In this document: positions 1 through 64,000 of the stretch, one piece after another
Layout: each line of letters opens with the position of its first letter
Numbering within the stretch: the stretch's first letter is position 1
IMG/VR virus record: IMGVR_UViG_3300010429_000387
Location: 96,001-160,000 of that record
Length of the DNA stretch: 64,000 nt
Strand: one strand, 5' to 3'
Origin: a virus
Lineage: Duplodnaviria > Caudoviricetes
Translations under genes and position numbers: made by a program
The notes under the pieces: model-generated
What the model was told of the DNA's origin: nothing
The model's database searches: none
Seen by the model: the letters and a program-made list of their open reading frames with translations, nothing else

Positions 1-2
1 GG

Positions 3-719
3 GAACGGCTGAACAGGATCTCCCAGCTCAAGGCGGACATCCTCGACATTGATACCGTTGAGCAGCCCGTGAAGATGGTTCATGATGAGCTGGTCAGGAC
101 GGCCACTGAGATCCGAACCCAGCGCTCGATGATCCAAGCGGATCGGACCTCGGGAGCTGGCTATGGGGATGAGTCTGGAGACGCCCCCCAGAGCAGGGTC
201 CCCAGGGAGGATGACCTGGACGAGGAGGAGCTTGATCGGATCATGCGGGAGCAGACCCCCTTGGTCGCCCCGGAGCCTTCCAGGACCCCTCCCAAGCCCA
301 AGGAGCCCGAGCCCAAGCCCGAGGTGGAAGAGACGCCCTGTGTCTCCCCAGAGACCTGTGGAGCCTTCTGTACGGGTGAGTGCCTGAAGCCCGCCCCGGT
401 GGAGGAGACAGCAGCTTCAGAGGTACCCTCCGTAGAGCCCCCGAAGGCCCCCGAAACACCCACTCAAGACAAGCAGGAACCCTCTGGAATTGACCTCCAC
501 ACAGAGGTACCACTTTCAGCACTAGCCCTCCCCAAGCCTGAGGTGGTTGAGCCCCCTGTGCAGGCTGGTGAGGACCCAGATATCGCCAAGTTCCTTGCCA
601 AAGAGGAGCCTGCCCCTCAGCCCAAGGCCAAGGCCACTAAGAAAGCGAAGGCTGAGCCTCCTCCCGCCCCAGTAGAAGACGATGCAATCGACTTTGAGAG
701 TTTGCTCCAAAGTCTCTGA
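3..719 (+). CDS. Hypothetical protein, 5'-truncated; helical N-part and Pro/Glu-rich low-complexity C-part
   Basis: The frame is open from position 3 (ERLNRISQLKADILD...) to TGA at 719. Confidence 0.7.
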   Translation, partial: ERLNRISQLKADILDIDTVEQPVKMVHDELVRTATEIRTQRSMIQADRTSGAGYGDESGDAPQSRVPREDDLDEEELDRIMREQTPLVAPEPSRTPPKPKEPEPKPEVEETPCVSPETCGAFCTGECLKPAPVEETAASEVPSVEPPKAPETPTQDKQEPSGIDLHTEVPLSALALPKPEVVEPPVQAGEDPDIAKFLAKEEPAPQPKAKATKKAKAEPPPAPVEDDAIDFESLLQSL

Positions 720-896
720 CCTTGACCACGGTATTCCACTGGTGTAGGGGACTAAGCGGTACACTACCTGACCTGACCCGGCCGTAGTGCCAATGTCCTG
801 TCATAGTGGTGTACCGCATTCCAACGCACCGACCAGGCTTCCCAGCCCTACCTTCCACGTATCTGGGGACCACGTCACTTGCACGGAGAAAAAACC

Positions 897-1775
897 ATGA
901 GCGATACAGAGTTTGATACCGATCTGCCCTCCCTCGACGATGATGGCTCTATTGGGCTTGGCGACGAGGACAAGGGCAAAGTCAGCTCCAACCAGTTGGA
1001 GTGGTACAAGGGAGAGAAGGGTCGAACCGACCGCATCGCCCTCGTGTACTTCAACACGGTGGACGTGACGAACCTCCGTCGTGCGGTCAAGCAGAAGCCT
1101 GACCTGTCGGCGGATCAGAAGAAGGTGGTCCTGGGGAAGGTCCGATCTGCCCTTGCTGAGAAGCTGCAAAAGTCAGTGGACCAGCTCGATGGTGTGGACC
1201 TGTTGGACCTCAACGAGGCACGCTTCAAGCCAGTTCGAGCCTCCTACAAGCAGAACCTTGGGTACTTCGCTTGGCCGAAGTCGGTCACTGCCGAAGAGGA
1301 GAAGGTCTGGCGCAAGGCTGGTGAGGCCAAGGACTACGTCTGTACCGTCGTTCTGTGGTACCCGACCGACCGTGAGGGTGAGGTTGACAAGGACCGTTTG
1401 GCGAAGGGCTGGAGGGTTCTCCCCTGGCGGTTCGCTCCCGACAAGTTCGACGTGATCCGCAAGATCAACAAGGGCCTCATCGAGAGTGGTTCCTCGGTCT
1501 CTCGCATCGACCTCAACATCAGTTGCACTGACACCCAGTACCAGAAGATCACGATCACTCAGGCGGGACCTGCCATCTACCAGCGTCATGAGCCCTTCAA
1601 GCGGGCCGTCTTGGAGAAGGCTCTGGCGCTCTACCCGAAGCTCAGCCCCTTCCGTGAACTGACCACGGATGAGCTTCGTGAGAAGCTGGGCATGGCCCCC
1701 TCCGGTGGCGGTGGAGTTGCTCCGGGATCCGACTTCTCGGACGGCGACCTCTCCAACGTTCTTGCTGGCGTCTGA
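897..1775 (+). CDS. Putative single-stranded DNA-binding protein (gp32-like)
   Basis: GGAG RBS before ATG 897. Aromatic-rich core, Gly-rich linker and acidic tail (SDFSDGDLSNVL). Heads the recombination cluster. Confidence 0.5.
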   Translation: MSDTEFDTDLPSLDDDGSIGLGDEDKGKVSSNQLEWYKGEKGRTDRIALVYFNTVDVTNLRRAVKQKPDLSADQKKVVLGKVRSALAEKLQKSVDQLDGVDLLDLNEARFKPVRASYKQNLGYFAWPKSVTAEEEKVWRKAGEAKDYVCTVVLWYPTDREGEVDKDRLAKGWRVLPWRFAPDKFDVIRKINKGLIESGSSVSRIDLNISCTDTQYQKITITQAGPAIYQRHEPFKRAVLEKALALYPKLSPFRELTTDELREKLGMAPSGGGGVAPGSDFSDGDLSNVLAGV

Positions 1776-1786
1776 TTCGTAGTACC

Positions 1787-1827
1787 AAGACGGGAGGCAT
1801 CCGGTAACGGGTGTCCTCCCGTTTCTT
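1787..1827 (+). terminator. Probable intrinsic terminator
   Basis: ACGGGAGGCATCCG-GTAA-CGGGTGTCCTCCCGT stem followed by TTCTT, just after the stop codon. Confidence 0.6.
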
Positions 1828-1845
1828 GCGAAATGGGAGCAGTGT

Positions 1846-2493
1846 ATGCTGTCCTTGGGGCTAGATCCGTCCATGTCCGGCTTTGGCTGGTGCGTCCACG
1901 ATCCGTGGGCGACGGGCAAGGCTCGTGTTGTGGATAAGGGGAGATTTGCGAGTCCATCCAGCGAGGTCTTCATCGCTCGGTACCTTGGACTCAGGGCGTG
2001 TGTCCTTGATCTTCTCGATGATTACCCCGAGGTCAAGATAGTGGGGGTTGAGTCACCCCCATTCGGTGAGGCGTGGTCAGAGGGTCTCTACGGCCTATTT
2101 CTCTACGTGAATGAGGCTATCTACCTCCGACGTAGGGACGTGGTGTACTTCGATCCCTCGACAGTCAAGGCTCTCACGAAAGAGGACCCCGAGGTCCGTA
2201 AGGGCAAGATGTTCAAGGCCGATATGGTGGCAATGGCCCAAGCCGATACCGGGGTATTCCGGTGGAATGGGGACGAAGCTGATGCCTACCACATCGCCAG
2301 GTTTGCCGCCCGCTTCTGGTTGCTAATCGAAGGAGAGATCACAGAGGACGTGCTTCTCCCCTCGGAGAAGCACACTTTCCTCAGGTCCCACACCTTCACT
2401 AGGGGCAAGCACGCTGGGGAGACCCAGAAACTCGGTACCCTGTTCCGTGAGGACGAGAGGTTCTTCAGGTTCTCAAGATTGGAGTCAACATGA
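1846..2493 (+). CDS. ruvC: RuvC-like Holliday junction resolvase
   Basis: LGLDPSMSGFGW, VGVESP and DEADAYHIA match the RuvC acidic motifs. Confidence 0.8.
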   Translation: MLSLGLDPSMSGFGWCVHDPWATGKARVVDKGRFASPSSEVFIARYLGLRACVLDLLDDYPEVKIVGVESPPFGEAWSEGLYGLFLYVNEAIYLRRRDVVYFDPSTVKALTKEDPEVRKGKMFKADMVAMAQADTGVFRWNGDEADAYHIARFAARFWLLIEGEITEDVLLPSEKHTFLRSHTFTRGKHAGETQKLGTLFREDERFFRFSRLEST

Positions 2494-3740
2494 GCAAAGC
2501 CACAACGAGTGCCAAGGCAAAGAAGGAGCCCACGTCCTCCTCAGCAGAAGCAGATGCCAAGAGGAAGGCGATTGCAGACGGGGCAATCGCTATGATTGCT
2601 AAGGCTACGAAACAGAAGCCTCTGGGTCTTCACGAGGGGACCTGGCCGTTCATCCCGTCGGGAGCCTTGACGGTGGACAACCTGATCGGAGGCATTCCTC
2701 TTCCGGATGGCTCTGGGATGATCTGCCCAGGGTACCCGAGGGGCCGTATGTTCGAGGTGTTCGGCCCTGAGTCCTCAGGGAAGACCACTCTTGCCTTGGC
2801 TGCCATCGTCTCGGTTCAGAGGGCTGGGGGCATTGCCATGTTCCTCGACTACGAGAACGCCCTTCACCACGGGTACGCCAAGGCGATTGGCGTAGACTTC
2901 CGCCCTGACCGGCTCCTCTACTACGCCCCCTCCACTCTGGAAGAGGGGTTGAAGATGATGTACATCGCCATTCGGCAGAAGATTGACATCATCGTGGTGG
3001 ACTCGGTCGCTGCCATGGTTCCCCAGAAGGAGCTGGAGAAGAAGCTCGATGATGCAGCGGCTATCGGGGCTCTCGCTCGGGCCATGTCCACGGTTCTCCC
3101 CAAGATGACCCAGTGGCTCAAGGAGTCTCCCTCCTTCGTGATGTTCCTGAACCAGACCCGATCCCTCATCTCGGCTCAGTCCCACGCTGGGGATGACAAC
3201 ACGGCTGGTGGCAAGGCAGTCAAGTTCTACGCTAGCGGGCGTCTGAAGTTGACCCGAATCAAGTCCGAGATCGTGGAGAAGGCCGACCCGATCACCCTGA
3301 AGAAGAAGAAGATCCCCTACGGAAACCTGGTCCAGGTCAAGGTCGTCAAGAACAAGATGGCTGGAACCCAGGGGCACAACGGGACCATCTTCATCCGGTA
3401 CGGGGCTGGGGTGGACGAGTACCTGAGCCTCATCGAGGGTGCCATCCCCAGGAAGATCATCGTTCAGACCAGCGGGACGTACACCTACCAGGGAGAGACG
3501 TTCAAGGGGCGAGACCGTCTCCGCAAGTACCTCATGGAGAACCCCTCTGCCTTCGAGGCGTTGAAGGAGAAGGTCACCCTGGCCCTCACCAACGAGGCCC
3601 CCAAGGTCATCGAGGAAGTCGATGACGAGGACATCATCTCGGATATGAACTCCGAGCTTGCAGACGACGATGTTCACGAGAGTGATGAACAGGTCGAGGA
3701 CATCGAGAGTTCGGTTGAATCCTCCCTAGAAGAGTCATGA
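2490..3740 (+). CDS. recA: RecA recombinase
   Basis: GYPRGR..EVFGPESSGKTT (Walker A), IIVVDSVAAM (Walker B), FLNQTR, GGKAVKFYAS, KVVKNK; acidic tail. Confidence 0.95.
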   Translation: MSKATTSAKAKKEPTSSSAEADAKRKAIADGAIAMIAKATKQKPLGLHEGTWPFIPSGALTVDNLIGGIPLPDGSGMICPGYPRGRMFEVFGPESSGKTTLALAAIVSVQRAGGIAMFLDYENALHHGYAKAIGVDFRPDRLLYYAPSTLEEGLKMMYIAIRQKIDIIVVDSVAAMVPQKELEKKLDDAAAIGALARAMSTVLPKMTQWLKESPSFVMFLNQTRSLISAQSHAGDDNTAGGKAVKFYASGRLKLTRIKSEIVEKADPITLKKKKIPYGNLVQVKVVKNKMAGTQGHNGTIFIRYGAGVDEYLSLIEGAIPRKIIVQTSGTYTYQGETFKGRDRLRKYLMENPSAFEALKEKVTLALTNEAPKVIEEVDDEDIISDMNSELADDDVHESDEQVEDIESSVESSLEES

Positions 3741-3744
3741 AGTC

Positions 3745-4977
3745 ATGATCCAAATCGAGGTTACAGGCTTTCAGTCTATCGAACAGACTCAGGTCTGCAT
3801 CGATGGGTTCACTGCTCTTGTGGGTCGGTCCAACATTGGCAAGTCCGCCGTGGTCCGGGCTCTCAAGTGTGCCCTGACCAACAGCCTCGGAACCTCCTTC
3901 GTTCGCCATGGGGAGTTCTGTGCCCGAACTCTCCGTGGTGCGAAGACCTGCAAGTGCTTCTCCTCAGTCCACATCCAGATGGATGGGTTCGATCTTCTGT
4001 GGGAGAAAGGGGACTCGGTCAACCGATACCTCTTCAACGGCAAGGAGTATGACAAGCCGGGACAGGGGATCCCGGACTTCCTGGTGGATAGCGGGTTCAG
4101 TCCAGTGAAGGTGGGTGACGATTCTGGCTGCATTCAAGTGGCCGACCAGTTCTTTCCGATCTTCTTGTTGAACCAGTCTGGACCAGCTATCGCTGAGGCT
4201 ATCTCCGACGTGGCCCGGCTGGACCGGATCAATAAGGCCGCCAAGATGGTCGAGAAGGACCGTCGGGAGGCCATGTCCACCAAGAAGGTTCGGGAGAAGG
4301 ACGCTGTGGAGCTGAGGGCCAAGCTCCAGGGCTACGACGGGCTCGACAGGGCGATAGAGCAGACCTCCTCAGTGGAGGACCAGCTTGCCGTGGTCGAGGC
4401 GGCAGAGGGCAAGGTAGACCTGCTGACGGGGTACCAGGAGTCGGTACAGACCTTGACCGAACGGATCCGAGGGCTTGTCTCTGTCGGGTCGGTGGTGGTC
4501 CCCGACCTGGCCCCCCTGGTGGCAGCCGACTCCAAGGCCACCAAGCTCACCAAGTTCTCGGTGGAGCTTGATGAGCGAGTTGAGAACTACAAGGCGGTTG
4601 CCTGGGTTGAGAACTTCCTGAGCAAGGTACCTGAGATCGAGCCTGTGCAGGAGGCCCAAGTGAAGATCAAGAAGCTCGATGGGTGGATCGGGAAGCTCCG
4701 CTCCTTCAAGGAGCGATTCGCCTTCCTGGACCGGGCAGAGAAGACCCAGGTCCCAGCCCTCACCGACGCTCCAGAGGCCCAGAAACGTCTTCAGACGATG
4801 GACCAGTACATCTCCAAGGTCCGAGCCCTTGAGACCGCCATCACCTCTCTGGAGGGCAAGCTCAAGGTTGCGACAGATGAGGAGGGGCAGGTGGTCTCCG
4901 AAGCTGAGGCGCTTGGTGTCTGCCCTACTTGCACCCAACCGTTTCAGGTTGGACAGTCGGAGCACGCCCATGCCTAG
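3745..4977 (+). CDS. Rad50/SbcC-like ATPase, N-terminal half ending in a zinc hook
   Basis: IEVTGFQS, Walker A GRSNIGKS, Q-loop-like IQVADQ, helical repeats and terminal CPTC. No signature motif or Walker B. Confidence 0.85.
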   Translation: MIQIEVTGFQSIEQTQVCIDGFTALVGRSNIGKSAVVRALKCALTNSLGTSFVRHGEFCARTLRGAKTCKCFSSVHIQMDGFDLLWEKGDSVNRYLFNGKEYDKPGQGIPDFLVDSGFSPVKVGDDSGCIQVADQFFPIFLLNQSGPAIAEAISDVARLDRINKAAKMVEKDRREAMSTKKVREKDAVELRAKLQGYDGLDRAIEQTSSVEDQLAVVEAAEGKVDLLTGYQESVQTLTERIRGLVSVGSVVVPDLAPLVAADSKATKLTKFSVELDERVENYKAVAWVENFLSKVPEIEPVQEAQVKIKKLDGWIGKLRSFKERFAFLDRAEKTQVPALTDAPEAQKRLQTMDQYISKVRALETAITSLEGKLKVATDEEGQVVSEAEALGVCPTCTQPFQVGQSEHAHA

Positions 4978-7066
4978 GATCTCCTTCCTGTTTCGGACAG
5001 ACGTTCACCTCTCAGACCGGTCCCCTATGTCTTGGAAGGGGGACTACTCGGCTGAGATTTTCTCCAACCTAGAGCAGATTGGAGAGCTTGCCAAGGTGCA
5101 TCAGGTCAATGCGGTCTTGGATGGAGGTGACTACTTCCACATCAAGGCCCCAACCCGGAACCCTCACCACCTCAACGAGAGGTCGGCCAGAATCCACCGG
5201 GCGTACCCCTGCCCCACGTATTGCATCGAGGGCAACCACGACCTGGCCTACAACAACCTGGAGAGCTTGTCGAAGCAGCCCCTAGGGGTCCTTTACGCCA
5301 GCGGGATCTTCCAGCATCTTCGTGAACAGGTCTTCGAGGATGGTGACCTTCGTGTTCGGGTTGTCGGGGTCCCGTATAGCCCCAACCGGTCCCTGAGCGA
5401 TATGCTCAACATCCAGAAGAAGAAGGGTGACACCCACCTCATTGCGATTGTTCACTCCCTTGCAGCCAAGAACCCTCCAACTTCGGTTGAAGACTTCTGG
5501 AACGAACCTGTTTTCCCCTATGAGTCTCTGGTCAGCCGGAACGGTCCCGATGTGTGGTGTTTCCCACCTGGAACACCTGTTCTGGATTGGCTTTATCGTC
5601 CGGTACCCATTGAGAAGGCGGGTAACAGCTTAGCTATCGCAGGCAGAGCAGGACCAACCACCATAGAAGTGGTCCACCCAGTCCGTCAAGTCAACGAGGA
5701 CCTGATTCACCTTGACATTGAGGGGGTCCCTCCCCTGGTTCAAGGTGTGACCTCCGAACACCCTTACTGGGTTTCTCAGGGACTTAGGTGTAAGCACCCC
5801 TCTAGGTCTTCCCGTAGGTGCCACCCTGACAAAGGGAGAGGTTCAATCCCATGTGCTATTTGTGAAAACCCTGCTGAGGTGAGTCCCACCTGGGTTAGGG
5901 CTGGAGATATACGTCCAGGTGACTTTGTCGCAATCCCTGTCCCTAGAATCCCTGTTGCAGCCCCATCGAACCCTGGGCTATCTCGCCTTTTGGGGTACTA
6001 CTCTGCTGAGGGTCACATAATCAAGAATGGGAAGGGGAAGCCCGTTTCTGGTGTAGGTTGGTCTTTCCACTCGGATGAGCTGACCTTGCACAAGGATGTC
6101 TGTGACCTTGTGAAGGAGAACTTCGGGCTGGACACCCATTTCCACTGGAACCTAGAGGAGCACACAGTTCAAATCTGTGCCTATGGTAAGAAGATTGCCA
6201 ACTTCTTCTCCAAACACGGGGGGTGCATGGCTGAGCATAAGGAACTATCCTCCTGGATCTGGGGGAGATCCCCAGTGGACCGCCTTGAGTTCATTAGGGG
6301 CTGGCTCCTTGGTGACGGCCATGCAAGGGCAGAAAAGACAGATGTTGGTGGGGCCACTGTGTCCCAAACGCTGGCTTTCCAGGTGTTTTTTCTCGCCCTT
6401 TCGGTGGGTTTACACCCGTGCTTCACCGTAAGACCCCCAAAGAAAGGGCGTCTCCAAGCCAACATCATCTCGTTCTATGGGGGTGACGGTGCGGCACTCT
6501 CACGAAGTATTGGAGTCAACCCACCAGACAGAGTCAAGACAAGAGTTTCTGGCTTTTTCTCTGGTGGATTGTACTATACCAGGGTCCGCAAGGTTACTCG
6601 TGTGTCCTACCAAGGGCCTGTTCACAACTTCCGGACAGCTTGTGGTGAGTACCTCGCGGGTGGGGTTCTGGTACACAACTGCTTCGGTCACTGGCACAAG
6701 GACCAGGGCATCGAGGTGGTGGGTGGGAAGCAGTTCGTCAACCAGGGGTCAGTGTCTCGGGGGTCCTTGGTGCGTGAAAACTTGGAGCGTACCCCCAGGA
6801 TATCACTCGTTGAGTTTGACGGGTCGGACCTACGGGTCACCCCTATTGGCTTGTCGGTGGCCCCCGCCTCTGAAGTGTTCGACTTGGAGAAGAAGGCACT
6901 TCAAGAGAGGGAGCGGCATGACATCGACCAGTTCATCATGCGACTCATCTCCGACGGTGCAGTTGACCCGGATGCAACCATCGAGGAAAACGTGAGGGGC
7001 CTCGACTTTGCGGATGACGTTCGTAGTGAGGCCCTACGTTACCTTGAGCTTGCGGAGGTCGGATGA
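4970..7066 (+). CDS. Mre11/SbcD-like metallophosphoesterase nuclease containing an intein
   Basis: Motifs TDVH, GGDYFH, EGNHD, IVH and GHWH. Start placed at ATG 4970, overlapping the upstream stop. Confidence 0.88.
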   Translation: MPRISFLFRTDVHLSDRSPMSWKGDYSAEIFSNLEQIGELAKVHQVNAVLDGGDYFHIKAPTRNPHHLNERSARIHRAYPCPTYCIEGNHDLAYNNLESLSKQPLGVLYASGIFQHLREQVFEDGDLRVRVVGVPYSPNRSLSDMLNIQKKKGDTHLIAIVHSLAAKNPPTSVEDFWNEPVFPYESLVSRNGPDVWCFPPGTPVLDWLYRPVPIEKAGNSLAIAGRAGPTTIEVVHPVRQVNEDLIHLDIEGVPPLVQGVTSEHPYWVSQGLRCKHPSRSSRRCHPDKGRGSIPCAICENPAEVSPTWVRAGDIRPGDFVAIPVPRIPVAAPSNPGLSRLLGYYSAEGHIIKNGKGKPVSGVGWSFHSDELTLHKDVCDLVKENFGLDTHFHWNLEEHTVQICAYGKKIANFFSKHGGCMAEHKELSSWIWGRSPVDRLEFIRGWLLGDGHARAEKTDVGGATVSQTLAFQVFFLALSVGLHPCFTVRPPKKGRLQANIISFYGGDGAALSRSIGVNPPDRVKTRVSGFFSGGLYYTRVRKVTRVSYQGPVHNFRTACGEYLAGGVLVHNCFGHWHKDQGIEVVGGKQFVNQGSVSRGSLVRENLERTPRISLVEFDGSDLRVTPIGLSVAPASEVFDLEKKALQERERHDIDQFIMRLISDGAVDPDATIEENVRGLDFADDVRSEALRYLELAEVG
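5558..6679 (+). mobile_element. Intein (374 aa) with LAGLIDADG homing endonuclease
   Basis: Starts CFPPGT, block B TSEHPYW, LAGLIDADG-like LLGYYSAEG and FIRGWLLGDG, block F GPVHNF, ends VLVHN followed by Cys(+1). Confidence 0.93.
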
Positions 7067-8037
7067 GCAACGGAGTCAACTACATATCCTACTCTGGGTA
7101 CAAGCTCTACATCCAGTGCCCCTTTGCGTACTGGAATAGGTACGTCAACAAGACTACCCTTGCAGATGCGGAGAACGGGCTTGGGACCCTCTACGGGTCA
7201 ACCGTTGGCCTCGTGTTCGAGGCGTTCTATCGGGATCGGATCTGGAAACGAGAGGATTACCTTGAGGCCCTTCAGGGCTTGGTTGAACCCTACCTGAAGA
7301 AAGCGATCAAGGACCAAGAGAGGCAGGGTCGAATCATCGACTGGTCTGATGAGGAGGCCACCAAGACCTATAAGAACCAGGGAGAGCTGGTAGCCGACAT
7401 CCGGGATTCAATCCCAAGGGGTGTTCAAACCATTCGGCAGAACAAGCTGATGGGGCCTTTCATGGAGGCCGAGATGAAGCTGGATTGCCGCTTCGGTGGG
7501 TACACCATTGGAGGGCGTGCCGACTTCGTGGTTCAGCGGACTCAACCTCATGGTGACCTGGTCATCCTTGATGGGAAGGGATCCAAGCATCGGGCCAAGT
7601 ACGTTGACGGCCATGCGTTGAAAGAGGGGGCCGCTATCGAGGGCGTTCAGCTCAAGTGGTACGCCTTCCTGTACCGTGAGCGCAAGAAGCGGACCCCGGA
7701 TGCCCTTGGGTACATCTTCTGGAAGTTCGGGGGCGAGCAGGCCATGGAGTGGGTCCCCTTCAAGGCCAAGGACCTCGATGACCTGAAGGATGAGGTACTG
7801 GCAACCCTGACTAGGATCGATACTTCGGTGTCAAGGCTCTATAGCCTATCGGGTAAGCCGCAAGCCTGTGCGGACTTGCGTGAGGAGCTGTTCCCTGCTC
7901 AACCGGGGGACGGATGCCGTCTGTGTTCCTACGTGTCTGTTTGCGAGGATGGTCAGAAGAAGACCAAATCGTTCAAGAGGGCTCGCCTGGAACTCCCCGA
8001 AGGTGTAAATGAGCTGACACTCGGCCTGGACGATTGA
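7063..8037 (+). CDS. PD-(D/E)XK nuclease (RecB/AddB/Cas4-like) with a four-Cys cluster
   Basis: SYS..YIQCP, GRADFV, ILDGKG, QLKWYA, CRLCSYVSVC. Confidence 0.85.
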   Translation: MSNGVNYISYSGYKLYIQCPFAYWNRYVNKTTLADAENGLGTLYGSTVGLVFEAFYRDRIWKREDYLEALQGLVEPYLKKAIKDQERQGRIIDWSDEEATKTYKNQGELVADIRDSIPRGVQTIRQNKLMGPFMEAEMKLDCRFGGYTIGGRADFVVQRTQPHGDLVILDGKGSKHRAKYVDGHALKEGAAIEGVQLKWYAFLYRERKKRTPDALGYIFWKFGGEQAMEWVPFKAKDLDDLKDEVLATLTRIDTSVSRLYSLSGKPQACADLREELFPAQPGDGCRLCSYVSVCEDGQKKTKSFKRARLELPEGVNELTLGLDD

Positions 8038-8048
8038 GGTAGACCTAC

Positions 8049-8330
8049 ATGACCCTGATGACCCCTGACAAACTTCATGAGAGAATGCAGAACCTTTCAA
8101 CTCGCCATGCGAAAGTCCTTCGCAGAAAGGCGGAGTTGGGTGGTGAGCTGAAGTCTAAGAAGGAAGAGCTGGCCTCTTTGGTCAAGGAGATCCAGGCGGC
8201 AGGGTACAACCCCAAGACCCTCGTTGAGGACCGGAACAAGGCCCAAGAGGAGTTGGAGACGCTTCTCGACACGTTCGAGACCAACCTGGTCGAAGCGGAG
8301 ACGATCCTCTCCGAGTTCGATAAAAAGTGA
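8049..8330 (+). CDS. Small coiled-coil protein
   Basis: 93 aa with heptad pattern; GAGG RBS. Confidence 0.75.
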   Translation: MTLMTPDKLHERMQNLSTRHAKVLRRKAELGGELKSKKEELASLVKEIQAAGYNPKTLVEDRNKAQEELETLLDTFETNLVEAETILSEFDKK

Positions 8331-8342
8331 GAGGAAACAGAG

Positions 8343-9602
8343 ATGAAGATTGAATTTAGCCTTCCGGACCTCTTGAAGGCGCTTGAGGTCGTTTCCATCG
8401 TCACCCCTCGTCCGGTGACGGCCAGTGGAGCAGCAGGGTACCTGTTCGTTGTCCGGGGTCAGGAGTGCTTCCTGTACTCCCGTGATGAACTCTGTGTCGC
8501 CCGAGCCAGCTTCCCTCTGTCCGAGTCGTCTGAGGATGGGCAGTTCGTCTACCCGGCTGAGTCCATCGACGCTCTCAAGTACCTGGATGACGACTCGTGT
8601 ACCATCGAGGCATCCAGCGTAGACGAGCGATTCACTGTTCGATACCAGACCGCTTCTGGGGTTGAGGCAGAGCGAAGCTCTTTCGACCCTCAACTCCTTT
8701 CGACCTTCGATGAGGACCTGGAGGCAGCAGCAGCCTCGTCCGTCGAGTTCCGTTCCGGAGTGCTTCGAGAGGCTATCAACCTTGCCAAGCCCTTCATCGG
8801 GAAGGTCGGGGACTCCAAGGTCGGGGAGCACTTCAAGGGGCTCCAGATCATGGATGCCACCAGGGTGGATAAGGACAAGGGTATCGACTACTCCAAGGGT
8901 GATGGGTACCTATTCGTCTCGGATGGGACCCGCACCTTCTTCTTCCAGTGCGATGACTTCAAGGGAAAGAGCCTGGAGATACACGCTCAGTTCCTTGGTC
9001 TATTCGTGAGCTTCCTCAGCAAGTGCAAGGAGAAGGTGGTCATCCGCAAGGGCTCTCACCTCATCTTTGCCATGAGCGAGTCGGGTCAGGTTCTTGGGTG
9101 GCCCCTCCACACAAAGCTCCACGACAAGTTCGTCTACTACACTCTCAAGACGGACAACAAGCACGTCTTCCAGGTGAACCGGGCTCGCTTCGTCAACTCT
9201 CTTCAGCACGCTAGGATGGAGCTGCCCGCCAAGCAGAACAAGGTCAAGCTCAACTTCAGTCAAGAACGTAAGAGTATCTGGATCGGGATCGCAGAGGGTT
9301 CCTCCAAGGCCAAGGGCATCCCAGTTGAGGTTAAGGTCATCTCGGATGCTGACCCATCGGAAGTCACAGACTTCTCGCTTGGGATCAACCTCGACTTCTT
9401 GATCGAGCTGGTAAACTCAGTGAAGGGGCATACCGTGGAGTTCCGATGCGGTATCTTCCCAGCGAGTGAGACCCGTAAGCGTGACATGGGCCTCTTCCGG
9501 ACGATTGACGACTTCCGTCTCGACCCGTCAGGCAAGGTAACTCCGGAATCAGAGGGGTCTTTCCAATGCAAGGTGACTCGATTCATGCCCTCAAAGGACT
9601 GA
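8343..9602 (+). CDS. Putative sliding clamp (DNA polymerase III beta/DnaN-like)
   Basis: N-terminus MKIEFSLPDLLKALEVV, FVSDGTR and GINLDFLIELV resemble DnaN. A DnaX-like loader is encoded nearby. Confidence 0.65.
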   Translation: MKIEFSLPDLLKALEVVSIVTPRPVTASGAAGYLFVVRGQECFLYSRDELCVARASFPLSESSEDGQFVYPAESIDALKYLDDDSCTIEASSVDERFTVRYQTASGVEAERSSFDPQLLSTFDEDLEAAAASSVEFRSGVLREAINLAKPFIGKVGDSKVGEHFKGLQIMDATRVDKDKGIDYSKGDGYLFVSDGTRTFFFQCDDFKGKSLEIHAQFLGLFVSFLSKCKEKVVIRKGSHLIFAMSESGQVLGWPLHTKLHDKFVYYTLKTDNKHVFQVNRARFVNSLQHARMELPAKQNKVKLNFSQERKSIWIGIAEGSSKAKGIPVEVKVISDADPSEVTDFSLGINLDFLIELVNSVKGHTVEFRCGIFPASETRKRDMGLFRTIDDFRLDPSGKVTPESEGSFQCKVTRFMPSKD

Positions 9603-10261
9603 CCCGACGCCAGCGAGTCCGGAACCTTCAGGACCAGGTGACGACGGTCAAGGCTATCCGGGACCAGCTAGCTGAGGACCTGGCGGGTAAGGAGAGGGAG
9701 ATTGAGGCCCTTGCCGCCCGCCAGGAGGTCCTTTCCAAGGTTTCAGAGCTGTACCGTGTGCTCATGGACCGGATGGTCATGGGGCAGGTCAAGGTCATCG
9801 AACGGGTGGTGACCGAGGGTCTCAGGACGATCTTCTTCGACCAGGACCTCAGCTTCAAAGCGGAGCTGTCCTCGAAGTACAACCGGGTGTCTGCTGACTT
9901 CTTCATCTGCCAAGGGGACCCGGAGAACGGTGGCATCAAGGGGTCCCCCCTCGACTCGTTCGGGGGTGGCCCATCGAGCATCACCAGCCTGATTCTTCGG
10001 ATCCTCACCCTCCTTCGGCTCAAGCGTCGGAAGTTGCTGCTTCTCGATGAGACCTTGGCAGCGGTGTCAGATGACTACATCGAGACCACCGGTCAGTTCC
10101 TCAAGAAGCTGTCTGAAACGACCGACCTACCGATTCTCATGGTGACGCACAAGCCAGCTTTCCTTGACCACTCGGCTACTGCCTACCAGGGGGACTCCAG
10201 GGTCTCTGCCACCACTGGGAAGAGCCACTTCATGGTCAAGAAGCTACGAGGTGCCGTATGA
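9566..10261 (+). CDS. Rad50/SbcC-like ATPase, C-terminal half
   Basis: Short coil, signature-like DSFGGG, Walker B LLLLDE and H-switch MVTH. No Walker A. Confidence 0.82.
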   Translation: MQGDSIHALKGLTRRQRVRNLQDQVTTVKAIRDQLAEDLAGKEREIEALAARQEVLSKVSELYRVLMDRMVMGQVKVIERVVTEGLRTIFFDQDLSFKAELSSKYNRVSADFFICQGDPENGGIKGSPLDSFGGGPSSITSLILRILTLLRLKRRKLLLLDETLAAVSDDYIETTGQFLKKLSETTDLPILMVTHKPAFLDHSATAYQGDSRVSATTGKSHFMVKKLRGAV

Positions 10262-10785
10262 GGACGGGAGCAGAGATCAGGTCACGGGTTCGGGAGTTGG
10301 TCTCCCAAGAACTTGACCGAAGAATCCAGGAAGCCTCCGAGCGCCTTCCCCACCGATGTACCCACAACTACAAGCATCCCCTCGACACTCGAAAGCATGT
10401 GGAGGGGGAACGGAACGAAGGGTACAACCGAATCACCCTGGAGGATGGGAGCCCAGTTCCTCAACGTATTGGGCTTTGCCTCCTTGGGTCTGAGAATCCA
10501 GAGGAGTGGGGCGGGACCATTTGTGATGAGCCCATCGACGCCAAGAAGTGCCCCTACTTCACCCCGGCCAAGAGCAAAGAAGACCTGATCCCTGAGCTGG
10601 AGGAGAACCTTCGGGATGCCTCCTGGGTTGAGGAGCATCTACCAGAGGTCCACGCTCTTATCTGGGTGCTCGGGGAGGTCACGCTTCGGGTCCCCTGGTG
10701 GAGAAAGCTCCTCTTCCGGTTCAAGCTCATTCGTACTGAGCCGGTTCTCCCCCCTATCGACCCATCTAAGCTGCTGGCCCCATGA
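10258..10785 (+). CDS. Hypothetical four-Cys protein
   Basis: Coupled to both neighbours by ATGA overlaps; four Cys; PWWRKLLF near the C-terminus. Confidence 0.7.
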   Translation: MRTGAEIRSRVRELVSQELDRRIQEASERLPHRCTHNYKHPLDTRKHVEGERNEGYNRITLEDGSPVPQRIGLCLLGSENPEEWGGTICDEPIDAKKCPYFTPAKSKEDLIPELEENLRDASWVEEHLPEVHALIWVLGEVTLRVPWWRKLLFRFKLIRTEPVLPPIDPSKLLAP

Positions 10786-11366
10786 ACTTCTCGATCCTCT
10801 CCTACTTGCTCACCACTGAGCGCTACCGCCAGAGAGCTGCTAGTGGGGGAGGCTTCTCGGTTCCTGTTATGTCGGAGCGAGAGGTACCACCCACTGCGCA
10901 ACCTCTGTTGGTGACCAACGCCAGGGGAGGGTTCTCCCCTACAGTGCGGAACAGCGAGGGTTACGCTAGGTTTGGATTTTCCCCTGTCCCACTTGGGGAC
11001 GAGCCAAGGTTGTTCCTAGCTCTTCTTGATGCTCTCTGGGATCTCTCAGTAGCTTCCAACTGGGAAAACCGGTTCAACACGGTATCGGATGCCTTGTCTC
11101 ACATGCGGGCCTCTTCGTTTCAACCGAAGAGCTTGGTAATCTCAGAAGACCTTGTTGCCTCCTTCTCCAAGGACCTGGGTGGTGTAAGCGTAGGTGAGTT
11201 GGAGGGGGTTCGGGTTCTCTCAGCGAAGCTGCCACTTGGGTCTGCACTTCTTGTCACTGACCCTGCCTCGTTCGGTGTCTACACAAGAGTGGGGGACCAT
11301 CTTGGTCTTCAGCTCTTCAACGTGCGCCAAACAGCATCGGTGATAAGAACGGATGGCCTGGCTTGA
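10782..11366 (+). CDS. Hypothetical protein resembling the C-terminal part of the major capsid protein
   Basis: Aligns by eye to 37118..37990 (see findings). Confidence 0.55.
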   Translation: MNFSILSYLLTTERYRQRAASGGGFSVPVMSEREVPPTAQPLLVTNARGGFSPTVRNSEGYARFGFSPVPLGDEPRLFLALLDALWDLSVASNWENRFNTVSDALSHMRASSFQPKSLVISEDLVASFSKDLGGVSVGELEGVRVLSAKLPLGSALLVTDPASFGVYTRVGDHLGLQLFNVRQTASVIRTDGLA

Positions 11367-12057
11367 TGATTTCACCTTCTACTCGCATGATAACCTGGAT
11401 GAACGGGTCCGGGAGTCTTTGTGGGGTCGTGGTGTCTCAGAGGAGCAGATAGATGCTTTCCGGCTGGGTTACGTTGACGGAGTGCTCCCCTCACAGATCG
11501 AGTTCCCAGACGAGTTCCGGGAGTGGTCCCATCGGGGCCAGAAGCTAGCCGACTCCTACGTCCTCCCGCTCACCAATCCCCTGGGCGAGATTCTGGGGGT
11601 CCAGTTTCGGTCTGTGGAACGAGGTAACCGAGGGTACCTCGACTTCTTCTTGACCAGGTCGGAGCCCGTGCTCCTAGGTCTGGCTCAGGCCATGCCCTAC
11701 ATCTGGGATACCGGAACCATCTGCATCGTTGAGGGTGGTTTCGACTTGTTCCCCGTACAGCGGGTGTTCCCCTTCACAGTACCTACACTCACCTCCAAGG
11801 TGAACGAGGTTCTACTGCGTTGGCTACATCGACTTGTTCAGCGGGTGGTTCTGTTCTACGATGCCGACTCTGCTGGTAGAAGTGCTAGCTTCGACTTCAT
11901 CAAGGAGCACGGTTCCGGGTTCGATGTTCGGCCGTTGGAGTACCCTAGAGGTGTAAGACTACCGAACGGAAAGCCAGTGAAGGACCCGGCTGACCTTTGG
12001 GAAGCCTGGGGGGACGACAAGCTCGCTGAATACCTCAAGGCCCAGATTTCGGAGTGA
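11353..12057 (+). CDS. DnaG-like primase catalytic (TOPRIM) domain
   Basis: FRLGY, LPLTNPLGEILGVQFR, IVEGGFD, LFYDADSAG, KDPAD. No N-terminal zinc-binding domain. Confidence 0.85.
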   Translation: MAWLDDFTFYSHDNLDERVRESLWGRGVSEEQIDAFRLGYVDGVLPSQIEFPDEFREWSHRGQKLADSYVLPLTNPLGEILGVQFRSVERGNRGYLDFFLTRSEPVLLGLAQAMPYIWDTGTICIVEGGFDLFPVQRVFPFTVPTLTSKVNEVLLRWLHRLVQRVVLFYDADSAGRSASFDFIKEHGSGFDVRPLEYPRGVRLPNGKPVKDPADLWEAWGDDKLAEYLKAQISE

Positions 12058-12059
12058 CC

Positions 12060-12551
12060 ATGCCGCAAACCTACGAGAACGCTGAAGCAGTCGAGACCAT
12101 CGCCAACCAGCTCATCGGTACCTATCACCCTGAGTTGGCTACCGCCAAGTTCCGCTACCTTTTCAAGGAGAAGGCTGGGAAGAAGGGCGGGAAAGCTGTC
12201 CTGGGTACCGTCAAGAAGATGAGTGATCTCATGGTCTTCCTCATCGACGCCCAGTTCTTGATGGAGATCCCTCTCGATGTCTGGAACGAGATGGATGCCC
12301 AGAAGCGAACGGCCCTGGTGGACCACCTCCTGGAGCGCTGCACCGGGGAAGAGGATGAGCAGACGGCCGAGATGAAGTGGAGCACTCGGGAGCCAGACGT
12401 TCACGAGTTCAGCTCAATCCTTCGTCGTCACGGGGCCTGGACAGAGGACCTCTCCGGGTTCGTCTCCGTGGCTCAGACGGTTGACTTGAGCTTCATGACG
12501 GCTGCTGAGGGTGAGGAGGATTCCGAAGTCCAGACAGCGGTCAATGCCTAA
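12060..12551 (+). CDS. Putative phage metallopeptidase-like protein with degenerate HExxH
   Basis: W..MD..KRTALVDHLLERC and PDVHEFSSILRRHGAW fit the phage metallopeptidase pattern. Confidence 0.6.
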   Translation: MPQTYENAEAVETIANQLIGTYHPELATAKFRYLFKEKAGKKGGKAVLGTVKKMSDLMVFLIDAQFLMEIPLDVWNEMDAQKRTALVDHLLERCTGEEDEQTAEMKWSTREPDVHEFSSILRRHGAWTEDLSGFVSVAQTVDLSFMTAAEGEEDSEVQTAVNA

Positions 12552-12563
12552 GGGGGTTCTGCT

Positions 12564-14120
12564 GTGTGGGATACCAAACATCGACCCCTGACTTTTGCCG
12601 ATGTTTTGGGTCAGAGCGGAACCGTTCAAGTCCTGAAAGCTAGGCTCAAGAACGGTACCGCCCTCGACACCAACTACATCTTCAGTGGAGGTTCGGGCCA
12701 AGGCAAGACAACCCTGGCCCGGATCTTTGCTCGGGCACTGCTTTGTCAACAGCTTGACAAGAACAACCCGGAACCGTGCAACAAGTGCGACAACTGCACC
12801 TCGATCCTCAACGACAGCTCAAGGGCCTTCGTTGAGCAGGATGCCGCCAGTCAGGGGAACATCGAGCAGGTTCGCAAGATCGTAGAGGACCTCCCATTCG
12901 CTGTGTTCGGGGCCTCCAAGCGCATTTACCTGTTCGATGAGTGCCACCGGATGAGCAAGGACGCCCAAGATGTCCTCCTCAAGCCGTTGGAGGAGCGGAA
13001 GCTCCTTGGGATGTTCTGCACAACGGAGCCAGAGAAGGTTCGGGGTGCCATCCGGTCCAGGTGCGAGGAGTATCATATCCGGAAGGTCACACGGGATGAT
13101 GTTCTTGCCCGGATGAAGATGATCCTTGCGGCTGAGGGAGTCGAGCATGATGATGAGGCGGTCCTGATCGTCATCGACTTCTGTGGGGGTCATGTTCGAG
13201 ACGTTGTGAACCGTCTGGAGATGATCTCCCAGATGGGGGCGATCACGGTTGAGAGTGTCCGGGAATACCTGAACCTCTCAGTTGTTTCCACCTACTACGA
13301 AGTTCTTCTTCGGATCCCAGGTGACACCAAGGGCGCCCTAGCCCTAATCGACAAGGCTTGCGAGAGGGTAACCCCGGAGGAGATCGCTTCCGGCCTAGCT
13401 GAATCAGCTATGAACTCCTTTCGCCTAGCCAACGGGATGAATGCGGACTTCACCTTCGCTGACAAGGCCCTGAGTCAGCAGGTGAGTAACCTGTATGGCC
13501 CCCAACTCATCAGGGTTGCTGAGTATTTCCTCAGGTCAAGGTATGTGACCCAGGTTGGTCTCATCTGTGACCTGGTGTCCCTGGCTCAGCAGTTGGGCTC
13601 TGGTCAGCCTATTGCGGCCCCCAGGGCGGCCCCCAGGGCGTCTTTCCAACCGCTACCGACCCAACCCCCGACTCAGGTGGCTCAAGCTCCTGTGGTGGTC
13701 TATGCCTCTTCTGAGCCCCTAGTCCAACCTGAGCCTGTGGTTGAGTCACCGGTCCAACCTGTGGTTGATCCACCAGCCCACTCCTTGGGGGTAACCCCAG
13801 CTCAGGCTGAAACGGTAGCAGACCCACCACCCTCGCCCTCAGCGGCTTCAACCCCCCCTGTCCTTCCCCTTGAGAGTGTCAAGTTGGATGAGTCCGGGCT
13901 TCGTTCGGATGGGGTTGGGAATCTTGGATCATCTGATAAGCGGGCTCAAACTGAGCTAGATGTCCATGTAGTTCCATTGGAACTACCAGGGTCCCAGAAG
14001 AAGTCGGTAGAGATCAACTTCAACAATCGCTCAAAGGACGGTCGAGACATTCTCCCACCATCTGTGTGGCGCCGAGAGTTCCAAGAGCTTCTGAGAAGAG
14101 GAGCCTCCGGTGCCAACTGA
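12564..14120 (+). CDS. dnaX: Clamp loader, DNA polymerase III gamma/tau-like
   Basis: KHRPLTFADVLGQ, GGSGQGKTT, C...PCNKCDNC zinc module, LFDECH, IRSRC; Pro-rich tail. Confidence 0.9.
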   Translation: MWDTKHRPLTFADVLGQSGTVQVLKARLKNGTALDTNYIFSGGSGQGKTTLARIFARALLCQQLDKNNPEPCNKCDNCTSILNDSSRAFVEQDAASQGNIEQVRKIVEDLPFAVFGASKRIYLFDECHRMSKDAQDVLLKPLEERKLLGMFCTTEPEKVRGAIRSRCEEYHIRKVTRDDVLARMKMILAAEGVEHDDEAVLIVIDFCGGHVRDVVNRLEMISQMGAITVESVREYLNLSVVSTYYEVLLRIPGDTKGALALIDKACERVTPEEIASGLAESAMNSFRLANGMNADFTFADKALSQQVSNLYGPQLIRVAEYFLRSRYVTQVGLICDLVSLAQQLGSGQPIAAPRAAPRASFQPLPTQPPTQVAQAPVVVYASSEPLVQPEPVVESPVQPVVDPPAHSLGVTPAQAETVADPPPSPSAASTPPVLPLESVKLDESGLRSDGVGNLGSSDKRAQTELDVHVVPLELPGSQKKSVEINFNNRSKDGRDILPPSVWRREFQELLRRGASGAN

Positions 14121-15975
14121 GTGGGTCGTACTAGAGCTAACATCTCAAGGGGAGGATGAAGATCCTGAAGTCCTGAAGAAAGCCTTTGCTCGTATCGTCA
14201 AAGGAGGGGACGTTTTCATCCCCGCTTCAATCTCGATTGTAGGGGACTCCAGGGTAGTACACAAGCTGATTGACAACTACGTCTTCGTGAAGCGTACTTT
14301 CCCGGACTCCTTCTTCTTGAAATTGGAGGGGTCCAAGTACGTTGCGTGCGTTCTGACTGTAGCTCACAGCTCTAGTGGGACCCGTAAGATAGCCTGTGTA
14401 TCTGAGTCAGACATCGAGAAGATGCGTCGCCAGATCCAGGTCGAGACTGAGCAGGGTATCGAGGTTGGTGACGAGGTAGAGGTCATGAGCGGCCCCTACA
14501 AGGGGATCACAGGTAAGGTCATTGAGGAGATCCCTGAGAACGATAGCGTTCAAGTTTACATCAGTCTCCGCTCAAAGCAGGCCCTAGTCACACTACCTCG
14601 TAGCTTCATGAGGTTTGTGGCGAAAGACAAGGGTGACCAACCTTCATTCTCCCCGTTCCTCAACAAGATCACAAGGATTCGGGAGTGGGTCACACGGGTT
14701 CGTCCGTTCTTCCTTTGGTCCCCGAGTCCGATTCGGCTGGTGCAGTCGAAGTATACAGGGGTGCTTCAACTGGAAGAGTGGATGCACAGAGGGAACTCTT
14801 TGGTCAAGCTGTTGGTTGACCCCCCAGCACCAACATCCTTGGTGGGGGTTGGTGGTGTGTCAATCGCAGATAGATTTGAGCATACCCAGAGGATGAGCCG
14901 CTTCATAGAGCGTGCTCCGGCCTTGTTCCACCTCTCACGGATGCCCGTCCATGACATCACACCCCTGGAGTCGAAGTACATCGAGGTCCAGTGGTTTCAG
15001 GACGTTCTACACAGGACTGCCGCTCTTCAGGAGTCGATTGAAGGGATCGAAAGGTCCATCCCAGATTGGAAGCCCCCGATGGTTCAGAACCTCATCTTCG
15101 ACGGTCACAACCTGGCGTACAGGGTTGTGAATGCTCTCCGAGCAATCCCAAACCAACTTACGGACAAGGACGGGAACCCAACCTCCTTGATCTTTGGCTT
15201 CCTGAAGAGCCTGGCTTCGTTCAAGAAGCGTTTTGACAGAGCTAACATCTATGTTGTCTGGGACGGCTCAAAACAACGCAGGGCCTCTCTGTTCCCAGAG
15301 TACAAGGCACAACGCCCTGAATCTGGGAACGGTGGTGAGGTCAGTGACCAGATGTCCAAGCTCCGGAAGCTACTCCCGCTGTTGGGCGTTACCCAGGCGT
15401 ACAACCCGGATGAAGAGACAGATGACCTTATTGCTTGCTTGGTCAAGGGTCGCCTCAAGGGACAGCACAACGTCATTGTTTCCACTGACCGGGACTTCCT
15501 ACAGTTGGTGACATACACCGACCTATTGTTGGTTCCGAAGGTGGGCTCAAGGCAGGAAATCCTTTACGACCCTGACCGAGTTGTGGAAGAGTACGGGGTC
15601 GCCCCAAGCAAGATGGTCCACCTCCGAGCACTTGTAGGAGACACATCGGACAACTTCCCTGGGGTTCCTAGGGTACCAAGAAAGGTTCTAGCAGCCTTGT
15701 TGAACACGCATGGATCTCTCACGGGGCTATTTGCCTCTAGTCTGGCTGGTATCACCTCAGCACAGTACGAGAAGATTCGTGCGTTCGAGCAACAGGCACG
15801 TCTGAACTTCCAGTTAATGACACTCCGAGACGACGTTGAGTGTCCCATCACGGAGGCAGCTCCAGATCAGGAGGCGGCCTCTTCGGCTATGTTGGCTTCG
15901 GAGATCCAACCAGAGTCCATCGTAGGGGTTTTCTTTGCGAACAGCCCCAGTCAGGGTTTCGCTAAGTCAAATTGA
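14110..15975 (+). CDS. Fusion of a NusG-like (NGN+KOW) domain and a 5'-3' exonuclease/flap endonuclease
   Basis: N-part: WVVLEL..., VFIP, NYVFV, GDEVEVMSGPYKGITGKV (KOW). C-part: FDGHNLAYR, VVWDG, PEYKAQR, ETDDLIA, STDRDFLQL, GDTSDNFPGV. Confidence 0.85.
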   Translation: MPTEWVVLELTSQGEDEDPEVLKKAFARIVKGGDVFIPASISIVGDSRVVHKLIDNYVFVKRTFPDSFFLKLEGSKYVACVLTVAHSSSGTRKIACVSESDIEKMRRQIQVETEQGIEVGDEVEVMSGPYKGITGKVIEEIPENDSVQVYISLRSKQALVTLPRSFMRFVAKDKGDQPSFSPFLNKITRIREWVTRVRPFFLWSPSPIRLVQSKYTGVLQLEEWMHRGNSLVKLLVDPPAPTSLVGVGGVSIADRFEHTQRMSRFIERAPALFHLSRMPVHDITPLESKYIEVQWFQDVLHRTAALQESIEGIERSIPDWKPPMVQNLIFDGHNLAYRVVNALRAIPNQLTDKDGNPTSLIFGFLKSLASFKKRFDRANIYVVWDGSKQRRASLFPEYKAQRPESGNGGEVSDQMSKLRKLLPLLGVTQAYNPDEETDDLIACLVKGRLKGQHNVIVSTDRDFLQLVTYTDLLLVPKVGSRQEILYDPDRVVEEYGVAPSKMVHLRALVGDTSDNFPGVPRVPRKVLAALLNTHGSLTGLFASSLAGITSAQYEKIRAFEQQARLNFQLMTLRDDVECPITEAAPDQEAASSAMLASEIQPESIVGVFFANSPSQGFAKSN

Positions 15976-15988
15976 GGGAGGAGTCGTT

Positions 15989-16621
15989 ATGAGCGGAGGC
16001 TATGTCATTTCGGTTGACCCAGCAGAGCTGGCAACCAGGTTTGCTACACAGGAACCGCTCTTCGATGAGATTGACGAGGATCCTGAGGGTCCCAATGTCG
16101 AGCCTCTTCTATCCACCCTCAACTTCGAGAACCAGATCAAGCCACTCCTCGACCGTATCCCCGAGAGAGAGGCTGACCTGATTCAGCTCTACTACATCCA
16201 GAAAAAGCGCCAGGCCGACATTGCCGAGATTTTCGGTGTGACCCAGGCAGCCATAAGCTACCGTCTGGACCGTGGCCTTCAACGCATCCGCTTCTTGCTT
16301 TCCATCCCCCAGGTGACCGAGGAGGACATGCGCCGGGACCTGCCAGGTGTACCCTTCAAGGTGATCGACGTGGATATCCTGGTAGGTATGTGGCAAACGA
16401 CCTGCCAGAGTGAGGTGGCCTCTCGGCTGGGCCTCACCCAAGGTCGGGTCCGTCACCGCTTCTTTGGGGCTGTCAAGCAGCTCGAAAGGAAGGCCAAGGA
16501 GGATGAGCGGTTCGACCCATATCATCGGGTCTTCTCTGCTATCGCCAGCAAGCGGTTCAACATTCTCCGAGAGGTCAAGCTCCCCCAGTGGAGCAACCGT
16601 GGTGGGGATGGGTGCTTCTGA
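15989..16621 (+). CDS. Protein with two tandem sigma70 region-4-like HTH domains
   Basis: IPEREADLIQLYY..KRQADIAEIFGVTQAAISYRL and QSEVASRLGLTQGRVRHRF. GGAGG RBS before ATG 15989. Confidence 0.75.
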   Translation: MSGGYVISVDPAELATRFATQEPLFDEIDEDPEGPNVEPLLSTLNFENQIKPLLDRIPEREADLIQLYYIQKKRQADIAEIFGVTQAAISYRLDRGLQRIRFLLSIPQVTEEDMRRDLPGVPFKVIDVDILVGMWQTTCQSEVASRLGLTQGRVRHRFFGAVKQLERKAKEDERFDPYHRVFSAIASKRFNILREVKLPQWSNRGGDGCF

Positions 16622-16688
16622 GGGGTCTGTCCGCACCTCCTGAGTAGTGCGAGCATTTACTTGTATGCCCGGTGGTTAGAGGACCACC

Positions 16689-17594
16689 GTGCCGCTCGTA
16701 CAGAACCTCAAATACCACGACTACCAGTTCGAGTACGCTGTCCCAGCGGGGAAGTGGCGTTGGACTACTCGTCTCGACGTGTCTCAGTCGAGCCCAACCT
16801 ACTCGGTGCGGGATATCGTCTCACCCTACGGACTGCTTCGGGACTCGATTCCTATCCCTGGGGTAGTGATCCAGGCGATGGGGGAGAGCATCGTGGAGTT
16901 GCGATCCAACTTCACCCCAAGCATTCTTGTTGGGCCTCCGACTCAACTCGTTTTCGATGTGGACGAGGGGCGTGGCTATTCAGTCCCCCAGACCGTCCTT
17001 GTCACGAACGATGGGGTCTATGGGTCCATTCTCGGGGCTAGCCTGACCACTTCGGCACCCTTCGTTCGGGTAACCCCCACGACGGTATCGAACCTTGCCA
17101 TCAATGAGAGTGGCGAGTTCACCGTGGAGGTCAACTCGAAGGACCTTCTCGCTGTTGATGGCCCCTACCATGAGACCATCGTCATCCAAGACCCGGCCTC
17201 GGCCAACAGCCCACAGTCGGTGCCAGTTCTGATCAATGTTCGTCCCAAGGCGAGCATTGCCTCGGTGCCTACCGTGTTGGTTTTCAGTGTAGTTCGCCCC
17301 ATTGATGGGGCGTTCTCAACTGTACCTCCCCAGAGCTTCACGATCCAGAACCTTGGTTCCGCTGGATCGGTTCTGGAGTACGATATCCGGGCTCTGACTG
17401 GGCTTTGCTCGAACTGGCTTCGTAGCTGGCTCCCAGCTTCAGGGGTCCTGACCTCAGGGCAGTCTCAAGCCATTCAAGTCACAGTCCAACCCCCGGACAA
17501 CATGCTCCAGGGGTCCTACTCAGAAAAGCTCCGTGTATCCGGGTTCAGCTCGAACGGGTACCTGGACGTTGAAATTCGTCTTGTTATTTCGTGA
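16689..17594 (+). CDS. Putative virion protein with two Ig-like (BACON-like) domains
   Basis: Two beta-rich repeats (PTQLVF..QTVLVTNDG; PTVLVF..QSFTIQNLG..WL..P.SG.L..G.SQ.I.V.V). Confidence 0.55.
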   Translation: MPLVQNLKYHDYQFEYAVPAGKWRWTTRLDVSQSSPTYSVRDIVSPYGLLRDSIPIPGVVIQAMGESIVELRSNFTPSILVGPPTQLVFDVDEGRGYSVPQTVLVTNDGVYGSILGASLTTSAPFVRVTPTTVSNLAINESGEFTVEVNSKDLLAVDGPYHETIVIQDPASANSPQSVPVLINVRPKASIASVPTVLVFSVVRPIDGAFSTVPPQSFTIQNLGSAGSVLEYDIRALTGLCSNWLRSWLPASGVLTSGQSQAIQVTVQPPDNMLQGSYSEKLRVSGFSSNGYLDVEIRLVIS

Positions 17595-17601
17595 GGGCAG
17601 A

Positions 17602-17874
17602 ATGTCAGACCGCAACTTCGATCTGGGTGGTTTTGAGGTCCAGGGGTCCGCTGGGCTGGATGCCTTCTTTGCGAGGGAGCCTGCCATAGTGACCCCCTCC
17701 AAGGGGATGCGTAGAGTGGCATCCCTTCAGGACCTCAACGGATTCGTCCGTCTCTCCAACGACACCCTCATCCACAAGGCCGACAGGGACCTTTGGGCTA
17801 TCCGTCGCCAGGGTGATGGCTCGATGTTCGTTGAACGTATGTTCGATGACAGCGGATCACCCCTCAAGGTTTGA
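17602..17874 (+). CDS. Hypothetical protein
   Basis: GAGG RBS; 90 aa; contains RRVAS. Confidence 0.7.
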   Translation: MSDRNFDLGGFEVQGSAGLDAFFAREPAIVTPSKGMRRVASLQDLNGFVRLSNDTLIHKADRDLWAIRRQGDGSMFVERMFDDSGSPLKV

Positions 17875-17884
17875 AGGAGGCCCC

Positions 17885-19288
17885 GTGAAAGCGAGCCAAA
17901 AGGTCCGAACGGTCATTGCCAGAGAGGAAGGGCTGCCCCTACCGCCCCCACCTCCTGGGTCCGGTGAGGGTGGGTCCCTCAAGCGAGAGATCCCTAAGGG
18001 TCATGAGTTTGACCCCAAGGCGCTCAAGCCTCTTGCTCGGGCTCTGTTCTCTTCATCGGTTGCCCTTGGTCACGCCGTTACGGCCTACAAGGAGTTCGCT
18101 CGAATCAAGTCCAGTTCCATCTCTCCGGATGGGATGCTTGGGGGGAAGGGTTACGTCCTGAAGGTCAAGGATGTTCGGGCCAAGCTCCAGCAGGCATGTG
18201 AGCTTCTCTCGGCCCTCACTGACACTCTTCATGATGAGCTACACGGACCTCACTGGAACGCCAAGCTCTCTGATGTTGGGCAGAATGATGCTGAGGACAT
18301 CACTGAGCTTCTTGATGAGTCCGATGAGGTCCTTGAGGACCCTGAGCGCTTTGGTGACAAAGAGGTCCAGGACATCGAGAAGAAAAACGACGGGAAGGGT
18401 GGGACCCCCAACACCAAGAAGACCGAGGACCAGATCAAGGAGTCCGAGGCCCGTCAGAATGAGACCGAAGCCTCCCGGCTCCCCGATGCTGGTGGGAAAG
18501 AGACCATGGAGGCTGCTCCGGCTGGGAGTCGTGAGCGGTCCAAGCAAGCATCCGACTGGAAGGCCCCTTCTGGGTGGGGTCGCTTCGCCAACTCTTCCGT
18601 CCCAGTGGATACTCTCCCTGGACCTCGTGTGAACCACCTTGAGCGTGGGGAGCAGACCGGCCCAGGGGGCTCCTACAACCGGGATGAGCCTCGGGTCGAG
18701 GATGAGTGGGGCATGGCCGAAGGGGCTCCTCCGAAGACCCTCAACAAGGTCTGGGGAAGCATCGAGGAGTGGGGTGCCTCTGGGCTCCCTGCTGATACCG
18801 AGACCCGTACTGAAGCCAAGGACTTCGGGGTTGGCTATGGAGCCAAGGGTGAGGGAACCGAGGGCTACGGGACCAAGAACCCTGATGGGCGAGGGGTCTG
18901 GGGTCCACAGAGTGACCTTCCCAACGACCCCCAGACTACCACCAAGGACCCAGGGGGCATCCCCTTTGGCGGGGGACCTCAACGGGACTTCTGGGGTGCG
19001 GTAGCTGAGTCGGAACTTCCCTTCGACGGCCCTGACCCTGTTGCACGGTCGGACTACTACGAGGGTGACAAGGGGAACCTCGTCAATGTGAACCCACATG
19101 GCAATCGCCCTGTGGCCCAGTCAGAGATGCCTGGGAATGATGGCGTCAACTACAACTTCGACCGGGACCTTCCCAACACTGGTCAAGTCTACGAACAGCA
19201 GGCAGTTCCCTACGTGAAGCGTGATTGGACAACGCACAACGACCGGAACGACATGCAAGACCTCTACAGGATGGACAAAAATGGCTGA
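17885..19288 (+). CDS. Hypothetical head-region protein with a low-complexity repeated C-half
   Basis: AAGGAGG RBS before GTG 17885; repeated A-x-S-x-[LMV]-P-x-D units. Confidence 0.75.
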   Translation: MKASQKVRTVIAREEGLPLPPPPPGSGEGGSLKREIPKGHEFDPKALKPLARALFSSSVALGHAVTAYKEFARIKSSSISPDGMLGGKGYVLKVKDVRAKLQQACELLSALTDTLHDELHGPHWNAKLSDVGQNDAEDITELLDESDEVLEDPERFGDKEVQDIEKKNDGKGGTPNTKKTEDQIKESEARQNETEASRLPDAGGKETMEAAPAGSRERSKQASDWKAPSGWGRFANSSVPVDTLPGPRVNHLERGEQTGPGGSYNRDEPRVEDEWGMAEGAPPKTLNKVWGSIEEWGASGLPADTETRTEAKDFGVGYGAKGEGTEGYGTKNPDGRGVWGPQSDLPNDPQTTTKDPGGIPFGGGPQRDFWGAVAESELPFDGPDPVARSDYYEGDKGNLVNVNPHGNRPVAQSEMPGNDGVNYNFDRDLPNTGQVYEQQAVPYVKRDWTTHNDRNDMQDLYRMDKNG

Positions 19289-21296
19289 CCTTGGCGATCT
19301 TACCAATTTCATGAAAGAGGGCTCGGTCGCCAACCTCGACTGGCTCGATGTTGATGGGAAGCAGTATCGGGAACTGGATCAGCTCCCGAAGCAGAACCTC
19401 GACATCGCTCCGGACTTGGAACACGTCTGGAGCCATTCGGACAGTCCTCAGACCATCGTCCCCAACAAGGAAGCTGGCCCGAAGACGATGCTGGATGTGG
19501 GTCTTGGCAAGACGGCTTCTGAGGAGGCCATCCGCCGGGTGATCAAGGTCGCCAGGCTGGCTTTGATGCAGTCCACCGACCCAGCCAACTTCAGGCACGC
19601 CCTGACCTCCAGGTTCGATTCCCAGGTCTTGAGCGAAGCCCGTCCAGTCCTTGCTCAGATCCTCCAAGAAAGAGGTCTCCTGGGTCGTTACTACGTGGAG
19701 GCCATTGACTTCCCCAACTGCCACAAGGCGGGGAAGGAGATCGCTACCTTCACCAAGAAGTACGCATCAAGTGCCCAGTTCTTGGTGGCGAAGGACTCCT
19801 GTGCAGGGTGCATCCACAGCTCTGGGAACACTTGTGCGGTCTTCCAGAAGGAGTTGGTCCTGGAGGTCCCCTACACCCCAGCTCTGGCTGAGGCAGTAGA
19901 GCGGAGCCAGTCCGCCCAAGGGAAGCTCATTCAGGCTTCTAGTCTGACCCCCCGTGAGCGCATCAAGGCAGCCCACCTGGCATCCGACGTGAGGGTATCC
20001 GACCGGGTAGAGACCCCGAAGCCGGTGGTCAACCCTGCTCAGTTCATGCGGGCCACGGTCGAGACCCCCAAGGTCCACCTCCCCGTCATGGCCTCCCAGG
20101 CTCAGGCCCTACACGACGCCCAGATGGCCTGGAACCCTGAGGTGGCTTCGGGTAAGACCGCTGCAACCTCTCGGAATGCCGCCGATAAGAAGGCTTTCGA
20201 CATTGTGACCTTCCTCCGACGGGAGATGCTGAAGGGGCATGGGGAGCAGGCGCTTCTCCACTCCCTCAAGCTCTCCTTCTCTCTGGATGACCTTCGAGCG
20301 ACCCGTCATGCCTGGGAGCCAGTCTTCAAGGAGGCCGGGTACTTCGGGACGATCTACTCCACCCAGGAGTCCTTCAACGATTGCCATGAGGGAGCCGACT
20401 TCCTTGCGAAGTTCAACCCCTCGGTGAAGGGGATCGTGGCGGGAGGGAAGTGCTCAAGCTGCATCTACAGCAAGATGTCCCGGTGCATGATGTACGGGAA
20501 GCCCTTGGTTGCCAAGGCTGAGGACCTGTACACCCCCGAGATGGTCAGCACGGTTGTTCGTGAGCACCGTCTGGCAGGGCGTCTGGGGACTGGGGCTGAG
20601 ACCTCCAAGTGGGGAAGCACACCCGTGGAAGCCCTCAAGGTTGTCTATCGGACGGCCTCGAAGGCGGTTCAGGCTCCCCCAGTTCCAATGAGGGCCTACG
20701 TGGAGCAAGCCTTCCGTGGGGCCGACCACGGACACATCACGGCTGGCCTTACCAAGAGAGAGATAGTCAAGACTGCCACTCGGTACCTGAACGAGGGTCT
20801 CTACGGAGAACAGCTCTTCCAGGCGCTTCAGACTCGTTTCGATGTTCGGGACATCCAAGCCTCGACCGAGGAGCTGAAGGTTGCCCTGGCGGAGCAGGGG
20901 CTTCAGGGCATCTTCTTCATCGACCCGGCAGTCTATGATGACTACGCCAGGGGTTGTGATGAGGGTTCTCGGCTTCATCGAGCCCGCATGGTCCCTTACC
21001 TCAAGATGGGTCCGAAGTGCGCCTCCTGTGTCCTTCAGCCCCATCCAGGGTTCTGCTCCAAGTACGCCAAGACCCTGGTCTTGGAGCCCCCCTACACGGA
21101 TAAGGCTGCCCAGCAGCAAGAGATCCTGGCCTCTGGGAAAGCTACCGAGATCAACTTGGCGACCTTGATGGTCAACGACAAGTCCATCGTCGCTGAGTTC
21201 GCCCTGAAGTCTGCCACAGACATCGAACTCAACCCCGAACCCGCCAAGGCTGCCACCATCACGGTGGAGTTGGGTGGAGCGAAGATCGACCTATGA
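19281..21296 (+). CDS. Hypothetical protein with three Cys-rich repeats
   Basis: Three copies of E.G..G..[YF]...C-x(20-26)-CxxC-x(7-8)-C..[FY].K.LV. Confidence 0.8.
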   Translation: MADLGDLTNFMKEGSVANLDWLDVDGKQYRELDQLPKQNLDIAPDLEHVWSHSDSPQTIVPNKEAGPKTMLDVGLGKTASEEAIRRVIKVARLALMQSTDPANFRHALTSRFDSQVLSEARPVLAQILQERGLLGRYYVEAIDFPNCHKAGKEIATFTKKYASSAQFLVAKDSCAGCIHSSGNTCAVFQKELVLEVPYTPALAEAVERSQSAQGKLIQASSLTPRERIKAAHLASDVRVSDRVETPKPVVNPAQFMRATVETPKVHLPVMASQAQALHDAQMAWNPEVASGKTAATSRNAADKKAFDIVTFLRREMLKGHGEQALLHSLKLSFSLDDLRATRHAWEPVFKEAGYFGTIYSTQESFNDCHEGADFLAKFNPSVKGIVAGGKCSSCIYSKMSRCMMYGKPLVAKAEDLYTPEMVSTVVREHRLAGRLGTGAETSKWGSTPVEALKVVYRTASKAVQAPPVPMRAYVEQAFRGADHGHITAGLTKREIVKTATRYLNEGLYGEQLFQALQTRFDVRDIQASTEELKVALAEQGLQGIFFIDPAVYDDYARGCDEGSRLHRARMVPYLKMGPKCASCVLQPHPGFCSKYAKTLVLEPPYTDKAAQQQEILASGKATEINLATLMVNDKSIVAEFALKSATDIELNPEPAKAATITVELGGAKIDL

Positions 21297-21682
21297 GTGA
21301 CGAAGTCCTCATCCTCAAGGTAGCTGCCAGGTACCTTCACGCTGACCAGTCCCCTGGTATGCGCAAGGAGGTCAGGGATCTCGTCAAGCCAATCAACAAG
21401 CCAAAGGGCATCGACAAGGGGATCGTCAAGGAACACGGGCAGCTCATGGAAGACGGGAACGATGACACGGTGGACCCCAACCGCCGGGACATCCGACCCC
21501 AAGACGTGTTCATCCCGAAGCCAGACCAGGTCAGCGTCAGGAACCTAGCCGAGACAGGGAAGGACCTCTCGAAGGCTATCGAGAAGCAGATCCCCAAGGA
21601 CAAGGGCTACGACTCCGTTCGCAACCTCAGCCAGTATCTCATCGAAACTGGCGGTGGTGGTGGTGCTAAGCCCGTCAAGTGA
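21293..21682 (+). CDS. Hypothetical protein with N-terminal KVAARY
   Basis: ATGA overlap with the upstream gene. Confidence 0.75.
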   Translation: MSDEVLILKVAARYLHADQSPGMRKEVRDLVKPINKPKGIDKGIVKEHGQLMEDGNDDTVDPNRRDIRPQDVFIPKPDQVSVRNLAETGKDLSKAIEKQIPKDKGYDSVRNLSQYLIETGGGGGAKPVK

Positions 21683-21689
21683 GGTTGTC

Positions 21690-22364
21690 ATGAGTGACGG
21701 AACACTACCCAATCAAGAATGTGCTGACCTCGAAGACGAGGAGTCAGAGGACTCTGACGAGGGTCAGGAGGTATTCGATGCCTCTCAGAGCGATGAGGAA
21801 AGGGCTGAAGGGATCCTATCGATCCTTCCTGTTCATGACGCCCCGAACACTGGCAAGAATGCCCTGAAGGTCAAGCGTGGTCCAGGTCGCCCCCGGAAGG
21901 TCGAGCGGATGCCGACCACCAGCGACCTCCAGTACCATGCCATCAACTCCAAGAAGAAGCAGGGGTTCATTGCCACCGACCCCCTGGTTCAGGCTATCGA
22001 GCAGAGGGTCGATGCCCCGGCCAACCTTCAGCGTATCAAGTTGGAGATTGCCAAGGAGATCGCATCCCTGCACTTCCAGAGGGTCGAAACAGAGAAGTAT
22101 GGGCGGGACACCTCCCAGATTTCCTCTCGACGGATTGATGCCCTGGAACGACTTGCCAAGATCGAGCTGAAGATCCGTGAGATCGACAAGGACTCGATCA
22201 ACCTTGGCAGCGAGAAGATGCAGAAGATTTTCGTCCTCTGGGTCGAGGTCATGCGAGAGGTTGCTGCTGAGGTTCTGCCTCCCGAGGCAATGGATCTCTT
22301 CTTCAACCGCTTCGCTACTGCGATGGAGGGGTGGGAAGAGAAGGCAGCCAACGTGCTGAGGTAA
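21690..22364 (+). CDS. Putative terminase small subunit with an AT-hook-like motif
   Basis: Directly upstream of TerL; helical; contains KRGPGRPRK. Confidence 0.5.
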   Translation: MSDGTLPNQECADLEDEESEDSDEGQEVFDASQSDEERAEGILSILPVHDAPNTGKNALKVKRGPGRPRKVERMPTTSDLQYHAINSKKKQGFIATDPLVQAIEQRVDAPANLQRIKLEIAKEIASLHFQRVETEKYGRDTSQISSRRIDALERLAKIELKIREIDKDSINLGSEKMQKIFVLWVEVMREVAAEVLPPEAMDLFFNRFATAMEGWEEKAANVLR

Positions 22365-22365
22365 C

Positions 22366-24351
22366 ATGGCTGCCAAGGACAAGAACTCCCCAGGAATTTC
22401 TCATATCATCCGAAGCGCTGGTCACAAGGCAAAGACCATCGCTGAAGAGATGGCCGGGCAGGGGGACATTCCCGCTGTAGGTGTGGACGGGAATCATACG
22501 AGGATCTTCAACGTCCTCCAGTATGCCGAATCCCCGTGGGGCTTGGATATGAAGCTGTACCCAGTACAGCGCTTCATCGTCAAGCTCTACTACCACCTTC
22601 CGCTGGACGACAAGAACAAGACCATCACGATCACTGACATGTTCAAGACCCGAGTGCTCCACACCTTTACCGAGGTGGAGTACCTGAGGTACTTGTACAA
22701 CGAGGGTCGATGCAACATCGGGGAGCAGGACCACATCCGCCGTCAGCTCATCCTCCCCATCGGCCGTAGGTCGGGGAAGACCACCCTCTCCGCCATCTTT
22801 GCCAGCTACGAGCTGTACCGACTCCTGTCTCTCGGGAATCCCCAGGCGTACTACGGTCTCCCGAACGGGAACAGGATCCAGATCATCTCGGTGGCAACGG
22901 ACAAGGACCAGGCAGGTCTCTTGTTCAACGACGTGACCTCTCACATGGCGAAGTGTGAGTTCTTCAAGCCGTACATCGCCAACAACACCCTCAGCTACGT
23001 ACAGTTCCGAACCCCCTACGACATTGAGAAGTACGGCCCGACGGTTCGCCATGAGAACGGCAAGTTCACTTCGTTCAATGGCAAGTCCAGTATCCGGGTG
23101 ACCTTCAAGGCGTCAGTCTCGAAGGGTCTTCGAGGGTCTGGTAACATCGTCATCATCCTGGACGAGATGGCCCACTTCCAGGACAAGGGGAACTCCTCGG
23201 CCAAGGACATCTATGATGCTGTCACCCCATCTGCCCTAGCCTTCTCCCCGAAGGACCCGAGGAACAGTGCCGTCTGTATCGGGCCGGTGGAGAGCCGAAT
23301 CATCTCGATTTCGTCCCCTCTCAACAGGGCGGGTAAGTTCTACGAGTTGTTCCACTTCGCTATGTCGAAGGCGGAGGGGTCTGAGAACATGCTAGCCATC
23401 CAGGCTCCGACCTGGGAGGTGAACCCGACAGTCGAGCCAACCTTCCTGAAGGAGAAGTACCATGAGGACCCCTCGGTCTTCATGACCGAGTATGGGGCGA
23501 ACTTCTCCGACCGTGTTCGTGGTTGGATTGAGCGTGAGGCCGACCTGATTGAGTGCATCCGTCCTGAGCTTCGTCCCAGGACGGCTGGACCTGCCAGATA
23601 CCCACACCAGATGGGGATCGACGTTGGGCTCATTGGAGACGGTACCACCCTAGCCATCACGCACCTCGACAAGGACAAGGTAGTCCTCGACTACCATGAG
23701 GCTTGGTACGCCGGGATCCCTTGGAAGGAGACCAACCCTCACCTTCCGGGGCCTATGGTGGACTACGCTAGGAGTCTTGAGGCTCAAGAGCGCTTGGACT
23801 TTGAGGAGATCGCCAACTGGATTGCAGCAGTTTGCAAGAGATTCTACATCACGGATGGTCTCTTCGACCGGTGGAATGGGCTCCCCCTGGAGCAGGCTCT
23901 CCACAAGAGGGGTCTGAAGCAGTTCAAGAGTGATTTCTTCACCCGAGATGACAAGAGCCGGATGTTCCAGGCGGCCAAGCTCCTGATGTTCGACCGTCGC
24001 CTGGTCCTTTACGACTTCCCGCTCCCTCAGGCTGCCGATGGTGGTGGTAAGCACTCGGCTTTCATCAACGAGTTGCTGACCCTTCAGGCTACTCAGCTCG
24101 CAAAGAACCAGGTCATCGTTGAGGCACCCAAGATTTCAGGGGCTCATGATGACATCTCTGATGCCTACGTCCGAGCGGTCTGGCTTTCGTTGGAACGCCT
24201 ATCAAACACGAAGCTAGTATCCAGGGGCACTAACGCTCCTCGGGAGGCTTCTCGTTTGGCAACCGTCCAGCACTACCAGGTGGCTCGGATGCGGTCACAC
24301 GGGGTCTTTAGGGATCGTATTGCACCCAGAGCTATGGGGAGAAGGGTGTGA
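22366..24351 (+). CDS. terL: Terminase large subunit
   Basis: LYPVQ, GRRSGKT (Walker A), IIILDE (Walker B), ISSP, nuclease motifs MGIDVG and HDDISDA. Confidence 0.92.
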   Translation: MAAKDKNSPGISHIIRSAGHKAKTIAEEMAGQGDIPAVGVDGNHTRIFNVLQYAESPWGLDMKLYPVQRFIVKLYYHLPLDDKNKTITITDMFKTRVLHTFTEVEYLRYLYNEGRCNIGEQDHIRRQLILPIGRRSGKTTLSAIFASYELYRLLSLGNPQAYYGLPNGNRIQIISVATDKDQAGLLFNDVTSHMAKCEFFKPYIANNTLSYVQFRTPYDIEKYGPTVRHENGKFTSFNGKSSIRVTFKASVSKGLRGSGNIVIILDEMAHFQDKGNSSAKDIYDAVTPSALAFSPKDPRNSAVCIGPVESRIISISSPLNRAGKFYELFHFAMSKAEGSENMLAIQAPTWEVNPTVEPTFLKEKYHEDPSVFMTEYGANFSDRVRGWIEREADLIECIRPELRPRTAGPARYPHQMGIDVGLIGDGTTLAITHLDKDKVVLDYHEAWYAGIPWKETNPHLPGPMVDYARSLEAQERLDFEEIANWIAAVCKRFYITDGLFDRWNGLPLEQALHKRGLKQFKSDFFTRDDKSRMFQAAKLLMFDRRLVLYDFPLPQAADGGGKHSAFINELLTLQATQLAKNQVIVEAPKISGAHDDISDAYVRAVWLSLERLSNTKLVSRGTNAPREASRLATVQHYQVARMRSHGVFRDRIAPRAMGRRV

Positions 24352-25415
24352 CCATGCGCCTGCCTGTCCTCGATGAAGTAGGTCTCCGGGTAGCTGCCCG
24401 GTACAAATCCAAGAAGAAGCTGGAGAGTGGCAACACCCTCTATGTCTACAGCCCTCAGCAGGTCTCCCGTAGGAACAACCAGAAGGCAGACCGAGTCGAG
24501 AAGCTACGTGGCAAGTTGGACAGCCTCCGTAAGAAGGTGAAGACCGACCTCAAGTCCAAGGACCCCAAGACCAAGCTCACGGCCCTGGTTGTGGCTCTCA
24601 TCGACCATACCTATGAGCGAGTCGGGAACGACACCTCTGCTGAAGAGAGAGGCCACTTTGGGGTGACTGGGTGGCAGAAGCAGCACATCTCCCTTGGTAA
24701 GGGTCGTGCGATCATCAAGTACACTGGGAAGTCAGGGGTCAAGCACGAGAAGGTTGTTGATGACCCGAGCATCATCCCAGCCCTGAAGGAAGCCTATGAC
24801 TCGGTCGAGAAGGAAACCGATGGCATCTTTGGGGAGGGCGATGCGGCTGTTGGGTCCTCCGATGTGAACGAGTACCTCTCCGAGTTTGACATCACGGCCA
24901 AGGATCTTCGGGGCCTCCATGCAAACAGGGAGATGCAGGATCGCTTGAAGGCGATTCGGTCCAAGGGGCCGAAGCTGCCCTCTGACCGTAAGGGCAAGGA
25001 CAAGATCCTGAAGGAGGAGTTCAAGAAGGCTCTCGAAGGAGCGGCTGAGGCGGTAGGGCACGAGCCCTCAACCCTCCGGAGCCAGTACCTCGTACCGTCC
25101 CTTGAGGAAGCCTACATGAAGGATGGGACGGTCATCGAGAAGCTGAATGAGAAGGTGGCTGGCCTCGACCAAGACGAGCCCCCACCCCTTGTCTTCTCTC
25201 ACCGGGTCATTCGCCAGTTGGTGGATCACATGGTCGGGGAGGACACCGTGACTGAAGACTCTGACTTCCAGGCAATGCGTATTGCTTTCCGTCAGAGGGG
25301 AGGCTCCTGGGAGCGGTTCATCAACGGGGACACCAACCACAACAACATCTTGAAGGATGTCGTTGTTGCTTGGTCCAAGTTGCCTGGGCACAAGAAGAAG
25401 CAGGAGACCCTCTGA
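24348..25415 (+). CDS. DNA topoisomerase IB (poxvirus/bacterial type) with an extra C-terminal module
   Basis: Catalytic pentad present: ERVGN (R), YTGKSG (K), AKDLR (R), VGH (H), RSQY (Y). Confidence 0.9.
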   Translation: MTMRLPVLDEVGLRVAARYKSKKKLESGNTLYVYSPQQVSRRNNQKADRVEKLRGKLDSLRKKVKTDLKSKDPKTKLTALVVALIDHTYERVGNDTSAEERGHFGVTGWQKQHISLGKGRAIIKYTGKSGVKHEKVVDDPSIIPALKEAYDSVEKETDGIFGEGDAAVGSSDVNEYLSEFDITAKDLRGLHANREMQDRLKAIRSKGPKLPSDRKGKDKILKEEFKKALEGAAEAVGHEPSTLRSQYLVPSLEEAYMKDGTVIEKLNEKVAGLDQDEPPPLVFSHRVIRQLVDHMVGEDTVTEDSDFQAMRIAFRQRGGSWERFINGDTNHNNILKDVVVAWSKLPGHKKKQETL

Positions 25416-25936
25416 TGCCAGAGCAACCTCGTACCCGAGACTGCATCATTCTCGTCAAGGGTGATGCTCTCCCTGTCTCAGTGGATGAGCTTCTAGCCCG
25501 TGAGGGTTGGCGTGGAGGTCAGGCTGCTCAGTGGGTGTCCTCGACCAAAGACGAGCTTCTGGTTACCCGTTCCACTGGGCTCTATGCTGGCATCTTTCTG
25601 TGGGGTTCTGATGAGGACTCTGACCAGCATACCGCCATGACTCGGAGTCAGCCCTACTATCGGTATGCAACGATTGGGGCCGGAGGTTGGCACATCCTCA
25701 CAACCAGCTTTGAGCGGTACACCTATGCCTCTCGAACTGGTGGGGGGGCATTGGTCCCTATCGAGTACCATGCAAGCGACCGATTGGTCTTTTCCTTGCG
25801 TGGGTTTTTCACCAAGGAGGATGAGTGGACGCTCTCTGGAGACCCTAGAGCCCCGAACTCCTACTACATTGCCTTCGTCAGCCAGGCTCCGTCGGCATCC
25901 ACCAACTACTACATGGGGCTACAGGTCAGCATCTAG
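25415..25936 (+). CDS. Putative capsid decoration protein, tandem paralog 1
   Basis: Shares RDC..KGD..GW.GGQ, LWGS and TKEDE.TLSGDPR with the next two genes; C-half resembles 36471..37094. Confidence 0.6.
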   Translation: MPEQPRTRDCIILVKGDALPVSVDELLAREGWRGGQAAQWVSSTKDELLVTRSTGLYAGIFLWGSDEDSDQHTAMTRSQPYYRYATIGAGGWHILTTSFERYTYASRTGGGALVPIEYHASDRLVFSLRGFFTKEDEWTLSGDPRAPNSYYIAFVSQAPSASTNYYMGLQVSI

Positions 25937-25945
25937 GATGGTAGC

Positions 25946-26476
25946 ATGAGCCTTACTCTCAACTTCCCCCGAGATCGAGACTGTTTCGTCCTGTTCAAGG
26001 GTGATGCCTACCCTGTTGCTGTCTCCCAGGACATGATGTCTCAAGGGTGGCATGGGGGTCAGGGGGTCCGTTGGATCGACTCTCCTCGTGATGAGTTCCT
26101 GGTTACCTTTTCAGATGGACTCTATGGTGGGTTCATGCTCTGGGGGTCCAATGAGCCTTCGGATGTTCTGACCTCGCTCACTGGGAGCCAGGCAGAGTAC
26201 GGGTACGGAACCTTCTGTTCTGGTGGCTGGGTCATCGCCACTAAGACAGTGGAACTCTACACCTACGCATCGAGGACTGGTCCTGGACCCCTTGTTCGGT
26301 TGAACTACCAGGTGGGCGAGAGAGTTCGATTCTCCCTTCGAGGCTTCTGGACCAAGGAGGATGAGTGGACCCTGTCTGGGGACCCTCGGGGATCCAACGG
26401 CTACTACATCGGGAACGTGGTCCAAGCCCCCTCACCGGACAACAACGACTATATCGTCATCCAGACTTCGATTTGA
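25946..26476 (+). CDS. Putative capsid decoration protein, tandem paralog 2
   Basis: Same shared motifs as paralog 1. Confidence 0.6.
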   Translation: MSLTLNFPRDRDCFVLFKGDAYPVAVSQDMMSQGWHGGQGVRWIDSPRDEFLVTFSDGLYGGFMLWGSNEPSDVLTSLTGSQAEYGYGTFCSGGWVIATKTVELYTYASRTGPGPLVRLNYQVGERVRFSLRGFWTKEDEWTLSGDPRGSNGYYIGNVVQAPSPDNNDYIVIQTSI

Positions 26477-26482
26477 GGGACC

Positions 26483-27001
26483 ATGCCTGAGATCATCCGA
26501 GGCCGAGACTGCATCGTTTTCTTCAAGGGCGACTCCCAAACGGTTGTGGTCTCTCAGGCCATGGTGAACGGTGGGTGGCCTGGTGGTCAGGGTGTGCAGT
26601 GGGTTGACTCAGCCAGTGACGAACGGGTGGTCTCCTATTCGGAGGGTCTCTACGGAGGTATTCTCATCTGGGGGTCAGATGAGGACGGGGATCGGTTCAC
26701 CTCTATTTCTGGGCAGCAACCACACTACCGATACGCAACCATGTTCAGTGGTGGGGCTCTTATCTCCACCTCCACCTATGAGCGCTATACCTACGCCTCT
26801 CGAATCGGAGGGGGACCCCTAGTGCCCCTGGTCTACGAGACCAATGACATACTTTACTTGTCGAGAAGGGGTCTTTGGACGAAGGAAGATGAGTTGACCC
26901 TCTCCGGAGACCCCCGAGCCCCGTGCTTCTTCAGTGGATTCGTGGCTCAGGTCCCCAAGGCATCCAACCGGATGTTCCTGGGAATCCAAACGAGTATGTA
27001 G
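26483..27001 (+). CDS. Putative capsid decoration protein, tandem paralog 3
   Basis: Same shared motifs as paralog 1. Confidence 0.6.
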   Translation: MPEIIRGRDCIVFFKGDSQTVVVSQAMVNGGWPGGQGVQWVDSASDERVVSYSEGLYGGILIWGSDEDGDRFTSISGQQPHYRYATMFSGGALISTSTYERYTYASRIGGGPLVPLVYETNDILYLSRRGLWTKEDELTLSGDPRAPCFFSGFVAQVPKASNRMFLGIQTSM

Positions 27002-27544
27002 ATGGACTCACAAGTTACCCGCCGAACCGAGACAGAACCAGGCATCAAGCTCAGGAAGCCCCTGGACAAGATGACTCCGGCGGATCTTTGTGAGGAGGCT
27101 GCCATCATTCGCAGGGGGATTGAGAAGTCTGCGGAGCGACTCAACGGGATCTACGCCTACTTGTATACGAGTGTTCGTAGACTCCCATCAGATGACATGA
27201 CTTATGCCTACTTGTCTGTAGCAAACTCCGGAAAGCGCTTCTCTGGGATGGTCATTCAGGCATCCAAGAGGACCGCTGGCACCGAAGGACGAGCCCTTCT
27301 TCTTGCCAAGCGTGAGATTGAAGAGCGGGACCGCTTCAGGCAGGTTGCTGACCTGAAGCGTCAGGCAGAAGAGGCCAAGCAGAAGAAGGCCCAGGCCAGG
27401 CCCACAGACCCCCTTGAAGCACTTTTCGGAGTGCCCCTCATGCCGAGTGAGGTTTCCGAACCGGAACTCTCCCAGAGCTTCATCGACGACAGCCAGGGAC
27501 CCTCGTCTGACCTTGACGACCTCTACGGCGAGGAGCTGACCTAA
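27002..27544 (+). CDS. Hypothetical helical protein
   Basis: Fills the gap exactly; TAATG overlap with the portal gene. Confidence 0.7.
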   Translation: MDSQVTRRTETEPGIKLRKPLDKMTPADLCEEAAIIRRGIEKSAERLNGIYAYLYTSVRRLPSDDMTYAYLSVANSGKRFSGMVIQASKRTAGTEGRALLLAKREIEERDRFRQVADLKRQAEEAKQKKAQARPTDPLEALFGVPLMPSEVSEPELSQSFIDDSQGPSSDLDDLYGEELT

Positions 27545-29361
27545 TGCCTTCGGATCGGTTCACCAACGTACCCAGAGCTAACCTGAGCGGTAGCGTTCTC
27601 GCCAATACCCAGGCTGGTAGCTACCCTCATGCCCCCTACGCCTCCAAGGGCGGGTTTTCCTCTCAACTCACTGAGAAGGAGCGCTTGGCCCGTCGGATTC
27701 GGACTGCCAATGCTGGTGGGCACATGGGTGGGATCAGTGGTGGAGCAGGCAACACTGTCCTGTCTGGGCAGAGCCCCTTCTTCAGCCCACAGCTTTCCAC
27801 CGACTTCTTGGAACAGCCTCAATCTCTACGTGAGAAGCGTGAGATTTACAGGCACTTCTACAATGCCGACCCCATCGTGGGTCAGGCCATTGATCTTCAC
27901 ACTGAGCTTCCAATGTCGAAGGTTCGCCTCTCGACTCCGAAGCCTCGGACTTGCCCCCAGGGGTTCAAGGACCCAGATGACTACGGAAAGTACATCCTCG
28001 ACTTCTTTGAGAGGATGTGCAAGCGAATCAAGCTGTTCCAGCGGTTGATCACAGGGACCCACCACTACTGGTTGGATGGGAACGTGTTCTTCTTCGCTGA
28101 GGACTCGACGGTTGATGTCCCTCCTCAGGTTGGACACAAGGTCGAGAAGGTACCTCGGGCCGTCCTTCATGAGGATGGGACTGGGAGTGAGTACGAGGAG
28201 GACAGCATCAACGAGCTTCCCGACCGAGAGGACCGGGAGCTGGCCTACTACCAGAAGAACTACCAGGGCTGGTCCAAGCTCATCATCCTCCCCATCGACC
28301 AGGTCAAGCTCTCCTCCTTCAGCTTCACGGACAAGGTCCGGATCGAGCTGATCCCGAGCGACCGGGACAAGGTTCTCTTCCAGCAGGCTATGTCTGGGGA
28401 TGAGCGTTCTCAAGAGATGATCCAAGAGATCCCTCAAGAGGTCAGGGAGTACATTGAGTCTGGGAAGCTCATCCCGCTTGGTACCGACCCTGACGAGGGC
28501 TCGTTCTGCTATCACCTGGCAGCCCGTAGAGGAGCTGGGGAGGAGCTGGGGGCCAGTCTTCTGGACCGTTGCCTCCGGACGCTCTACTATCGTGAGAAGC
28601 TCCGTCAGGCCCAGACCCAGATTGCCTCCAGGGCCATGACCCCGAAGCGGTTGGTCTGGGGTGAGAACCTTTCTGAGACCGACACTGAAGACCTCCGGGA
28701 GCAGGTGGACCTGGCCCTGGTGGACCCTGACTACTCCATCGTGACCAACTACGAGGTCCACTGGGAGGAGATCGGTTCCCGTGATCGTCTGCTGGACTTG
28801 TCCAGCGAGTACGAGATCACAGACAAGCAGCTATTTGCTGGGCTTGGGGTTACTGAGTCACTCCTGAACGGTGAGTCCACGTTCTCGGGTGACCGAGTCA
28901 AGCTAGAAGTCCTGAATACCCGATACGTTCTCTTCAGAGAGGTCATCCAGGAGTACGTCGAGGAGTACCTTTTCAAGCCAGTAGCCCGTAGAAAGGGCTT
29001 CGTTGAGAAGGACCAGTGGGGCAACGAGGTGGTGTTGTTCCCACGCCTCAGCTTCACCCGTCTGGCCCTACGAGACAGCCAGGACACCTACGACGCCTTG
29101 TTCAACCTCTACCAGAAGGGTTCGATCAGTATCGACCTCATTTTGGAGATGTTTAACATCGACCCACAGGACACCAAGGAGAAGATCGAGAAGGACATGT
29201 TCTCGGTCAACGACTCCACCTTCAATGAGGTCATTCGAGGGGTCTATGGCGAGGTCGGTCGAATGCTCGCTGAGAAGACCGACATCATGGACAAGATCGC
29301 CAAGTACCTTGGTCTCCAGGTCAAGCAGGAGCCCCCCGCTGAAGAGGAAGGGCGCTACTGA
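27544..29361 (+). CDS. Portal protein
   Basis: 605 aa between terminase and protease; FYNADPIVGQAIDLHTELP, G.SLLDRC, GLGVTESLLNGE; helical portal-like pattern. Confidence 0.8.
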   Translation: MPSDRFTNVPRANLSGSVLANTQAGSYPHAPYASKGGFSSQLTEKERLARRIRTANAGGHMGGISGGAGNTVLSGQSPFFSPQLSTDFLEQPQSLREKREIYRHFYNADPIVGQAIDLHTELPMSKVRLSTPKPRTCPQGFKDPDDYGKYILDFFERMCKRIKLFQRLITGTHHYWLDGNVFFFAEDSTVDVPPQVGHKVEKVPRAVLHEDGTGSEYEEDSINELPDREDRELAYYQKNYQGWSKLIILPIDQVKLSSFSFTDKVRIELIPSDRDKVLFQQAMSGDERSQEMIQEIPQEVREYIESGKLIPLGTDPDEGSFCYHLAARRGAGEELGASLLDRCLRTLYYREKLRQAQTQIASRAMTPKRLVWGENLSETDTEDLREQVDLALVDPDYSIVTNYEVHWEEIGSRDRLLDLSSEYEITDKQLFAGLGVTESLLNGESTFSGDRVKLEVLNTRYVLFREVIQEYVEEYLFKPVARRKGFVEKDQWGNEVVLFPRLSFTRLALRDSQDTYDALFNLYQKGSISIDLILEMFNIDPQDTKEKIEKDMFSVNDSTFNEVIRGVYGEVGRMLAEKTDIMDKIAKYLGLQVKQEPPAEEEGRY

Positions 29362-29397
29362 ACCCCTCGATAGTTCTTTTGGTCGAGACCTTGATTG

Positions 29398-32300
29398 ATG
29401 GACATCCTGGGCACCAAAGATCGCAACGAGCGTGAGGAGGCGGAGGCGGAGCGTCTTGTTCGCCCCCTCCCCAAGCTCAAGCCTCCTCGGCATGACCGCC
29501 GACGGGAAGAGATGCAGGTTGACCGGGACCCGGATGTAGAGGGTGATCCCGACACCAAGTCTGACCCAGACCTCTCGATGAACCGTCGGGAGATCGGTGG
29601 GTCCGCTGACTTCTATCGTCGATTCGTTCGAGAGGTTCTTGCAGGTGAGGCTGCCAAGAAGCTGATCACCGTTCGTCGCAAGGAAGACGACCAAACCGTC
29701 CAGGTGTCCGAGGACACCCTCCACGGCCCTGAAGCCTCGAAGTACGAGAAGATCAAGGAGGGGGACCCCAAGCCCAAGAAGGACCGCTCCCACCTTCAGT
29801 TGGTGAAGGCCCCGAAGGAAGAGGCAGCCCCGAAGGAAGAGGCCCCGAAGGAAGAGGCGCCCAAGCCCAAAGGTAAGCCAGACCTGAAAGAGGCCCCCAA
29901 GCCCAAGGAGAAGGCCAAGGAGCCCAAGAAGGAGCAGGCAAAGCTCACAGATGAGGAGCTTGCTGCCAACGTCGTCAACAAGTGGAAGGCTGGGGAGAAG
30001 CACAAGGCCAAGGACTTCCAAGAGTTTGGCGATTCGATCCCCACCTCGACCAAGGACTCGGAGACAGGGGAGGTGCTCTTCCTTGACCCCAAGTCGAAGA
30101 AGCGACTCCCCTTCGAGAAGCTACCCAACACAGAGAAAGCTCGCCTCATCCAGGAGTTCTCCAAGAAGAAGGAGCAGGCCGGTAAGGAGAAGGCAGAGCA
30201 GGAGAAGACCCAGAAGGAGCAGGCCGCTCTGACTCAGGCCATCTCCAACGCTGGTGGGGAGGATACTGAGAAGGCTCGTAAGCTCCTTCGGGACCTCGCT
30301 GACCCCAAGAGTGAAGCCTCCAAGAAGATTCAGGAGATCGTATCCAAGGGGCACGCAGCAGAGGACTTGGACATTGCCAAGACCTTCCCAGAACTTGCGA
30401 AGGTGGGCCAGCTCCCTCCTTCGGTCAAGAACGTGGCTGATCTCGTTCGTGTGGCGAAGCCTTTCAAGGAGCAAGAGGACAAGAGAGAGGCTGAGGAGAA
30501 GAAGAAGGCGGACGAAAAGGCCAAAGCTGAGGCAGAGGAAGCCAAGAAGCATGAGGCCCCTCCACCACCAAAGAGGAAGCCGCCTACTAGCAGGGAGAAG
30601 TATGAGGCTCTAAGTATGCTCTTGGACACCTTCCCAGCGGATGTGGCGTCCAAGTACATGCTTGATCACCCTGATGACATCAAGGAGATTGTCACTCAAT
30701 ATCAATCTCTTAGGGATACAGCCAAAAGCCTAACTCCACACGCTGCCGCCGCCGCTCTAAAGCAGGCAGGTGCAGACTTCACACTTAATCCAATGAGTGT
30801 GAAGCCTCCAAAGGAGCTAAACGGAAAGCCCTTTTCGGAGGTGGACCCCGAGGAGAAAGCTGAGGCTATGCAGAAGTACCGGATGAAGCAGGTTGCATTG
30901 AACCTGGCAGTCCGGGACCATGCTATAGCTGCTCTCAAGGGGACTGGGGTGAACCCGGAGTTGGCCTCGAAGATTGCGGATCACACCCTATCGGCCGGTT
31001 CCGACCCCAAGGCACACCGACAGAAGACCGTAGAAGCCTCACGAGACCTCTTCGTCAGTAGTAGCGTCCCCAAGCCGGAAGACCTTGAGGACGAGGATGA
31101 GGACGAGGACGAGGAGGACGAGCGGTTTGGAGTTCCGAAGAAGGTCAAGCCTGAGCCGAAGCCAACCGACCCCAAGGCGAGAAAGAAGCTGCTAGATGGC
31201 CTGGTCAAGTCCAGCAACCTGGATGCCCAGATGCTAGCGGTAGCTTCCTTCCAGGGTGAGGACTACCAGGAGGCCATGAAGCAGTTCCGAGTAGACCCCT
31301 CTGACAATCCAAAGAGGGTTGTGGCTAAGCTGAGGGCCGCTGAGAAGTTCTTCAAGGAGCAGTCGAAGCTGTACCCACCTGAGGCGGTCTCCGCTCTGGA
31401 GAACCCCTACCAGGTCTTCAGGACTCGAATTAGGCACTCGCTCAGCTCACTCTCTGAGAAGGATGCCGCTTCTGTCCGGAAGCACATTGCTGAGCTTGAC
31501 GCTTCTGACTACGAGTCCTCCCTGAAGGGCCACCAGAAGACTCAGAAGAAGTACGAGAAGGACCGTGAGAAGTGGGAGCGAGACAAGGCCCAGAGTGCGA
31601 AGTCTGGCAAGCCCTTCACTACCCCTGAGCCCATAGAGCCCACCCCTCCAGTGAAGCCTAGGGATTATGACGTGATTCGCCCGAACTCCAAGGGGGACCC
31701 TGAATCAGTTCGGAGGCGGTTCGAGGAGGCATTCAGGAAGAAGAATGCTGCCCTCTATTCTTCTTATCCCGTGGAGGTTTGGCAGATGGGCACAACTATG
31801 CCGTCAAGAGACCAAGTCATACAGGCGATCCGAACCGCCATCTACCATGGGGTCCAACCCTATCCGGCGGGTCATGAGGGGTTCGCCCCGTATACCGGTT
31901 GGGAGCAGGCTCAGATCCGAGACCTGGCGACCCAGGACTTCTCGACCATTCTGGCTGAAGCCAAGGGGTGGTTGAAGTCCCCCGTTCTGTCCAAGTCCAT
32001 CGAGGGGATGGTTCCGGATTCAAGGTTCCGAGCTGCATTGGACCTTGCCATTCGAGATGTTGAGGGTGGCAAGTACGGCTCAGCCATTGATGCCAACCTC
32101 TACAACATGCTCCTAGCGAAGCTCGCTGGGGAGTCCCAGACAGAGACACTTCTGACCATTCGTGAAGCCGCCTCAAACCGAACAGAGGGTACTGACATGA
32201 CCATCAAGATCGCCAAGGAAGACGCAAACAAGGCTCTCAGCCGTATCGACCGTATCGCTGGGCTCATCCAGGCCAACGCAGAAAACTGGAAGATCCCCTT

Positions 32301-32583
32301 TGAGACGGCCAAGGCCATTGTCAACGATCTTGACAAGACGGCGGACGAGATCGAGAAGTCGGCCTACGGTGCAGAGTCCCTCGCCAAGCGTCAGGTCGAA
32401 GTCCTGAAGAACGCCAAGGTCCTTCAGCATGACTCGGACGAAGGCTACATGGGCACGTTCAATGCCCCGACGGCTCCCAAGCAGACCGACTCGGACGAGA
32501 CCTATATGAGCCTTTTCAAGGATGACCAGACGGTCTCCGTGGTGGATGGCAAGTCCTCCACCGGCCGCCCCCTGGCTCCCTGA
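29398..32583 (+). CDS. Large Lys/Glu-rich modular head-region protein
   Basis: About 1060 aa; APKEE repeats and an acidic tract; possible internal starts at 31786 and 32197. Confidence 0.75.
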   Translation: MDILGTKDRNEREEAEAERLVRPLPKLKPPRHDRRREEMQVDRDPDVEGDPDTKSDPDLSMNRREIGGSADFYRRFVREVLAGEAAKKLITVRRKEDDQTVQVSEDTLHGPEASKYEKIKEGDPKPKKDRSHLQLVKAPKEEAAPKEEAPKEEAPKPKGKPDLKEAPKPKEKAKEPKKEQAKLTDEELAANVVNKWKAGEKHKAKDFQEFGDSIPTSTKDSETGEVLFLDPKSKKRLPFEKLPNTEKARLIQEFSKKKEQAGKEKAEQEKTQKEQAALTQAISNAGGEDTEKARKLLRDLADPKSEASKKIQEIVSKGHAAEDLDIAKTFPELAKVGQLPPSVKNVADLVRVAKPFKEQEDKREAEEKKKADEKAKAEAEEAKKHEAPPPPKRKPPTSREKYEALSMLLDTFPADVASKYMLDHPDDIKEIVTQYQSLRDTAKSLTPHAAAAALKQAGADFTLNPMSVKPPKELNGKPFSEVDPEEKAEAMQKYRMKQVALNLAVRDHAIAALKGTGVNPELASKIADHTLSAGSDPKAHRQKTVEASRDLFVSSSVPKPEDLEDEDEDEDEEDERFGVPKKVKPEPKPTDPKARKKLLDGLVKSSNLDAQMLAVASFQGEDYQEAMKQFRVDPSDNPKRVVAKLRAAEKFFKEQSKLYPPEAVSALENPYQVFRTRIRHSLSSLSEKDAASVRKHIAELDASDYESSLKGHQKTQKKYEKDREKWERDKAQSAKSGKPFTTPEPIEPTPPVKPRDYDVIRPNSKGDPESVRRRFEEAFRKKNAALYSSYPVEVWQMGTTMPSRDQVIQAIRTAIYHGVQPYPAGHEGFAPYTGWEQAQIRDLATQDFSTILAEAKGWLKSPVLSKSIEGMVPDSRFRAALDLAIRDVEGGKYGSAIDANLYNMLLAKLAGESQTETLLTIREAASNRTEGTDMTIKIAKEDANKALSRIDRIAGLIQANAENWKIPFETAKAIVNDLDKTADEIEKSAYGAESLAKRQVEVLKNAKVLQHDSDEGYMGTFNAPTAPKQTDSDETYMSLFKDDQTVSVVDGKSSTGRPLAP

Positions 32584-32628
32584 GAGCGGACACGTAGAGA
32601 CGCAACCTCTCGCCCGATTGGAGCTACC

Positions 32629-33375
32629 GTGGCTATCGACTACTGGAAACTGACAAAGGAGTTCACCCAAGGGGATTGTGTGCAGAAGCTCACGATCACC
32701 ACGGGATTCCTGTCCCCTTACGTTGGTGCCGTCACCGCTGTCCACAAGGGCCTCGGTGTTGTCGATGTCCAGTGGCCGTTTGGCAACGAGCGTTGCTTCC
32801 CCGATGACATTGTGAAGGTGAACCCCAAGTTCATGGCGTTCACCCCACCAGCATTCGACCAGAGCTATGTCACTGTCGAGATCGAGAGGGCTCGAAAGGA
32901 GGCTTCCGCCTCTACCCTCTGGAGGAATCGTCAGTTCCAGCCCTCCGTCTACATCGAACTGGCTCGGTCCTGGCACAAGGGGGCGAGCGAGGTCATTGCC
33001 TATGATGACCTCTACCGTTCCATCCCCAACGTGGATGACGAGGCTCTCCGGGATGAGGTGTCGAAGTTCTACCGCTTCGCTGCCAATGCTGGGGAGCTTC
33101 GGATCCAGTCTCACATCCGGGACTGCTTCGAGAAGAATGCTGCCTACTGGGTAGCCCAGAATCGTCAGTACAGGGCCACAGGGGAAGACCTCAAGGCGGG
33201 GAAGCCTGCCTGCCCCAAGTGTGCCTCTCGGATGCGAAGGGCTACCTACAAGATGCACGAGGGGTCGAAGCACAAGGTCTTCGCCTGCCCCAAGTGCCTC
33301 TATCTCATTGACCCAGCCTCAATCCTTGGACCAGGCGGGGAACCCCATGACTGGTTCGGAACAGGTGGTATCTGA
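32629..33375 (+). CDS. Hypothetical protein with a C-terminal zinc ribbon
   Basis: CPKC-x19-CPKC; GGAG RBS. Confidence 0.75.
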   Translation: MAIDYWKLTKEFTQGDCVQKLTITTGFLSPYVGAVTAVHKGLGVVDVQWPFGNERCFPDDIVKVNPKFMAFTPPAFDQSYVTVEIERARKEASASTLWRNRQFQPSVYIELARSWHKGASEVIAYDDLYRSIPNVDDEALRDEVSKFYRFAANAGELRIQSHIRDCFEKNAAYWVAQNRQYRATGEDLKAGKPACPKCASRMRRATYKMHEGSKHKVFACPKCLYLIDPASILGPGGEPHDWFGTGGI

Positions 33376-33377
33376 CC

Positions 33378-35024
33378 ATGGGCTTCGCCAAGACTGCCAG
33401 GGCTAGGGTCACTCAACCGGTCATCAACCAGGCTGGGTGGGTGGACATTCGCTCGAAGGCGTCTTTCCCGGTACCTTCGTTTGAATTGAGGAGTGCTGCT
33501 CAGGTTGTCCTTCAACAGTACGACCCTGCACAGTACCTCCTGTCCCATTGTACCATCATCGCCTCGGTTGACACTGAGAACCCTGGACTCCCCACCGGGG
33601 TCCAGATGTACGACGGAACTCAGATCAACCGGAAATACCCCGACTACCAAGTCACCCTCGGCACCACCAAGTACATCAACAACAACAACGATTGCTGGGA
33701 GCGCAAGCTCCTCCTGGCTTCGTTCCGTACTTTCATTGGTGGTGAGAACTACGTTGAGCACATCCAGATCCCCGAACTCTCCAAGGGGAAGATCATTGAT
33801 GCTGCTGCCCGTGACATCGGTGACTCGGTCTACGTAGACATCTTGATTGCCACTGACCGCAAGCACAAGCCTCTGATTGAGGCTATCACCAGCGGTCAGC
33901 TCAGCACCCTTTCAATGGGGTGTCACGTTGGTTTCACCATCTGTACGAAGTGCGGCAACGTTGCTGAGGATGAGACCCAGCTCTGCCGCCACATCAAGTA
34001 CGAGAAGGGCAATGTCTTCCTAGACTCCAGGGGCCAGCGACGGAAGGTTGCTGAGCTATGCGGGCACATCACGGCCGAACCGGGTTCGGTCAAGTTCATT
34101 GAAGGCAGTTGGGTTGCCAATCCTGCCTTTGCTGGGGCCGTCCTACGGGCCATTCTGGACCCCAAGACTGCTCTTCTGGCTGAAGCTGCCAGGCAGAAGA
34201 TTCAAGTTGCGTTCTCTCGACCAGTAGAGGTTTTCGACTCCTCCTCAATGCAGAAGGCTGCCAGGATTGCCCCGATTGGAGTTGGTGCAAAGGCTGTCCC
34301 ATCGGACCACCTTGCCTACCTCTATGATGGGCCTTCACTTGGGGCACTCAAGGCCCCCCCAGCCTTCTCTGGGTCTGCCAAGGCATCTGAGGCTCGTGAG
34401 GCTCGTTTGAGCCAGATCACGTCAGCTCAGCAGGACTTCCCAGGTCAGGCTGAGCTGAGTGTGGAGCAGAAGGGTCCAGCCCCAGAAGAGGATGGGAACC
34501 CTTTCAAGAAGACCATTGATGACCTCTACAAGTCTCTCGTTGACGAGGTGACTCAGAAGGTTCGCAAGGACCTGTCTCAGGTGGAACAAGACAAAACCAG
34601 AGGCATCCTTGACGAGAATCGCTCGAATCAATCACTCATCAAGTCGGCTATGCGCTACCCCAAGTGGCGTGAGCGGGCGAAGGTGGTTTTGGCTACCGTG
34701 CGAGAGCCCACCAAGGCTCAAAGCATCCTAGCTGGCCTCATTCTCCATGACTTCGGTGGGTGGGAAGCCGTAGCTTCGACCCGACGTTTCACCGGACGTG
34801 AGATTCTTGTTATAGACCGGTTTCTGACACGGATGACCAAGAAGTCTTCCATGGCAGGGGACGGTAGGGTCTACCGCACCGTAATCGCTGTAGGCGGTAC
34901 GGCACCATACGCAGATGTAAATGCCTACCTCACGGCTTGTCGTGGGGTTATGGGCCGTACACCGACAGGGTCCGAGAGGACTCAGCTCTTGGAGAAGGGC
35001 AAACTTTTTGCTCTCGGCCTCTAA
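33378..35024 (+). CDS. Putative prohead maturation protease
   Basis: NYVEH, LSMGC, CTKCG..LC.H insertion and FIEGSWVANPAF fit an HK97/herpes-type Ser protease. Lies before the scaffold and capsid genes. Confidence 0.75.
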   Translation: MGFAKTARARVTQPVINQAGWVDIRSKASFPVPSFELRSAAQVVLQQYDPAQYLLSHCTIIASVDTENPGLPTGVQMYDGTQINRKYPDYQVTLGTTKYINNNNDCWERKLLLASFRTFIGGENYVEHIQIPELSKGKIIDAAARDIGDSVYVDILIATDRKHKPLIEAITSGQLSTLSMGCHVGFTICTKCGNVAEDETQLCRHIKYEKGNVFLDSRGQRRKVAELCGHITAEPGSVKFIEGSWVANPAFAGAVLRAILDPKTALLAEAARQKIQVAFSRPVEVFDSSSMQKAARIAPIGVGAKAVPSDHLAYLYDGPSLGALKAPPAFSGSAKASEAREARLSQITSAQQDFPGQAELSVEQKGPAPEEDGNPFKKTIDDLYKSLVDEVTQKVRKDLSQVEQDKTRGILDENRSNQSLIKSAMRYPKWRERAKVVLATVREPTKAQSILAGLILHDFGGWEAVASTRRFTGREILVIDRFLTRMTKKSSMAGDGRVYRTVIAVGGTAPYADVNAYLTACRGVMGRTPTGSERTQLLEKGKLFALGL

Positions 35025-35070
35025 GGAACTTTTTATACGAGTCCTCGATTCAAGGAAAGGATCTCCCTCC

Positions 35071-36348
35071 ATGCCCCGTGAGCGCACTACTTGGAACCGC
35101 ACAGAAATCGCAAGGACGGCTGGCCTCAAGGTTGCCGATCCCTACACCATGAACCAGGATCACCCGCAACCGAAAGCGGATGCGTATGTGACTGGGGATC
35201 CCTCTTCCTTTGGTGAGGATGTTCATCCTGCCAACGGGACCTGGGAAGCTGAGTACGCAGGAGGGCAGGTCAAGAGGAACGAGATCGGGATGCCGGAGAT
35301 GAGGGGTGATACCTTCAACCATCCCGAGAAGACCGCCTCTGAAGAGGTCCTGACCAAGAAGGCGGCTCTCTGTGTCGCCATCGCTCGGGCGATCCTCCCC
35401 AAGACGGCATCCTCCACCGAGATCGAAGACCAGTCCCTTTCCTTCATGCACCTTCCCGACTCAGAGGTCATGAGCACCTACACCCGACTGGCACAGGACC
35501 AGAAGGAAGGTCAGGAGGAGCAGGCCCAGGCTCAGCAGAAGCAGGGTGGCGAGATGCCTCCCCAGTTCAAGGAGAACGCTGAGAAGAAGAAGGAAGAGGC
35601 CGAGGCCAAGAAGGAGCAGGACAAGAAGGCTCAGGACCAGAAGGAAGGTCAGGGACAGCAGGATCAGGCTCAGGGACAGCAGAAGCAGGCTCAGCAGGAG
35701 CAGATCGCCCAGCTCCAGCAGCAGGCTCAGCAGATCCAGCAGCAGATCGCCCAGCTCCAGCAGCAAGCTCAGGCCCAGCAGCAGGCTCCTGTCGCCCAGG
35801 GTCAGCAGGTCCAGAGCCAGGCTCAGCAGGTTGCCCAGGCAGTCCAGCAAGCCATCGCTCAGGGTCAGGACCCAGTCCAGGCCGTTCAACAGATCATGCA
35901 GCAGCAGGTCCCTGTTGCCCAGCAGCAGGCTCCTATCGGACAGGATGCTGAACTCATCGACGCCATGCTTGCTCAGGACCCCATCCAGGCCCCCACGGCT
36001 GAGATGGAGATCCAGATCGAGACACCCTCGATGGATGTTGGTGAAGTCCAGCTTGGACCGGAGGATGATGTCCTCAACCAGCTCTTCGCCAGCAATGCTG
36101 AAGTTCGTCTGGCCCAGCAGGCTCAGGGACAGGACCCAGACCAGGATCAGGGTCAGGCCCAGCAGAAGCAGGCCCATGTGGTCCGCACTGCCTCCATGCG
36201 TACCGTCGGGACTCGTCCCACTGGTGGCGTGAGCCAGATTGGTGGCCTCCCCTCAGCCGGTTCTTCTGGTGGTGGGGACAAGCTGTCGAGCCTCTGGAAC
36301 TCGGCACCCGATGTTCGTGAGGCATTTGGCCTTCCGACAAACCGATGA
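35071..36348 (+). CDS. Putative scaffolding protein, Gln-rich
   Basis: Between protease and capsid genes; long Q/A/E/K tract; AAGGA RBS before ATG 35071. Confidence 0.6.
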   Translation: MPRERTTWNRTEIARTAGLKVADPYTMNQDHPQPKADAYVTGDPSSFGEDVHPANGTWEAEYAGGQVKRNEIGMPEMRGDTFNHPEKTASEEVLTKKAALCVAIARAILPKTASSTEIEDQSLSFMHLPDSEVMSTYTRLAQDQKEGQEEQAQAQQKQGGEMPPQFKENAEKKKEEAEAKKEQDKKAQDQKEGQGQQDQAQGQQKQAQQEQIAQLQQQAQQIQQQIAQLQQQAQAQQQAPVAQGQQVQSQAQQVAQAVQQAIAQGQDPVQAVQQIMQQQVPVAQQQAPIGQDAELIDAMLAQDPIQAPTAEMEIQIETPSMDVGEVQLGPEDDVLNQLFASNAEVRLAQQAQGQDPDQDQGQAQQKQAHVVRTASMRTVGTRPTGGVSQIGGLPSAGSSGGGDKLSSLWNSAPDVREAFGLPTNR

Positions 36349-36355
36349 ATCTACT

Positions 36356-36386
36356 TGTACGGGGACTCTAGGTGAGTCCCCGTACA
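36356..36386. promoter_or_regulatory. Perfect 13-bp inverted repeat upstream of the capsid genes
   Basis: TGTACGGGGACTC-TAGGT-GAGTCCCCGTACA; no U-tract. Confidence 0.55.
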
Positions 36387-36470
36387 GTGAGACTCCCTCA
36401 ACCCTCTGGGTTGCCTAGATGTAGATGAAGATGCGAAGGACCCCCAACTTTTCCGCCAAAGGAGTAACAC

Positions 36471-37094
36471 ATGTCGCTACGCGGACAAAGCTCGGGAGAC
36501 TTCAGGGAGACTAGCGGTCGAGTGCAGCTCTTCCATGTCGTCACACGCAACAGCGTGGGCGCCCTGGTAGCAGATGCGTTCACCCAGGACAACCCGGTCG
36601 TCTACACGAGCGCCAACGTCAAGTCCACCACCCTCACGGGTATCACCAAGAAGGGCGTTCTTGGTGGCTCGGTGGCATTCACTCGCCCTCAGGCCGGGAA
36701 CAACGTCATTGGTGGACCCTCTGTCACCGCTGGCCCAGCATTCCTTGCTGGCATCCGCCCCCTCGGCATCTTCATCAATGATGCAGTGGGCAACGCCTAC
36801 GAGAACACTCCCGGACCAGCCTCCGGTCGTGGACCGTATGTCTCGGGCTCCGGCTCGACCATTGGCGTCACCCTCTACGAGACTCAGAAGCTCCAGGGTG
36901 CTGGTGCTGGTGATGCTCTCACGTACACCCCCGGACAGAAGCTCTACGCCTCTGCCAACGGACTCCTCACGAACCGGATCGAGGACGCATACGAGTACCT
37001 TCAGGGTGACACCACGGGCGTCACTGTGATGGGCATCGTCAAGGCTGCTCCGGACGCCAACACCCCCATGCTCGTGCTGGACCTCCGAGTCTGA
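36471..37094 (+). CDS. Putative capsid decoration/cement protein
   Basis: Immediately upstream of the MCP; strong AAGGAG RBS; PLGIF, Y.PGQKLYAS.NGLLT and MGIV pattern. Confidence 0.65.
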   Translation: MSLRGQSSGDFRETSGRVQLFHVVTRNSVGALVADAFTQDNPVVYTSANVKSTTLTGITKKGVLGGSVAFTRPQAGNNVIGGPSVTAGPAFLAGIRPLGIFINDAVGNAYENTPGPASGRGPYVSGSGSTIGVTLYETQKLQGAGAGDALTYTPGQKLYASANGLLTNRIEDAYEYLQGDTTGVTVMGIVKAAPDANTPMLVLDLRV

Positions 37095-37117
37095 GCAGAA
37101 AGGAATTAGGCACGAAC

Positions 37118-37990
37118 ATGGTAACCAACGAGATCAAGCAACAGATCATCTCGGAGTACATCAAGACTGCCGCTGGCCGAGCCAAGCTGGCTGCCTCGAT
37201 GATCCAGCCCCTCCGCCTCCGTCGTGACTACACGGCAGTGGGTCGCAAGACCTTCCTTGTCGAGCAGTTGCCTGACGGAGCACTCCCGATCTATGACAAG
37301 GATCCGGATGTGACCGCCTACGTCGTGGGTGAGGAAGGTGAGAACATTCTCGCCATCCAGAAGCCTCGCCGGGTCATCTTCCCCTTGTTCGAGATCGCCT
37401 CGAACCCGGAGATCCCCCTCACCCAGATCAAGGAGCGTCGCTTCGATCTGATTGAGAGGGCTCAGGACCTCGCCAAGGCCCAGATCCAGGCTGCTGAGGA
37501 TGAGCGTGTGTTTGCGGTTCTGGACAGCATTGCTGTCTCGGGCTTCGACACCCTCCCCGGCCAGACCAACCCGGACATCAACGTGGTTGCCCCCATCTCT
37601 CCGAGCGTCCTCGCTGACGCATTCGCTGAGGTGGAGCGTCACGACCTCCGAGTTGCCAGGATCTACATGAATGCGACGGACTATGCGGACATCCGCAAGT
37701 TCGGTCGTGACATCCTGGACATCGAGAGCCAGGCCGTTCTGCTCAAGACTGGTCTCCAGGCCACCCTCTGGGGCGCCCAGATCATCACGAGCCGTCTGGT
37801 CCCTGCTGGCTTCGTGTACATCGCTGCTGAGCCCGAGAACTTCGGTCGCTTCCCCGTCCGCACGGAACTCACCGTTCTGTCGGCCGACGACCCCAAGGCT
37901 CGGACCATCGGCTTCTCCTGCTTCGAGAACGTCGGCATCGGCGCCTTCAACCCCCGTGGCCTCACCCGCCTGGTGGTTACCCGAGTCTGA
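37118..37990 (+). CDS. Major capsid protein (HK97 fold)
   Basis: 290 aa with strongly biased codons; follows protease/scaffold/decoration genes; IQAAEDERVF, IYMN, LWGAQIITS..VP.G; followed by a terminator. Confidence 0.85.
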   Translation: MVTNEIKQQIISEYIKTAAGRAKLAASMIQPLRLRRDYTAVGRKTFLVEQLPDGALPIYDKDPDVTAYVVGEEGENILAIQKPRRVIFPLFEIASNPEIPLTQIKERRFDLIERAQDLAKAQIQAAEDERVFAVLDSIAVSGFDTLPGQTNPDINVVAPISPSVLADAFAEVERHDLRVARIYMNATDYADIRKFGRDILDIESQAVLLKTGLQATLWGAQIITSRLVPAGFVYIAAEPENFGRFPVRTELTVLSADDPKARTIGFSCFENVGIGAFNPRGLTRLVVTRV

Positions 37991-38014
37991 TTCAGTCCTC
38001 GGACGTAGTCCCCT

Positions 38015-38054
38015 GGAAGGCCAGCCTGGAAACAGGTTGGCCTTTCGGCTTTTC
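38015..38054 (+). terminator. Intrinsic terminator after the MCP gene
   Basis: GGAAGGCCAGCCTG-GAAA-CAGGTTGGCCTTTC followed by GGCTTTTC. Confidence 0.7.
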
Positions 38055-38264
38055 TGGACCCGCCCTCCGAGTGTTACCGGGTAGTTACGAGCCTAGGAGG
38101 GGTACCCGGTTTTCGGCTAGACGGGTACCTCAACTTCAGGTCAGTAGCCTGAGGTTGCCCATGGTTTCAGGCACTTATCTGCCATTTCAAGGCGGAAACT
38201 AACTTTTTTCACCTCGGCACCAGGACCCCCCTCGATTACCCCTGGTTCTGGTGTACCTCGGGGC

Positions 38265-38669
38265 ATGGGCATCCTCACCACCGTAGCTGAAGCGCTCCAC
38301 TTGCTTGGGAAGGCCATTGACCCCCAAGCCATCACGAAGGTCCACTTTGACTTCGACCACTCCCCATCAGACCTGCCCGGTCAGGTGATCTGGAAGTTCA
38401 AGGCTACCCTACTAGGCTCCAAGGAGATTGGAGATGAGGGTGCTGAGATAGCCTTCAAGCAGGAGTGGGTGGGGGAGGGCACTACGGAAGAGGAAGCTCT
38501 CTCGGTGGCTCACAAGATCATCGTGGAACACCTTCAGTCCTTCTTGCAGCTACGGCAAGAAGAGGCTAAGTACGCAGAACAAGCGATGATGACGGCTTGC
38601 TCCCAGCAACCAGACCTAGCTTCGATGTGGCCCGCTGCTGACCCAGTGGACCAGGGGGCGTGTGGGTAA
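38265..38669 (+). CDS. Hypothetical protein
   Basis: 134-aa ORF with codon usage typical of this genome. Confidence 0.65.
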   Translation: MGILTTVAEALHLLGKAIDPQAITKVHFDFDHSPSDLPGQVIWKFKATLLGSKEIGDEGAEIAFKQEWVGEGTTEEEALSVAHKIIVEHLQSFLQLRQEEAKYAEQAMMTACSQQPDLASMWPAADPVDQGACG

Positions 38670-38788
38670 TAGGTACCTACAGTCTCAATTTCACCTAGCC
38701 AACGTTGACCCGTCGGTGTAAAGCTGAGAGCCTACAAGCACACCAGAGTGCCCTCGGTAAGACCTCTCAGAGATCGGAAGGAACCCAA

Positions 38789-39139
38789 ATGACCAAGACA
38801 CAGTTGATCAATGCCGTTGCAGATGAGATGGAAGGGACCACCAAGACTCACGTCCGTGCATTCCTTGCTGCCCTGAACACGGTGGCAGGAAAGACCCTCA
38901 AGAAGGAGGGCAAGTTCGTCCTGCCCGGAGTCGTGAAGTTCGTCCTGGTGAAGGTTGCGGCAAAGCCGGAGCGCAAGGCCAGGAATCCTGCAACGGGAGC
39001 CATCATGACGGTTCCGCCGAAGGCCGCCAGCAAGAAGCTCAAGGCCCGTTTCCTCAAGGCCATCAAGGTCGAGGTGGGTCAGCTCCCCCCTTCGCAGCCC
39101 AAGGCCAAGAAGGCTCCTGCCAAGAAGGCCGCCAAGTAA
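38789..39139 (+). CDS. HU/IHF-family DNA-binding protein
   Basis: MTKTQLINAVA, LPGVVKF, RKARNPATG; Lys/Ala-rich tail. Confidence 0.9.
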   Translation: MTKTQLINAVADEMEGTTKTHVRAFLAALNTVAGKTLKKEGKFVLPGVVKFVLVKVAAKPERKARNPATGAIMTVPPKAASKKLKARFLKAIKVEVGQLPPSQPKAKKAPAKKAAK

Positions 39140-39159
39140 AGGGCGGTTTCTCCGAGAGG

Positions 39160-39192
39160 TACCGTGGGTTGAGAAACCCTCAACCCACGGTA
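39160..39192. terminator. Perfect 14-bp hairpin after HU; possible terminator
   Basis: TACCGTGGGTTGAG-AAACC-CTCAACCCACGGTA; weak U-tract. Confidence 0.5.
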
Positions 39193-39281
39193 GTCCTTCT
39201 CAAGTTTTCAAGTATGTAGGTCGGTGTAGTCACTAAAGTCCTTGTCTATAGGCCCCCTATGAAGCCAGGAGGCCAAACAAG

Positions 39282-40601
39282 ATGACAACCGATCAGATCA
39301 GATTCACACCAGGCAAGCCCGACCGTTACATCTCCACCAAGTCGTTCCAGCTCGGAAATACCGGGCAGAGTGTGTTGGACGGGATGGAGATCATGTTCGA
39401 TGGAACCAACGTCGAACTGAACGGCAGTAAGTTCGTTCTCCCCACCCTTCGTGGTGCAATCAAGCTCGGGTGGCTTGTGAGGGAGGACTGCTACAACCCG
39501 GATGACGCCCCCCCAGCGGCAATCTCCGCTAACATCGGGGTCAGGTCTGCCAACGACCTTGGGCAGAATCCTCTCAGCCCTGCCAAGAGGAGTGCCATCG
39601 TTACCGTCGAGTCTGACGAGCGAGTGGTCATGTCCCGTGGGCAGAGGACTCAGCAGGCGAACCAGCAGACCCAGAACGTCCGAGCCAGCCAGGGTCGAGC
39701 GGGTGCCTTCGTGGCCCGTGGGAACGCTCCTGACGTGGGTGGGGCTGAGTTCGGAGTGGAGGTTCAGAGGACCTTCCAGACCCCTGCCAAGATGGGTATG
39801 GAACTGACCCCCAACAACGTGGGGAGCGCCATTCGTCAGGCAGACCAGGTGAAGATTCAACCAGGTCAGGGGGTGACTGAAGAGGACCTTGTCTCTCAGA
39901 TGGACGAGGGGCAGAGGGCTCAATACTTCGCTGAGAAGGAAGCCCGCAAGGCCGATGTGCTGACTCGGACCCCTGGGTATGTCCCCCCTCCAGCGGTCAC
40001 CACTAACCTGGCCTCTTACAACCAGCCAGGGATGAAGCGCCAAGAGGCCCCTGCAAAGGCCCCAGCTCGCTCTGTGACGGCCTCTGCCCCGGTTCAGGTG
40101 GGTCGAGTGGCTCCAACCCAATCTCGAACCGTGGAGGGCATCTCTGTGGGCGTGACCACAGGTGGTGGCACCGAGGTGTTCGATGCCTCAGGGACCGATC
40201 AGAAGGCCCAGGAGACCCTGGTGACGGCAGAGGGCATCACGTTCCGGAACACCAACGGACCCAAGAAGGCGTTCCCAGGGGTGGTTCCGATGAACCCAGC
40301 TCCGGCCCCTGCTCCCGTCCAGGAGATTTCTGCCTCTCAGCTCCCCACCGGATACCAGGAAGACACCCAGTCTCGTATCGAGCGGGATGGGACAGCCGAT
40401 GCTCGAAAGAGCATTGCCAAGGCCATCTGCAAGGACTTCCCCGAGGAGTACAACTTCTCGGACCACTGGAAGCGTCGTCTTGCTATGGTCCGCCTCAACT
40501 TCGAGGGCCGGACTGACGTGATTCGGGCCATCTTCGCCGCTGAGTCTGATGACTTCAAGAGGGTCATCATGGAAGAGTTCCCCGAGGCGTTCCAATCCTG
40601 A
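39282..40601 (+). CDS. Hypothetical protein
   Basis: GGAGG RBS; 439 aa. Confidence 0.8.
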   Translation: MTTDQIRFTPGKPDRYISTKSFQLGNTGQSVLDGMEIMFDGTNVELNGSKFVLPTLRGAIKLGWLVREDCYNPDDAPPAAISANIGVRSANDLGQNPLSPAKRSAIVTVESDERVVMSRGQRTQQANQQTQNVRASQGRAGAFVARGNAPDVGGAEFGVEVQRTFQTPAKMGMELTPNNVGSAIRQADQVKIQPGQGVTEEDLVSQMDEGQRAQYFAEKEARKADVLTRTPGYVPPPAVTTNLASYNQPGMKRQEAPAKAPARSVTASAPVQVGRVAPTQSRTVEGISVGVTTGGGTEVFDASGTDQKAQETLVTAEGITFRNTNGPKKAFPGVVPMNPAPAPAPVQEISASQLPTGYQEDTQSRIERDGTADARKSIAKAICKDFPEEYNFSDHWKRRLAMVRLNFEGRTDVIRAIFAAESDDFKRVIMEEFPEAFQS

Positions 40602-40651
40602 TCAGCCTACGCTAGTCCTCTTGTAGCTCGCTCGTTTCGACGAGGAGCTGC

Positions 40652-41605
40652 ATGAAGCCTGAATCCAAGACCAGCACGACCCCCGAGTTCCCCGAGGCCA
40701 CTTCGAGGGACCTCGTCACTGCCGCTGTTGCAAAAGAGGCGGGTATCACAGTCTACCTCATGGAGGAGCTGACTGATGCCCGCCTTCGTTGCGAACAGCT
40801 CAAGAAGTTCGTTGCTCAGGCAGTCAGGCTCGTAGCCCAGTCCAGCCACCGAGACCACTTCTACGAGGTGGCTGGGGATGTCATCTATGGGCTTCCAGAC
40901 TCCTTGTTCAAGCTGGACAAGGCCCTGGCAGCTACCGCTTTGGCGGCCTCTCGGTTGGATTACGAGGAGCTGAAGAGTCAGCTCAAACCAGAGAAAGTCA
41001 CGGAGTTGGAGGACGTTCTGAGGAACGTTCGACTCCGGCAGATTGACCGTAGGGCTCCATTCATTCAGCCCATACCTGAAACTTCAGCAGTTCCTACCAA
41101 TCAACCCCAAGGAAAGACCGCCATGTATAAGGCTGCCTCCACGAACCACATTGCAAGTGCCCTTCGGCGCATTGCCTCTGACGTAGAGGCTGCCCGTATC
41201 TCCCCCAAGGAAGCCTCTCTCCGACTCAATCGGATCAAGATGGCCCTCTCCCAGACGGCTCAGGAAGCTGTTGAAGCCATGGGGAATCTTCAGGCCAACA
41301 GCCGGGAAGAGGTCATGAAGGGGTTCAAGTCGGCCAATCCTGACCTCACTGACGATCAGCTCGAAGAGATCGCTGACCAGTGGGAGAAGAACAAGGATGT
41401 GGTCAAGGACAAGTCCGCTGCGGAAGGTGACATCCCTGAGGGTGTCAAGTTGGTACCACTTCGCATTCCAGTCGAAGGGGACTTGGACTCAAGCGACAAG
41501 ACCAAGCTGCTTACAGCGATCCTGGAGTGTGTCACTGGGTTCAAGTCCCGACTGACAGGCCCCTCGAAGAAGGTGATTGAGCAAGTTTACCTGGGAGACT
41601 TCTGA
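40652..41605 (+). CDS. Hypothetical modular head-region protein
   Basis: GAGGAG RBS; modules separated by KTA/KAAS/KSAA; possible internal start at 41123. Confidence 0.75.
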   Translation: MKPESKTSTTPEFPEATSRDLVTAAVAKEAGITVYLMEELTDARLRCEQLKKFVAQAVRLVAQSSHRDHFYEVAGDVIYGLPDSLFKLDKALAATALAASRLDYEELKSQLKPEKVTELEDVLRNVRLRQIDRRAPFIQPIPETSAVPTNQPQGKTAMYKAASTNHIASALRRIASDVEAARISPKEASLRLNRIKMALSQTAQEAVEAMGNLQANSREEVMKGFKSANPDLTDDQLEEIADQWEKNKDVVKDKSAAEGDIPEGVKLVPLRIPVEGDLDSSDKTKLLTAILECVTGFKSRLTGPSKKVIEQVYLGDF

Positions 41606-41608
41606 GCC

Positions 41609-42631
41609 ATGCGAGACCCCTGGAAAGTATCGTCCGAAGACGACAAGCAGTCCCGGTTCGAGGAGGGCAAGCCTGCTGACCCCACCAAGAACATGAGCCC
41701 CGAAGACGCCAAGGAGTGGAAGGCTCAGAACGACAAGAACAAGGACAACTTCAAGTCCGCTGCCTCCGCCTCTGAGCTGAAAGAGATGCAGGAGCTTCTG
41801 AAGGAGAAGGGGTACGACCCCAAGGATGCCAAGAAGCTCCAAGGCGAGGGGATGGGTACTCATGAGCTGGAGCGTCGTCTGAAGGAGAAGGGGGGTCTTG
41901 AAAGGACCCACGGCCTCAAGAAGAAGACGGCTGCCTCTGAGGATGACAGGATCAACCGCTTAGTTCAGTCCATCGAGGGTGATCTGGAGCAGTTCAAGTC
42001 TGCCTGGAAGAAGTACCAGGGCGACCCTGGGAAGTACAAGCCCCAGCTCGAAAACGCCAAGCGGGACCTGACTGCTATCGGTACCGCTACCCGTACTGCC
42101 ATCCGAACCCTTGAGGGTCTGAGCAAGACAGCCTCCCTTCGCAACTTTGTTCGTTTGGCGAACATGAAGTTTGCCACCATCAGCGACCAGGACACACTCG
42201 AAGGTCTCCTTGAGATGGAGATCGAGTCGATGGACGGGGACCGGTCTGAGGCCAGCCTGAACTCTGAGATCAAGAGTGCGGCCAAAGCCTATGACTCAGC
42301 CGTTGAGAAGTCTCTCAAGGAATGGGCCACCAAGAACCTCGACAAGTTCGACCTGGAAGACGGACCTCTGAAGGGGTCCAAGGATGCTGATGATGTGGTG
42401 GGTGTCCTGATGGACCTCCGTGGTGGGGCAGGATACCTCTACTTCATGGAAGCCGAGGGTCATGGTGTTGGTACTTGGGACGGGGATTGGGATCCCTGCT
42501 TCAAGGAGACCAAGACCATCGAGGAGTTGTCCAAGTGGATGAAGGGCAAGACCAAGGGCCAGTACCAGAAGCTCAAGAGCGCTCTGGAGGAACGGGCGAT
42601 GGAGCTTGTTCCGGAGCCTGACGAGGAATGA
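41609..42631 (+). CDS. Hypothetical modular head-region protein
   Basis: Modules separated by KSAAS, KTAAS and KTAS; last module contains GHGVGTWDGDW. Confidence 0.75.
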   Translation: MRDPWKVSSEDDKQSRFEEGKPADPTKNMSPEDAKEWKAQNDKNKDNFKSAASASELKEMQELLKEKGYDPKDAKKLQGEGMGTHELERRLKEKGGLERTHGLKKKTAASEDDRINRLVQSIEGDLEQFKSAWKKYQGDPGKYKPQLENAKRDLTAIGTATRTAIRTLEGLSKTASLRNFVRLANMKFATISDQDTLEGLLEMEIESMDGDRSEASLNSEIKSAAKAYDSAVEKSLKEWATKNLDKFDLEDGPLKGSKDADDVVGVLMDLRGGAGYLYFMEAEGHGVGTWDGDWDPCFKETKTIEELSKWMKGKTKGQYQKLKSALEERAMELVPEPDEE

Positions 42632-43512
42632 ACCAACCTCTCGTCAGCCGACCCCCCTACGGATCTCCCGTTTCCCAGTCGGGTCTCCCTCAAGGGGACC
42701 CTGCTGGGAAGGGTGTGTCGTTGGACCCGTCCATTCCAGGGGTCTCCACCTACGTCAAGCCCTCTGGGGAGGCCCCCAGGGAGCCCAGCGTGGAAGACTC
42801 CTCCATGTACCGGGTGGATAACGCCGACAACCTCCTAAAGGACCAGGGGCGGCAAGACGAGATAGACCACTCCCAGGCCAAGCCAACCTACCAACGCCCA
42901 GGGGAGCAGAACAGCAGCCCCAAGACCAAGTACCCCTATCGGGATGGGGTACCCAACCGACACAACGCAGCCCTCATCGAGCGTGTAGCTCGGAGGGCTG
43001 CTGATGAGGTCATCGTCCAGAACGTGGTCAACCTCTGGCTGCTCAAGACAGCCCATGAGGTGACCATCCCACTGGAGGGGCAGGTCAAGGTAGCAGTCAA
43101 GCTCTCTGAGGTGGAGTCCGGGCTCAACCCAAAAGTGTTGGAGAGAGCCCAGAAGTGCTCCGTTGGACTCAAGAGGGCTGATACAGGAAACCTCAGGTGG
43201 ATCTTTACTGTTGACGCCGGGAACGGTCCAAAGTTGGTTCGCCTGAAGGCTACCCGCAAGGGGAACACCACAGCCCTCGCCAAGATGGACGTGGCCTTCT
43301 CTTGCTCTTGTAAGGCTTGGAGGTGGCTTGGTTCCGAGTACCATGCCAAGGGGGAAAAGTATCTCGATGGGAAGCCCACCGGGACTGCTTCGACCCCTGA
43401 CATCAAGGACCCGGAGAGGATCAATCGGGTCTGTAAGCACGTTGCCGCTGTGATCAACCAAGTTCGGGGCTGGACAGTCCCGGTCAAGAAGAAGAAGGCG
43501 GCTCCCAAATGA
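42628..43512 (+). CDS. SWIM-type zinc finger protein
   Basis: FSCSC...VCKHVAAV. Confidence 0.7.
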   Translation: MNQPLVSRPPYGSPVSQSGLPQGDPAGKGVSLDPSIPGVSTYVKPSGEAPREPSVEDSSMYRVDNADNLLKDQGRQDEIDHSQAKPTYQRPGEQNSSPKTKYPYRDGVPNRHNAALIERVARRAADEVIVQNVVNLWLLKTAHEVTIPLEGQVKVAVKLSEVESGLNPKVLERAQKCSVGLKRADTGNLRWIFTVDAGNGPKLVRLKATRKGNTTALAKMDVAFSCSCKAWRWLGSEYHAKGEKYLDGKPTGTASTPDIKDPERINRVCKHVAAVINQVRGWTVPVKKKKAAPK

Positions 43513-43540
43513 AGATGAAGATGACAGAGGAGGCTGCTAG

Positions 43541-43954
43541 ATGCCCACATATCAGATCGAATGCCATGAATGCGGAACGACCAGAGACCAACGCCTCACC
43601 TTCTCCGAGTACGACAAGGTGAAGTCTGGTGAAAAGGCCATCCAGTGTAGCAACTGTGGCCTTCCTGCACAGATCGGCTTCTCTCCTGGAACCCTTGGAT
43701 TCGTCCTCAAAGAGGGTGAGTCTGGTGGGTGGGCCTCTAAGTCAATCAAAGAGAATGCCTACCGCAAGAAGAGGCGTCAAGAGATGGCCCGTAGGGAGAA
43801 GGATCACGTATTCAAGGCAAGCCTCCAACCCAACTATGACGGCACAGAAACCGGCACCTGGAGGGAGGCCCAGGAGCTAGCTCGTAAAGAGAAGGGCGAT
43901 GGTTCTGCGCAAACCTATGATCCTCTTGTCAAGAAGGAGCAGGTGGCATCATGA
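43541..43954 (+). CDS. FmdB-like zinc ribbon protein
   Basis: MPTYQIECHECG...CSNCG. Confidence 0.7.
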   Translation: MPTYQIECHECGTTRDQRLTFSEYDKVKSGEKAIQCSNCGLPAQIGFSPGTLGFVLKEGESGGWASKSIKENAYRKKRRQEMARREKDHVFKASLQPNYDGTETGTWREAQELARKEKGDGSAQTYDPLVKKEQVAS

Positions 43955-44595
43955 ACACTCGTCTTTTTTCAGTCCTCCGACGCAAGCCCAGTCTTCTGGA
44001 CTTCAGCATCCCACCCAGGCCACTCTCTGAGGGGGTTGCAGGGTATCGGTTCAAGACGGACACAGATCCGGGAGGTACTTTTGCCACTGTGGCGTTCACC
44101 TCTCCGATCTATGGCTTCGTGGACCCAGAGGTAGCGGGTCCTCAGAACGTGATCCAGCCGGGAAACAACATCCGAGTCATCATCGACCCCTCGAAGCATG
44201 GGATTGATGACAACTACGCCTTCTGGGTGAAGCTGGTTTTCGTGGATGGGGCTGATGCTGAGATGACCAACCCGGCCCCCAGTGCGGCCACCCTGGTGCT
44301 CCCACCTTTCGTGGGGAACGAGCAGTCTGGGTTCAACGGAACTGCCCCGAGTGCAGTTGACCTTGCCCACTCGTTGAGGATTGACCTCCCGAGGGCGATG
44401 GAGAACTTCCGAATCCGTAACCTGGATTCTGCAAGGGCTCTTCAGGTGGCCTACCAAGAAGGGGGTCCTGAGGTCACCATCCCCGCTGGGATTGAGAGTT
44501 CGGAGATTTACGGCCTGGTTTCATCTATCTGGGTCCGAGGAGTCGGAGGTACAGCAGCCTTTACGGCGCAATTTGTGTACGCCAACCCCCGCTGA
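43951..44595 (+). CDS. Hypothetical beta-rich protein, probably virion-associated
   Basis: ATGA overlap; composition and context. Confidence 0.65.
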   Translation: MNTRLFSVLRRKPSLLDFSIPPRPLSEGVAGYRFKTDTDPGGTFATVAFTSPIYGFVDPEVAGPQNVIQPGNNIRVIIDPSKHGIDDNYAFWVKLVFVDGADAEMTNPAPSAATLVLPPFVGNEQSGFNGTAPSAVDLAHSLRIDLPRAMENFRIRNLDSARALQVAYQEGGPEVTIPAGIESSEIYGLVSSIWVRGVGGTAAFTAQFVYANPR

Positions 44596-44631
44596 GCCTG
44601 TAGGTGACACCTCTAGCGGTGGGAGACGTGC

Positions 44632-44949
44632 GTGTACCTGATCAATTACCTGAACCTCCAAACCGCACTACAGCTATTTATAGCAGTAGGACGGTTTCGC
44701 ACGGGCCAAGGGTTGATTGGTACTCGGGACCACGTTAACCACGTATTCCGTATTTCAGGCGGGGAGAAGTTTACCCACAACCTCCCCTTCCTGACCATTT
44801 CCGTCTACGTCAACGGAGTTCGGTTGACGTTGCTTGACGATTACGTCATTTCGGAGAGTGGTGGTCCAGGAACCGGGTATGATACTGTCATACTGAGCCA
44901 GGCCCCCTACTCCAATGACCACGTAACCGCCGATTACGTGGTGACTTAG
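44632..44949 (+). CDS. Hypothetical virion protein
   Basis: VYVNGVRL..DDY...AP....VTADY is a short beta module common in phage structural proteins. Confidence 0.6.
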   Translation: MYLINYLNLQTALQLFIAVGRFRTGQGLIGTRDHVNHVFRISGGEKFTHNLPFLTISVYVNGVRLTLLDDYVISESGGPGTGYDTVILSQAPYSNDHVTADYVVT

Positions 44950-44962
44950 GAGTTGGGCCAGC

Positions 44963-45571
44963 ATGGGCGAGACTAAGATCAGATACGGAGTAGTCAGGGT
45001 TGCCGATAATACGGATGACCAGAAGACTGCCGTTGCGATCTTGAACGCCCTGGCCTCTTCGGTCAGCCAGGAGGACCTTCAGGAGTTCATTCTCAGTCAG
45101 ATCAAGAGGATCATCCACGGAGACAACCCAGGGACTTGGCGAGACCTGGTAGGCCCTCAGGGGGTTCCGAGCCTTGAGGACCTAGCTCATCGGAGTGGCT
45201 TCGAGGAGCCTGCAAACTGCCTGTCTAGTGATGCCATAGGTGATGTTGTCCACATTTCCGGGGACAGCGTATCGGGTCGGGTCCAGGTCACCAAGGTAGA
45301 CATCCTCGACTACTCCAAGATGCCAGGGGTGGGGGTGATTGTAAGTAAAGCCTCGGCCACGGACTGCATGATCCTTCGATACGGGATCCTGAATGTGGCT
45401 GGTCTTCTTCCTGGTAAGACGTACTTCGTGGGGGCTGATGGTAGACCCACGAACATCCCCCCGGTCGCACCTTCCGGTGGGAAAGCGTTTGTCCAGGTAG
45501 TAGGAGTGGCAATGGATTCATCCAGGCTGCTGCTCAATCCGTCGTTCAACCTGACAAGGGTGATCACATGA
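44963..45571 (+). CDS. Virion protein with a C-terminal cement-like domain
   Basis: IGDVVHI...GVGVIV...G...L.PGKTYFVG.DG..T..PP...VQVVGVA. Confidence 0.55.
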   Translation: MGETKIRYGVVRVADNTDDQKTAVAILNALASSVSQEDLQEFILSQIKRIIHGDNPGTWRDLVGPQGVPSLEDLAHRSGFEEPANCLSSDAIGDVVHISGDSVSGRVQVTKVDILDYSKMPGVGVIVSKASATDCMILRYGILNVAGLLPGKTYFVGADGRPTNIPPVAPSGGKAFVQVVGVAMDSSRLLLNPSFNLTRVIT

Positions 45572-46059
45572 ATACCAAATCCAAATCAAATCAGAGGAAA
45601 ACCAAGGCTACAGGCTGGGGCAAGGCGCCTGCCCAGAATCCTGAGCCGGACGAGGTTTCGGAAAGTGTTTCGGGGGAGTCTGAAGCCCAGGGCCAGCTCG
45701 AAGCTGAGAACCCCATCGAGGGGGTTCAGCGAGTTACCGAGTTGGAGGCGGCCAAGTTCTCAGCTCTGGATGCTGAACTGCGGAACACTCTTCAGGGGAT
45801 CCGTATTCTGGACCTGGAAACTGAGACTGCTGAAAACAACCTCCGGAATATCATCGCTAGACATCAGAGTGACCAGGCCCAGCGGCAGAGTCAGAAGAAA
45901 CTGCTGGAGGGAGTCGTGGTCACGAAGCGTGATGAATACACACGCTTCGTGAAGACTCTAGCTGATACCTACGGTCTTGACCCAGCAAAGATGTCTATCG
46001 ACCCGGAAACACGAACGCTTCGGGATCTACGTGGAGATGCAGGTACAGGCGCAGGATAA
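45568..46059 (+). CDS. Hypothetical coiled-coil protein
   Basis: ATGA overlap; heptad pattern. Confidence 0.65.
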   Translation: MNTKSKSNQRKTKATGWGKAPAQNPEPDEVSESVSGESEAQGQLEAENPIEGVQRVTELEAAKFSALDAELRNTLQGIRILDLETETAENNLRNIIARHQSDQAQRQSQKKLLEGVVVTKRDEYTRFVKTLADTYGLDPAKMSIDPETRTLRDLRGDAGTGAG

Positions 46060-46109
46060 CCCAAGCCCCATAACAGGGGTACGCTCACCGATCTTGAAAG
46101 GAACCAACA

Positions 46110-47966
46110 ATGGCTGCTGAACGCAAACCCCTGTTCATGGACCAGACCGAGGGCTTCCACGAGGAAATGGCCCTCAATGACTACTTGTCGATTGGCAAGT
46201 TGACGATTGCTGCCCCTGGCTCGGGTGGTGTCGGCATCTTGATGGGTGGCAACAAGATCACCGGTCTTGCAGATGGCACTGCAACCGGTGATGCCCTAGC
46301 TTGGGGTCAGAGTGGGGCTTACCTAGGTAACACCACGTTCACTGGCAACGTGGACATGAGTAACAACCTCATCCAGAACCTTGGTACCCCCGTCCTTCCA
46401 GACGATGCGGCCAACAAGGCATACGTGGATGCTCTTGCCCAGGGCCTAGACCCGCATCCTTCCTGTATTGTCAAGGTGGCCCGTGGTCTTGGCACTCAGG
46501 CCGTCCTGGTTGGTTCTGGTGGCTCTGGTTCGGTGACCCTCACCACCGAGACGATGCAGGTCAAGCTCCACAGTGAAGCTGCTTGGACGACCATCACCTT
46601 CTCCAGCCCGGCTGACATCGCAGCAGTTGCAGCCGCCATCAACACCCAGTACGGCTCGACCATTGCCTTCGTCAACGGCAACAACATCGACCTGAAGGAC
46701 ACCTACTGGGGCAAGAACTCCAAGGTCGAGACCCAGAACGTTGCCGCCCAGATCACGACCGATGTTGGTATCCCCAACAACGGAAGTGCCACTGGAACCG
46801 GGTTCACGGCTGCTGGATCTGGCGTAGGCAAGACGCTCACTGCTCCGACCAATTCGGCCACCTACAACTCCATCGACGGGTTCACCTTCACCGCTACGGG
46901 AGCCTCCCAGCGTGTTCTCGTTTCGATGGAAGGTGGAGCGGATACCGTTGCCGATGTAGACAACGGTATCTATTACGTTTCTGCACTCGGAAACGGATCC
47001 AGTACCAGCTTCACTCTGACTCGTGCTACAGACTGTGACCAGACCAGCGCTACTGAGTTCCATCAGGGCGTCTATGTGTATGTCACATCTGGCACCCTGA
47101 ACAAGGACACTGGTTGGAGCTGCGTCACCGTAGACCCGATCACAGTGGACACTACCCCGAACGCCTGGTCTCAGTTCTCGGGTGCCCCGAGCTACACCTA
47201 CGACCAAGGCTTGAAGAAGGTCGTCACGAGTATCCAGGTGGACCTGGATGATGGGGCGGATGCTCAGGGCGTCGGAAATCCATCAGGGACCCGTAAGTCT
47301 GGCTTGGAGTTTGATGTAGACACTGCAAGCGGCAAACTCCGGGTGGCCGTTGCGGCTGCTGGTGGTATCCAGCGCAACCAGACGGCTGGTGGTATCGAGA
47401 TCAAGGTCAACACCACCCCCAACGCCACAGTGGCCGTGGGTGCAGGTGGCCTCTCGGTCCTCGGTGTTCCGGCTACCTTCACCATCGGTGGAACGGCAGT
47501 CAGTGCCAACGTCACGGCAACCAACCTCAACACTCTGACGGCTGGCTCGTCCAGCAACGCTGACTCCCTCCACACCCACTCCAGCCTCGTGAGCACTTCG
47601 GCCCCCAAGGTCATCGTGCCCATGACGGCTACCTCCGGTAGCACTGTGGTTGCTGGGGACCCCGTGTACATCAACGCCAGCAACACGGTGGATGCAGCGG
47701 ATTGTGCCGTTGACGCTAAGTCTCGTGTCATTGGCCTCTCGCTCTCTGCACCTGGGGCCTTGGATGCGGTCAGCGTTCAGGTCACGGGCATCATGACGGG
47801 GATTCTCTCGGGAGCTTCGGCTGGAGCACCCTACTACCTCGCCACGACCCATGGCCTCAGTAATGCCCTGCCCTCTGGCGGGAAGCGAGTGGTTCAGTGT
47901 GGCTTCGCATTGAATGCCACCGACTTGTTCATCCGGATCGTGGACTACGGCAAGAAGGCTGCCTGA
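46110..47966 (+). CDS. Fibre/appendage protein
   Basis: G/T/S/A-rich; NKITGLADGT, DAANKAYVD, DNGIY, LTRATD are fibre-type motifs; cement-like C-terminal domain. Confidence 0.75.
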   Translation: MAAERKPLFMDQTEGFHEEMALNDYLSIGKLTIAAPGSGGVGILMGGNKITGLADGTATGDALAWGQSGAYLGNTTFTGNVDMSNNLIQNLGTPVLPDDAANKAYVDALAQGLDPHPSCIVKVARGLGTQAVLVGSGGSGSVTLTTETMQVKLHSEAAWTTITFSSPADIAAVAAAINTQYGSTIAFVNGNNIDLKDTYWGKNSKVETQNVAAQITTDVGIPNNGSATGTGFTAAGSGVGKTLTAPTNSATYNSIDGFTFTATGASQRVLVSMEGGADTVADVDNGIYYVSALGNGSSTSFTLTRATDCDQTSATEFHQGVYVYVTSGTLNKDTGWSCVTVDPITVDTTPNAWSQFSGAPSYTYDQGLKKVVTSIQVDLDDGADAQGVGNPSGTRKSGLEFDVDTASGKLRVAVAAAGGIQRNQTAGGIEIKVNTTPNATVAVGAGGLSVLGVPATFTIGGTAVSANVTATNLNTLTAGSSSNADSLHTHSSLVSTSAPKVIVPMTATSGSTVVAGDPVYINASNTVDAADCAVDAKSRVIGLSLSAPGALDAVSVQVTGIMTGILSGASAGAPYYLATTHGLSNALPSGGKRVVQCGFALNATDLFIRIVDYGKKAA

Positions 47967-47988
47967 TAACCCAGCGGTAGTACGGTAG

Positions 47989-48041
47989 ACCTTCTGTGCC
48001 GATAGATTCTACCAGGACTCTTCGGCACAGAAGGTTTTTTT
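47989..48041 (+). terminator. Intrinsic terminator
   Basis: ACCTTCTGTGCCGA ... TCGGCACAGAAGGT (14-bp arms) followed by a T-tract. Confidence 0.75.
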
Positions 48042-48056
48042 CTAAGAGGGACCCCT

Positions 48057-48593
48057 GTGGCAATAGACCGAGTACAACCTCTGAAGCTCGAAGCCCCCGA
48101 CACGGGTGGAGAGGACACTGACGAGTTTCCTACTGCGGTCAACGTCCAGGAAGATCACATCGAGTGTGCAGGTATCGTTCTTGATGATGCAGATCATCGG
48201 GATGAGACTACTCGAATCTGGAGGGTAGGGGACAATCTCACCTTCATAGACCCCTCTAATCCAACCCCACACACCCTTACCGACTTGCTTGCTGGCTCGG
48301 GTGGGCTGACTGAGGAGTCTCATCGGCTCCTCGACCAGCTCACTCACGAGATCGACGAATCAAGTTTCGATGAGATCACCAGGGTCAGTGGGAAAGTCAC
48401 GAACATCACCGTTTGGGACGGACCCTCAAAGCTCAAGAAGATCCGGGAGGCGGTCATCTCCCGCACCGGAGGGAAGGTCTCTCAGATCGTGACCACTCAG
48501 TACGATGCAGCAGGTTTGGTCAAGGAAACCCTGACCGAGGTCATCGCAAGGACCGGCGGAAAGGTTGTTTCGATCACTAGGACGAGGTCTTGA
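48057..48593 (+). CDS. Hypothetical virion protein
   Basis: GAGG RBS; three I.R..GKV..I repeats. Confidence 0.7.
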   Translation: MAIDRVQPLKLEAPDTGGEDTDEFPTAVNVQEDHIECAGIVLDDADHRDETTRIWRVGDNLTFIDPSNPTPHTLTDLLAGSGGLTEESHRLLDQLTHEIDESSFDEITRVSGKVTNITVWDGPSKLKKIREAVISRTGGKVSQIVTTQYDAAGLVKETLTEVIARTGGKVVSITRTRS

Positions 48594-48594
48594 G

Positions 48595-51243
48595 ATGGGC
48601 ACTTTCGTAATCGGTGAGGTAGAGGTCACCAACGAGGTTAGCCTCGCTCCTAGTGCAGCTCTTTATGATGGTTCGGTGGTTTCGGATGGGGACCTGACCG
48701 TCAAGGTCAACGGCTTCTACTATGACATGAGTGGAACCAAGGGGAAGTACCTTGGTTCCGTTGGCAATGCTGTCACCGATGACGCTACCAACTATGTCTA
48801 CCTCAACGGATCCGCTGCTCTAGTCATCAACACCACTGGGTATCCTGTTGGAGACCACATCCGTCTTGCTCGGGTCATTGCAGCCGGTGGGATCATCGTT
48901 CGTATCGTTCTCGAACGAGCCTTCCTCACGTCAGCCTCCAATCCCTCTGGGTCGGTCCCTATCAACCGGGAGATCAACACCACCAACGGGCTCCAAGGAG
49001 GTGGAGACCTCACTACAAACAGGACCCTGTCCCCGGTCTACGGGAACACGGCCAACACGGTCACTCAGGGGGATGACTCTCGACTCTCCAACGACCGAAC
49101 TGCCTCTGGGGTCAGGACAGCTACCACGGTCGTTTCGGTTTCCGCTTCTCCCGAGCCCACAGCAGGTCAGGTTCTTGTAGCCACAAGCGGGACGGCTGCC
49201 GTTTGGTCCAACATCGTTGCTGGAAGTGACGGCTGGGTTCAGTTCAATGACAACGGGGTACTCGGGGCTCAGTCGGGGTTCTCCTACGATAAGGCGAGTG
49301 GAACCCTCACCATTGGGCCAGCTACCATCTACCCGTTCAATCCTCTGGATATCGCAGGAAACACCGACGGCTACCTGCAAGTCATCATCCAGAACAAGAG
49401 CGCAGGCACAGCAGCTTCCACCGACCTATGCCTCACGGCTGATAACGGGGACGACTCGGTCAACTTCATCGACCTAGGGATCGGTGGGTCGAACTATGCT
49501 GACCCCAACTGGAGCATCCTCGAAGCGAACGATGGTTACCTCTACGTCCAGGGAAACAACCTGGCGATTGGGACCGATACCACTGGGAAGTACGTCAACT
49601 TCTTCACGGGTGGTACGACCAGTGACGAGCTTCGGGCTACCATTGATGACAACGGGATCAACCTTCCAACAGGTCTGACCTATCGGGTCAACAGTGTCGC
49701 CCTACCTCTCCTCACTTCCTCGGCTCCGGCAGATGTCACCAAGGATACAGCGGCAGTAGGTACAGCCACAGACGCAGCCAGGTCCGACCACAAGCACAAC
49801 ATCTCCACCGGAACAGCTTCAGCTCAGACCCCCGGAGACTCTGCTGCTGAGGGCACGGCAACCTCTCTGGCTCGGTCGGACCACAAGCACTCTCTCCCGT
49901 CCTTCGGTACGACCTCTGGGACCTTCGCCCAGGGCAACGACTCTAGGTTCTCGGATGCTCGGACCCCTACTGCCCATGCCTCAACCCACATTCCAGGAGG
50001 TAGTGATGCCCTTGCTACTGGGACCCCGGTCGATGTAGGCTCTGCCAACGCTGAAGGGTCAGGGACCAGCTTCTCCCGGTCGGACCACGTACACAAGCAC
50101 GGTGACCAGGCCGGTGGGAGTCAGCACTCGGCTGCCACCACCTCGGTGGCTGGGTTCCTCTCAGCTACCGACAAGTCGAAGCTCGATGGCATCGCTGCTG
50201 GGGCCACGAACAGCCCCTTGACGAGTTCGGCCCCGGCCAATGTCACTAAGACCACGGCGGGGGTCGGGACCTCGGGGGAGGCAGCAAGAGCCGACCACAA
50301 GCACGACATCTCCACAGCTTCGGCCTCGGGTGGGGTCACCATCGGAGCCTCGGCCGCTGAAGGTACAGCAACCTCACTGGCCCGCTCAGACCACGTTCAT
50401 GCTGTTGGTACCCCTGGTGACCCGGCGGATGTGACCAAAGCGACTGCCTCCGCTGGTTCGAGTTCGACCCCAGCAAGAGCCGACCACAAGCACGACATCT
50501 CTACCGCTGCCCCTGGTTCGGCTGCCATCGGAGACACAGCCACAGAGGGTACAGCAACCTCGCTGGCCCGCTCAGACCACAAGCATGGGATCTCAGCCGG
50601 GATCCCAGTGGATGTCGGGACCTCCAATACGGCTGGGTCTGCCTCCACCTTCTCTCGGTCGGACCACGTCCACAACACCCCCTTCAGTGCCGTTCAGACT
50701 GCCTTGGGGGCTGCTTCTGGTTCGGTCAGCTTCAATGGGCAGTCCCTAACCAACGTTGCTGAGATCAACGGGATTCGGAACTACGGACCCCTCAATGCAG
50801 ACCCTTCTAGCCCTGCCCCCGAGACTGGGGACACTTACTACAACACGGTCATTGACGCCCCGATGTTCTACGATGGGACCAAAGCCAAGTGGCTTGGGGC
50901 AGCGGTCCCCCCCATCTATGCAGGGGCTAGTGGACTCACGGCGGCTGGGAGCTACTTCCGTGGGATGGATGGTCTAGCTTTCGGCACGAATCGAGGGATC
51001 CCAGTCCCGAAGGGGACTCTGGTCGGGCTTCTCATCTCGATGACAACCAACGCCACCTCTGACGTGGAAGTTCTTGTGGATACCACTGTGATTGCGACGG
51101 TTGGAGTCACTACTGCGGGACTCACCTCGGATACGACTCTCAATGCTGACTTCAGTGCAGGACTCATGAAGTTCAGGAACAAGTCAACCGGGGCAACCAT
51201 GTTCAACGTACAAATCACAGCTCAGATGAAGAGGAGAGCCTGA
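48595..51243 (+). CDS. Fibre protein with eight R[SA]DHxH repeats
   Basis: S/T/A/G-rich; repeats and other modules shared with the next gene. Confidence 0.8.
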   Translation: MGTFVIGEVEVTNEVSLAPSAALYDGSVVSDGDLTVKVNGFYYDMSGTKGKYLGSVGNAVTDDATNYVYLNGSAALVINTTGYPVGDHIRLARVIAAGGIIVRIVLERAFLTSASNPSGSVPINREINTTNGLQGGGDLTTNRTLSPVYGNTANTVTQGDDSRLSNDRTASGVRTATTVVSVSASPEPTAGQVLVATSGTAAVWSNIVAGSDGWVQFNDNGVLGAQSGFSYDKASGTLTIGPATIYPFNPLDIAGNTDGYLQVIIQNKSAGTAASTDLCLTADNGDDSVNFIDLGIGGSNYADPNWSILEANDGYLYVQGNNLAIGTDTTGKYVNFFTGGTTSDELRATIDDNGINLPTGLTYRVNSVALPLLTSSAPADVTKDTAAVGTATDAARSDHKHNISTGTASAQTPGDSAAEGTATSLARSDHKHSLPSFGTTSGTFAQGNDSRFSDARTPTAHASTHIPGGSDALATGTPVDVGSANAEGSGTSFSRSDHVHKHGDQAGGSQHSAATTSVAGFLSATDKSKLDGIAAGATNSPLTSSAPANVTKTTAGVGTSGEAARADHKHDISTASASGGVTIGASAAEGTATSLARSDHVHAVGTPGDPADVTKATASAGSSSTPARADHKHDISTAAPGSAAIGDTATEGTATSLARSDHKHGISAGIPVDVGTSNTAGSASTFSRSDHVHNTPFSAVQTALGAASGSVSFNGQSLTNVAEINGIRNYGPLNADPSSPAPETGDTYYNTVIDAPMFYDGTKAKWLGAAVPPIYAGASGLTAAGSYFRGMDGLAFGTNRGIPVPKGTLVGLLISMTTNATSDVEVLVDTTVIATVGVTTAGLTSDTTLNADFSAGLMKFRNKSTGATMFNVQITAQMKRRA

Positions 51244-54200
51244 TGGCAGCCCCGATCTACATTGCCGTCAACCAGACGGTTTCTGACATTGAGTTGGTCG
51301 AGCTTCGCCTTACCGTTCCAGCCAGCGGGCAGGTCAACCTCTCGAACTTCAACCCCACTTGGAGGATCCAGTCTGACCTTGAGTTGCTGGCAGCCATCAA
51401 TGGGAACAGCATCCTCCTGAACGACGGGACCTCAACTCTCGACAAGCCTACCTCCCTTCAATATCTGTCTCCGACAGCCTCTAAGGAGGTCTTGATCAAC
51501 GTTCAAGCTGGGGCCGATGTGACTGCCTGGAGCAATGTCTCGACCTCTCTTGGGGGTGAGGCGGGGGCCACAGCAGGTCTCGTCTTCAAGTCCGATGGGG
51601 CTGGGGGCGGGTCGATGGGTAAGAACACCCAAACCATCACTCGAAGGATCACAGTAGGTCTTGCTGGTGACGTAGATTACAACTCGATTGCAGCAGCTCT
51701 TTCGGCTGCTGATTCCGGGGGTTGTAGCGCATCCAGCCCTTGGCAGATCGAGGTCTACCCAGGGACCTATACCGAAGCTCCGATGAACCTGAAGCCAGGG
51801 ATGACCCTGGTCGCTGCCCAGCAGCGAATGGACACGGTCTTCGTAGTTGCATCCAACTCAGCAGCCGACCTGTTCACCTGTACGGGCGGTTATGTGTCCG
51901 GGATCGTGGCTTCGGGCGTCACTGACTCAGCAAAATGCCTTTTCAGGTGTGCTACTGCCAACTCCCAGGTGACCTTCTTCGGAGTCAAGATCCGAAACTG
52001 TTCGACCGGGTGGGATGTCTCAGGGGGTGCCACGGTCTTCCAGAGCATCTGCTCTGCCGTCATCACAGGTCCAAGCCAGGGTATCACGACTTTTTCCAAG
52101 GTGTCGGGGTCTACCTCATACCTTGGGGTCCACAGCAACGTTCTTTCCTGTGTCTCGGCTCTTCTCCCCTACTACTCGGGGAATCCCATCCAGACGGTCT
52201 ACTGGGTTACGGACGAGGCTACTTTGTTCGTCCTGGGGGCCACCTATCGGGTTGCCCCTAAAGACTCTACCGCTGACATCTTTTTCGCTGATGAGGGGTC
52301 GAACGTCTATTGCATCTCCACTGAGATCGCTAACGTTGGAAATGCCTTCCACATTGGTTCCAGCGGAACCAACACGACGATCACCGTACAATCTACGGTA
52401 CTCACCAACAACACGCTCAACGTCTTGATCGAGTCTTCTACTGGAACTGTTTTCGCCCAAGTTTCCACTGACACTCAGAGAAAGAGCATCGTTTCAGGGG
52501 GTAAGCTACTAGGTACCATCCAGTACAGAACGGATGAGATCGAGCGATTGGTGGGTGACGTTCGGTACAGGTTTGCAGCTTCAGACAAGGATGTGAACCT
52601 GGAGGACTATTTCTCCGACTTCACTTCTACCGGAGTCTGTGAGGGTGGGGTTGTTACGGCTGGGACTGGACTGCATGTAGATGTGTCCGAGGGGGATGGC
52701 TGGTGTGTCCGACCGGACCCGTATGATGACGCTGAGTGGGTCACTTGGGCAGATGTAACGGCCCTCGATCTGACTGCCTCTTCCACTAACTACGTCCACT
52801 ATAGCCAGACTTCTCAGTCTATCGAGGTGGGAACTTCACCCCCTGGAGTTTCGGACATTCTACTTGCCACGGTTGTCACGGATGGGAGTGGGATTCGATA
52901 CCTTCACAACACCCGAACTGTTGTAGATGACCCGACTGGAAGGCTCCACCAGTACCTCCTTGCTACTAGGAAGCAGGCACTCAAGAGTGGGTGTGCGGTC
53001 ACACAGGGAACCAGTGCCCGGAAGATTTCTGTTGGGTCAGGTTCCTACTATCTGGCCCTGAATCCCATCAGCTATGCTGGAACAGGTGGAGATGCCACAT
53101 TCAGCTACTTCTACGGGACCAACGGAGCCACTGAGGTAGCCAGCCAGACTCAGCTCAGTATCACCGAGTATGACAACGCAGGGACACTGACTACCATGAC
53201 AGGCGGGTATTACCGCTTGGACACGGTTATTCTCACCTCGGATGGGCGAGTCAACGTCATCTATGGAACAGCCCAGTATTCAACCAAGGCTTTAGCTGAG
53301 GCTGCAAGCCTTGGGAACACTCCAACATTCATGGAGCCCTCGGCCTTTCCGGTGGCTCGGGTTGTTGTGCAAGAGGGGGTTGGGATCTCGGCTATCCTGG
53401 ATGCTCGACCTGCTTACGGTGGATCTGGTGGGGCTGGGGGTGTTTCCGTTCACTCCTCTCTTGCTGGGCTTGATGCAGACGACCATACTCAGTACCTCTT
53501 GGTGAGTGGTTCCCGGTCGATGAATGGGAACCTCGGCATGGGTTCCCACAACATCACTAATGTTGGAACTGTGGATGGGGTCACCGTCTCGGCTCACGCT
53601 TCCAGACATAACCCAGGTGGGGCTGATGCCCTTTCTACAGGCACCCCGGTCGCTATCTCGGTTGGGGCCAGCCCTTCTGCTGGAACAGGTTCCTCTTACG
53701 CCCTGAACGACCACCAGCATGGGATCACGGCTGGGTCCCCCTCATCTATTGGAACCGCCAACTCGGCTGGAACCGCCTCTTCTGTCGCCCGCTCGGACCA
53801 TGTTCACAACCATGGGGCTCAGACGGATGGGAGCCTTCATGCGGTTGCTACCACTACGGTAGCTGGGTTCCTTTCAGCAGCAGATAAGCTGGCCCTTGAC
53901 ACTCTGGTACTGGGTAACACCACAGTACCCGTCCGGAATGAGACCGGATCCACTCTTCTCAAGGGACGAGCTGTCACTGTTGTTGGCTGGAGCACCCCCA
54001 ACAATGTGAAGCTCGTTGCCTATGCTGACAAGGACGACCCGAATCTTCGTCCAGCTATTGGTGTTCTTCAAGCAAATCTCAGCAATAATACCACTGGAAC
54101 CGCCACCACTCAGGGCCTAATCGAGGGCATTGATACCTCTTCTTGGAGCCTCACCGACCAGTTGGTCCTTGGGAACAGTGGACTTCTGGTTAGGCCGCCA

Positions 54201-57200
54201 CCGGACAACACACCATTCACAGGGGAAGTTCAGAACATTGGCATCGTTTCCAGGGTCCATGTTTCTGACGGACATCTGATCATCGCCCTTGATGGGCTGG
54301 AAGTTGTTACCGGTCCCCAGGTATTTGCTCTTACTGGCACTTCTGGAACTCCTGGTCCCACCAACAAGTATGTCACCAACTCAGATGCTAGGGTGACTGC
54401 CGATCAGGCTGCTGGGACGGCCTCTATCCGAACTCTTGGTACGGGGGCTCTTCAAGCTACAGCAGGAAACGACTCCAGGCTCTCAGACGACCGAACTGCT
54501 TCGGGTCTCCGAACAGCTACTACGGTAGTCTCGGTCTCAGGGGCAACAGCCCCGACCGCCGGTCAGGCACTCATCGCTACTGGGGGGTCTGCTGCTACCT
54601 GGCAGACCCTCTTGGCCTTGACCTCTTCGGCCCCAGCCAACGTGACCAAGGCTACAGCCTCGGTCGGGACCTCAGGGGAGGCAGCAAGGGCCGACCACAA
54701 GCACGACATCACGACGGCCACGGCTGTCTCGGTTGGGACCGCCAACGCAGAAGGAACCTCTACTTCCCTTTCCAGGGCTGATCACGTTCACTCTGGGTTG
54801 ACCCGAGGGGCTTCCGACTTCTCTACCTTTGCGGCGAAGACCACCCCGGTTTCAGCGGACGTGTTCCTCTTGGAGGACTCGGCAGCGGGTGGGGCCAAGA
54901 AGTCCATCACCTACAGCAACCTTATGTCTATTGCTGCTGGGTACTTCGCCAACGGAGGGGATGCGGCTACTGCTACAAGGTCCCTTGGTAACACCACAGC
55001 ATTTGACCTGAACCTCATCACCAACGGGGTCACTCGGCTCACGATCACGGCTGCTGGGAACGTCACGGCTTCTGGAAGGTTGGCTTCTACAACCTACATC
55101 ATGGGTACAGGACCGGATCTCTCGTGCATTCCTGTAGTCGGGGGTCAATCCGTCATCACGACCTGGTGGGGGATGCAGCTTGTTGGGAACAAGCAATCCA
55201 ACGTCGAGTACACTCCCACCAACTACGGGGCTGCTGGGGACTACGGGATCATCATCCCTGCCCAGCAGGCGGCTGCTACAGCAGTCATGATCCGAGGGGC
55301 TACTGGGCAGTCAGGGAACCTGACCCAGTGGCAGAACCAGGCTGGATCTGTTCTGGCTTCGGTTGATGCCAGTGGCAACTTCACGGGCGGTACCTACAAC
55401 AACGTGACAGTTGCGGGCCATGCTTCTCGGCATCAGCCAGGCGGGGCAGACGCCATCCCGACAGCAACAGCGGTCTCGATTGGAACGGCCAACTCAGCGG
55501 GAACCTCGACTTCTCTGGCTCGGGCCGATCACGTCCACAACCATGGGGCTCAGACGGATGGGACTCTCCATGCAGCAGTAGTGGCTGGGGGAACTTCTGG
55601 CTTCATGACTGGGGCCGACAAGACCAAGCTGGATGGGATTGCCTCAGGGGCTACTGCCACTCCTCTGGCTTCTACTTCCCCGGCAGATGTAACCAAGGCC
55701 ACGGCAGCCGTTGGGGTTGGTTCAACAGCAGCCAGGGCCGACCACAAGCACGATGTTTCTACGGCTGCTGCTTCTTCACTTACCGTAGGTGGGGCAAGCT
55801 CGGAAGGAACCGCCACCTCTCTGGCTCGGTCGGATCACACACATGCCCTACCAGCCTTTGGCACTACAGCGGGTACCTTTGCCCAGGGCAACGACTCCCG
55901 GCTCTCAGATGACCGAACGGCTTCGGGTCTGAGGTCCGCAACTACAGTAGTTGGAGTGAGTGCGGCAACAGCCCCGACTGCCGGTCAGGCCCTCATCGCC
56001 ACCTCGGGGACCGCTGCCTCCTGGCAGACCCTCTTGACCTCGAACCTCCCAGCTAACGTGACCAAGGCTGCTGCCTCGGCTGGGACGGCCACGGATGTTT
56101 CCAGGTCGGACCACAAGCACGACATCACGACGGCAACAGCAGTTTCAGTCGGAACTGCCAACGCTGAAGGAACCGCCACTTCCCTTGCTCGGGCCGATCA
56201 CGTTCACTCAGGTCTGACCCGAGGGGCGTCGGACTTCTCGGCTTTCACCTTGAAGGCTGCTCCTGTTGCAGCGGATGTGATCCTGATTGAGGACTCGGCT
56301 GCTGCTGGGGCCAAGAAGTATGTCACTGCTGGGACGCTTCCCACTACAGACTCCAACGCTCTGCACAAGACCACCTCGGCAGAAATCTCGGCTCTGACCG
56401 AGAAGACCACCCCAGTGGATGCTGACGTGGTGGTGATCGAGGACTCGGCTGCCAGCTACGCCAAGAAGAAGGTCCAACTTCTCAACCTTCCAAGGGGTGC
56501 AACCCTAGCGGCTGCCTGTGCGACTCGAACCACAACCCAGGCAATCACCAACACATTCTCGAACATCACCTATGACACCACGGTGATCGAGACAGATGCC
56601 AACATTATCGACCATCTGGCAGCCAACCTAGACCGAATCCAGGTCAAGGTGGCTGGGACATATCTGGTCTCGTACTCCCTCAACGTTACCCCATCTGCCA
56701 CTGAGCGTTCTTACACGCAGGCCGTGAAAAATGGGTCGGTCGTGATTCCAGGGTCAGGGACCAGTACCCAGAACTATACTAATGAGGACAACCCTCATTC
56801 TACCACTTTTGTGGTATCCTTGGCTGTAAACGACTACATTAGCATCCAGGCGAGGGTCGGCTCTGGCACTGGTACAGTCACTATCCCAGCCAACATCACC
56901 GTTTACAAGCTAGATGGGACAACTGGAGCAACTGGTTCTGGATCGACCATCACGGTTCAGGAGGATGGGATCCCTGTAACGGGGACCCCCCACTCAACTC
57001 TGAACTTCGGATCTGGTATCACCACCACGAATGCTGGCTCTGGAGTTGCCCAGGTCGCTCTCGATACCTATCCGCCCCTTGGGGACAGCACAACAAGTCC
57101 CTCAGCTCCAACCAGCGGATCCCTGCTTTTTGCCAAGTTCCGTGCTGGAAGAAGGATGGCAGCTCAGATTGGCCCTTCTGGGATTGATTACTCCTTCCAA

Positions 57201-57905
57201 CCAGCTCTGTTTGGCAACAAGATTGGCCTTTGGTCGGCTCAAGGTAATGGCTCTAGTGTCAGCACCCTCAACTTTGGCACCTCGAACACCGGTACAGCCA
57301 CGACCAGGAACGTAGCCACCACCAGTTTCTTCACTACGATTCGACGGTTGGGGTTTGTGTCTTCTACTACGGCTGGAAGCTCCGCTGGTGTCAGACACAA
57401 CCTAGCTCAGTTCTTCAGTGGGAACGGAGCTGGAATCGGAGGGTTCTTCTTTGTAGCTAGGTTCGGGATCTCCCAAACCCAGACCGGGTATAGGTTCTTC
57501 GTTGGGTTGAGTGCTACAACTGGGGCATTTGGTAATGCAGACCCGTCGTCCCTCCTAAACCTCATCGGTATTGGCATGGACACTGGGGATACCAACATAC
57601 AGTTCATGCACAATGATGGTGCTGGAACTGCTACCAAGGTGACCCTAGGGGCCTCTTGGCCTCGCCCGACGGCAAATACCCAATTCTACGAACTTCGGTT
57701 GTTCGTGGCGCCCAACACGACTACTTTCTACTGGTCATTGGAGAACCTTGACCCGGCAAACAACCTGATTGTTGAGGGGAGTGTTACCACCAACATCCCC
57801 TCCAATACGACCCTCTTGAGCCCACAGGTTTGGATCAACAATGCGGCTCAGGCGGCAGCAGTTGCAATCGACGTTTCCTCTCTCTACATCGAGACGGACA
57901 ACTGA
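51243..57905 (+). CDS. Giant (2220 aa) fibre/adhesin protein
   Basis: Beta-helix-like N-region (DYNSIAAAL..IEVYPGTYTE), cement-like domain, eight R[SA]DHxH repeats, internal duplication, C1q/BclA-like segment (KVAGTYLVSYSL) and a beta-rich C-domain. Confidence 0.82.
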   Translation: MAAPIYIAVNQTVSDIELVELRLTVPASGQVNLSNFNPTWRIQSDLELLAAINGNSILLNDGTSTLDKPTSLQYLSPTASKEVLINVQAGADVTAWSNVSTSLGGEAGATAGLVFKSDGAGGGSMGKNTQTITRRITVGLAGDVDYNSIAAALSAADSGGCSASSPWQIEVYPGTYTEAPMNLKPGMTLVAAQQRMDTVFVVASNSAADLFTCTGGYVSGIVASGVTDSAKCLFRCATANSQVTFFGVKIRNCSTGWDVSGGATVFQSICSAVITGPSQGITTFSKVSGSTSYLGVHSNVLSCVSALLPYYSGNPIQTVYWVTDEATLFVLGATYRVAPKDSTADIFFADEGSNVYCISTEIANVGNAFHIGSSGTNTTITVQSTVLTNNTLNVLIESSTGTVFAQVSTDTQRKSIVSGGKLLGTIQYRTDEIERLVGDVRYRFAASDKDVNLEDYFSDFTSTGVCEGGVVTAGTGLHVDVSEGDGWCVRPDPYDDAEWVTWADVTALDLTASSTNYVHYSQTSQSIEVGTSPPGVSDILLATVVTDGSGIRYLHNTRTVVDDPTGRLHQYLLATRKQALKSGCAVTQGTSARKISVGSGSYYLALNPISYAGTGGDATFSYFYGTNGATEVASQTQLSITEYDNAGTLTTMTGGYYRLDTVILTSDGRVNVIYGTAQYSTKALAEAASLGNTPTFMEPSAFPVARVVVQEGVGISAILDARPAYGGSGGAGGVSVHSSLAGLDADDHTQYLLVSGSRSMNGNLGMGSHNITNVGTVDGVTVSAHASRHNPGGADALSTGTPVAISVGASPSAGTGSSYALNDHQHGITAGSPSSIGTANSAGTASSVARSDHVHNHGAQTDGSLHAVATTTVAGFLSAADKLALDTLVLGNTTVPVRNETGSTLLKGRAVTVVGWSTPNNVKLVAYADKDDPNLRPAIGVLQANLSNNTTGTATTQGLIEGIDTSSWSLTDQLVLGNSGLLVRPPPDNTPFTGEVQNIGIVSRVHVSDGHLIIALDGLEVVTGPQVFALTGTSGTPGPTNKYVTNSDARVTADQAAGTASIRTLGTGALQATAGNDSRLSDDRTASGLRTATTVVSVSGATAPTAGQALIATGGSAATWQTLLALTSSAPANVTKATASVGTSGEAARADHKHDITTATAVSVGTANAEGTSTSLSRADHVHSGLTRGASDFSTFAAKTTPVSADVFLLEDSAAGGAKKSITYSNLMSIAAGYFANGGDAATATRSLGNTTAFDLNLITNGVTRLTITAAGNVTASGRLASTTYIMGTGPDLSCIPVVGGQSVITTWWGMQLVGNKQSNVEYTPTNYGAAGDYGIIIPAQQAAATAVMIRGATGQSGNLTQWQNQAGSVLASVDASGNFTGGTYNNVTVAGHASRHQPGGADAIPTATAVSIGTANSAGTSTSLARADHVHNHGAQTDGTLHAAVVAGGTSGFMTGADKTKLDGIASGATATPLASTSPADVTKATAAVGVGSTAARADHKHDVSTAAASSLTVGGASSEGTATSLARSDHTHALPAFGTTAGTFAQGNDSRLSDDRTASGLRSATTVVGVSAATAPTAGQALIATSGTAASWQTLLTSNLPANVTKAAASAGTATDVSRSDHKHDITTATAVSVGTANAEGTATSLARADHVHSGLTRGASDFSAFTLKAAPVAADVILIEDSAAAGAKKYVTAGTLPTTDSNALHKTTSAEISALTEKTTPVDADVVVIEDSAASYAKKKVQLLNLPRGATLAAACATRTTTQAITNTFSNITYDTTVIETDANIIDHLAANLDRIQVKVAGTYLVSYSLNVTPSATERSYTQAVKNGSVVIPGSGTSTQNYTNEDNPHSTTFVVSLAVNDYISIQARVGSGTGTVTIPANITVYKLDGTTGATGSGSTITVQEDGIPVTGTPHSTLNFGSGITTTNAGSGVAQVALDTYPPLGDSTTSPSAPTSGSLLFAKFRAGRRMAAQIGPSGIDYSFQPALFGNKIGLWSAQGNGSSVSTLNFGTSNTGTATTRNVATTSFFTTIRRLGFVSSTTAGSSAGVRHNLAQFFSGNGAGIGGFFFVARFGISQTQTGYRFFVGLSATTGAFGNADPSSLLNLIGIGMDTGDTNIQFMHNDGAGTATKVTLGASWPRPTANTQFYELRLFVAPNTTTFYWSLENLDPANNLIVEGSVTTNIPSNTTLLSPQVWINNAAQAAAVAIDVSSLYIETDN

Positions 57906-57913
57906 GGTAGGTC

Positions 57914-59050
57914 ATGAAGCGATACGAATACACAGTTGACTCGGATGAGACCTTCCCGAACAAGAAGGTTGACCTGCCTCGGTTCACCCAAGAGATCCAG
58001 GCCAGCACCATCACCATCGCCCTGGCTGGACCCCTGAAGGTCCTCGCTGGGAACTGCTGCATCGACTTCAAGGTGGACCTCCCCCCAGCGGACCTAGCCA
58101 CCCTCGACCAGCTTGTCCTCCACCACAGCGGGGAACCTCTTCCCGACCCTCACGTCCTTCCGGACGGGACCCCTGTTGTGGCCCTCAAGACCAGGCAGGA
58201 CAACGACATCCCCCTGGTCGTCATGGCCCCTCGGAAGGGCAACGAGTGGGTGGTGGGGAGTCACAACTTTGCCGACCCTTGTTCCTGGTTCGGGGACTCC
58301 GAGAGGTCGGTCACGGAGACCCTCGTTGACTCAGGGGATGGGCTTGTTTTCAACAGTGCCCACCCCTACTGGATCGACATGATCTCGGGTCGGATGCACA
58401 ACGACTCGATGTGGGTCCGGCTCCAGCAAGAGTCCACCCCTCTCGACCCTCATGGGTATCAGGTGGAGGTCCGGGCCAACGGGGTTCACATGGTCATGCG
58501 AGAGCCCTTCGAGCCTACTGGGGGGGACTACGAGGTCCTATGGGAGGACGGGAAGATTAGGTTCTTTGAGAGCCAGGCTGGGAAGCAGGTCACAGCTTCC
58601 TACTCCTATTCTGATGGGTCCACTTTCTATATCCGTCCTAGGATCCCTGGGACCTCTGTTGTAGTCGAGGATGCCGAGGCAGATATCTCGGTTGATGCTG
58701 TCATGACCGATGAGATCGTCTACTCTTGGTGGTACTTCAACACCGAGATCAATGACTGGTCATGTGCTGGTGAGTATTCGTACAACCGGGCATCGCAGAT
58801 TGTCACTGAGGCTAGGGGAAACTACCCCATTTGTTCTGCCATTGGGGCGACATCGGAAGACAAGGCCCTACCCATTCCAGAGTTCAGAAGGAAGAGTCGT
58901 GGTATGCGTGTGGACAGGCAGGCTACCCCCTTCAACTACTCCACCACTCGGACACTTACCCTTGGGACCGAGCTTCGACTGTACCTCCGGCACAATCGCC
59001 CGTTCGGTGGTGAGCATGTTTCTATGACACTCTACTGCACGGAGGTATGA
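57914..59050 (+). CDS. Hypothetical virion protein
   Basis: GAGG RBS; 378 aa; structural-gene context. Confidence 0.7.
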   Translation: MKRYEYTVDSDETFPNKKVDLPRFTQEIQASTITIALAGPLKVLAGNCCIDFKVDLPPADLATLDQLVLHHSGEPLPDPHVLPDGTPVVALKTRQDNDIPLVVMAPRKGNEWVVGSHNFADPCSWFGDSERSVTETLVDSGDGLVFNSAHPYWIDMISGRMHNDSMWVRLQQESTPLDPHGYQVEVRANGVHMVMREPFEPTGGDYEVLWEDGKIRFFESQAGKQVTASYSYSDGSTFYIRPRIPGTSVVVEDAEADISVDAVMTDEIVYSWWYFNTEINDWSCAGEYSYNRASQIVTEARGNYPICSAIGATSEDKALPIPEFRRKSRGMRVDRQATPFNYSTTRTLTLGTELRLYLRHNRPFGGEHVSMTLYCTEV

Positions 59051-59086
59051 GTGATCCATGGGATCTAACAGGAGAAGAGGCGCAAC

Positions 59087-59344
59087 ATGACGGTTGTCGT
59101 CTACAACTGCACCAGAGGACCTGTTAGGATCGGGGACCTACTCGTACCCCGCTGGAGTTCTATCTCAATCGAGAACCTCACTCAGGAGCAGCAGGCCCGG
59201 CTGATGAAGGCTGAGGCATACGGGGAGGTCCGTTGTACCCCAAGTCTTCTACCCCCAGTGCCGCCTCCGAAACCCACTGTTGAGGTCCCTTCTAGCCAAC
59301 CACCTGAGCCTTCGCCGCCACCTCCCAAGAAGCGTAAGCGCTAG
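59087..59344 (+). CDS. Small hypothetical protein with Pro-rich/basic tail
   Basis: GAGG RBS. Confidence 0.6.
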   Translation: MTVVVYNCTRGPVRIGDLLVPRWSSISIENLTQEQQARLMKAEAYGEVRCTPSLLPPVPPPKPTVEVPSSQPPEPSPPPPKKRKR

Positions 59345-59385
59345 AACTTGGGTCCGCCAACCTTTTTATCCAAAGCAGGTAGCTG

Positions 59386-60246
59386 ATGAAAGCTCTTGTG
59401 TTGTCTGGTGGGGGCTCCAAGGGGGCCTATCAAGTGGGTGCCCTCAAGAAGTGGATGTTCGAGGATGGCATCGAGTACGATGCCTTCTGCGGGATCTCTG
59501 TTGGGAGCCTCAATGGGTCATTCTTGGCTCAGTTCCCGGCCGGTGACCCTCAAGGAGCTTGGGAGAAGCTCAAATGGGTGTGGGACCGAGTAGGACCCAA
59601 CAACGTCAAGAAGAGCTGGTGTCCTTTCGGGAAGCTGTCCTCCCTTTGGAAGCCATCTGTCTACAACTCAGAACCCCTACAGAAGTGGGTTCTTTCCGAG
59701 TTGAGTCAAGAGCGGATCTCCAACTCTGGCAAGAAGCTCAGGGTGGTTTCGGTCTCCTGGAACACAGCCAAGTCCCATGTGGCAGACGAGATGGATCCCG
59801 AGATCGCTCTTCGGGTGATTGCCAGCTCATCTTTCCCCGTCATGCTGCTCCCAGCCGAGATAGGTGGGGAACAGTGGACGGATGGGGGACTTCGGAGTGT
59901 AACCCCTCTTGGTGAGGCTATTCGTCTTGGTGCTGATGAGATCGACGTGATCATGTGCTCCAATCCGGAGCTGTTCTCGCCCTTCGACCCGAAGTCGGCA
60001 GCCATTCCAGCGAGGCTGGAGCGAGCCCTGGACATCATCCTCGCTCAGATTGAGGTCTCGGACCTGAAAATCTGTGGGTACAAGAACGACCTTGCCGAAC
60101 TCAAGCCCGAGTACCGGAAGGTCAAGGTCCGGCTTCTCCAGCCCAGCGAGATCCTTCCTGGATCTTCACTCTCCTTCGACCAAGAGACCATTCAACTCAA
60201 GATGCAGAAGGGGTACGAGGACGCCTGCAAGCTGGGCTCCGGTTGA
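59386..60246 (+). CDS. Patatin-like phospholipase
   Basis: LVLSGGGSKG oxyanion motif, GISVG nucleophile elbow, ASSSFP and DGG. Confidence 0.92.
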   Translation: MKALVLSGGGSKGAYQVGALKKWMFEDGIEYDAFCGISVGSLNGSFLAQFPAGDPQGAWEKLKWVWDRVGPNNVKKSWCPFGKLSSLWKPSVYNSEPLQKWVLSELSQERISNSGKKLRVVSVSWNTAKSHVADEMDPEIALRVIASSSFPVMLLPAEIGGEQWTDGGLRSVTPLGEAIRLGADEIDVIMCSNPELFSPFDPKSAAIPARLERALDIILAQIEVSDLKICGYKNDLAELKPEYRKVKVRLLQPSEILPGSSLSFDQETIQLKMQKGYEDACKLGSG

Positions 60247-60301
60247 TCTTCTTATGAACCCTAATCCGTGGAACCCTCTCCCTTTACTAGGAGCACGCTA
60301 G

Positions 60302-61213
60302 ATGCTGAGGCTCACTCACAACCAGACAGTTCAGGGACCTATCATCCTCACCGACATTGATGATGGCCTCCCCAACAAAACGGCAAAGCACGGGACAGGT
60401 GATCCCGACAAGTACCACAGGGATGGCAACTCCCTTGGTGGAGCGGACAAGAGCGTCGAGCCCGACGTGAACTGGCCGAAGCAGAAGTGCTACATCCCCA
60501 AGAGGAAGCTCACCGACTCCACTGTGGCGGGGTACATCGACCTCAAGGAGACCGACCGGGTCCTCATGAGCCAGTACAAGGGGGCCATTGCGGGCTTCCT
60601 GTCTGGTGGCTTCATCACGGTCACCTCCTTCACGGATGCCGATGTGGCTGCTCCTACCGTGACCTCGGCTCAGATCAACAACGTGACCAATGCCCTGAGC
60701 ATTGGTGGGACGAACTTCACCTCGCTCGCCCCCAACGTCTCGAAGGTCGTCATCACCGGAACCGGTGCTGTGACCCTGACCCAGGCGCAGATTCTCACGG
60801 GTGGTGGTACCTTCTCGGCTACGGCCATCGCCATCCCGGCTGCTCTGGTTCCTGGGATCTCGGACACCACCTCCTTCGTCCAGGTCATTGCTGACGACCA
60901 GATCACCCCGGTTCGTGCTTTGGTCGAGGCCCCCGTCATCACGGGAGCTGAGATCGATGTCCCGACTGCTGGTGACCTGACCCTCACGGGAACGGAGTTC
61001 ACCTCCATCTCCCCGACCCTCTCTTCGGTCATCATCACAGGGGACGGTGCTGTGACCCTGACCCAGACTCAGATCACGACGGGTGGCGGAACTGTCTCGA
61101 ACACCTCCATCGTGATCCCGGCAGCCTTGGTCCCAGGTCTCGCAGCAACAACCTCCTCGGCACAGGTTCAGGCAGACACCCTGCTTTCCAATGTGTTCGT
61201 GGTGACAACCTGA
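60302..61213 (+). CDS. Virion protein with two IPT/Ig-like repeats
   Basis: Two copies of AP..T.A.I...L.I.GT.FTS...V.LTQ.QI.TGGGT...I.IPAALVPG. Confidence 0.7.
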   Translation: MLRLTHNQTVQGPIILTDIDDGLPNKTAKHGTGDPDKYHRDGNSLGGADKSVEPDVNWPKQKCYIPKRKLTDSTVAGYIDLKETDRVLMSQYKGAIAGFLSGGFITVTSFTDADVAAPTVTSAQINNVTNALSIGGTNFTSLAPNVSKVVITGTGAVTLTQAQILTGGGTFSATAIAIPAALVPGISDTTSFVQVIADDQITPVRALVEAPVITGAEIDVPTAGDLTLTGTEFTSISPTLSSVIITGDGAVTLTQTQITTGGGTVSNTSIVIPAALVPGLAATTSSAQVQADTLLSNVFVVTT

Positions 61214-61214
61214 G

Positions 61215-61589
61215 ATGAAACAGGCGCCTTCCCTTCTCGGGCTTCTGGATGCTGAGGCTGGTTCATTCCAGAGGCTCGATAATACCTGGCGCCCTAAGGA
61301 TCTCTTTTTCGAGTTGCAGACTCAAGAGTTGTTGAGGGACATGGTCCACCGATACGAGGCACTGAAGGCTTCAGAGGGAGAGTTCCAAGGACTCGACCGG
61401 GCGGACCTGTACCTCAAGCTCACACGTCGCATGAGCTTCATCATACGGCGTGCAAAGTTTGTCCGCCGGGCCAATCAGCTTGCCTTCGGCCAGGCGGTGG
61501 CGGAGTTCTACACAGCCTACGGTCAAGTGCTCCGCTATCTCAGGATCGATCAAGCGAGGGGCCGTCTACAGCAGCCACAGCCCATCTAG
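61215..61589 (+). CDS. Hypothetical protein
   Basis: Fills the gap between neighbouring genes. Confidence 0.6.
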   Translation: MKQAPSLLGLLDAEAGSFQRLDNTWRPKDLFFELQTQELLRDMVHRYEALKASEGEFQGLDRADLYLKLTRRMSFIIRRAKFVRRANQLAFGQAVAEFYTAYGQVLRYLRIDQARGRLQQPQPI

Positions 61590-61606
61590 GTTCAGGAGGA
61601 CATCAC

Positions 61607-62365
61607 ATGTTCGTCGCAGTCATTCGTGGAGATATCTCAAAGCCGCTCTTCATCGCTGATGTGGAGCCCAAGTCCACTGCCAATCCGTCCACAGAGTCCC
61701 CTCTCGGGCAGTCACGGTACATCTCCCGTCCTGACCCGACGAAGATTCAGGCTTACCTGGACGGACAGAGCCTTGTGGCAACGGCCTCAGCTCTCATCAC
61801 GGCCACTGTTCCCGTCGGGGGTCCGGTGGACATCTCGCCCACAACCATCAAGGCCGTTGGGAGCCTTTCTGGATCCAGCAACGCCCAGGTTGCGGCTCTC
61901 CAGGCTCTCCTGGCAGCCAAGTTCGTCGAGACCGATGTGGTCAAGAAGAGCTTCCTCTACGGCAACCTTGCAGGGTACCGTTCGGCCAGCTTCAATCCGG
62001 ATACACGTCGGGTTCCGCCCCTTTCCAATGGGGCCGCCATCGCCCTCGTTCAGGATGATGGGGTCACGGCCTTCACAGTTGGGGTCCCGACCATCTCGAC
62101 GGCAGACCTGGACACCCCCACCACGGGAGCCCTTCGCATCACGGGCACCAGCTTCGGGGCTACGGGGCTCTACGAGTTGACGGTCATCCTGGTTGGCACC
62201 GGAGCCAAGAAGCTCACCAAGTCCGCCATCTTGGCGGGAGGCGGGTCCGTGACGGCCACCCAGATCGACATTCCAGCAGCCCTCATCCCAGGAGTCCTCA
62301 CGGGGTACACCTCGGCCAGGGTTCGGGTGAACGACCTGCTCTCGAATGCAGTGGCGCTCAACTGA
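61607..62365 (+). CDS. Virion protein with one IPT/Ig-like repeat, related to 60302..61213
   Basis: LRITGTSF...LTKSAILAGGGSVTATQIDIPAALIPG; AGGAGG RBS. Confidence 0.7.
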   Translation: MFVAVIRGDISKPLFIADVEPKSTANPSTESPLGQSRYISRPDPTKIQAYLDGQSLVATASALITATVPVGGPVDISPTTIKAVGSLSGSSNAQVAALQALLAAKFVETDVVKKSFLYGNLAGYRSASFNPDTRRVPPLSNGAAIALVQDDGVTAFTVGVPTISTADLDTPTTGALRITGTSFGATGLYELTVILVGTGAKKLTKSAILAGGGSVTATQIDIPAALIPGVLTGYTSARVRVNDLLSNAVALN

Positions 62366-62384
62366 TCTGTGAGTTCAACAAGCT

Positions 62385-62408
62385 CGGCCCCCGGTTTTCC
62401 GGGGGCCG
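62385..62408. terminator. GC-rich 10-bp hairpin; possible terminator or processing site
   Basis: CGGCCCCCGG-TTTT-CCGGGGGCCG; no downstream U-tract. Confidence 0.45.
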
Positions 62409-62477
62409 CATAGATGTATAACGGGACCCAAATCACATCTCTTGACCGAGATAGACCCAGATTTAGATGAGGCTGAA

Positions 62478-62732
62478 ATGTCAAAGGGAAACGGCGCCAA
62501 GGAGTTCCGCACCCCAGACCTGTACTTCGCTGCTTATTTGCAGACAGCAGGTGTGGAGATGAAGCGGACAGATCGAGAAAACAACCGAGTTTACTTCGTG
62601 TTCGATACCTCAATCGCCAACGTTGAGGAGCTGAAGACGGGATGGTTCAACAACACCAGCAAGGTACCCGCTCAGCCGTATGCGAACAACATCAAGAGCT
62701 TAAAATCTGTCTGCCATATGCAAGGCTCTTGA
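62478..62732 (+). CDS. Small hypothetical protein (DUF5659-like pattern)
   Basis: FRTPDLYFAAYL...RVYFVF; GAGG RBS before ATG 62478. Confidence 0.6.
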   Translation: MSKGNGAKEFRTPDLYFAAYLQTAGVEMKRTDRENNRVYFVFDTSIANVEELKTGWFNNTSKVPAQPYANNIKSLKSVCHMQGS

Positions 62733-62860
62733 CTGAGGCTCGGACTCGGATACGCAGGGCACCCCTACGGAACCCCGTTTCTTTGATTCGGGTCCGCTAG
62801 GATAGGTGCCCTTGATGACTGTCCACTGCCCCACAATGTTGCGGCTAACCCGGAGGGGCC

Positions 62861-64000
62861 ATGGCGTTCACGGGTAAGCTAGGAACGGACCAAAGCCAGC
62901 TTGGAAACTTCCTGCTGGGCTCAGAGGGAAGCGGAGGAGGTGGGACTGCCATTGCAGTTGACGCCTCCCTCTCTGGTTCTTCCTCTGTCACGGTTGAGCT
63001 GACCTCGATAGTTCGGGTCGATGCTACGCTCCCAGGCGAGGCTTCGATCACTCCTGAGGCAGTGGTCGTCTATGCCCTTGCCACTACGCTCCCAGGGGAG
63101 GCTTCGGTCACCTCTGACGTGGTGCTGGTTTTTGCAGGGGTTGCTACGCTCCCAGGGGAGGCTTCCACCACTTTCGATATGGGAGTGGTCTTGGATGAGT
63201 CGGCCACCCTAGCTGGGGGGTCCACTCTATCCTCTGAGCTTTCCAATGTGGTGGTGTTGGACTCCACTCTGAGTGGGAGTTCGGACCTAGCTGCCCCTAG
63301 GTTGACTGACGAGTTGAGCGCCAACCTGTCTGGTGATTCTTCCGTCACCTCAGACCCGGTGTTCCTGTTTGCCCTGGATGTTTCCCTACCAGGAGAGTCC
63401 ACCCTCGCATCTGACCTGGCTGTGGTGTTGGCTGGGTCTTTAGCCTTACTCGGGGAGGCTAGTACCTCCTTTGACTTCGGTCTCATCCTAAGTGGGGAGG
63501 CGACCCTAACTGGCGACTCCTCTCTTTCCGGGACCCCCTCTTCCTCTATAGTTGTGGATGCCACGCTAGGAGGCGACTCCAGCTTTAGCCCACCACAGTT
63601 GACCGATGAGATCGGTGCGATCCTGAATGGTGGCTCTAGTCTTGATTCAGACTTTGGGCTGTCCTTGTCCCTTGAGGTTACTCTTGAAGGGTCCTCCAGC
63701 TTCAGCCCGGCCAACCTGGTGGATGAGCTGGCACTTGACCTCAGTGGAGAGGCGACACTATCAGCCCCACGTCTGACCGATGAGATCGTCTCCAACCTCA
63801 ATGGTGAGTCCACTCTTGAAGCCCCTCAACTGACCGATGAGCTGACTGCTAGCCTGTCTTCGAGTTCGAGTGGGACCTTTGATGCCACGGTTGTGTATGG
63901 GGTTGGTCTCGACCTTCTGTCTGAGTCCACCTTCATACCGGTTCTACAGGCCGTCTACAACCTCACTCGGGACATCACAGGGAACTCTAACCTTGGTGCT
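62861..64000 (+). CDS. Repeat protein (~20-aa L-x-G-x-[SA]-[ST] units), 3'-truncated; not in the ORF track
   Basis: GGAGG RBS, ATG 62861 (MAFTGKLGTDQ...). Frame appears open to the window end; TLPGEAS repeats every 60 nt. Confidence 0.8.
   Translation, partial: MAFTGKLGTDQSQLGNFLLGSEGSGGGGTAIAVDASLSGSSSVTVELTSIVRVDATLPGEASITPEAVVVYALATTLPGEASVTSDVVLVFAGVATLPGEASTTFDMGVVLDESATLAGGSTLSSELSNVVVLDSTLSGSSDLAAPRLTDELSANLSGDSSVTSDPVFLFALDVSLPGESTLASDLAVVLAGSLALLGEASTSFDFGLILSGEATLTGDSSLSGTPSSSIVVDATLGGDSSFSPPQLTDEIGAILNGGSSLDSDFGLSLSLEVTLEGSSSFSPANLVDELALDLSGEATLSAPRLTDEIVSNLNGESTLEAPQLTDELTASLSSSSSGTFDATVVYGVGLDLLSESTFIPVLQAVYNLTRDITGNSNLGA

Follow-up and report, generated by a model that had tools for sequence, protein, structure and literature searches.

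A gene in the primase cassette of megaphages encodes a predicted compact HK97-fold protein

Why should a protein that resembles a major capsid protein (MCP) be encoded in the midst of the replication genes of a phage? The question arose from a first-pass annotation, made from sequence alone, of a stretch of 64,000 nucleotides (called the window here) that corresponds to bases 96001–160000 of a complete 407,078-bp megaphage genome with direct terminal repeats. One reading frame of the window, ORF194, was described there as a truncated MCP paralog inside the replication operon. ORF194 lies on the plus strand at 10782..11366, runs from ATG to TGA and codes for 194 aa. It overlaps both of its neighbours, as had been noted. 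Its start ATG overlaps the TGA of an upstream ORF of 175 aa by 4 nt (ATGA), and its 3′-most 14 nt are shared with the start of a Toprim gene at 11353.

The location of ORF194 among replication and recombination genes is borne out by the surrounding genes, all of which are on the plus strand. The upstream gene (10258..10785, +) encodes a protein with four invariant cysteines (C34, C74, C89 and C98) in the alignment of its homologues, and we refer to it as the Cys4 protein. The C-terminus of this protein carries a conserved D-x-x-K-L-L motif that is preceded by a variable linker. The downstream gene (11353..12057, +) encodes a DnaG-type primase core of 234 aa, consisting of a Toprim and an RNA-polymerase subdomain according to Pfam and PHROGs. 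Its product matches PF13155 Toprim_2 with an E-value of 2.8e-5 and the DNA primase family phrog_47 with an E-value of 4e-16, in the latter case only over profile positions 140–329; both the zinc-binding and the helicase-binding domain are missing from this primase. We considered ORF194 as a split-off zinc-binding domain of the primase and rejected the idea because there are no conserved Cys or His residues in ORF194. The fourth gene of the cassette (12054..12551, +) encodes a putative phage metallopeptidase-like protein (PF18894, E 3e-25).

Genes for a RuvC-like protein, UvsX/RecA, a split Rad50/SbcC, Mre11/SbcD, a PD-(D/E)XK exonuclease, a beta-clamp-like protein and the ATPase of the Rad50 C-half are situated 5′ of the cassette. 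On the 3′ side, the PF18894 gene is followed by genes for the clamp loader, a NusG-like/flap-nuclease fusion and a sigma-4 protein. The gene array is continuous up to the head genes TerL (22366, +), portal (27544, +), head protease (33378, +) and MCP (37118..37990, +). These are situated 11–26 kb 3′ of ORF194 on the same strand, and ORF194 is outside the head module. The distance of 26 kb to the head genes given initially is right for the MCP gene (25.7 kb), but the terminase gene is only 11 kb downstream on the same strand. A scan of positions 1–18000 of the window for promoters and terminators did not yield more sites than shuffled sequence.

The ORF194 product was modelled with AlphaFold2 using 36 family sequences as input (pLDDT 89.9, pTM 0.86). 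In Foldseek searches of the PDB and BFVD the top 50 matches of this model are exclusively HK97-fold MCPs or encapsulins, and the top BFVD match is gp27 of phage G (E 1.7e-7, TM 0.64). The best match in VIA-align is HK97 gp5 with a Z of 11.4 and an rmsd of 3.4 Å for 145 of the 194 residues; the alignment spans residues 1–192 of the model and 129–383 of gp5. The encapsulin EncA of M. xanthus follows closely (Z 11.3), and 180 chains in total have a Z of 8 or higher. A Foldseek-independent scan of 48,161 PDB representative chains also has capsids and encapsulins only among its top 50 (best Z 10.1). In a shape search of the ESM Atlas, the TM by query was 0.58–0.68 and every named cluster was capsid-related. 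The low-confidence ESM Atlas model of the ORF194 protein likewise matches mainly capsid clusters. As a negative control we used the neighbouring Cys4 protein, which is similarly well modelled (AlphaFold2 pLDDT 84.9). Its fold searches found no meaningful match, with nothing above Z 5.6 in VIA-align and a best E-value of 2.8 in Foldseek. Structure prediction and fold searches confirm that the ORF194 product, as modelled, has the HK97 fold.

Is this protein related to the capsid protein of the same phage? The gene at 37118 had been taken for the MCP gene and this identification is correct (PF05065, E 1e-7; phrog_2522, E 2e-52). The window MCP is 37.8% identical to phage G gp27 and 47.6% identical to the MCP of Tunturi_5. 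An alignment of its lineage, with the window MCP as the first row and the MCPs of Tunturi_5, phage G and the Bxz1, Myrna, E3 and Skog types, matches the PDB entry 6wkk (phage G gp27) with an E-value of 4e-114. As judged by sequence, phage G gp27 is the closest characterised relative of the window MCP.

Simple sequence comparison does not connect ORF194 with the capsid families. BLASTP of ORF194 against the window MCP is not significant, Pfam and PHROGs do not assign ORF194 to any capsid family, and hmmscan of 128 family members against Pfam has no match to capsid (PF05065, PF25209) or encapsulin families even at E≤10. Searches of PDB sequences with the family profile gave chance matches only. 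Alignment of profiles with hhalign does produce a signal. The ORF194 family (128 sequences) aligns with the phage's own MCP lineage over 80 columns with a P of 2.7e-4 (probability 41.5%), and with the HK97 gp5-type MCPs over 79 columns of the same homologous region with a P of 0.041. Two genuine MCP families, the own lineage and the gp5 type, give a P of 7.1e-4 over 254 columns in the same setup. Control alignments of the ORF194 family with the Toprim protein (15 columns) and the Cys4 protein (13 columns) have P values of 0.12 and 0.16, respectively. The signal rose only once the MCP alignment was diversified: with near-identical MCPs (Neff 1.4) the probability was 4.8% for family alignment A1 and 22.5% for alignment A5, which contains the 128 sequences.

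The main hhalign alignment pairs residues 99–167 of ORF194 with residues 163–245 of the MCP. This region contains the second and third of four collinear blocks that had been aligned by eye in the first-pass annotation, and of which the best has an E-value of 0.054 in BLASTP. All four blocks are recovered, paired identically, in a greedy hhalign alignment, where they lie inside one collinear path from ORF194 2–188 to MCP 7–286 that is of low confidence outside the A-domain core. On this path, block 1 would be the spine helix and block 4 the C-terminal strands. Conserved A-domain motifs of the two families are co-located in the collinear profile alignment, and the predicted fold is shared with the phage G, Tunturi_5 and Bxz1-type MCPs over residues 1–192 of ORF194. 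At the level of sequence profiles, the ORF194–MCP signal is weak in absolute terms, yet it equals that between true MCP families and is specific for the phage's own phage-G-type lineage. ORF194 most likely belongs to this lineage. Because the signal is weak but equal to that of MCP versus MCP, and stronger than that with the gp5 type, we read ORF194 as the probable outcome of an old duplication in the phage-G-type lineage followed by rapid divergence, and not as a recent paralogue.

The elements of the HK97 fold can be followed along the model. Residues 1–29 form a short N-terminal helix and a strand, and another strand follows at 30–34. A short hairpin at 42–54 (strands 42–45 and 51–54) occupies the place where the E-loop is expected, with a strand at 61–65 after it. 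The spine helix has 21 residues (71–91). The A-domain is made up of helices 101–109 and 122–128 and a sheet at 117–158, and the P-domain hairpin (165–178) and a C-terminal strand (185–189) complete the chain. ORF194 appears to be a full-topology, loop-shortened mini HK97 fold of two-thirds the usual length. Its shortening by about 100 residues as compared to the phage G, Tunturi_5 and Bxz1-type MCPs appears to be internal, with both termini and all HK97 elements in place. According to the gaps of the greedy hhalign alignment, which is not a superposition, the suggested losses relative to the MCP amount to about 40 residues round the E-loop (MCP 84–125), while the P-domain would be short of about 20 residues and the A-domain of about 25. 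The earlier description as a truncated MCP paralog holds in that ORF194 is an HK97-fold capsid relative; it does not hold for the truncation, since the topology is complete in 194 aa. For the same reason, and due to the stable length of the family, the term HK97-fold fragment has to be dropped.

Conservation is unevenly distributed along the family. It is modestly raised in the N-arm motif L-L-x-x-E-R-x-R-x-R-A (2.2 bits), in residues 41–70 and in the hairpin G-V-Y-T-R-V-G-D-x-L-G (2.3–2.5 bits), while the spine helix and the A-domain are less conserved (1.5–1.8 bits). The A-domain contains an insertion of variable length, and most family members are about 11 residues longer at this place than the window protein.

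The family is large. ORF194 has 41 close homologues at 37–68% identity, and when 1.84 billion representatives were searched exhaustively with phmmer, at least 174 clusters at 50% identity were found. Among the best 150 of these clusters the length is 85–245 aa, and none has the length of an MCP. The usual size in the family is stable at about 170–245 aa. In the source databases the members are named 'hypothetical protein' throughout. A tblastn search of 50,697 phage records with ORF194 had no match, and the multi-omics paper on phage G does not mention such a protein. In the literature searched, no HK97-fold protein other than capsid proteins is described for jumbo phages or in the vicinity of a primase. 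The ORF194 family is not described before in Pfam, PHROGs, the source annotation or the literature searched. A genomic setting of this kind is without precedent for the HK97 fold, of which the family represents a new, compact variant.

ORF194 is a real gene under purifying selection, with a dN/dS of about 0.1, and the family is conserved. In the least saturated pairs (dS 1.0–1.8) the dN/dS is 0.08–0.11 for ORF194, 0.10–0.11 for the primase and 0.05–0.09 for the Cys4 protein; these values are rough because dS is near saturation in most pairs. The idea that ORF194 is a pseudogene or a truncated remnant was rejected because the gene is under selection and the length of the family is stable. The ORF194 proteins of other genomes are 34–60% identical to that of the window, which is slightly below the values for both neighbours. 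In four of those genomes the MCP is 94–98% identical, with a dS of 0.9–1.2 and a dN/dS of 0.03–0.05. The rate of change of ORF194 therefore exceeds that of the MCP in these genomes by a factor of more than ten. In evolutionary tempo ORF194 resembles the replication proteins.

The genomic position of ORF194 is constant. It is found between the Cys4 gene and the Toprim primase gene in 22 of 22 related megaphage loci, of which 19 come from IMG/VR, JGI and NCBI and three have mini proteins that are only 28–30% identical. The contigs of the 19-locus set are up to 512 kb long and several are complete with terminal repeats. All 19 share one gene order: Rad50N, Mre11, nuclease, a 93-aa protein, clamp, Rad50C, Cys4, mini-HK97, Toprim, PF18894, clamp loader, NusG/FEN and sigma-4. 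The order is unchanged in the three divergent loci, and the PF18894 gene directly follows the primase gene in all loci. In most loci the upstream junction is a 4-nt ATGA overlap and the overlap between ORF194 and the primase gene is 14–17 nt.

It is important to note that the gene order of the whole replication/recombination block of 16 kb is frozen across the clade, so the adjacency to the primase gene is specifically informative only in LR745208.1. This 485-kb genome, with an MCP that is 84% identical, has its Rad50, Mre11 and clamp genes located elsewhere, and the clamp loader gene is separated from the cassette by extra genes. A weak Cys4 homologue (E 3.9e-4), an ORF of 180 aa and a Toprim gene nevertheless adjoin with overlapping ends. 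The ORF after the Toprim gene resembles the PF18894 gene by inspection only. The 180-aa ORF was picked by position alone, as a profile search of LR745208.1 with family alignment A1 had no match; it matches the ORF194 family profile weakly (P 3.4e-4). The cassette appears to be kept in LR745208.1 despite the differing flanks. The same short primase is encoded by phage G (gp419), in which both upstream genes are lacking, so it is not strictly dependent on the Cys4 protein and ORF194.

What could be the function of an HK97-fold protein in this position? The first-pass annotation had offered three roles: a defence decoy, an assembly modulator or a replication-associated scaffold. The last fits best with a cassette that is kept in 22 of 22 loci, while the decoy fits poorly. 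The HK97 fold, the purifying selection, the tempo of a replication protein and the translational coupling lead us to infer that ORF194 is a non-shell adaptor or platform in the primase module, with a probability of about 0.5. A replication- or primase-associated role would be the best supported of those considered. ORF194 would then be an old, fast-evolving, miniaturised offshoot of the phage-G-type capsid-protein lineage that has stayed intact and selected, and that most likely is no longer part of the virion shell. Its gene, the second in a translationally coupled cassette composed of the Cys4 protein, mini-HK97, the zinc-finger-less Toprim primase and the metallopeptidase-like protein, is probably expressed along with the replication genes. 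In this cassette the protein may serve the primase module as a protein-binding platform or an oligomeric adaptor. A partner would be held by the somewhat better-conserved parts, the N-arm and the P-domain; candidates are the conserved C-terminal peptide of the Cys4 protein and the primase itself. Complex prediction with the Cys4 protein, Toprim and ORF194 resulted in an ipSAE of 0.00 in both runs, which speaks neither for nor against binding. More tentatively, a large clade of megaphages of 300–600 kb may have exapted the HK97 fold for the replisome, as a non-shell subunit that would organise the reduced primase and the Cys4 protein.

To our knowledge, HK97-fold proteins with known function all build closed shells, either virus capsids or encapsulins. 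A non-shell role is without precedent because the proteins of this fold are known as shell builders only. By analogy, the uncharacterised A-domain encapsulins would be the nearest precedent. These Family 4 encapsulins (PF08967/DUF1884) are reduced HK97 proteins of about 100 aa that have kept the A-domain only; they are known from thermophilic archaea and, in a few cases, from Bacteroidetes, in two-gene operons downstream of metabolic enzymes, and are suspected to bind or stabilise the enzymes and not to form classical shells (PMC8346489). They provide the closest published analogy to ORF194, as a reduced HK97 fold encoded beside enzyme genes. ORF194 differs from them in being viral, in accompanying a primase and in having 194 aa, with the N-arm, spine helix and P-domain retained in the predicted structure. 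PF08967 has no match in the 128 members of the ORF194 family.

Among the other explanations, an unlikely one is that ORF194 serves in the virion or in head assembly as a minor component whose gene simply lies apart from the head genes. It could be a subunit of the penton or the portal-vertex capsomer, or a modulator of capsid size or assembly. It would assemble together with the MCP in the manner of T4 gp24 or SaPIbov5 Ccm, HK97-fold MCP paralogues other than the main shell protein. Both are among the structural matches of ORF194 in the scan of PDB representatives (gp24, 1yue, Z 7.9; Ccm, 7rwz, Z 7.7), and the HK97 fold itself, with the closest sequence affinity to the own MCP lineage, agrees with such a role. 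The gene is also on the same strand 11 kb 5′ of terminase, in one array without detectable promoters or terminators, and the number needed, no more than a few dozen copies for each very large capsid, suits an operon of low expression. T4 gp24 and SaPIbov5 Ccm, however, are full-length proteins that are clearly similar to the MCP in sequence and are encoded in head modules, and none of the three is true of ORF194. A subunit of the shell would have to be fitted to an almost invariant MCP lattice, but ORF194 evolves more than ten times faster, and this difference in rate weakens the assembly-modulator role proposed before. Contacts at the centre of a capsomer are made by the A-domain, and this part of ORF194 is variable in length and conserved to a lesser degree than the N-arm and the P-domain hairpin. 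In every locus the gene is tied to the Cys4 and primase genes and never to head genes. In phage G, whose MCP is a relative, no homologue was found, and the primase gene there lacks such a neighbour.

Less likely still, ORF194 could form a small encapsulin-like shell or a capsomer-like ring that docks or encloses the Cys4 protein via the C-terminal D-x-x-K-L-L peptide. Encapsulins score as high as capsids with the ORF194 model, and M. xanthus EncA and the T. maritima protein, both of Family 1, have comparable structural scores (Z 11.3 for EncA). Family 1 encapsulins load cargo that is encoded immediately upstream, in a cargo-then-shell operon (PMC8346489). The same layout may be seen in the overlapping Cys4 gene 5′ of ORF194, the product of which ends in a conserved peptide-like motif after a variable linker. 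Moreover, the cargo peptide of encapsulins binds at a site formed by the N-arm and the P-domain hairpin, and in ORF194 these two parts are conserved somewhat better than the rest. On the other hand, ORF194 is about 70–90 residues shorter than Family 1 encapsulins, has no sequence-family match (the encapsulin Pfam family is matched by 0 of 128 members) and is encoded by a phage within replication genes, a setting that is not known for encapsulins. D-x-x-K-L-L could equally be a clamp-binding or another docking motif.

The decoy proposed at the outset would be a capsid mimic that is made early and soaks up or blinds capsid sensors of the host, as in abortive infection of the CapRel or Lit type; we regard it as improbable. 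Anti-phage systems such as CapRel and Lit do sense capsid protein. The fold of the MCP and the probable descent from it are in keeping with a mimic, fast divergence is expected of proteins in an arms race, and other proteins with MCP fragments are present in the same genome. At 34–60% identity against 94–98% for the MCP, however, ORF194 does not track the surface of the MCP. The dN/dS of about 0.1 denotes purifying and not diversifying selection, and the conserved N-arm and P-hairpin motifs are outside the columns that are confidently aligned with the MCP. The fixed place in a core replication cassette across the clade is unlike that of accessory anti-defence genes. It is scarcely credible, finally, that the HK97 likeness arose as a structure-prediction artefact or by alpha/beta convergence in a protein unrelated to capsids, since in spite of the absence of capsid families from the Pfam, PHROGs, PDB-sequence profile and BLASTP searches and a hhalign probability of just 41%, four independent structure searches return the HK97 fold only, at near-full length and with Z of 10–11, the low-confidence ESM Atlas model points mainly to capsid clusters, the neighbouring protein used as a control has nothing above Z 5.6, and the profile signal falls in the structurally equivalent region at a level equal to that of true MCP families.

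A non-shell adaptor or platform in the primase module is the reading that we prefer for ORF194. As distinct from the phage G, Tunturi_5 and Bxz1-type MCPs, the protein is encoded in a primase cassette outside the head module, and it has no match in Pfam or PHROGs. Should ORF194 turn out to be a vertex or assembly factor instead, it would be relevant to the construction of phage-G-type capsids, whose triangulation number is very high, from a near-invariant MCP. In either case, a stable and widespread family keeps the predicted HK97 fold at two-thirds of its size and is tied to a primase gene. The example of ORF194 indicates that annotation at the level of fold adds much in megaphage genomes, and the family merits a name. 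If the replication role is true, ORF194 would be the first HK97-fold protein that serves DNA replication instead of enclosing something. It would represent a new use of a highly successful viral fold, and a case in which a virus has domesticated the gene of its own capsid.

The major capsid protein (MCP; gene 37118–37990, + strand) is 94–98% identical in amino acid sequence to the MCPs of three other megaphage genomes (loci L024, L026 and L027), while nucleotide identity of the same genes is just 83–85%. In these comparisons dS is 0.9–1.2 and dN/dS is 0.03–0.05. Recent transfer is not the cause of the near-identical MCPs. The hyper-conservation of the MCP is due to extreme purifying selection. 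Replication proteins are only 45–66% identical in genomes whose MCPs are 94–98% identical. More than 2,000 MCP relatives were found, and the best 120 of these are all at least 85% identical. The MCP of the uncultured 485-kb phage LR745208.1 is 84% identical, that of Acidobacteria phage Tunturi_5 47.6% and that of Bacillus phage G 37.8%; Bxz1-like mycobacteriophages are more distant (about 29%). Judged by the MCP, with positions 36471–37990 and the whole record assessed, our phage is related to Bacillus phage G and Tunturi_5 and more remotely to the Bxz1-like mycobacteriophages.

We noticed that segments of the MCP are also present in two other ORFs of roughly 260–290 aa outside the window (L030:1213–2088 and L031:1393–2169, both on the − strand), at about 339.8–343.3 kb of the phage's own complete genome. 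One of them carries a copy of MCP residues 1–68 (56% identical). The other contains MCP residues 243–284 followed by residues 83–116, i.e. in permuted order, and the remaining sequence of both ORFs is unrelated to the MCP. Comparable partial MCP matches were found in two related genomes (G001 and G002). These ORFs may be capsid-docking modules or mimics.

Regarding the replication cassette, the DnaG-type primase (11353–12057, 234 aa) consists of the RNA-polymerase/Toprim core alone, without the zinc-binding and helicase-binding domains. The same short form is found in phage G (gp419, L045:4773–5480). The primase gene is always followed by a gene of the PF18894 family, annotated as 'putative phage metallopeptidase' (12054–12551, E = 3e-25), and by inspection a PF18894-like gene follows the primase in the rearranged LR745208.1 as well. 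In one relative, precomputed Pfam matches place an intein with a LAGLIDADG endonuclease in the 917-aa clamp-loader gene (L047:7029–9782); the clamp loader of the window itself (12564–14120) has no intein. The 175-aa protein encoded at 10258–10785 belongs to a family with 76 homologues, in which four cysteines (C34, C74, C89 and C98) are invariant and a C-terminal D-x-x-K-L-L motif is conserved. Despite a confident AF2 model, no match was obtained among known folds. This Cys4 protein could be a putative metal-binding substitute for the zinc finger that is absent from the primase.

What the first reader, a model, noticed from the sequence alone, without database searches (positions are those of the whole stretch)
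14110..15975. NusG-like transcription factor fused to a 5'-3' flap exonuclease
Seen: one uninterrupted frame with NGN+KOW (about aa 1-170), a ~150-aa helical linker and a PolA-type 5' nuclease from M324 (15079) with its acidic motifs intact; no obvious RBS at 15079. It is flanked by the clamp loader and a sigma-4 protein at the junction between replication and structural genes. Known: NusG paralogs (RfaH, LoaP) bind elongating RNA polymerase and aid transcription of long operons; 5' nucleases remove RNA primers and flaps. I do not know of this fusion. Inference: a nuclease tethered to RNA polymerase that couples replication to late transcription, resolves R-loops, or degrades nascent transcripts.
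Basis: partly seen in the sequence, partly recalled or inferred. Interest (0 to 1): 0.78.

Follow-up and report, generated by a model that had tools for sequence, protein, structure and literature searches.

The report
Huge-phage NusG fused to flap nuclease
A 407-kb uncultured phage, like more than 150 relatives, joins a copy of the RNA-polymerase-riding factor NusG to its only DNA flap nuclease in one protein, which suggests an undescribed and testable physical link between phage transcription and DNA replication.

Summary
Window 14110-15975 (+) is one open 621-aa frame. It holds a true NusG module (NGN+KOW, aa 1-172), a family-specific helical tether (aa 182-316) and an intact Pol I-type 5' nuclease (aa 328-581) with a conserved C-terminal tail.

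It is not an assembly artefact. A 100%-identical protein lies on six contigs, and 163 relatives in my set (down to 36% identity) keep the same architecture. All 15 IMG/VR loci examined show the synteny clamp loader - NusG-FEN - double sigma-4 protein.

New here:
- More distant relatives carry a stand-alone NusG at the same slot.
- One relative fuses this NusG module to a sigma factor.
- A nested clade of 13 representatives has re-split the gene into overlapping NusG-tether and FEN genes.

So the fusion arose once and fission is secondary.

The phage has no detectable RNA polymerase, RNase H or second FEN, and its PolA lacks a 5' nuclease.

The best reading is an RNA-polymerase anchor carrying the phage's only primer and flap nuclease. 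RNA polymerase binding and the nuclease's target are inferred, not shown. I found no paper describing the fusion. This scan has already met the family in at least six other genomes.

The parts
14098..14103 (+). Shine-Dalgarno GAGGAG, 6 nt before the GTG start
   Evidence: Read directly. The start is confirmed by the conserved N-terminus xxEWVVLEL in relatives.
14110..15975 (+). Whole NusG-tether-FEN gene, 621 aa. It overlaps the end of the clamp-loader gene by 11 nt.
   Evidence: 100% identical protein P0002 lies on 6 contigs. More than 120 full-length relatives were found.
14110..14427 (+). NGN domain (aa 1-106)
   Evidence: Profile match to NusG structures across NGN and KOW. Foldseek top hits are NusG/RfaH/Spt5. 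The Pfam NGN match alone is sub-threshold.
14455..14625 (+). KOW beta-barrel (aa 116-172)
   Evidence: Pfam KOW above cut-off. Predicted as five strands E121-172. This is the most conserved part of the N-terminal module.
14653..15057 (+). Family-specific helical tether (aa 182-316): four long helices with low-confidence hinges
   Evidence: No Pfam family. W193 is invariant and R302 nearly so. It is unrelated to the C-extensions of outgroup NusG proteins.
15079..15081 (+). In-frame ATG (M324), 7 codons before the DG motif, at the point where split relatives start their FEN gene. It could be an internal start or a relic of an earlier start.
   Evidence: Met at this position in 85 of 146 fused relatives; none nearby in 53. 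Only a weak GGAAG lies upstream in the window.
15091..15597 (+). FEN N-terminal PIN-like nuclease domain (aa 328-496)
   Evidence: Pfam PF02739, E 7e-30. Profile match to the Pol I 5' nuclease 6vde at E 3e-48 and Taq at 1.5e-45. Acidic residues are invariant.
15598..15852 (+). FEN H3TH (SAM-fold) DNA-binding domain (aa 497-581)
   Evidence: Pfam PF01367, E 2e-16. GDTSDN motif is conserved.
15853..15972 (+). Conserved C-terminal tail (aa 582-621), consensus L..IQPE.....FF......GF.K. Candidate partner-binding motif.
   Evidence: L594 and F608 are nearly invariant. The tail lies beyond the Pfam FEN domains. Its function was not tested.
12564..14120 (+). Clamp-loader gene, the invariant upstream neighbour
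   Evidence: Synteny holds in all loci examined.
15989..16621 (+). Sigma region-4 protein (two HTH stretches), the invariant downstream neighbour and the best-conserved gene of the block
   Evidence: 70-84% identity across relatives, and always directly downstream.

Best explanation
The gene encodes a genuine bifunctional protein of a clade of huge phages.

Shown:
- The N-terminal 172 residues are a phage-specific NusG paralogue (NGN+KOW).
- The C-terminal 300 residues are a catalytically intact Pol I-type 5' flap nuclease, and it is the only one in the 407-kb genome.
- The two are joined by a roughly 140-residue helical tether, predicted to be flexible and specific to this family.
- The NusG gene always sits between the clamp loader and a sigma-4 gene. 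It occurs alone at that slot in more distant relatives.
- The tether and FEN were added once, and the gene later split again in at least one subclade.

Inferred:
- The NGN domain rides the host RNA polymerase elongation complex. The phage has no detectable RNA polymerase of its own, and the NusG module probably works with the adjacent sigma-4 protein on late genes.
- The tether keeps the nuclease within reach of transcribing polymerase.
- From there the nuclease removes RNA:DNA hybrids, RNA-primed 5' ends and flaps. These arise where transcription and replication share the same co-oriented template: R-loops, transcripts used as primers after collisions, and Okazaki primers.
- Free FEN made from the internal ATG may add to this in part of the family.
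For: - Open frame and domains.
- NusG homology by profile and by fold.
- FEN homology and invariant acidic residues.
- The fusion is kept down to 36% identity: 163 fused proteins in my set, with about 50 fused among the 72 representatives (50%-identity clusters) at E<=1e-30.
- An identical protein lies on 6 contigs.
- Strict synteny clamp loader - NusG(-FEN) - sigma-4 holds in 15 IMG/VR loci, 3 split loci and 2 stand-alone loci.
- The same NusG module is fused to a sigma-70 r2+r4 protein in P0191, and lies directly after a sigma-4-like gene in P0185.
- In the own genome there is only one FEN, no RNase HI, a PolA without a 5' nuclease, and no RNA polymerase by Pfam models.
- The full-length model has confident domains and low-confidence hinges at 173-181, 237-249, 274-279 and 318-322, with pTM 0.50. 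This fits a tether.
- Split relatives keep the tether on the NusG half and overlap the FEN gene. This fits continued co-production.
Against: - No binding to RNA polymerase and no nuclease activity was tested. The host is unknown.
- The Pfam NGN model alone is below its cut-off.
- The gene has been split again at least once, and NusG stands alone in more distant relatives. A covalent link is therefore not essential.
- Met at the domain boundary in 58% of fused relatives allows a free FEN.
- Fusion of two adjacent co-expressed genes can persist without mechanistic coupling.
Confidence: 0.45

Rival explanations
1. Fusion of convenience. The NusG paralogue acts in transcription and the FEN acts in Okazaki-fragment maturation with the phage PolA and clamp. 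They share a polypeptide only because adjacent genes of one operon lost a stop codon. The flexible tether lets each work on its own.
For: - Stand-alone NusG lies at the same slot in more distant relatives.
- Fission has recurred.
- An in-frame Met at the old FEN start is kept in 85 of 146 fused relatives.
- The full-length model has low-confidence hinges and pTM 0.50.
Against: - The fusion, with a conserved ~140-aa tether of constant length, has been kept down to 36% identity in over 150 proteins.
- 53 of 146 fused relatives have no Met at the boundary, so there the nuclease can only exist fused.
- Split forms keep the tether and overlapping reading frames.
- No second FEN or RNase H is available for an untethered role.
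Confidence: 0.33
2. The NGN-KOW module no longer binds RNA polymerase. It has been re-used as an adaptor that docks the FEN on a replisome part (clamp, clamp loader, SSB or primase) or on the ribosome.
For: - The gene lies at the end of the replication operon and overlaps the clamp-loader gene.
- The Pfam NGN match is sub-threshold.
- KOW barrels bind many different partners (established for NusG, Spt5 and uL24; uL24 appears among the weak matches).
Against: - Linkage to sigma-type genes is stricter than linkage to the FEN. NusG stands beside sigma-4 without any FEN in L106 and L107, and is fused to a sigma factor in P0191.
- The whole NGN+KOW aligns to bona fide NusG chains, including the conserved hydrophobic strand.
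Confidence: 0.1
3. Torpedo-like terminator or transcript degrader. The NusG module places the 5' nuclease at the RNA exit so that it degrades nascent RNA and dislodges polymerase. Archaeal Spt5-FttA and eukaryotic Spt5-Xrn2 work this way.
For: [quoted passage not shown]
Against: - The nuclease is closest to the Pol I 5' nuclease. By established knowledge that enzyme acts on 5' flaps and RNA:DNA hybrids, not on free single-stranded RNA.
- It is the phage's only candidate primer-removal enzyme.
- A tether of about 140 residues is not an obvious fit to the RNA exit channel.
Confidence: 0.07
4. Assembly or sequencing artefact: a missed stop or frameshift has joined two genes.
For: Some relatives have two reading frames.
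Against: - An identical 621-aa protein lies on 6 contigs.
- More than 120 independent full-length relatives were found.
- The tether is conserved and predicted to fold.
Confidence: 0.02

Closest known systems
Specialised NusG paralogues (RfaH, LoaP, UpxY, ActX/TaA) and housekeeping NusG/Spt5
   Same: NGN+KOW two-domain core by sequence profile and by fold. The gene is carried by a mobile or foreign element next to the long operons it would serve.
   Different: - It carries a ~140-aa helical tether and a complete enzyme (FEN) after the KOW domain. The NusG review searched has no mention of 'fused', 'fusion', 'exonuclease' or 'nuclease'.
- No ops-like recruitment site was identified.
- KOW is predicted as a beta-barrel, not an RfaH-type helical hairpin.
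- The profile reaches only 513 proteins in 1.8 billion, so this is a separate, phage-borne branch.
Pol I 5' nuclease domain and stand-alone bacterial or phage FENs (ExoIX/Xni, T5 D15, T4 RNase H)
   Same: PF02739 and PF01367 domains with all acidic metal ligands conserved. Best solved relatives are Pol I 5' nucleases. Like T4 RNase H and T5 FEN, it is encoded apart from the phage polymerase.
   Different: It is fused to a transcription factor rather than to a polymerase or standing alone. It also has a conserved extra C-terminal tail.
Nuclease or helicase partners recruited by NusG/Spt5 KOW domains: bacterial Rho, archaeal FttA (PMC11616081), eukaryotic Xrn2/Rat1 (PMC11695829)
   Same: A NusG-family factor brings a nucleic-acid-processing enzyme to the elongation complex.
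   Different: In those systems the partner is a separate protein acting on nascent RNA to terminate transcription. Here the partner is covalently attached and is a DNA-flap and RNA:DNA-hybrid nuclease of the replication type.
T4 late transcription (gp45 clamp, gp44/62 loader, gp33, gp55)
   Same: Replication-clamp genes and small sigma-like factors are encoded together and act at the switch to late genes. This parallels the block clamp - clamp loader - NusG-FEN - sigma-4 seen here. The T4 mechanism is from established knowledge.
   Different: T4 has no NusG-like protein, and its RNase H is not part of the transcription apparatus. No clamp-binding motif was demonstrated here.

Membership tests
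NusG/Spt5 family | N-terminal NGN alpha/beta domain | tested here: met
   A family profile aligns to NusG chains from residue 4 to 165 (2lq8 E 9e-10; 8ehq_G E 2e-6). Foldseek top hits are NusG/RfaH/Spt5. The Pfam NGN model on the single sequence is below its cut-off (13.8 against 22.2 bits), but several relatives pass it.
NusG/Spt5 family | C-terminal KOW beta-barrel with the KOW motif | tested here: met
   Pfam KOW 26.6 bits against a cut-off of 22.3. Five-strand barrel predicted. The isolated NusG KOW domain 2mi6 matches with TM 0.78 by target length.
NusG/Spt5 family | Binding of NGN to the clamp helices of RNA polymerase, and an effect on elongation or termination | not testable with these tools
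   The host is unknown and no biochemical data exist. Supported only indirectly, by linkage and fusion to sigma-type genes.
RfaH-type specialised paralogues | Autoinhibited helical KOW, and recruitment at an ops-like non-template DNA element | tested here: inconclusive
   AlphaFold predicts only the beta-barrel state, which does not exclude fold switching. No ops-like site was searched for.
FEN / 5'-3' exonuclease family (Pol I 5' nuclease type) | PIN-like N-terminal domain plus H3TH domain | tested here: met
   PF02739 E 7e-30 and PF01367 E 2e-16, both above cut-off. Profile match to Pol I 6vde at E 3e-48.
FEN / 5'-3' exonuclease family (Pol I 5' nuclease type) | Conserved acidic metal-binding residues | tested here: met
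   D331, D385, E436, D438, D460, D462, D511 and D514 are invariant in 30 relatives. The motifs are present in 147-163 of 163 fused proteins.
FEN / 5'-3' exonuclease family (Pol I 5' nuclease type) | Structure-specific 5' nuclease activity | not testable with these tools
   Needs an enzyme assay.
T4-type clamp-coupled late transcription apparatus | Transcription factor carrying a sliding-clamp-binding tail | not tested
   A conserved C-terminal tail exists. No shared tail motif was seen with the sigma-4 protein or other replication proteins, and no clamp docking was run.

The most novel reading that the evidence does not exclude
The protein is an RNA-polymerase-riding flap nuclease. Anchored by its NusG module on host polymerase that the neighbouring sigma-4 factor has redirected, it clears R-loops and transcript-primed 5' ends. 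It may also turn transcripts into replication primers. This would mechanically couple late transcription to replication of a 400-kb genome. More generally, it would mean phages use the NusG module as a universal polymerase anchor for interchangeable cargo: FEN, a sigma factor, or unknown domains.
Probability: 0.3. Interest if true: 0.85.

Novelty: new variant of a known kind. Interest (0 to 1): 0.62.

Why it matters
NusG/Spt5 is the only transcription factor conserved in all life. It is known to recruit partners non-covalently. I found no description of a natural, widely conserved covalent fusion to a DNA-replication nuclease.

If the N-terminal module rides RNA polymerase, this would be a ready-made case of an enzyme delivered to elongation complexes. 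It would offer a direct handle on how very large phage genomes handle transcription-replication conflicts, R-loops and primer removal.

The evolutionary series gives natural separation-of-function variants for experiments: stand-alone NusG, then the fusion, then re-split genes, plus a sigma-NusG fusion.

Tried and rejected
- Complex prediction of the N-terminal module (aa 1-323) against the FEN part (aa 324-621), each with 30-row alignments, gave no verdict (score 0.00, controls not run). This says nothing either way.
Read support and expression could therefore not be checked, and read laying was not used.
- The first two database calls failed on a preliminary check and were repeated.
- The scan of GTDB representative genomes returned only generic FEN-domain matches (about 35% identity, query residues about 259-620), because the patterns hit ordinary polA genes. 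Among the 80 loci kept, none matched upstream of about residue 259, so none carried the NusG module. The search was dominated by one pattern.
- Cultured-phage records (INPHARED): 208 FEN-only matches, none covering 80% or more of the query.
- Literature searches for NusG with huge/jumbo phages, or with flap endonuclease and fusion: no paper found.
- The helical tether was compared with the ~220-aa C-extensions of outgroup NusG proteins and is unrelated (hhalign probability 0.1).
- A look for a C-terminal motif shared between the fusion, the sigma-4 protein and the replication proteins, as in T4 clamp binders, found nothing obvious.
- The promoter and terminator scan of 8000-22000 gave nothing above shuffled expectation.
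- The assembly-artefact reading was rejected.
Full report
**Observation.** Window 14110-15975 (+) is one open frame of 621 codons. It starts at GTG 14110 behind a GAGGAG Shine-Dalgarno at 14098-14103 and overlaps the clamp-loader stop by 11 nt. Pfam gives KOW at aa 119-149 (above cut-off), 5_3_exonuc_N at aa 328-496 (E 7e-30) and 5_3_exonuc at aa 497-581 (E 2e-16). The NGN model is only sub-threshold on the single sequence. PHROGs gives 'exonuclease' and 'transcription antiterminator'.

**Is the N-terminus really NusG?** Yes.
- A profile of aa 1-180 from 30 relatives (A2) matches solved NusG chains over NGN and KOW together: T. maritima 2lq8 at E 9e-10, 8ehq_G at 2e-6, Aquifex 1m1g at 1e-5 and E. 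coli 2jvv at 8e-3.
- An AlphaFold model of aa 1-323 (pLDDT 82) returns only NusG, RfaH and Spt5 among its top 29 Foldseek hits, many of them polymerase-bound.
- After KOW come four long helices (aa 182-316) with no Pfam family.
- In the full-length model both end modules are confident (about 85 and 93). The helices are joined by low-confidence hinges and pTM is 0.50. This looks like a flexible tether.

**Is the nuclease intact?** Yes. D331, D385, E436, D438, D460, D462, D511 and D514 are invariant in 30 relatives. The motifs are present in 147-163 of 163 fused proteins. The closest solved relatives are Pol I 5' nucleases, 6vde at E 3e-48 and Taq at 1.5e-45. A conserved 40-residue tail follows the H3TH domain.

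**Is the fusion real?**
- A 100%-identical protein lies on six contigs.
- More than 120 full-length relatives (36-76% identity, 590-680 aa, 95-100% coverage) have the same architecture.
- With my own domain HMMs, 166 of the 274 proteins gathered have NusG and FEN in one chain; 163 of these entered the tree.
- An exhaustive profile search finds 513 proteins with this NusG module (E<=1e-3) and 72 at E<=1e-30, mostly fused.
- IMG itself names one '5'-3' exonuclease/transcription antitermination factor NusG'.

**Setting.** The window is bases 96001-160000 of a 407,078-bp virus record with direct terminal repeats.
- Relatives sit on contigs of up to 512 kb.
- None of the 208 cultured-phage records with a match covers 80% of the protein.
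- None of the 80 best GTDB loci matches the NusG part.
- In the own genome this is the only FEN. No RNase HI is found.
- PolA (1043 aa) has no 5' nuclease domain.
- No multisubunit or T7-type RNA polymerase is detected. The T7-type search had no positive control.
- A weak sigma region-2 hit exists elsewhere in the genome.
- The phage therefore most likely uses host polymerase, and the fusion carries its only recognisable primer and flap nuclease.

**Synteny.** The order clamp loader - NusG-tether-FEN - sigma-4 protein - a 300-aa gene holds in all 15 IMG/VR loci. The sigma-4 protein is the best conserved (70-84%), ahead of the NusG module (60-70%), the FEN (52-66%) and the tether (27-38%).

**Evolutionary series (the main addition here).**
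1. More distant relatives have a stand-alone 171-173-aa NusG at the same slot, between the clamp loader and sigma-4, with no FEN (L106, L107).
2. One relative, P0191, has sigma-70 regions 2 and 4 fused in front of this NusG module. Its nearest neighbour in the tree, P0185, lies directly after a protein with faint sigma-4 hits.
3. About 22 representatives have NusG plus tether (277-386 aa) without FEN. In L101, L102 and L103 a separate FEN gene of 295-310 aa follows. It overlaps by 8-44 nt in the +1 frame, and a GGAG precedes its start in two of the three. L096 looks the same. The L103 arrangement was assembled independently from two data sets (L104), so it is not a sequencing error.
4. In a FastTree of 268 NusG modules the fused forms fill a clade of about 195 rows. 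One clade of 13 split representatives (support 96) lies inside an 83-row clade (support 98) that also holds the window's protein. Further split singletons are scattered, and stand-alone forms are outside.

The tether and FEN were therefore added once to a NusG already paired with the sigma-4 gene, and fission is secondary. This holds as long as the root lies outside the fused clade; the tree was rooted at the midpoint only. Other lineages carry unrelated N- or C-terminal extensions on the same module, which suggests an anchor with exchangeable cargo.

**Internal start.** An in-frame ATG lies 7 codons before the DG motif in the window and in all 14 fused loci examined (L082-L095). The upstream sequence is GGAGGA or GGGAG in three of them but only GGAAG or GGAAC/T in the window and the rest. 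Across the fused proteins, 85 of 146 have Met there and 53 have none nearby. A free FEN is possible in part of the family. The fused product must be the working form in the rest.

**Mechanism.** The anatomy and the evolutionary linkage are shown. Polymerase binding by NGN, cooperation with the sigma-4 protein, and action of the tethered nuclease on R-loops, transcript-primed ends and flaps near transcription complexes are all inferred. The main rival is independent functions on one chain, and it is almost as likely. A replisome-adaptor role and a torpedo-like role are less likely. The complex prediction between the two halves gave no verdict, and read-level checks were unavailable.

**Novelty.** I found no paper that joins NusG with huge or jumbo phages or with a flap nuclease. 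The NusG review has no mention of fusions or nucleases. The nearest functional parallels are NusG-Rho, archaeal Spt5-FttA and eukaryotic Spt5-Xrn2 (papers listed). In all of these the partner is separate and acts on RNA. This scan has already reported the same family from at least six other genomes with the same reading.

Noticed in passing
L101:4001-6029, L102:4001-5744, L103:4001-6023, L096:7992-10020: In the split relatives the FEN gene is always in the +1 frame relative to the NusG-tether gene and overlaps it by 8-164 nt. This may simply be inherited, but a programmed +1 frameshift that still yields some fused protein is not excluded.
   Followed up: partly
L105:3612-5237 (P0191): A 541-aa protein joins sigma-70 regions 2 and 4 to the same phage NusG module (aa 326-492). 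It was seen on a single contig beside a ResIII/DEAD-type helicase.
   Followed up: partly
P0199, P0202, P0216, P0260 (383-406 aa); P0205, P0233, P0249, P0264: Outgroup phage NusG-like proteins carry other extensions with no Pfam family: a ~220-aa C-terminal domain unrelated to the tether, or N-terminal extensions of 110-175 aa.
   Followed up: partly
window 4679-7066: An SbcD/Mre11-type phosphoesterase with a LAGLIDADG match at aa 536-591, which suggests an intein or homing-endonuclease insertion.
   Followed up: no
window 24348-25415: A type IB topoisomerase (PF01028, E 5e-27) is encoded among the genes downstream of the sigma-4 gene, ahead of the capsid gene.
   Followed up: no
window 12054-12551 and L101-L103, L106, L107: A PhageMetallopep-family gene sits just upstream of the clamp-loader gene in the window, L101-L103, L106 and L107, and directly follows the Toprim/DnaG-like primase gene where that gene carries a Pfam match (window, L102, L103, L106). 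It is as syntenic as the NusG gene.
   Followed up: no
G000:C1:263427-266558 (L100:151-3282): The phage PolA is 1043 aa. About 450 N-terminal residues have no Pfam match, and there is no 5' nuclease domain.
   Followed up: partly

Follow-up and report, generated by a model that had tools for sequence, protein, structure and literature searches.

A minimal type IB topoisomerase (TopIB) gene was found within the head and packaging gene block of an uncultured huge phage with a genome of 407 kb. The enzyme is read, at about even chances, as a component of the head and packaging machinery in a huge-phage clade and not of the replication block, tethered at the portal vertex, possibly trimmed, travelling with the virion and serving there as a swivel. 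The window, which is the whole stretch of 64,000 nucleotides that was analysed, was found to contain the following features in and around this gene.

21293-21682, + strand: 129-aa protein, 5′ of the putative small terminase gene, with an LKVAARY leader at 21314-21334
22366-24351, + strand: terminase large subunit gene (terL), matching PHROG terL families (E about 4e-20)
24354-25415, + strand: topoisomerase IB gene with ATG 24354 as the likely start, 353 aa
24348-25415, + strand: the same gene with the alternative start GTG 24348, 355 aa
24384-24404, + strand: leader motif L-R-V-A-A-R-Y, a short helix poorly packed on the core
24390-25148, + strand: minimal TopIB core, from PDB alignments, invariant columns and model secondary structure
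24618, 24729, 24909, 25059 and 25086, + strand: catalytic codons of R91, K128, R188, H238 and Y247, respectively
25149-25181, + strand: disordered linker with E-K-V-A-G (pLDDT below 50 at residues 269-278 in the 353-aa P0001 numbering)
25182-25412, + strand: C-terminal four-helix module, homologous to a stand-alone small protein encoded between terL and portal in relatives
25415-27001, + strand: three tandem paralogues (about 172-176 aa) in the topoisomerase-portal interval, kept in close relatives
27544-29361, + strand: portal protein (phrog_16240, E 3e-31)
29395-32583, + strand: 1,062-aa post-portal protein, aligned with seven giant ORFs of relatives
33378-35024, + strand: prohead (head maturation) protease, 548 aa (phrog_18299, E 2.6e-11; phrog_2774, E 3e-22)
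37118-37990, + strand: major capsid protein, HK97 fold (phrog_2522, E 1.9e-52; PF05065, 32 bits)

The earlier note had placed the topoisomerase between terminase and portal, and this was borne out by the PHROG matches, with terL directly 5′ and the portal gene 2.1 kb 3′, separated from the topoisomerase by four ORFs. The spacing of the Shine-Dalgarno sequence GGAGAAGGG (24337-46) was found to suit ATG 24354, 2 nt past the terL stop, and the public gene calls also start the topoisomerase at this ATG (353 aa, P0001), whereas GTG 24348 shares the nucleotides GTGA with the terL stop TGA (24349-51). On the ribosome-binding-site spacing and the public calls, ATG 24354 is probably the start, and the two genes are tightly coupled with an overlap unlikely; the overlap with terL that had been claimed holds for the GTG start but not for the likelier ATG. 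At the 3′ end, the stop TGA (25413-15) was found to overlap the ATG of the next gene at 25415. The three tandem paralogues were 54% identical among themselves and weakly similar to a 207-aa protein encoded beside the capsid gene (E 4e-4). The TerL of the window was 47% identical to the TerL of the huge phage LR745208.1. Candidate adaptor genes were noted at 38265-39139, 3′ of the capsid gene, and a candidate scaffold gene at 34921-36348. A topoisomerase was absent from the replication block of the window (1-17 kb), and in a genome-wide search the TopIB was the only recognisable topoisomerase detected in the 407-kb genome. This sole status would also suit a general role in replication or transcription.

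The ORF 24348-25415 was found to match the Pfam family Topoisom_I (PF01028) with an E value of 5.4e-27 and 95.1 bits (cut-off 23.7), and the genome-wide profile search scored the same protein at 96.2 bits. The intact catalytic pentad reported before was confirmed by alignment to the TopIBs of D. radiodurans (2f4q) and variola (2h7f) as R91 (ERVGN), K128 (TGKSG), R188 (DLRG), H238 (GHEP) and Y247 (SQYL), and two alignments, of 22 and 73 homologues, showed no variation in any of the five columns. The AF2 model of P0001 (pLDDT 82.9) was found to have the variola and D. radiodurans TopIBs as top fold matches; in Foldseek it matched 2h7g of variola (E 7.6e-13; TM 0.55/0.62), 3m4a (3.5e-12) and human Top1 (about 1e-9), followed by tyrosine recombinases, which ranked below the TopIBs and appeared only at E values of 5e-4 or higher. 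Judged from sequence and model, the ORF product is a real and active-looking type IB topoisomerase, for which ATP-independent relaxation of supercoiled DNA via a 3′-phosphotyrosyl intermediate is predicted. The alignment to DraTopIB began only at DraTopIB residue 72, and ahead of the first long helix the model had no more than a helix (8-16) and a single hairpin (19-31). By alignment and model, the N-terminal beta-sheet DNA-binding domain of the poxvirus and bacterial enzymes was thus mostly missing, with its last beta-hairpin kept; because this is a variable accessory domain, the membership in the catalytic family stands.

More than 1,200 metagenomic homologues of the topoisomerase were found, many of them on contigs of 350-510 kb, and a search of 185,579 species genomes gave four matches, all on MAG contigs. 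By these searches, the subfamily is phage-restricted. Head or packaging genes were found to adjoin the topoisomerase in 61 of the 80 sampled loci. The close relatives (18 loci) contained the order g129-TerS-like-TerL-Topo-three paralogues-g180-portal-g1062-g248-protease, and the distant relatives (about 43 loci) contained TerL-portal-...-Topo-...-g248-protease on a single strand; this head-module synteny was retained over a range of 43-77% in TerL identity. The other 19 loci had no detectable head gene within 10 kb, and when 10 large flanking ORFs of such loci were scanned against PHROG, none received a structural annotation.

In the distant relatives, the topoisomerase was found as one module of polyvalent proteins of 1,000-2,800 aa encoded between the portal and the head protease. 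These giant ORFs hold 2-5 Pfam domains each, and the partners of the topoisomerase were PolyA_pol nucleotidyltransferase, 2H/LigT, PAP2, GNAT, InPase (PF18823), PRTase and DUF5661. The topoisomerase of the window was found to contain one enzymatic domain and a small non-enzymatic module, that is, fewer than two effector-type domains, and stand-alone relatives had a length of 262 aa. In seven aligned relatives, the conserved post-portal protein followed the topoisomerase core directly in the same polypeptide, joined by its N-terminus, and the N-terminal part (about 100 aa) of the 29395-32583 protein corresponds to what distant relatives have immediately behind the core. The alignment of the 29395-32583 protein with the seven giant ORFs showed the conserved pattern [AG]TKT..EREDE..LVKPxPKxKPPRxD...DLSLN[YF]K+VA...RVAxRF.

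The tail of the topoisomerase had been described as an unrelated module of about 85 aa, set off from the enzyme by EKVAG. A disordered linker and a separately folding module of about 80 aa were indeed found, but the tail is not unrelated; its counterpart in relatives is a conserved small protein with a gene of its own between terL and portal. In at least 20 loci, small ORFs directly 3′ of terL were matched by an HMM of the module (E 1e-12 to 5e-4), and P.RAD.R, GGSWE and LLK blocks were conserved in the alignment. Modelled alone, this small helical module had a pLDDT of 88; its C-terminal tail is basic. The module matched no family in Pfam or PHROG, Foldseek against PDB gave nothing at E values up to 0.001, and ESM Atlas features and structure search were uninformative. 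A head-to-tail adaptor fold (SPP1 gp15 / HK97 gp6 type) was considered for the module; a wide VIA-align search gave a best Z of 5.1 (unrelated proteins), with phage neck and adaptor chains at Z 3.9-4.8, which is the noise level for helical bundles. A predicted complex of TerL and the module scored 0.01 and carries no weight either way. Apparent fusions of TerL and the module in some loci were found to be overlapping open frames and were set aside.

The E-K-V-A-G of the linker was located at 25149-25163 (K codon at 25152), and relatives were found to contain EKTAG, EKAAG or EKAAS at the same position. Among the 46 topoisomerase ORFs that continue beyond the core, 16 contained [KR][TVSA]A[AGS] 8-60 aa past the catalytic Tyr (chance 3.3%). 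The structural block contained K[STVA]A[ASG] 19 times against 6.3 +/- 2.5 in shuffles, with conserved islands G[KR][TV]A[ASG] and KTAS in head-block proteins, and the giant ORFs of relatives contained 84 candidate sites against 36.6 +/- 6.1. The pattern [KR]VA[AG] by itself showed no significant genome-wide enrichment (19 against 13 +/- 3.7). No conserved candidate cut site was found at the N-terminus of the capsid protein, a near-universal protease substrate, in 45 homologues; the KTAAG of the capsid protein belongs to a conserved fold motif whose K/R varies among the same 45. Trimming by the prohead protease at candidate [KR]-[VT]-A-[AGS] sites is plausible from this enrichment and the conserved islands. 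Of the protease maturation suggested in the earlier note, the motif evidence thus speaks in favour, but the check at the capsid N-terminus was negative.

The LRVAARY of the topoisomerase and the nearly identical LKVAARY at residue 8 of the 129-aa ORF were both found where they had been noticed. L[RK]VAAR[YF] was found in four copies in the six frames of the 407-kb genome (about 0.02 expected) and R[VI]A[AS]R[YFW] in three copies in called genes (0.05 in shuffles), for a total of 4-5 leader copies per genome against about 0.05 expected; the recurrence is beyond chance. The carriers were the topoisomerase, the 129-aa protein, a J-domain protein (genome 177,570-178,847), a 159-aa protein (283,167) and an ORF at genome position 327,878, and two or three of them, namely the last ones, are encoded far from the head block. 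The four genomic copies differed at synonymous codon sites, which argues for selection at the protein level; on the same ground, a signal at the DNA level within the ORF starts, such as a promoter or RNA element, was ruled out as the source of the motif. ERVARR in the 42628 ORF, which had been likened to the leader, was present at about residue 116 but is internal, without an aromatic residue and at noise level (motif HMM, -0.3 bits), and is not convincing as an instance on its sequence. SHRVIRQL in the first helix of the C-terminal module was considered as leader-like and dropped, as it has a different register and forms a well-packed helix.

The leader was found at the start of the topoisomerase core in all aligned homologues, even behind 100-2,000 aa. 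It recurred at module starts in the proteins of relatives and internally at module joints, so that the search for other cargo behind the same leader in relatives, proposed as a check in the earlier note, was positive. All close-relative homologues of the 129-aa protein were found to keep LRVAARF at the N-terminus, and a search for this protein as a module of longer proteins gave only three forms of 267-362 aa. Residues 1-15 of the topoisomerase had a pLDDT below 50; because of this low value, the leader is taken not to be a packed part of the enzyme.

The synteny and the fusions to head-module proteins support an association with the virion, and on this sequence evidence the probable place of the topoisomerase is in the virus head or at it. 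Of the virion-packaged, protease-matured topoisomerase proposed before, the head-module association was upheld by synteny and fusions, but a conserved cut site at the capsid N-terminus was not found. We infer that the enzyme is packaged, perhaps cleaved, and active at a particular time as follows. The topoisomerase would be anchored at the portal or packaging vertex of the procapsid, in this lineage through the C-terminal module, in others through its covalent linkage to the post-portal protein, and perhaps also through the shared leader; the prohead protease may trim it at [KR]-[VT]-A-[AGS] sites; it would then travel with the virion and, needing no ATP, serve as a swivel for the 407-kb genome during head exit and first transcription. 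A wider scheme is put forward more tentatively, as possible though doubtful, in which a portable RVAARY-type leader addresses enzymes, the minimal topoisomerase among them, to the procapsid, the head protease cuts [KR]-[VT]-A-[AGS] joints and the products are injected with the DNA. Lineages would then switch freely between a giant polyprotein and separate tagged genes, and the topoisomerase of this lineage would also have captured the conserved post-terL protein as an anchor at the portal vertex.

A different role at the same vertex would be that of a swivel for the packaging motor, docked outside the capsid to terminase or portal via the C-terminal module, relaxing twist during concatemer packaging and absent from the mature virion. 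The translational coupling to terL, the in-frame fusion to a small protein whose gene directly follows terL in all relatives, the status as only phage topoisomerase and the torsional load that genomes of 350-510 kb would plausibly bring all fit such a role. It is considered unlikely, as the enzyme of distant relatives is post-portal and fused to RNA- or nucleotide-directed enzymes and to the post-portal protein, with no evident motor role. Attachment at the neck, with a head-to-tail adaptor-like module that binds the portal after packaging and leaves the topoisomerase outside the shell, is very improbable. In its favour are the small helical build and basic tail of the module, its place beside terL and portal and the several phage neck and adaptor chains among its weak structural matches, but their Z of 3.9-4.8 is noise for helical bundles, candidate adaptor genes are also present 3′ of the capsid gene at 38265-39139, and interior cargo is the better fit for an enzyme that relatives fuse to polyvalent effector modules.

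Several observations were counted against the preferred reading of a head-borne enzyme: the lack of a conserved candidate cut site at the capsid N-terminus, the leader proteins encoded far from the head block, the status as sole topoisomerase detected in the genome, the 19 of 80 loci without detectable head genes nearby and the phiRSL1 gene located among metabolic genes. The last three also speak for an ordinary topoisomerase of replication, transcription or recombination, whose expression from a late operon would be incidental and whose leader and linker motifs would have no sorting or cleavage role, as does the placing of phage-specific TopIB among jumbo-phage DNA-topology genes by Iyer et al. 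2021 (PMC7824862). This account is held to be quite unlikely, given the absence from the replication block of the window (1-17 kb), the head-module synteny that persists at TerL identities of 43-77%, the repeated covalent fusions to head-module proteins and a leader common to non-topoisomerase proteins.

If the head-borne enzyme is carried by the virion, tailed phages and poxviruses would have in common that they deliver a DNA swivel of their own to the cell. This would matter for the question of how a 400-kb genome can be ejected and begin to be transcribed without being stalled by torsion. The leader, the [KR]-[VT]-A-[AGS] joints and the fusion to portal-vertex proteins would together form a testable address-and-cut grammar for head loading, which would help the engineering of cargo-carrying capsids. 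At 255 aa (262 aa in stand-alone forms), the core is possibly the smallest TopIB in nature, which recommends it for structural and single-molecule studies.

Poxviruses package their TopIB in the virion, and the vaccinia enzyme has a length of 314 aa, more than the 262 aa of the stand-alone relatives. The window enzyme was found to share the catalytic domain fold of the poxvirus and bacterial TopIBs (variola, vaccinia, D. radiodurans; PF01028) and the R-K-R-H-Y pentad, with His as in poxviruses, at only about 20% identity. Unlike these enzymes, it contains a portable leader and a head-module tail and is encoded by a tailed phage between terL and portal.

In T4, the capsid targeting sequence is present on the internal proteins IPI-III and Alt and is removed by the prohead protease gp21. 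The leader resembles it as a short N-terminal peptide on otherwise unrelated proteins of one phage, with a prohead protease gene nearby, but is unrelated in sequence and is also found at internal module joints and on genes far from the head block; its targeting and cleavage roles are candidate roles.

The phage-specific TopIBs of the jumbo phages phiRSL1, PaBG, Lu11, NCTB and Motura, listed with DNA-topology genes (Iyer et al. 2021, PMC7824862), share the TopIB catalytic domain with the window enzyme at 26-31% identity over part of the domain and are 560-670 aa long with other extensions. As a precedent for a virion-borne enzyme, a DNA topoisomerase in the phiRSL1 virion proteome is mentioned second-hand in PMC7247149, citing Yamada 2010. 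The PaBG gene was located 3 kb from the PaBG capsid gene, and the PaBG virion proteome paper, with 14 proteins identified, does not mention a topoisomerase.

In kind, the topoisomerase is likened to phage polyvalent or capsid-cargo proteins; for the polyvalent proteins, packaging and injection are predicted (Iyer, Burroughs, Anand, de Souza, Aravind 2017, PMC5512222). The polyvalent proteins are encoded beside portal or terminase genes, as is the window topoisomerase, and several partner domain types of the giant ORFs also occur in them; like them, the giant ORFs string 2H, InPase, GNAT, PRTase and nucleotidyltransferase in one polypeptide. Unlike them, the window enzyme is a separate gene with a single enzymatic domain, and no MuF or zincin peptidase modules were seen here. 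In the text of PMC5512222, "topoisomerase" was found in the reference list only, and TopIB is therefore not among the domains catalogued there. New here are the TopIB inside giant polyvalent proteins, the tail that is a conserved small protein and the TopIB as sole phage topoisomerase.

Gene order and domain fusions gave strong comparative evidence, read from sequence, that the topoisomerase IB (TopIB) of this phage is associated with the head or portal apparatus. The source record was found to contain 407,078 bp with direct terminal repeats and was therefore taken as a complete huge-phage genome, of which the window covers bases 96,001-160,000. The nearest GenBank record was LR745208.1, a 485-kb uncultured huge phage, with an identity of 54% for the topoisomerase and 47% for TerL. 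Every long ORF of the window was found on the + strand, and the position of the topoisomerase gene between terminase and portal was confirmed in the following order:

19221-21296, + strand, 691-aa protein with three Cys-rich repeats, encoded ahead of the packaging genes
22366-24351, + strand, terL, flanking the topoisomerase gene on the upstream side
24348/24354-25415, + strand, topoisomerase IB
25415-27001, + strand, three tandem paralogues of 172-176 aa with a mutual identity of 54%
27544-29361, + strand, portal, flanking the topoisomerase region on the downstream side
29395-32583, + strand, 1,062-aa post-portal protein, followed by the gene of a 248-aa protein (g248)
33378-35024, + strand, prohead protease
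37118-37990, + strand, HK97-type capsid protein

The interval from the topoisomerase to the portal contained four ORFs, three of them being the tandem paralogues, which showed weak similarity (E 4e-4) to the 207-aa protein (36471-37094) adjoining the capsid gene and had no Pfam or PHROG family. In the 236-aa protein encoded just upstream of terL (21654-22364), RGPGRPRK resembles an AT-hook and the C-terminal half is helical; the protein had no family match and is likely the small terminase subunit.

The topoisomerase ORF (24348-25415) was found to be real, scoring 95.1 bits with Pfam Topoisom_I (cut-off 23.7). The catalytic pentad, earlier read as intact, was located at R91, K128, R188, H238 and Y247 by alignment to the TopIB of D. 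radiodurans (2f4q) and variola (2h7f), and all five residues were invariant in 73 homologues. The AlphaFold2 model had a pLDDT of 82.9, and its top structural matches were variola and bacterial TopIB (E 7.6e-13 to 3.8e-11). The proposed overlap with terL holds for the GTG at 24348, which overlaps the terL stop codon, whereas the Shine-Dalgarno sequence and public gene calls favoured the ATG at 24354; the following gene starts within the topoisomerase stop codon.

A total of 80 IMG/VR loci were fetched with 10-kb flanks and the window genes were mapped onto them. The gene order of the window was kept in 18 close loci (topoisomerase identity at least 56%), and about 43 more distant loci contained TerL-portal-(1-4 kb)-Topo-(2-5 kb)-g248-protease on a single strand. 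No recognisable head gene was found within 10 kb in 19 of the 80 loci, and a PHROG scan of ten large flanking ORFs from these 19 gave no structural match. Among 185,579 species genomes the subfamily had only 4 matches, each of them on a MAG contig, and it is essentially phage-restricted.

In distant loci the topoisomerase core was found inside ORFs of 1,000-2,813 aa, alongside PolyA_pol-type nucleotidyltransferase, 2H/LigT phosphoesterase, PAP2 phosphatase, GNAT, InPase (PF18823), phosphoribosyltransferase, DUF5661 and intein domains of Pfam. In seven aligned relatives the core was followed directly by the N-terminal ~100 aa of the post-portal protein, with the consensus TKT..EREDE..LVKPxPKxKPPRxD...DLSLN[YF]K+VA...RVAxRF, so that those lineages carry the enzyme in covalent linkage with a conserved protein of the head module. 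The 2,813-aa polyvalent ORF of one relative (L029:4001-12439) contained the core at residues 2036-2239 and, immediately after its nucleotidyltransferase head domain, a LAGLIDADG-containing intein.

The ~85-aa C-terminal tail (25182-25412) had been called unrelated, but an HMM of residues 276-353 matched a stand-alone ORF between terL and portal. At least 20 distant loci contained this ORF of 85-130 aa directly after terL (E 1e-12 to 5e-4), with conserved P.RAD.R, GGSWE and LLK blocks. The matches indicate that this lineage acquired its topoisomerase core by insertion between terL and that small gene, with in-frame fusion to the latter. The model of the tail showed a four-helix unit at high confidence (pLDDT 88). 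The tail matched neither Pfam nor PHROG families, and no structural relative stood out clearly, neck and adaptor proteins being found at noise level only.

The N-terminal leader LRVAARY (24384-24404) recurs beyond chance. Translation of the genome in six frames gave four occurrences of L[RK]VAAR[YF] (~0.02 expected), and the called genes contained a tighter pattern three times (0.05 in shuffles). A small leader HMM also detected a J-domain protein, a 159-aa protein and the 129-aa protein (21293-21682) at 7.3-19.3 bits, against a maximum of 1.6 bits in reversed sequences. Synonymous codons differed among the copies, so that selection acts on the peptide. The motif opened the topoisomerase core in every aligned homologue, even with 100-2,000 residues ahead, and a second copy often started those extensions; LRVAARF was kept at the N-terminus of all homologues of the 129-aa protein. 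In the AlphaFold2 model the leader formed a low-confidence helix (pLDDT <50) unpacked against the enzyme. The ERVARR of ORF 42628, offered in the earlier note as a third example, was dropped, being internal (residue ~116), without the aromatic residue and at noise-level score. The 294-aa product of that ORF (42628-43512) contained a SWIM-like zinc-finger pattern (CSCKAWRW ... CKH) at its C-terminus. The J-domain protein (DnaJ-like, HPD motif; genome 177570-178847, + strand, outside the window) carries a leader-bearing module distant from the head genes; its last 70 aa start with LRVAARY and resemble a winged-helix domain.

K[STVA]A[ASG] was found 19 times in the structural block of the window against 6.3 +/- 2.5 in 500 shuffles (maximum 15), and candidate cut sites in the giant ORFs numbered 84 against 36.6 +/- 6.1 in shuffles. 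The 691-aa protein contained G[KR][TV]A[ASG] as a conserved island (residue 312) inside a variable stretch, and the scaffold-position protein contained two conserved KTAS sites. A site 8-60 aa past the catalytic Tyr was present in 16 of the 46 topoisomerase ORFs extending beyond the core (chance 3.3%). Against this, [KR]VA[AG] alone was not enriched genome-wide, and the capsid protein, used as a cleavage check, has its KTAAG within a conserved fold motif, the K/R of KTAAG not being conserved. Taken together, protease cleavage at the candidate Lys/Arg-x-Ala sites is plausible only. The densest cluster of the candidate motif in the window was found in the 340-aa protein (41609-42631), with four K[ST]AA[SK]/KTAS motifs (residues 49, 106, 173 and 222) at module-joint-like spacing. 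In many capsid homologues (among P0129-P0202) the N-terminus is extended by 30-60 aa, reading M[ND]RY.I.L.K.PPP and then a stretch rich in Lys and Pro. The capsid protein of the window (37118-37990) lacks this extension, possibly a propeptide that this lineage has lost or separated from the capsid protein.

The earlier note had proposed a virion-packaged, protease-matured topoisomerase, and this reading is supported in part. The association with head or portal is carried by the comparison of loci; a place inside the capsid, trimming by the protease and the time of action are inferred. Type IIA (PF00521) and type IA (PF01131) profiles had no match in the whole genome, so that this 407-kb phage has no recognisable topoisomerase other than its head-module TopIB, and a general swivel role therefore stays in play.

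The vaccinia TopIB, with 314 aa, is commonly cited as the smallest topoisomerase. The stand-alone homologues P0097 and P0101 (262 aa) are shorter and contained little beyond leader and core. Phage-specific TopIB in jumbo phages was already recorded by Iyer et al. 2021 (PMC7824862). For the virion proteome of phiRSL1, a DNA topoisomerase is reported second-hand in PMC7247149, citing Yamada 2010; the phiRSL1 TopIB gene sits among metabolic genes. Packaging and injection of phage-type polyvalent proteins were predicted by Iyer et al. 2017 (PMC5512222), where a text search found 'topoisomerase' in the reference list only, and the 2H, InPase, PRTase and GNAT domains of the giant topoisomerase ORFs are also found in those polyvalent proteins.
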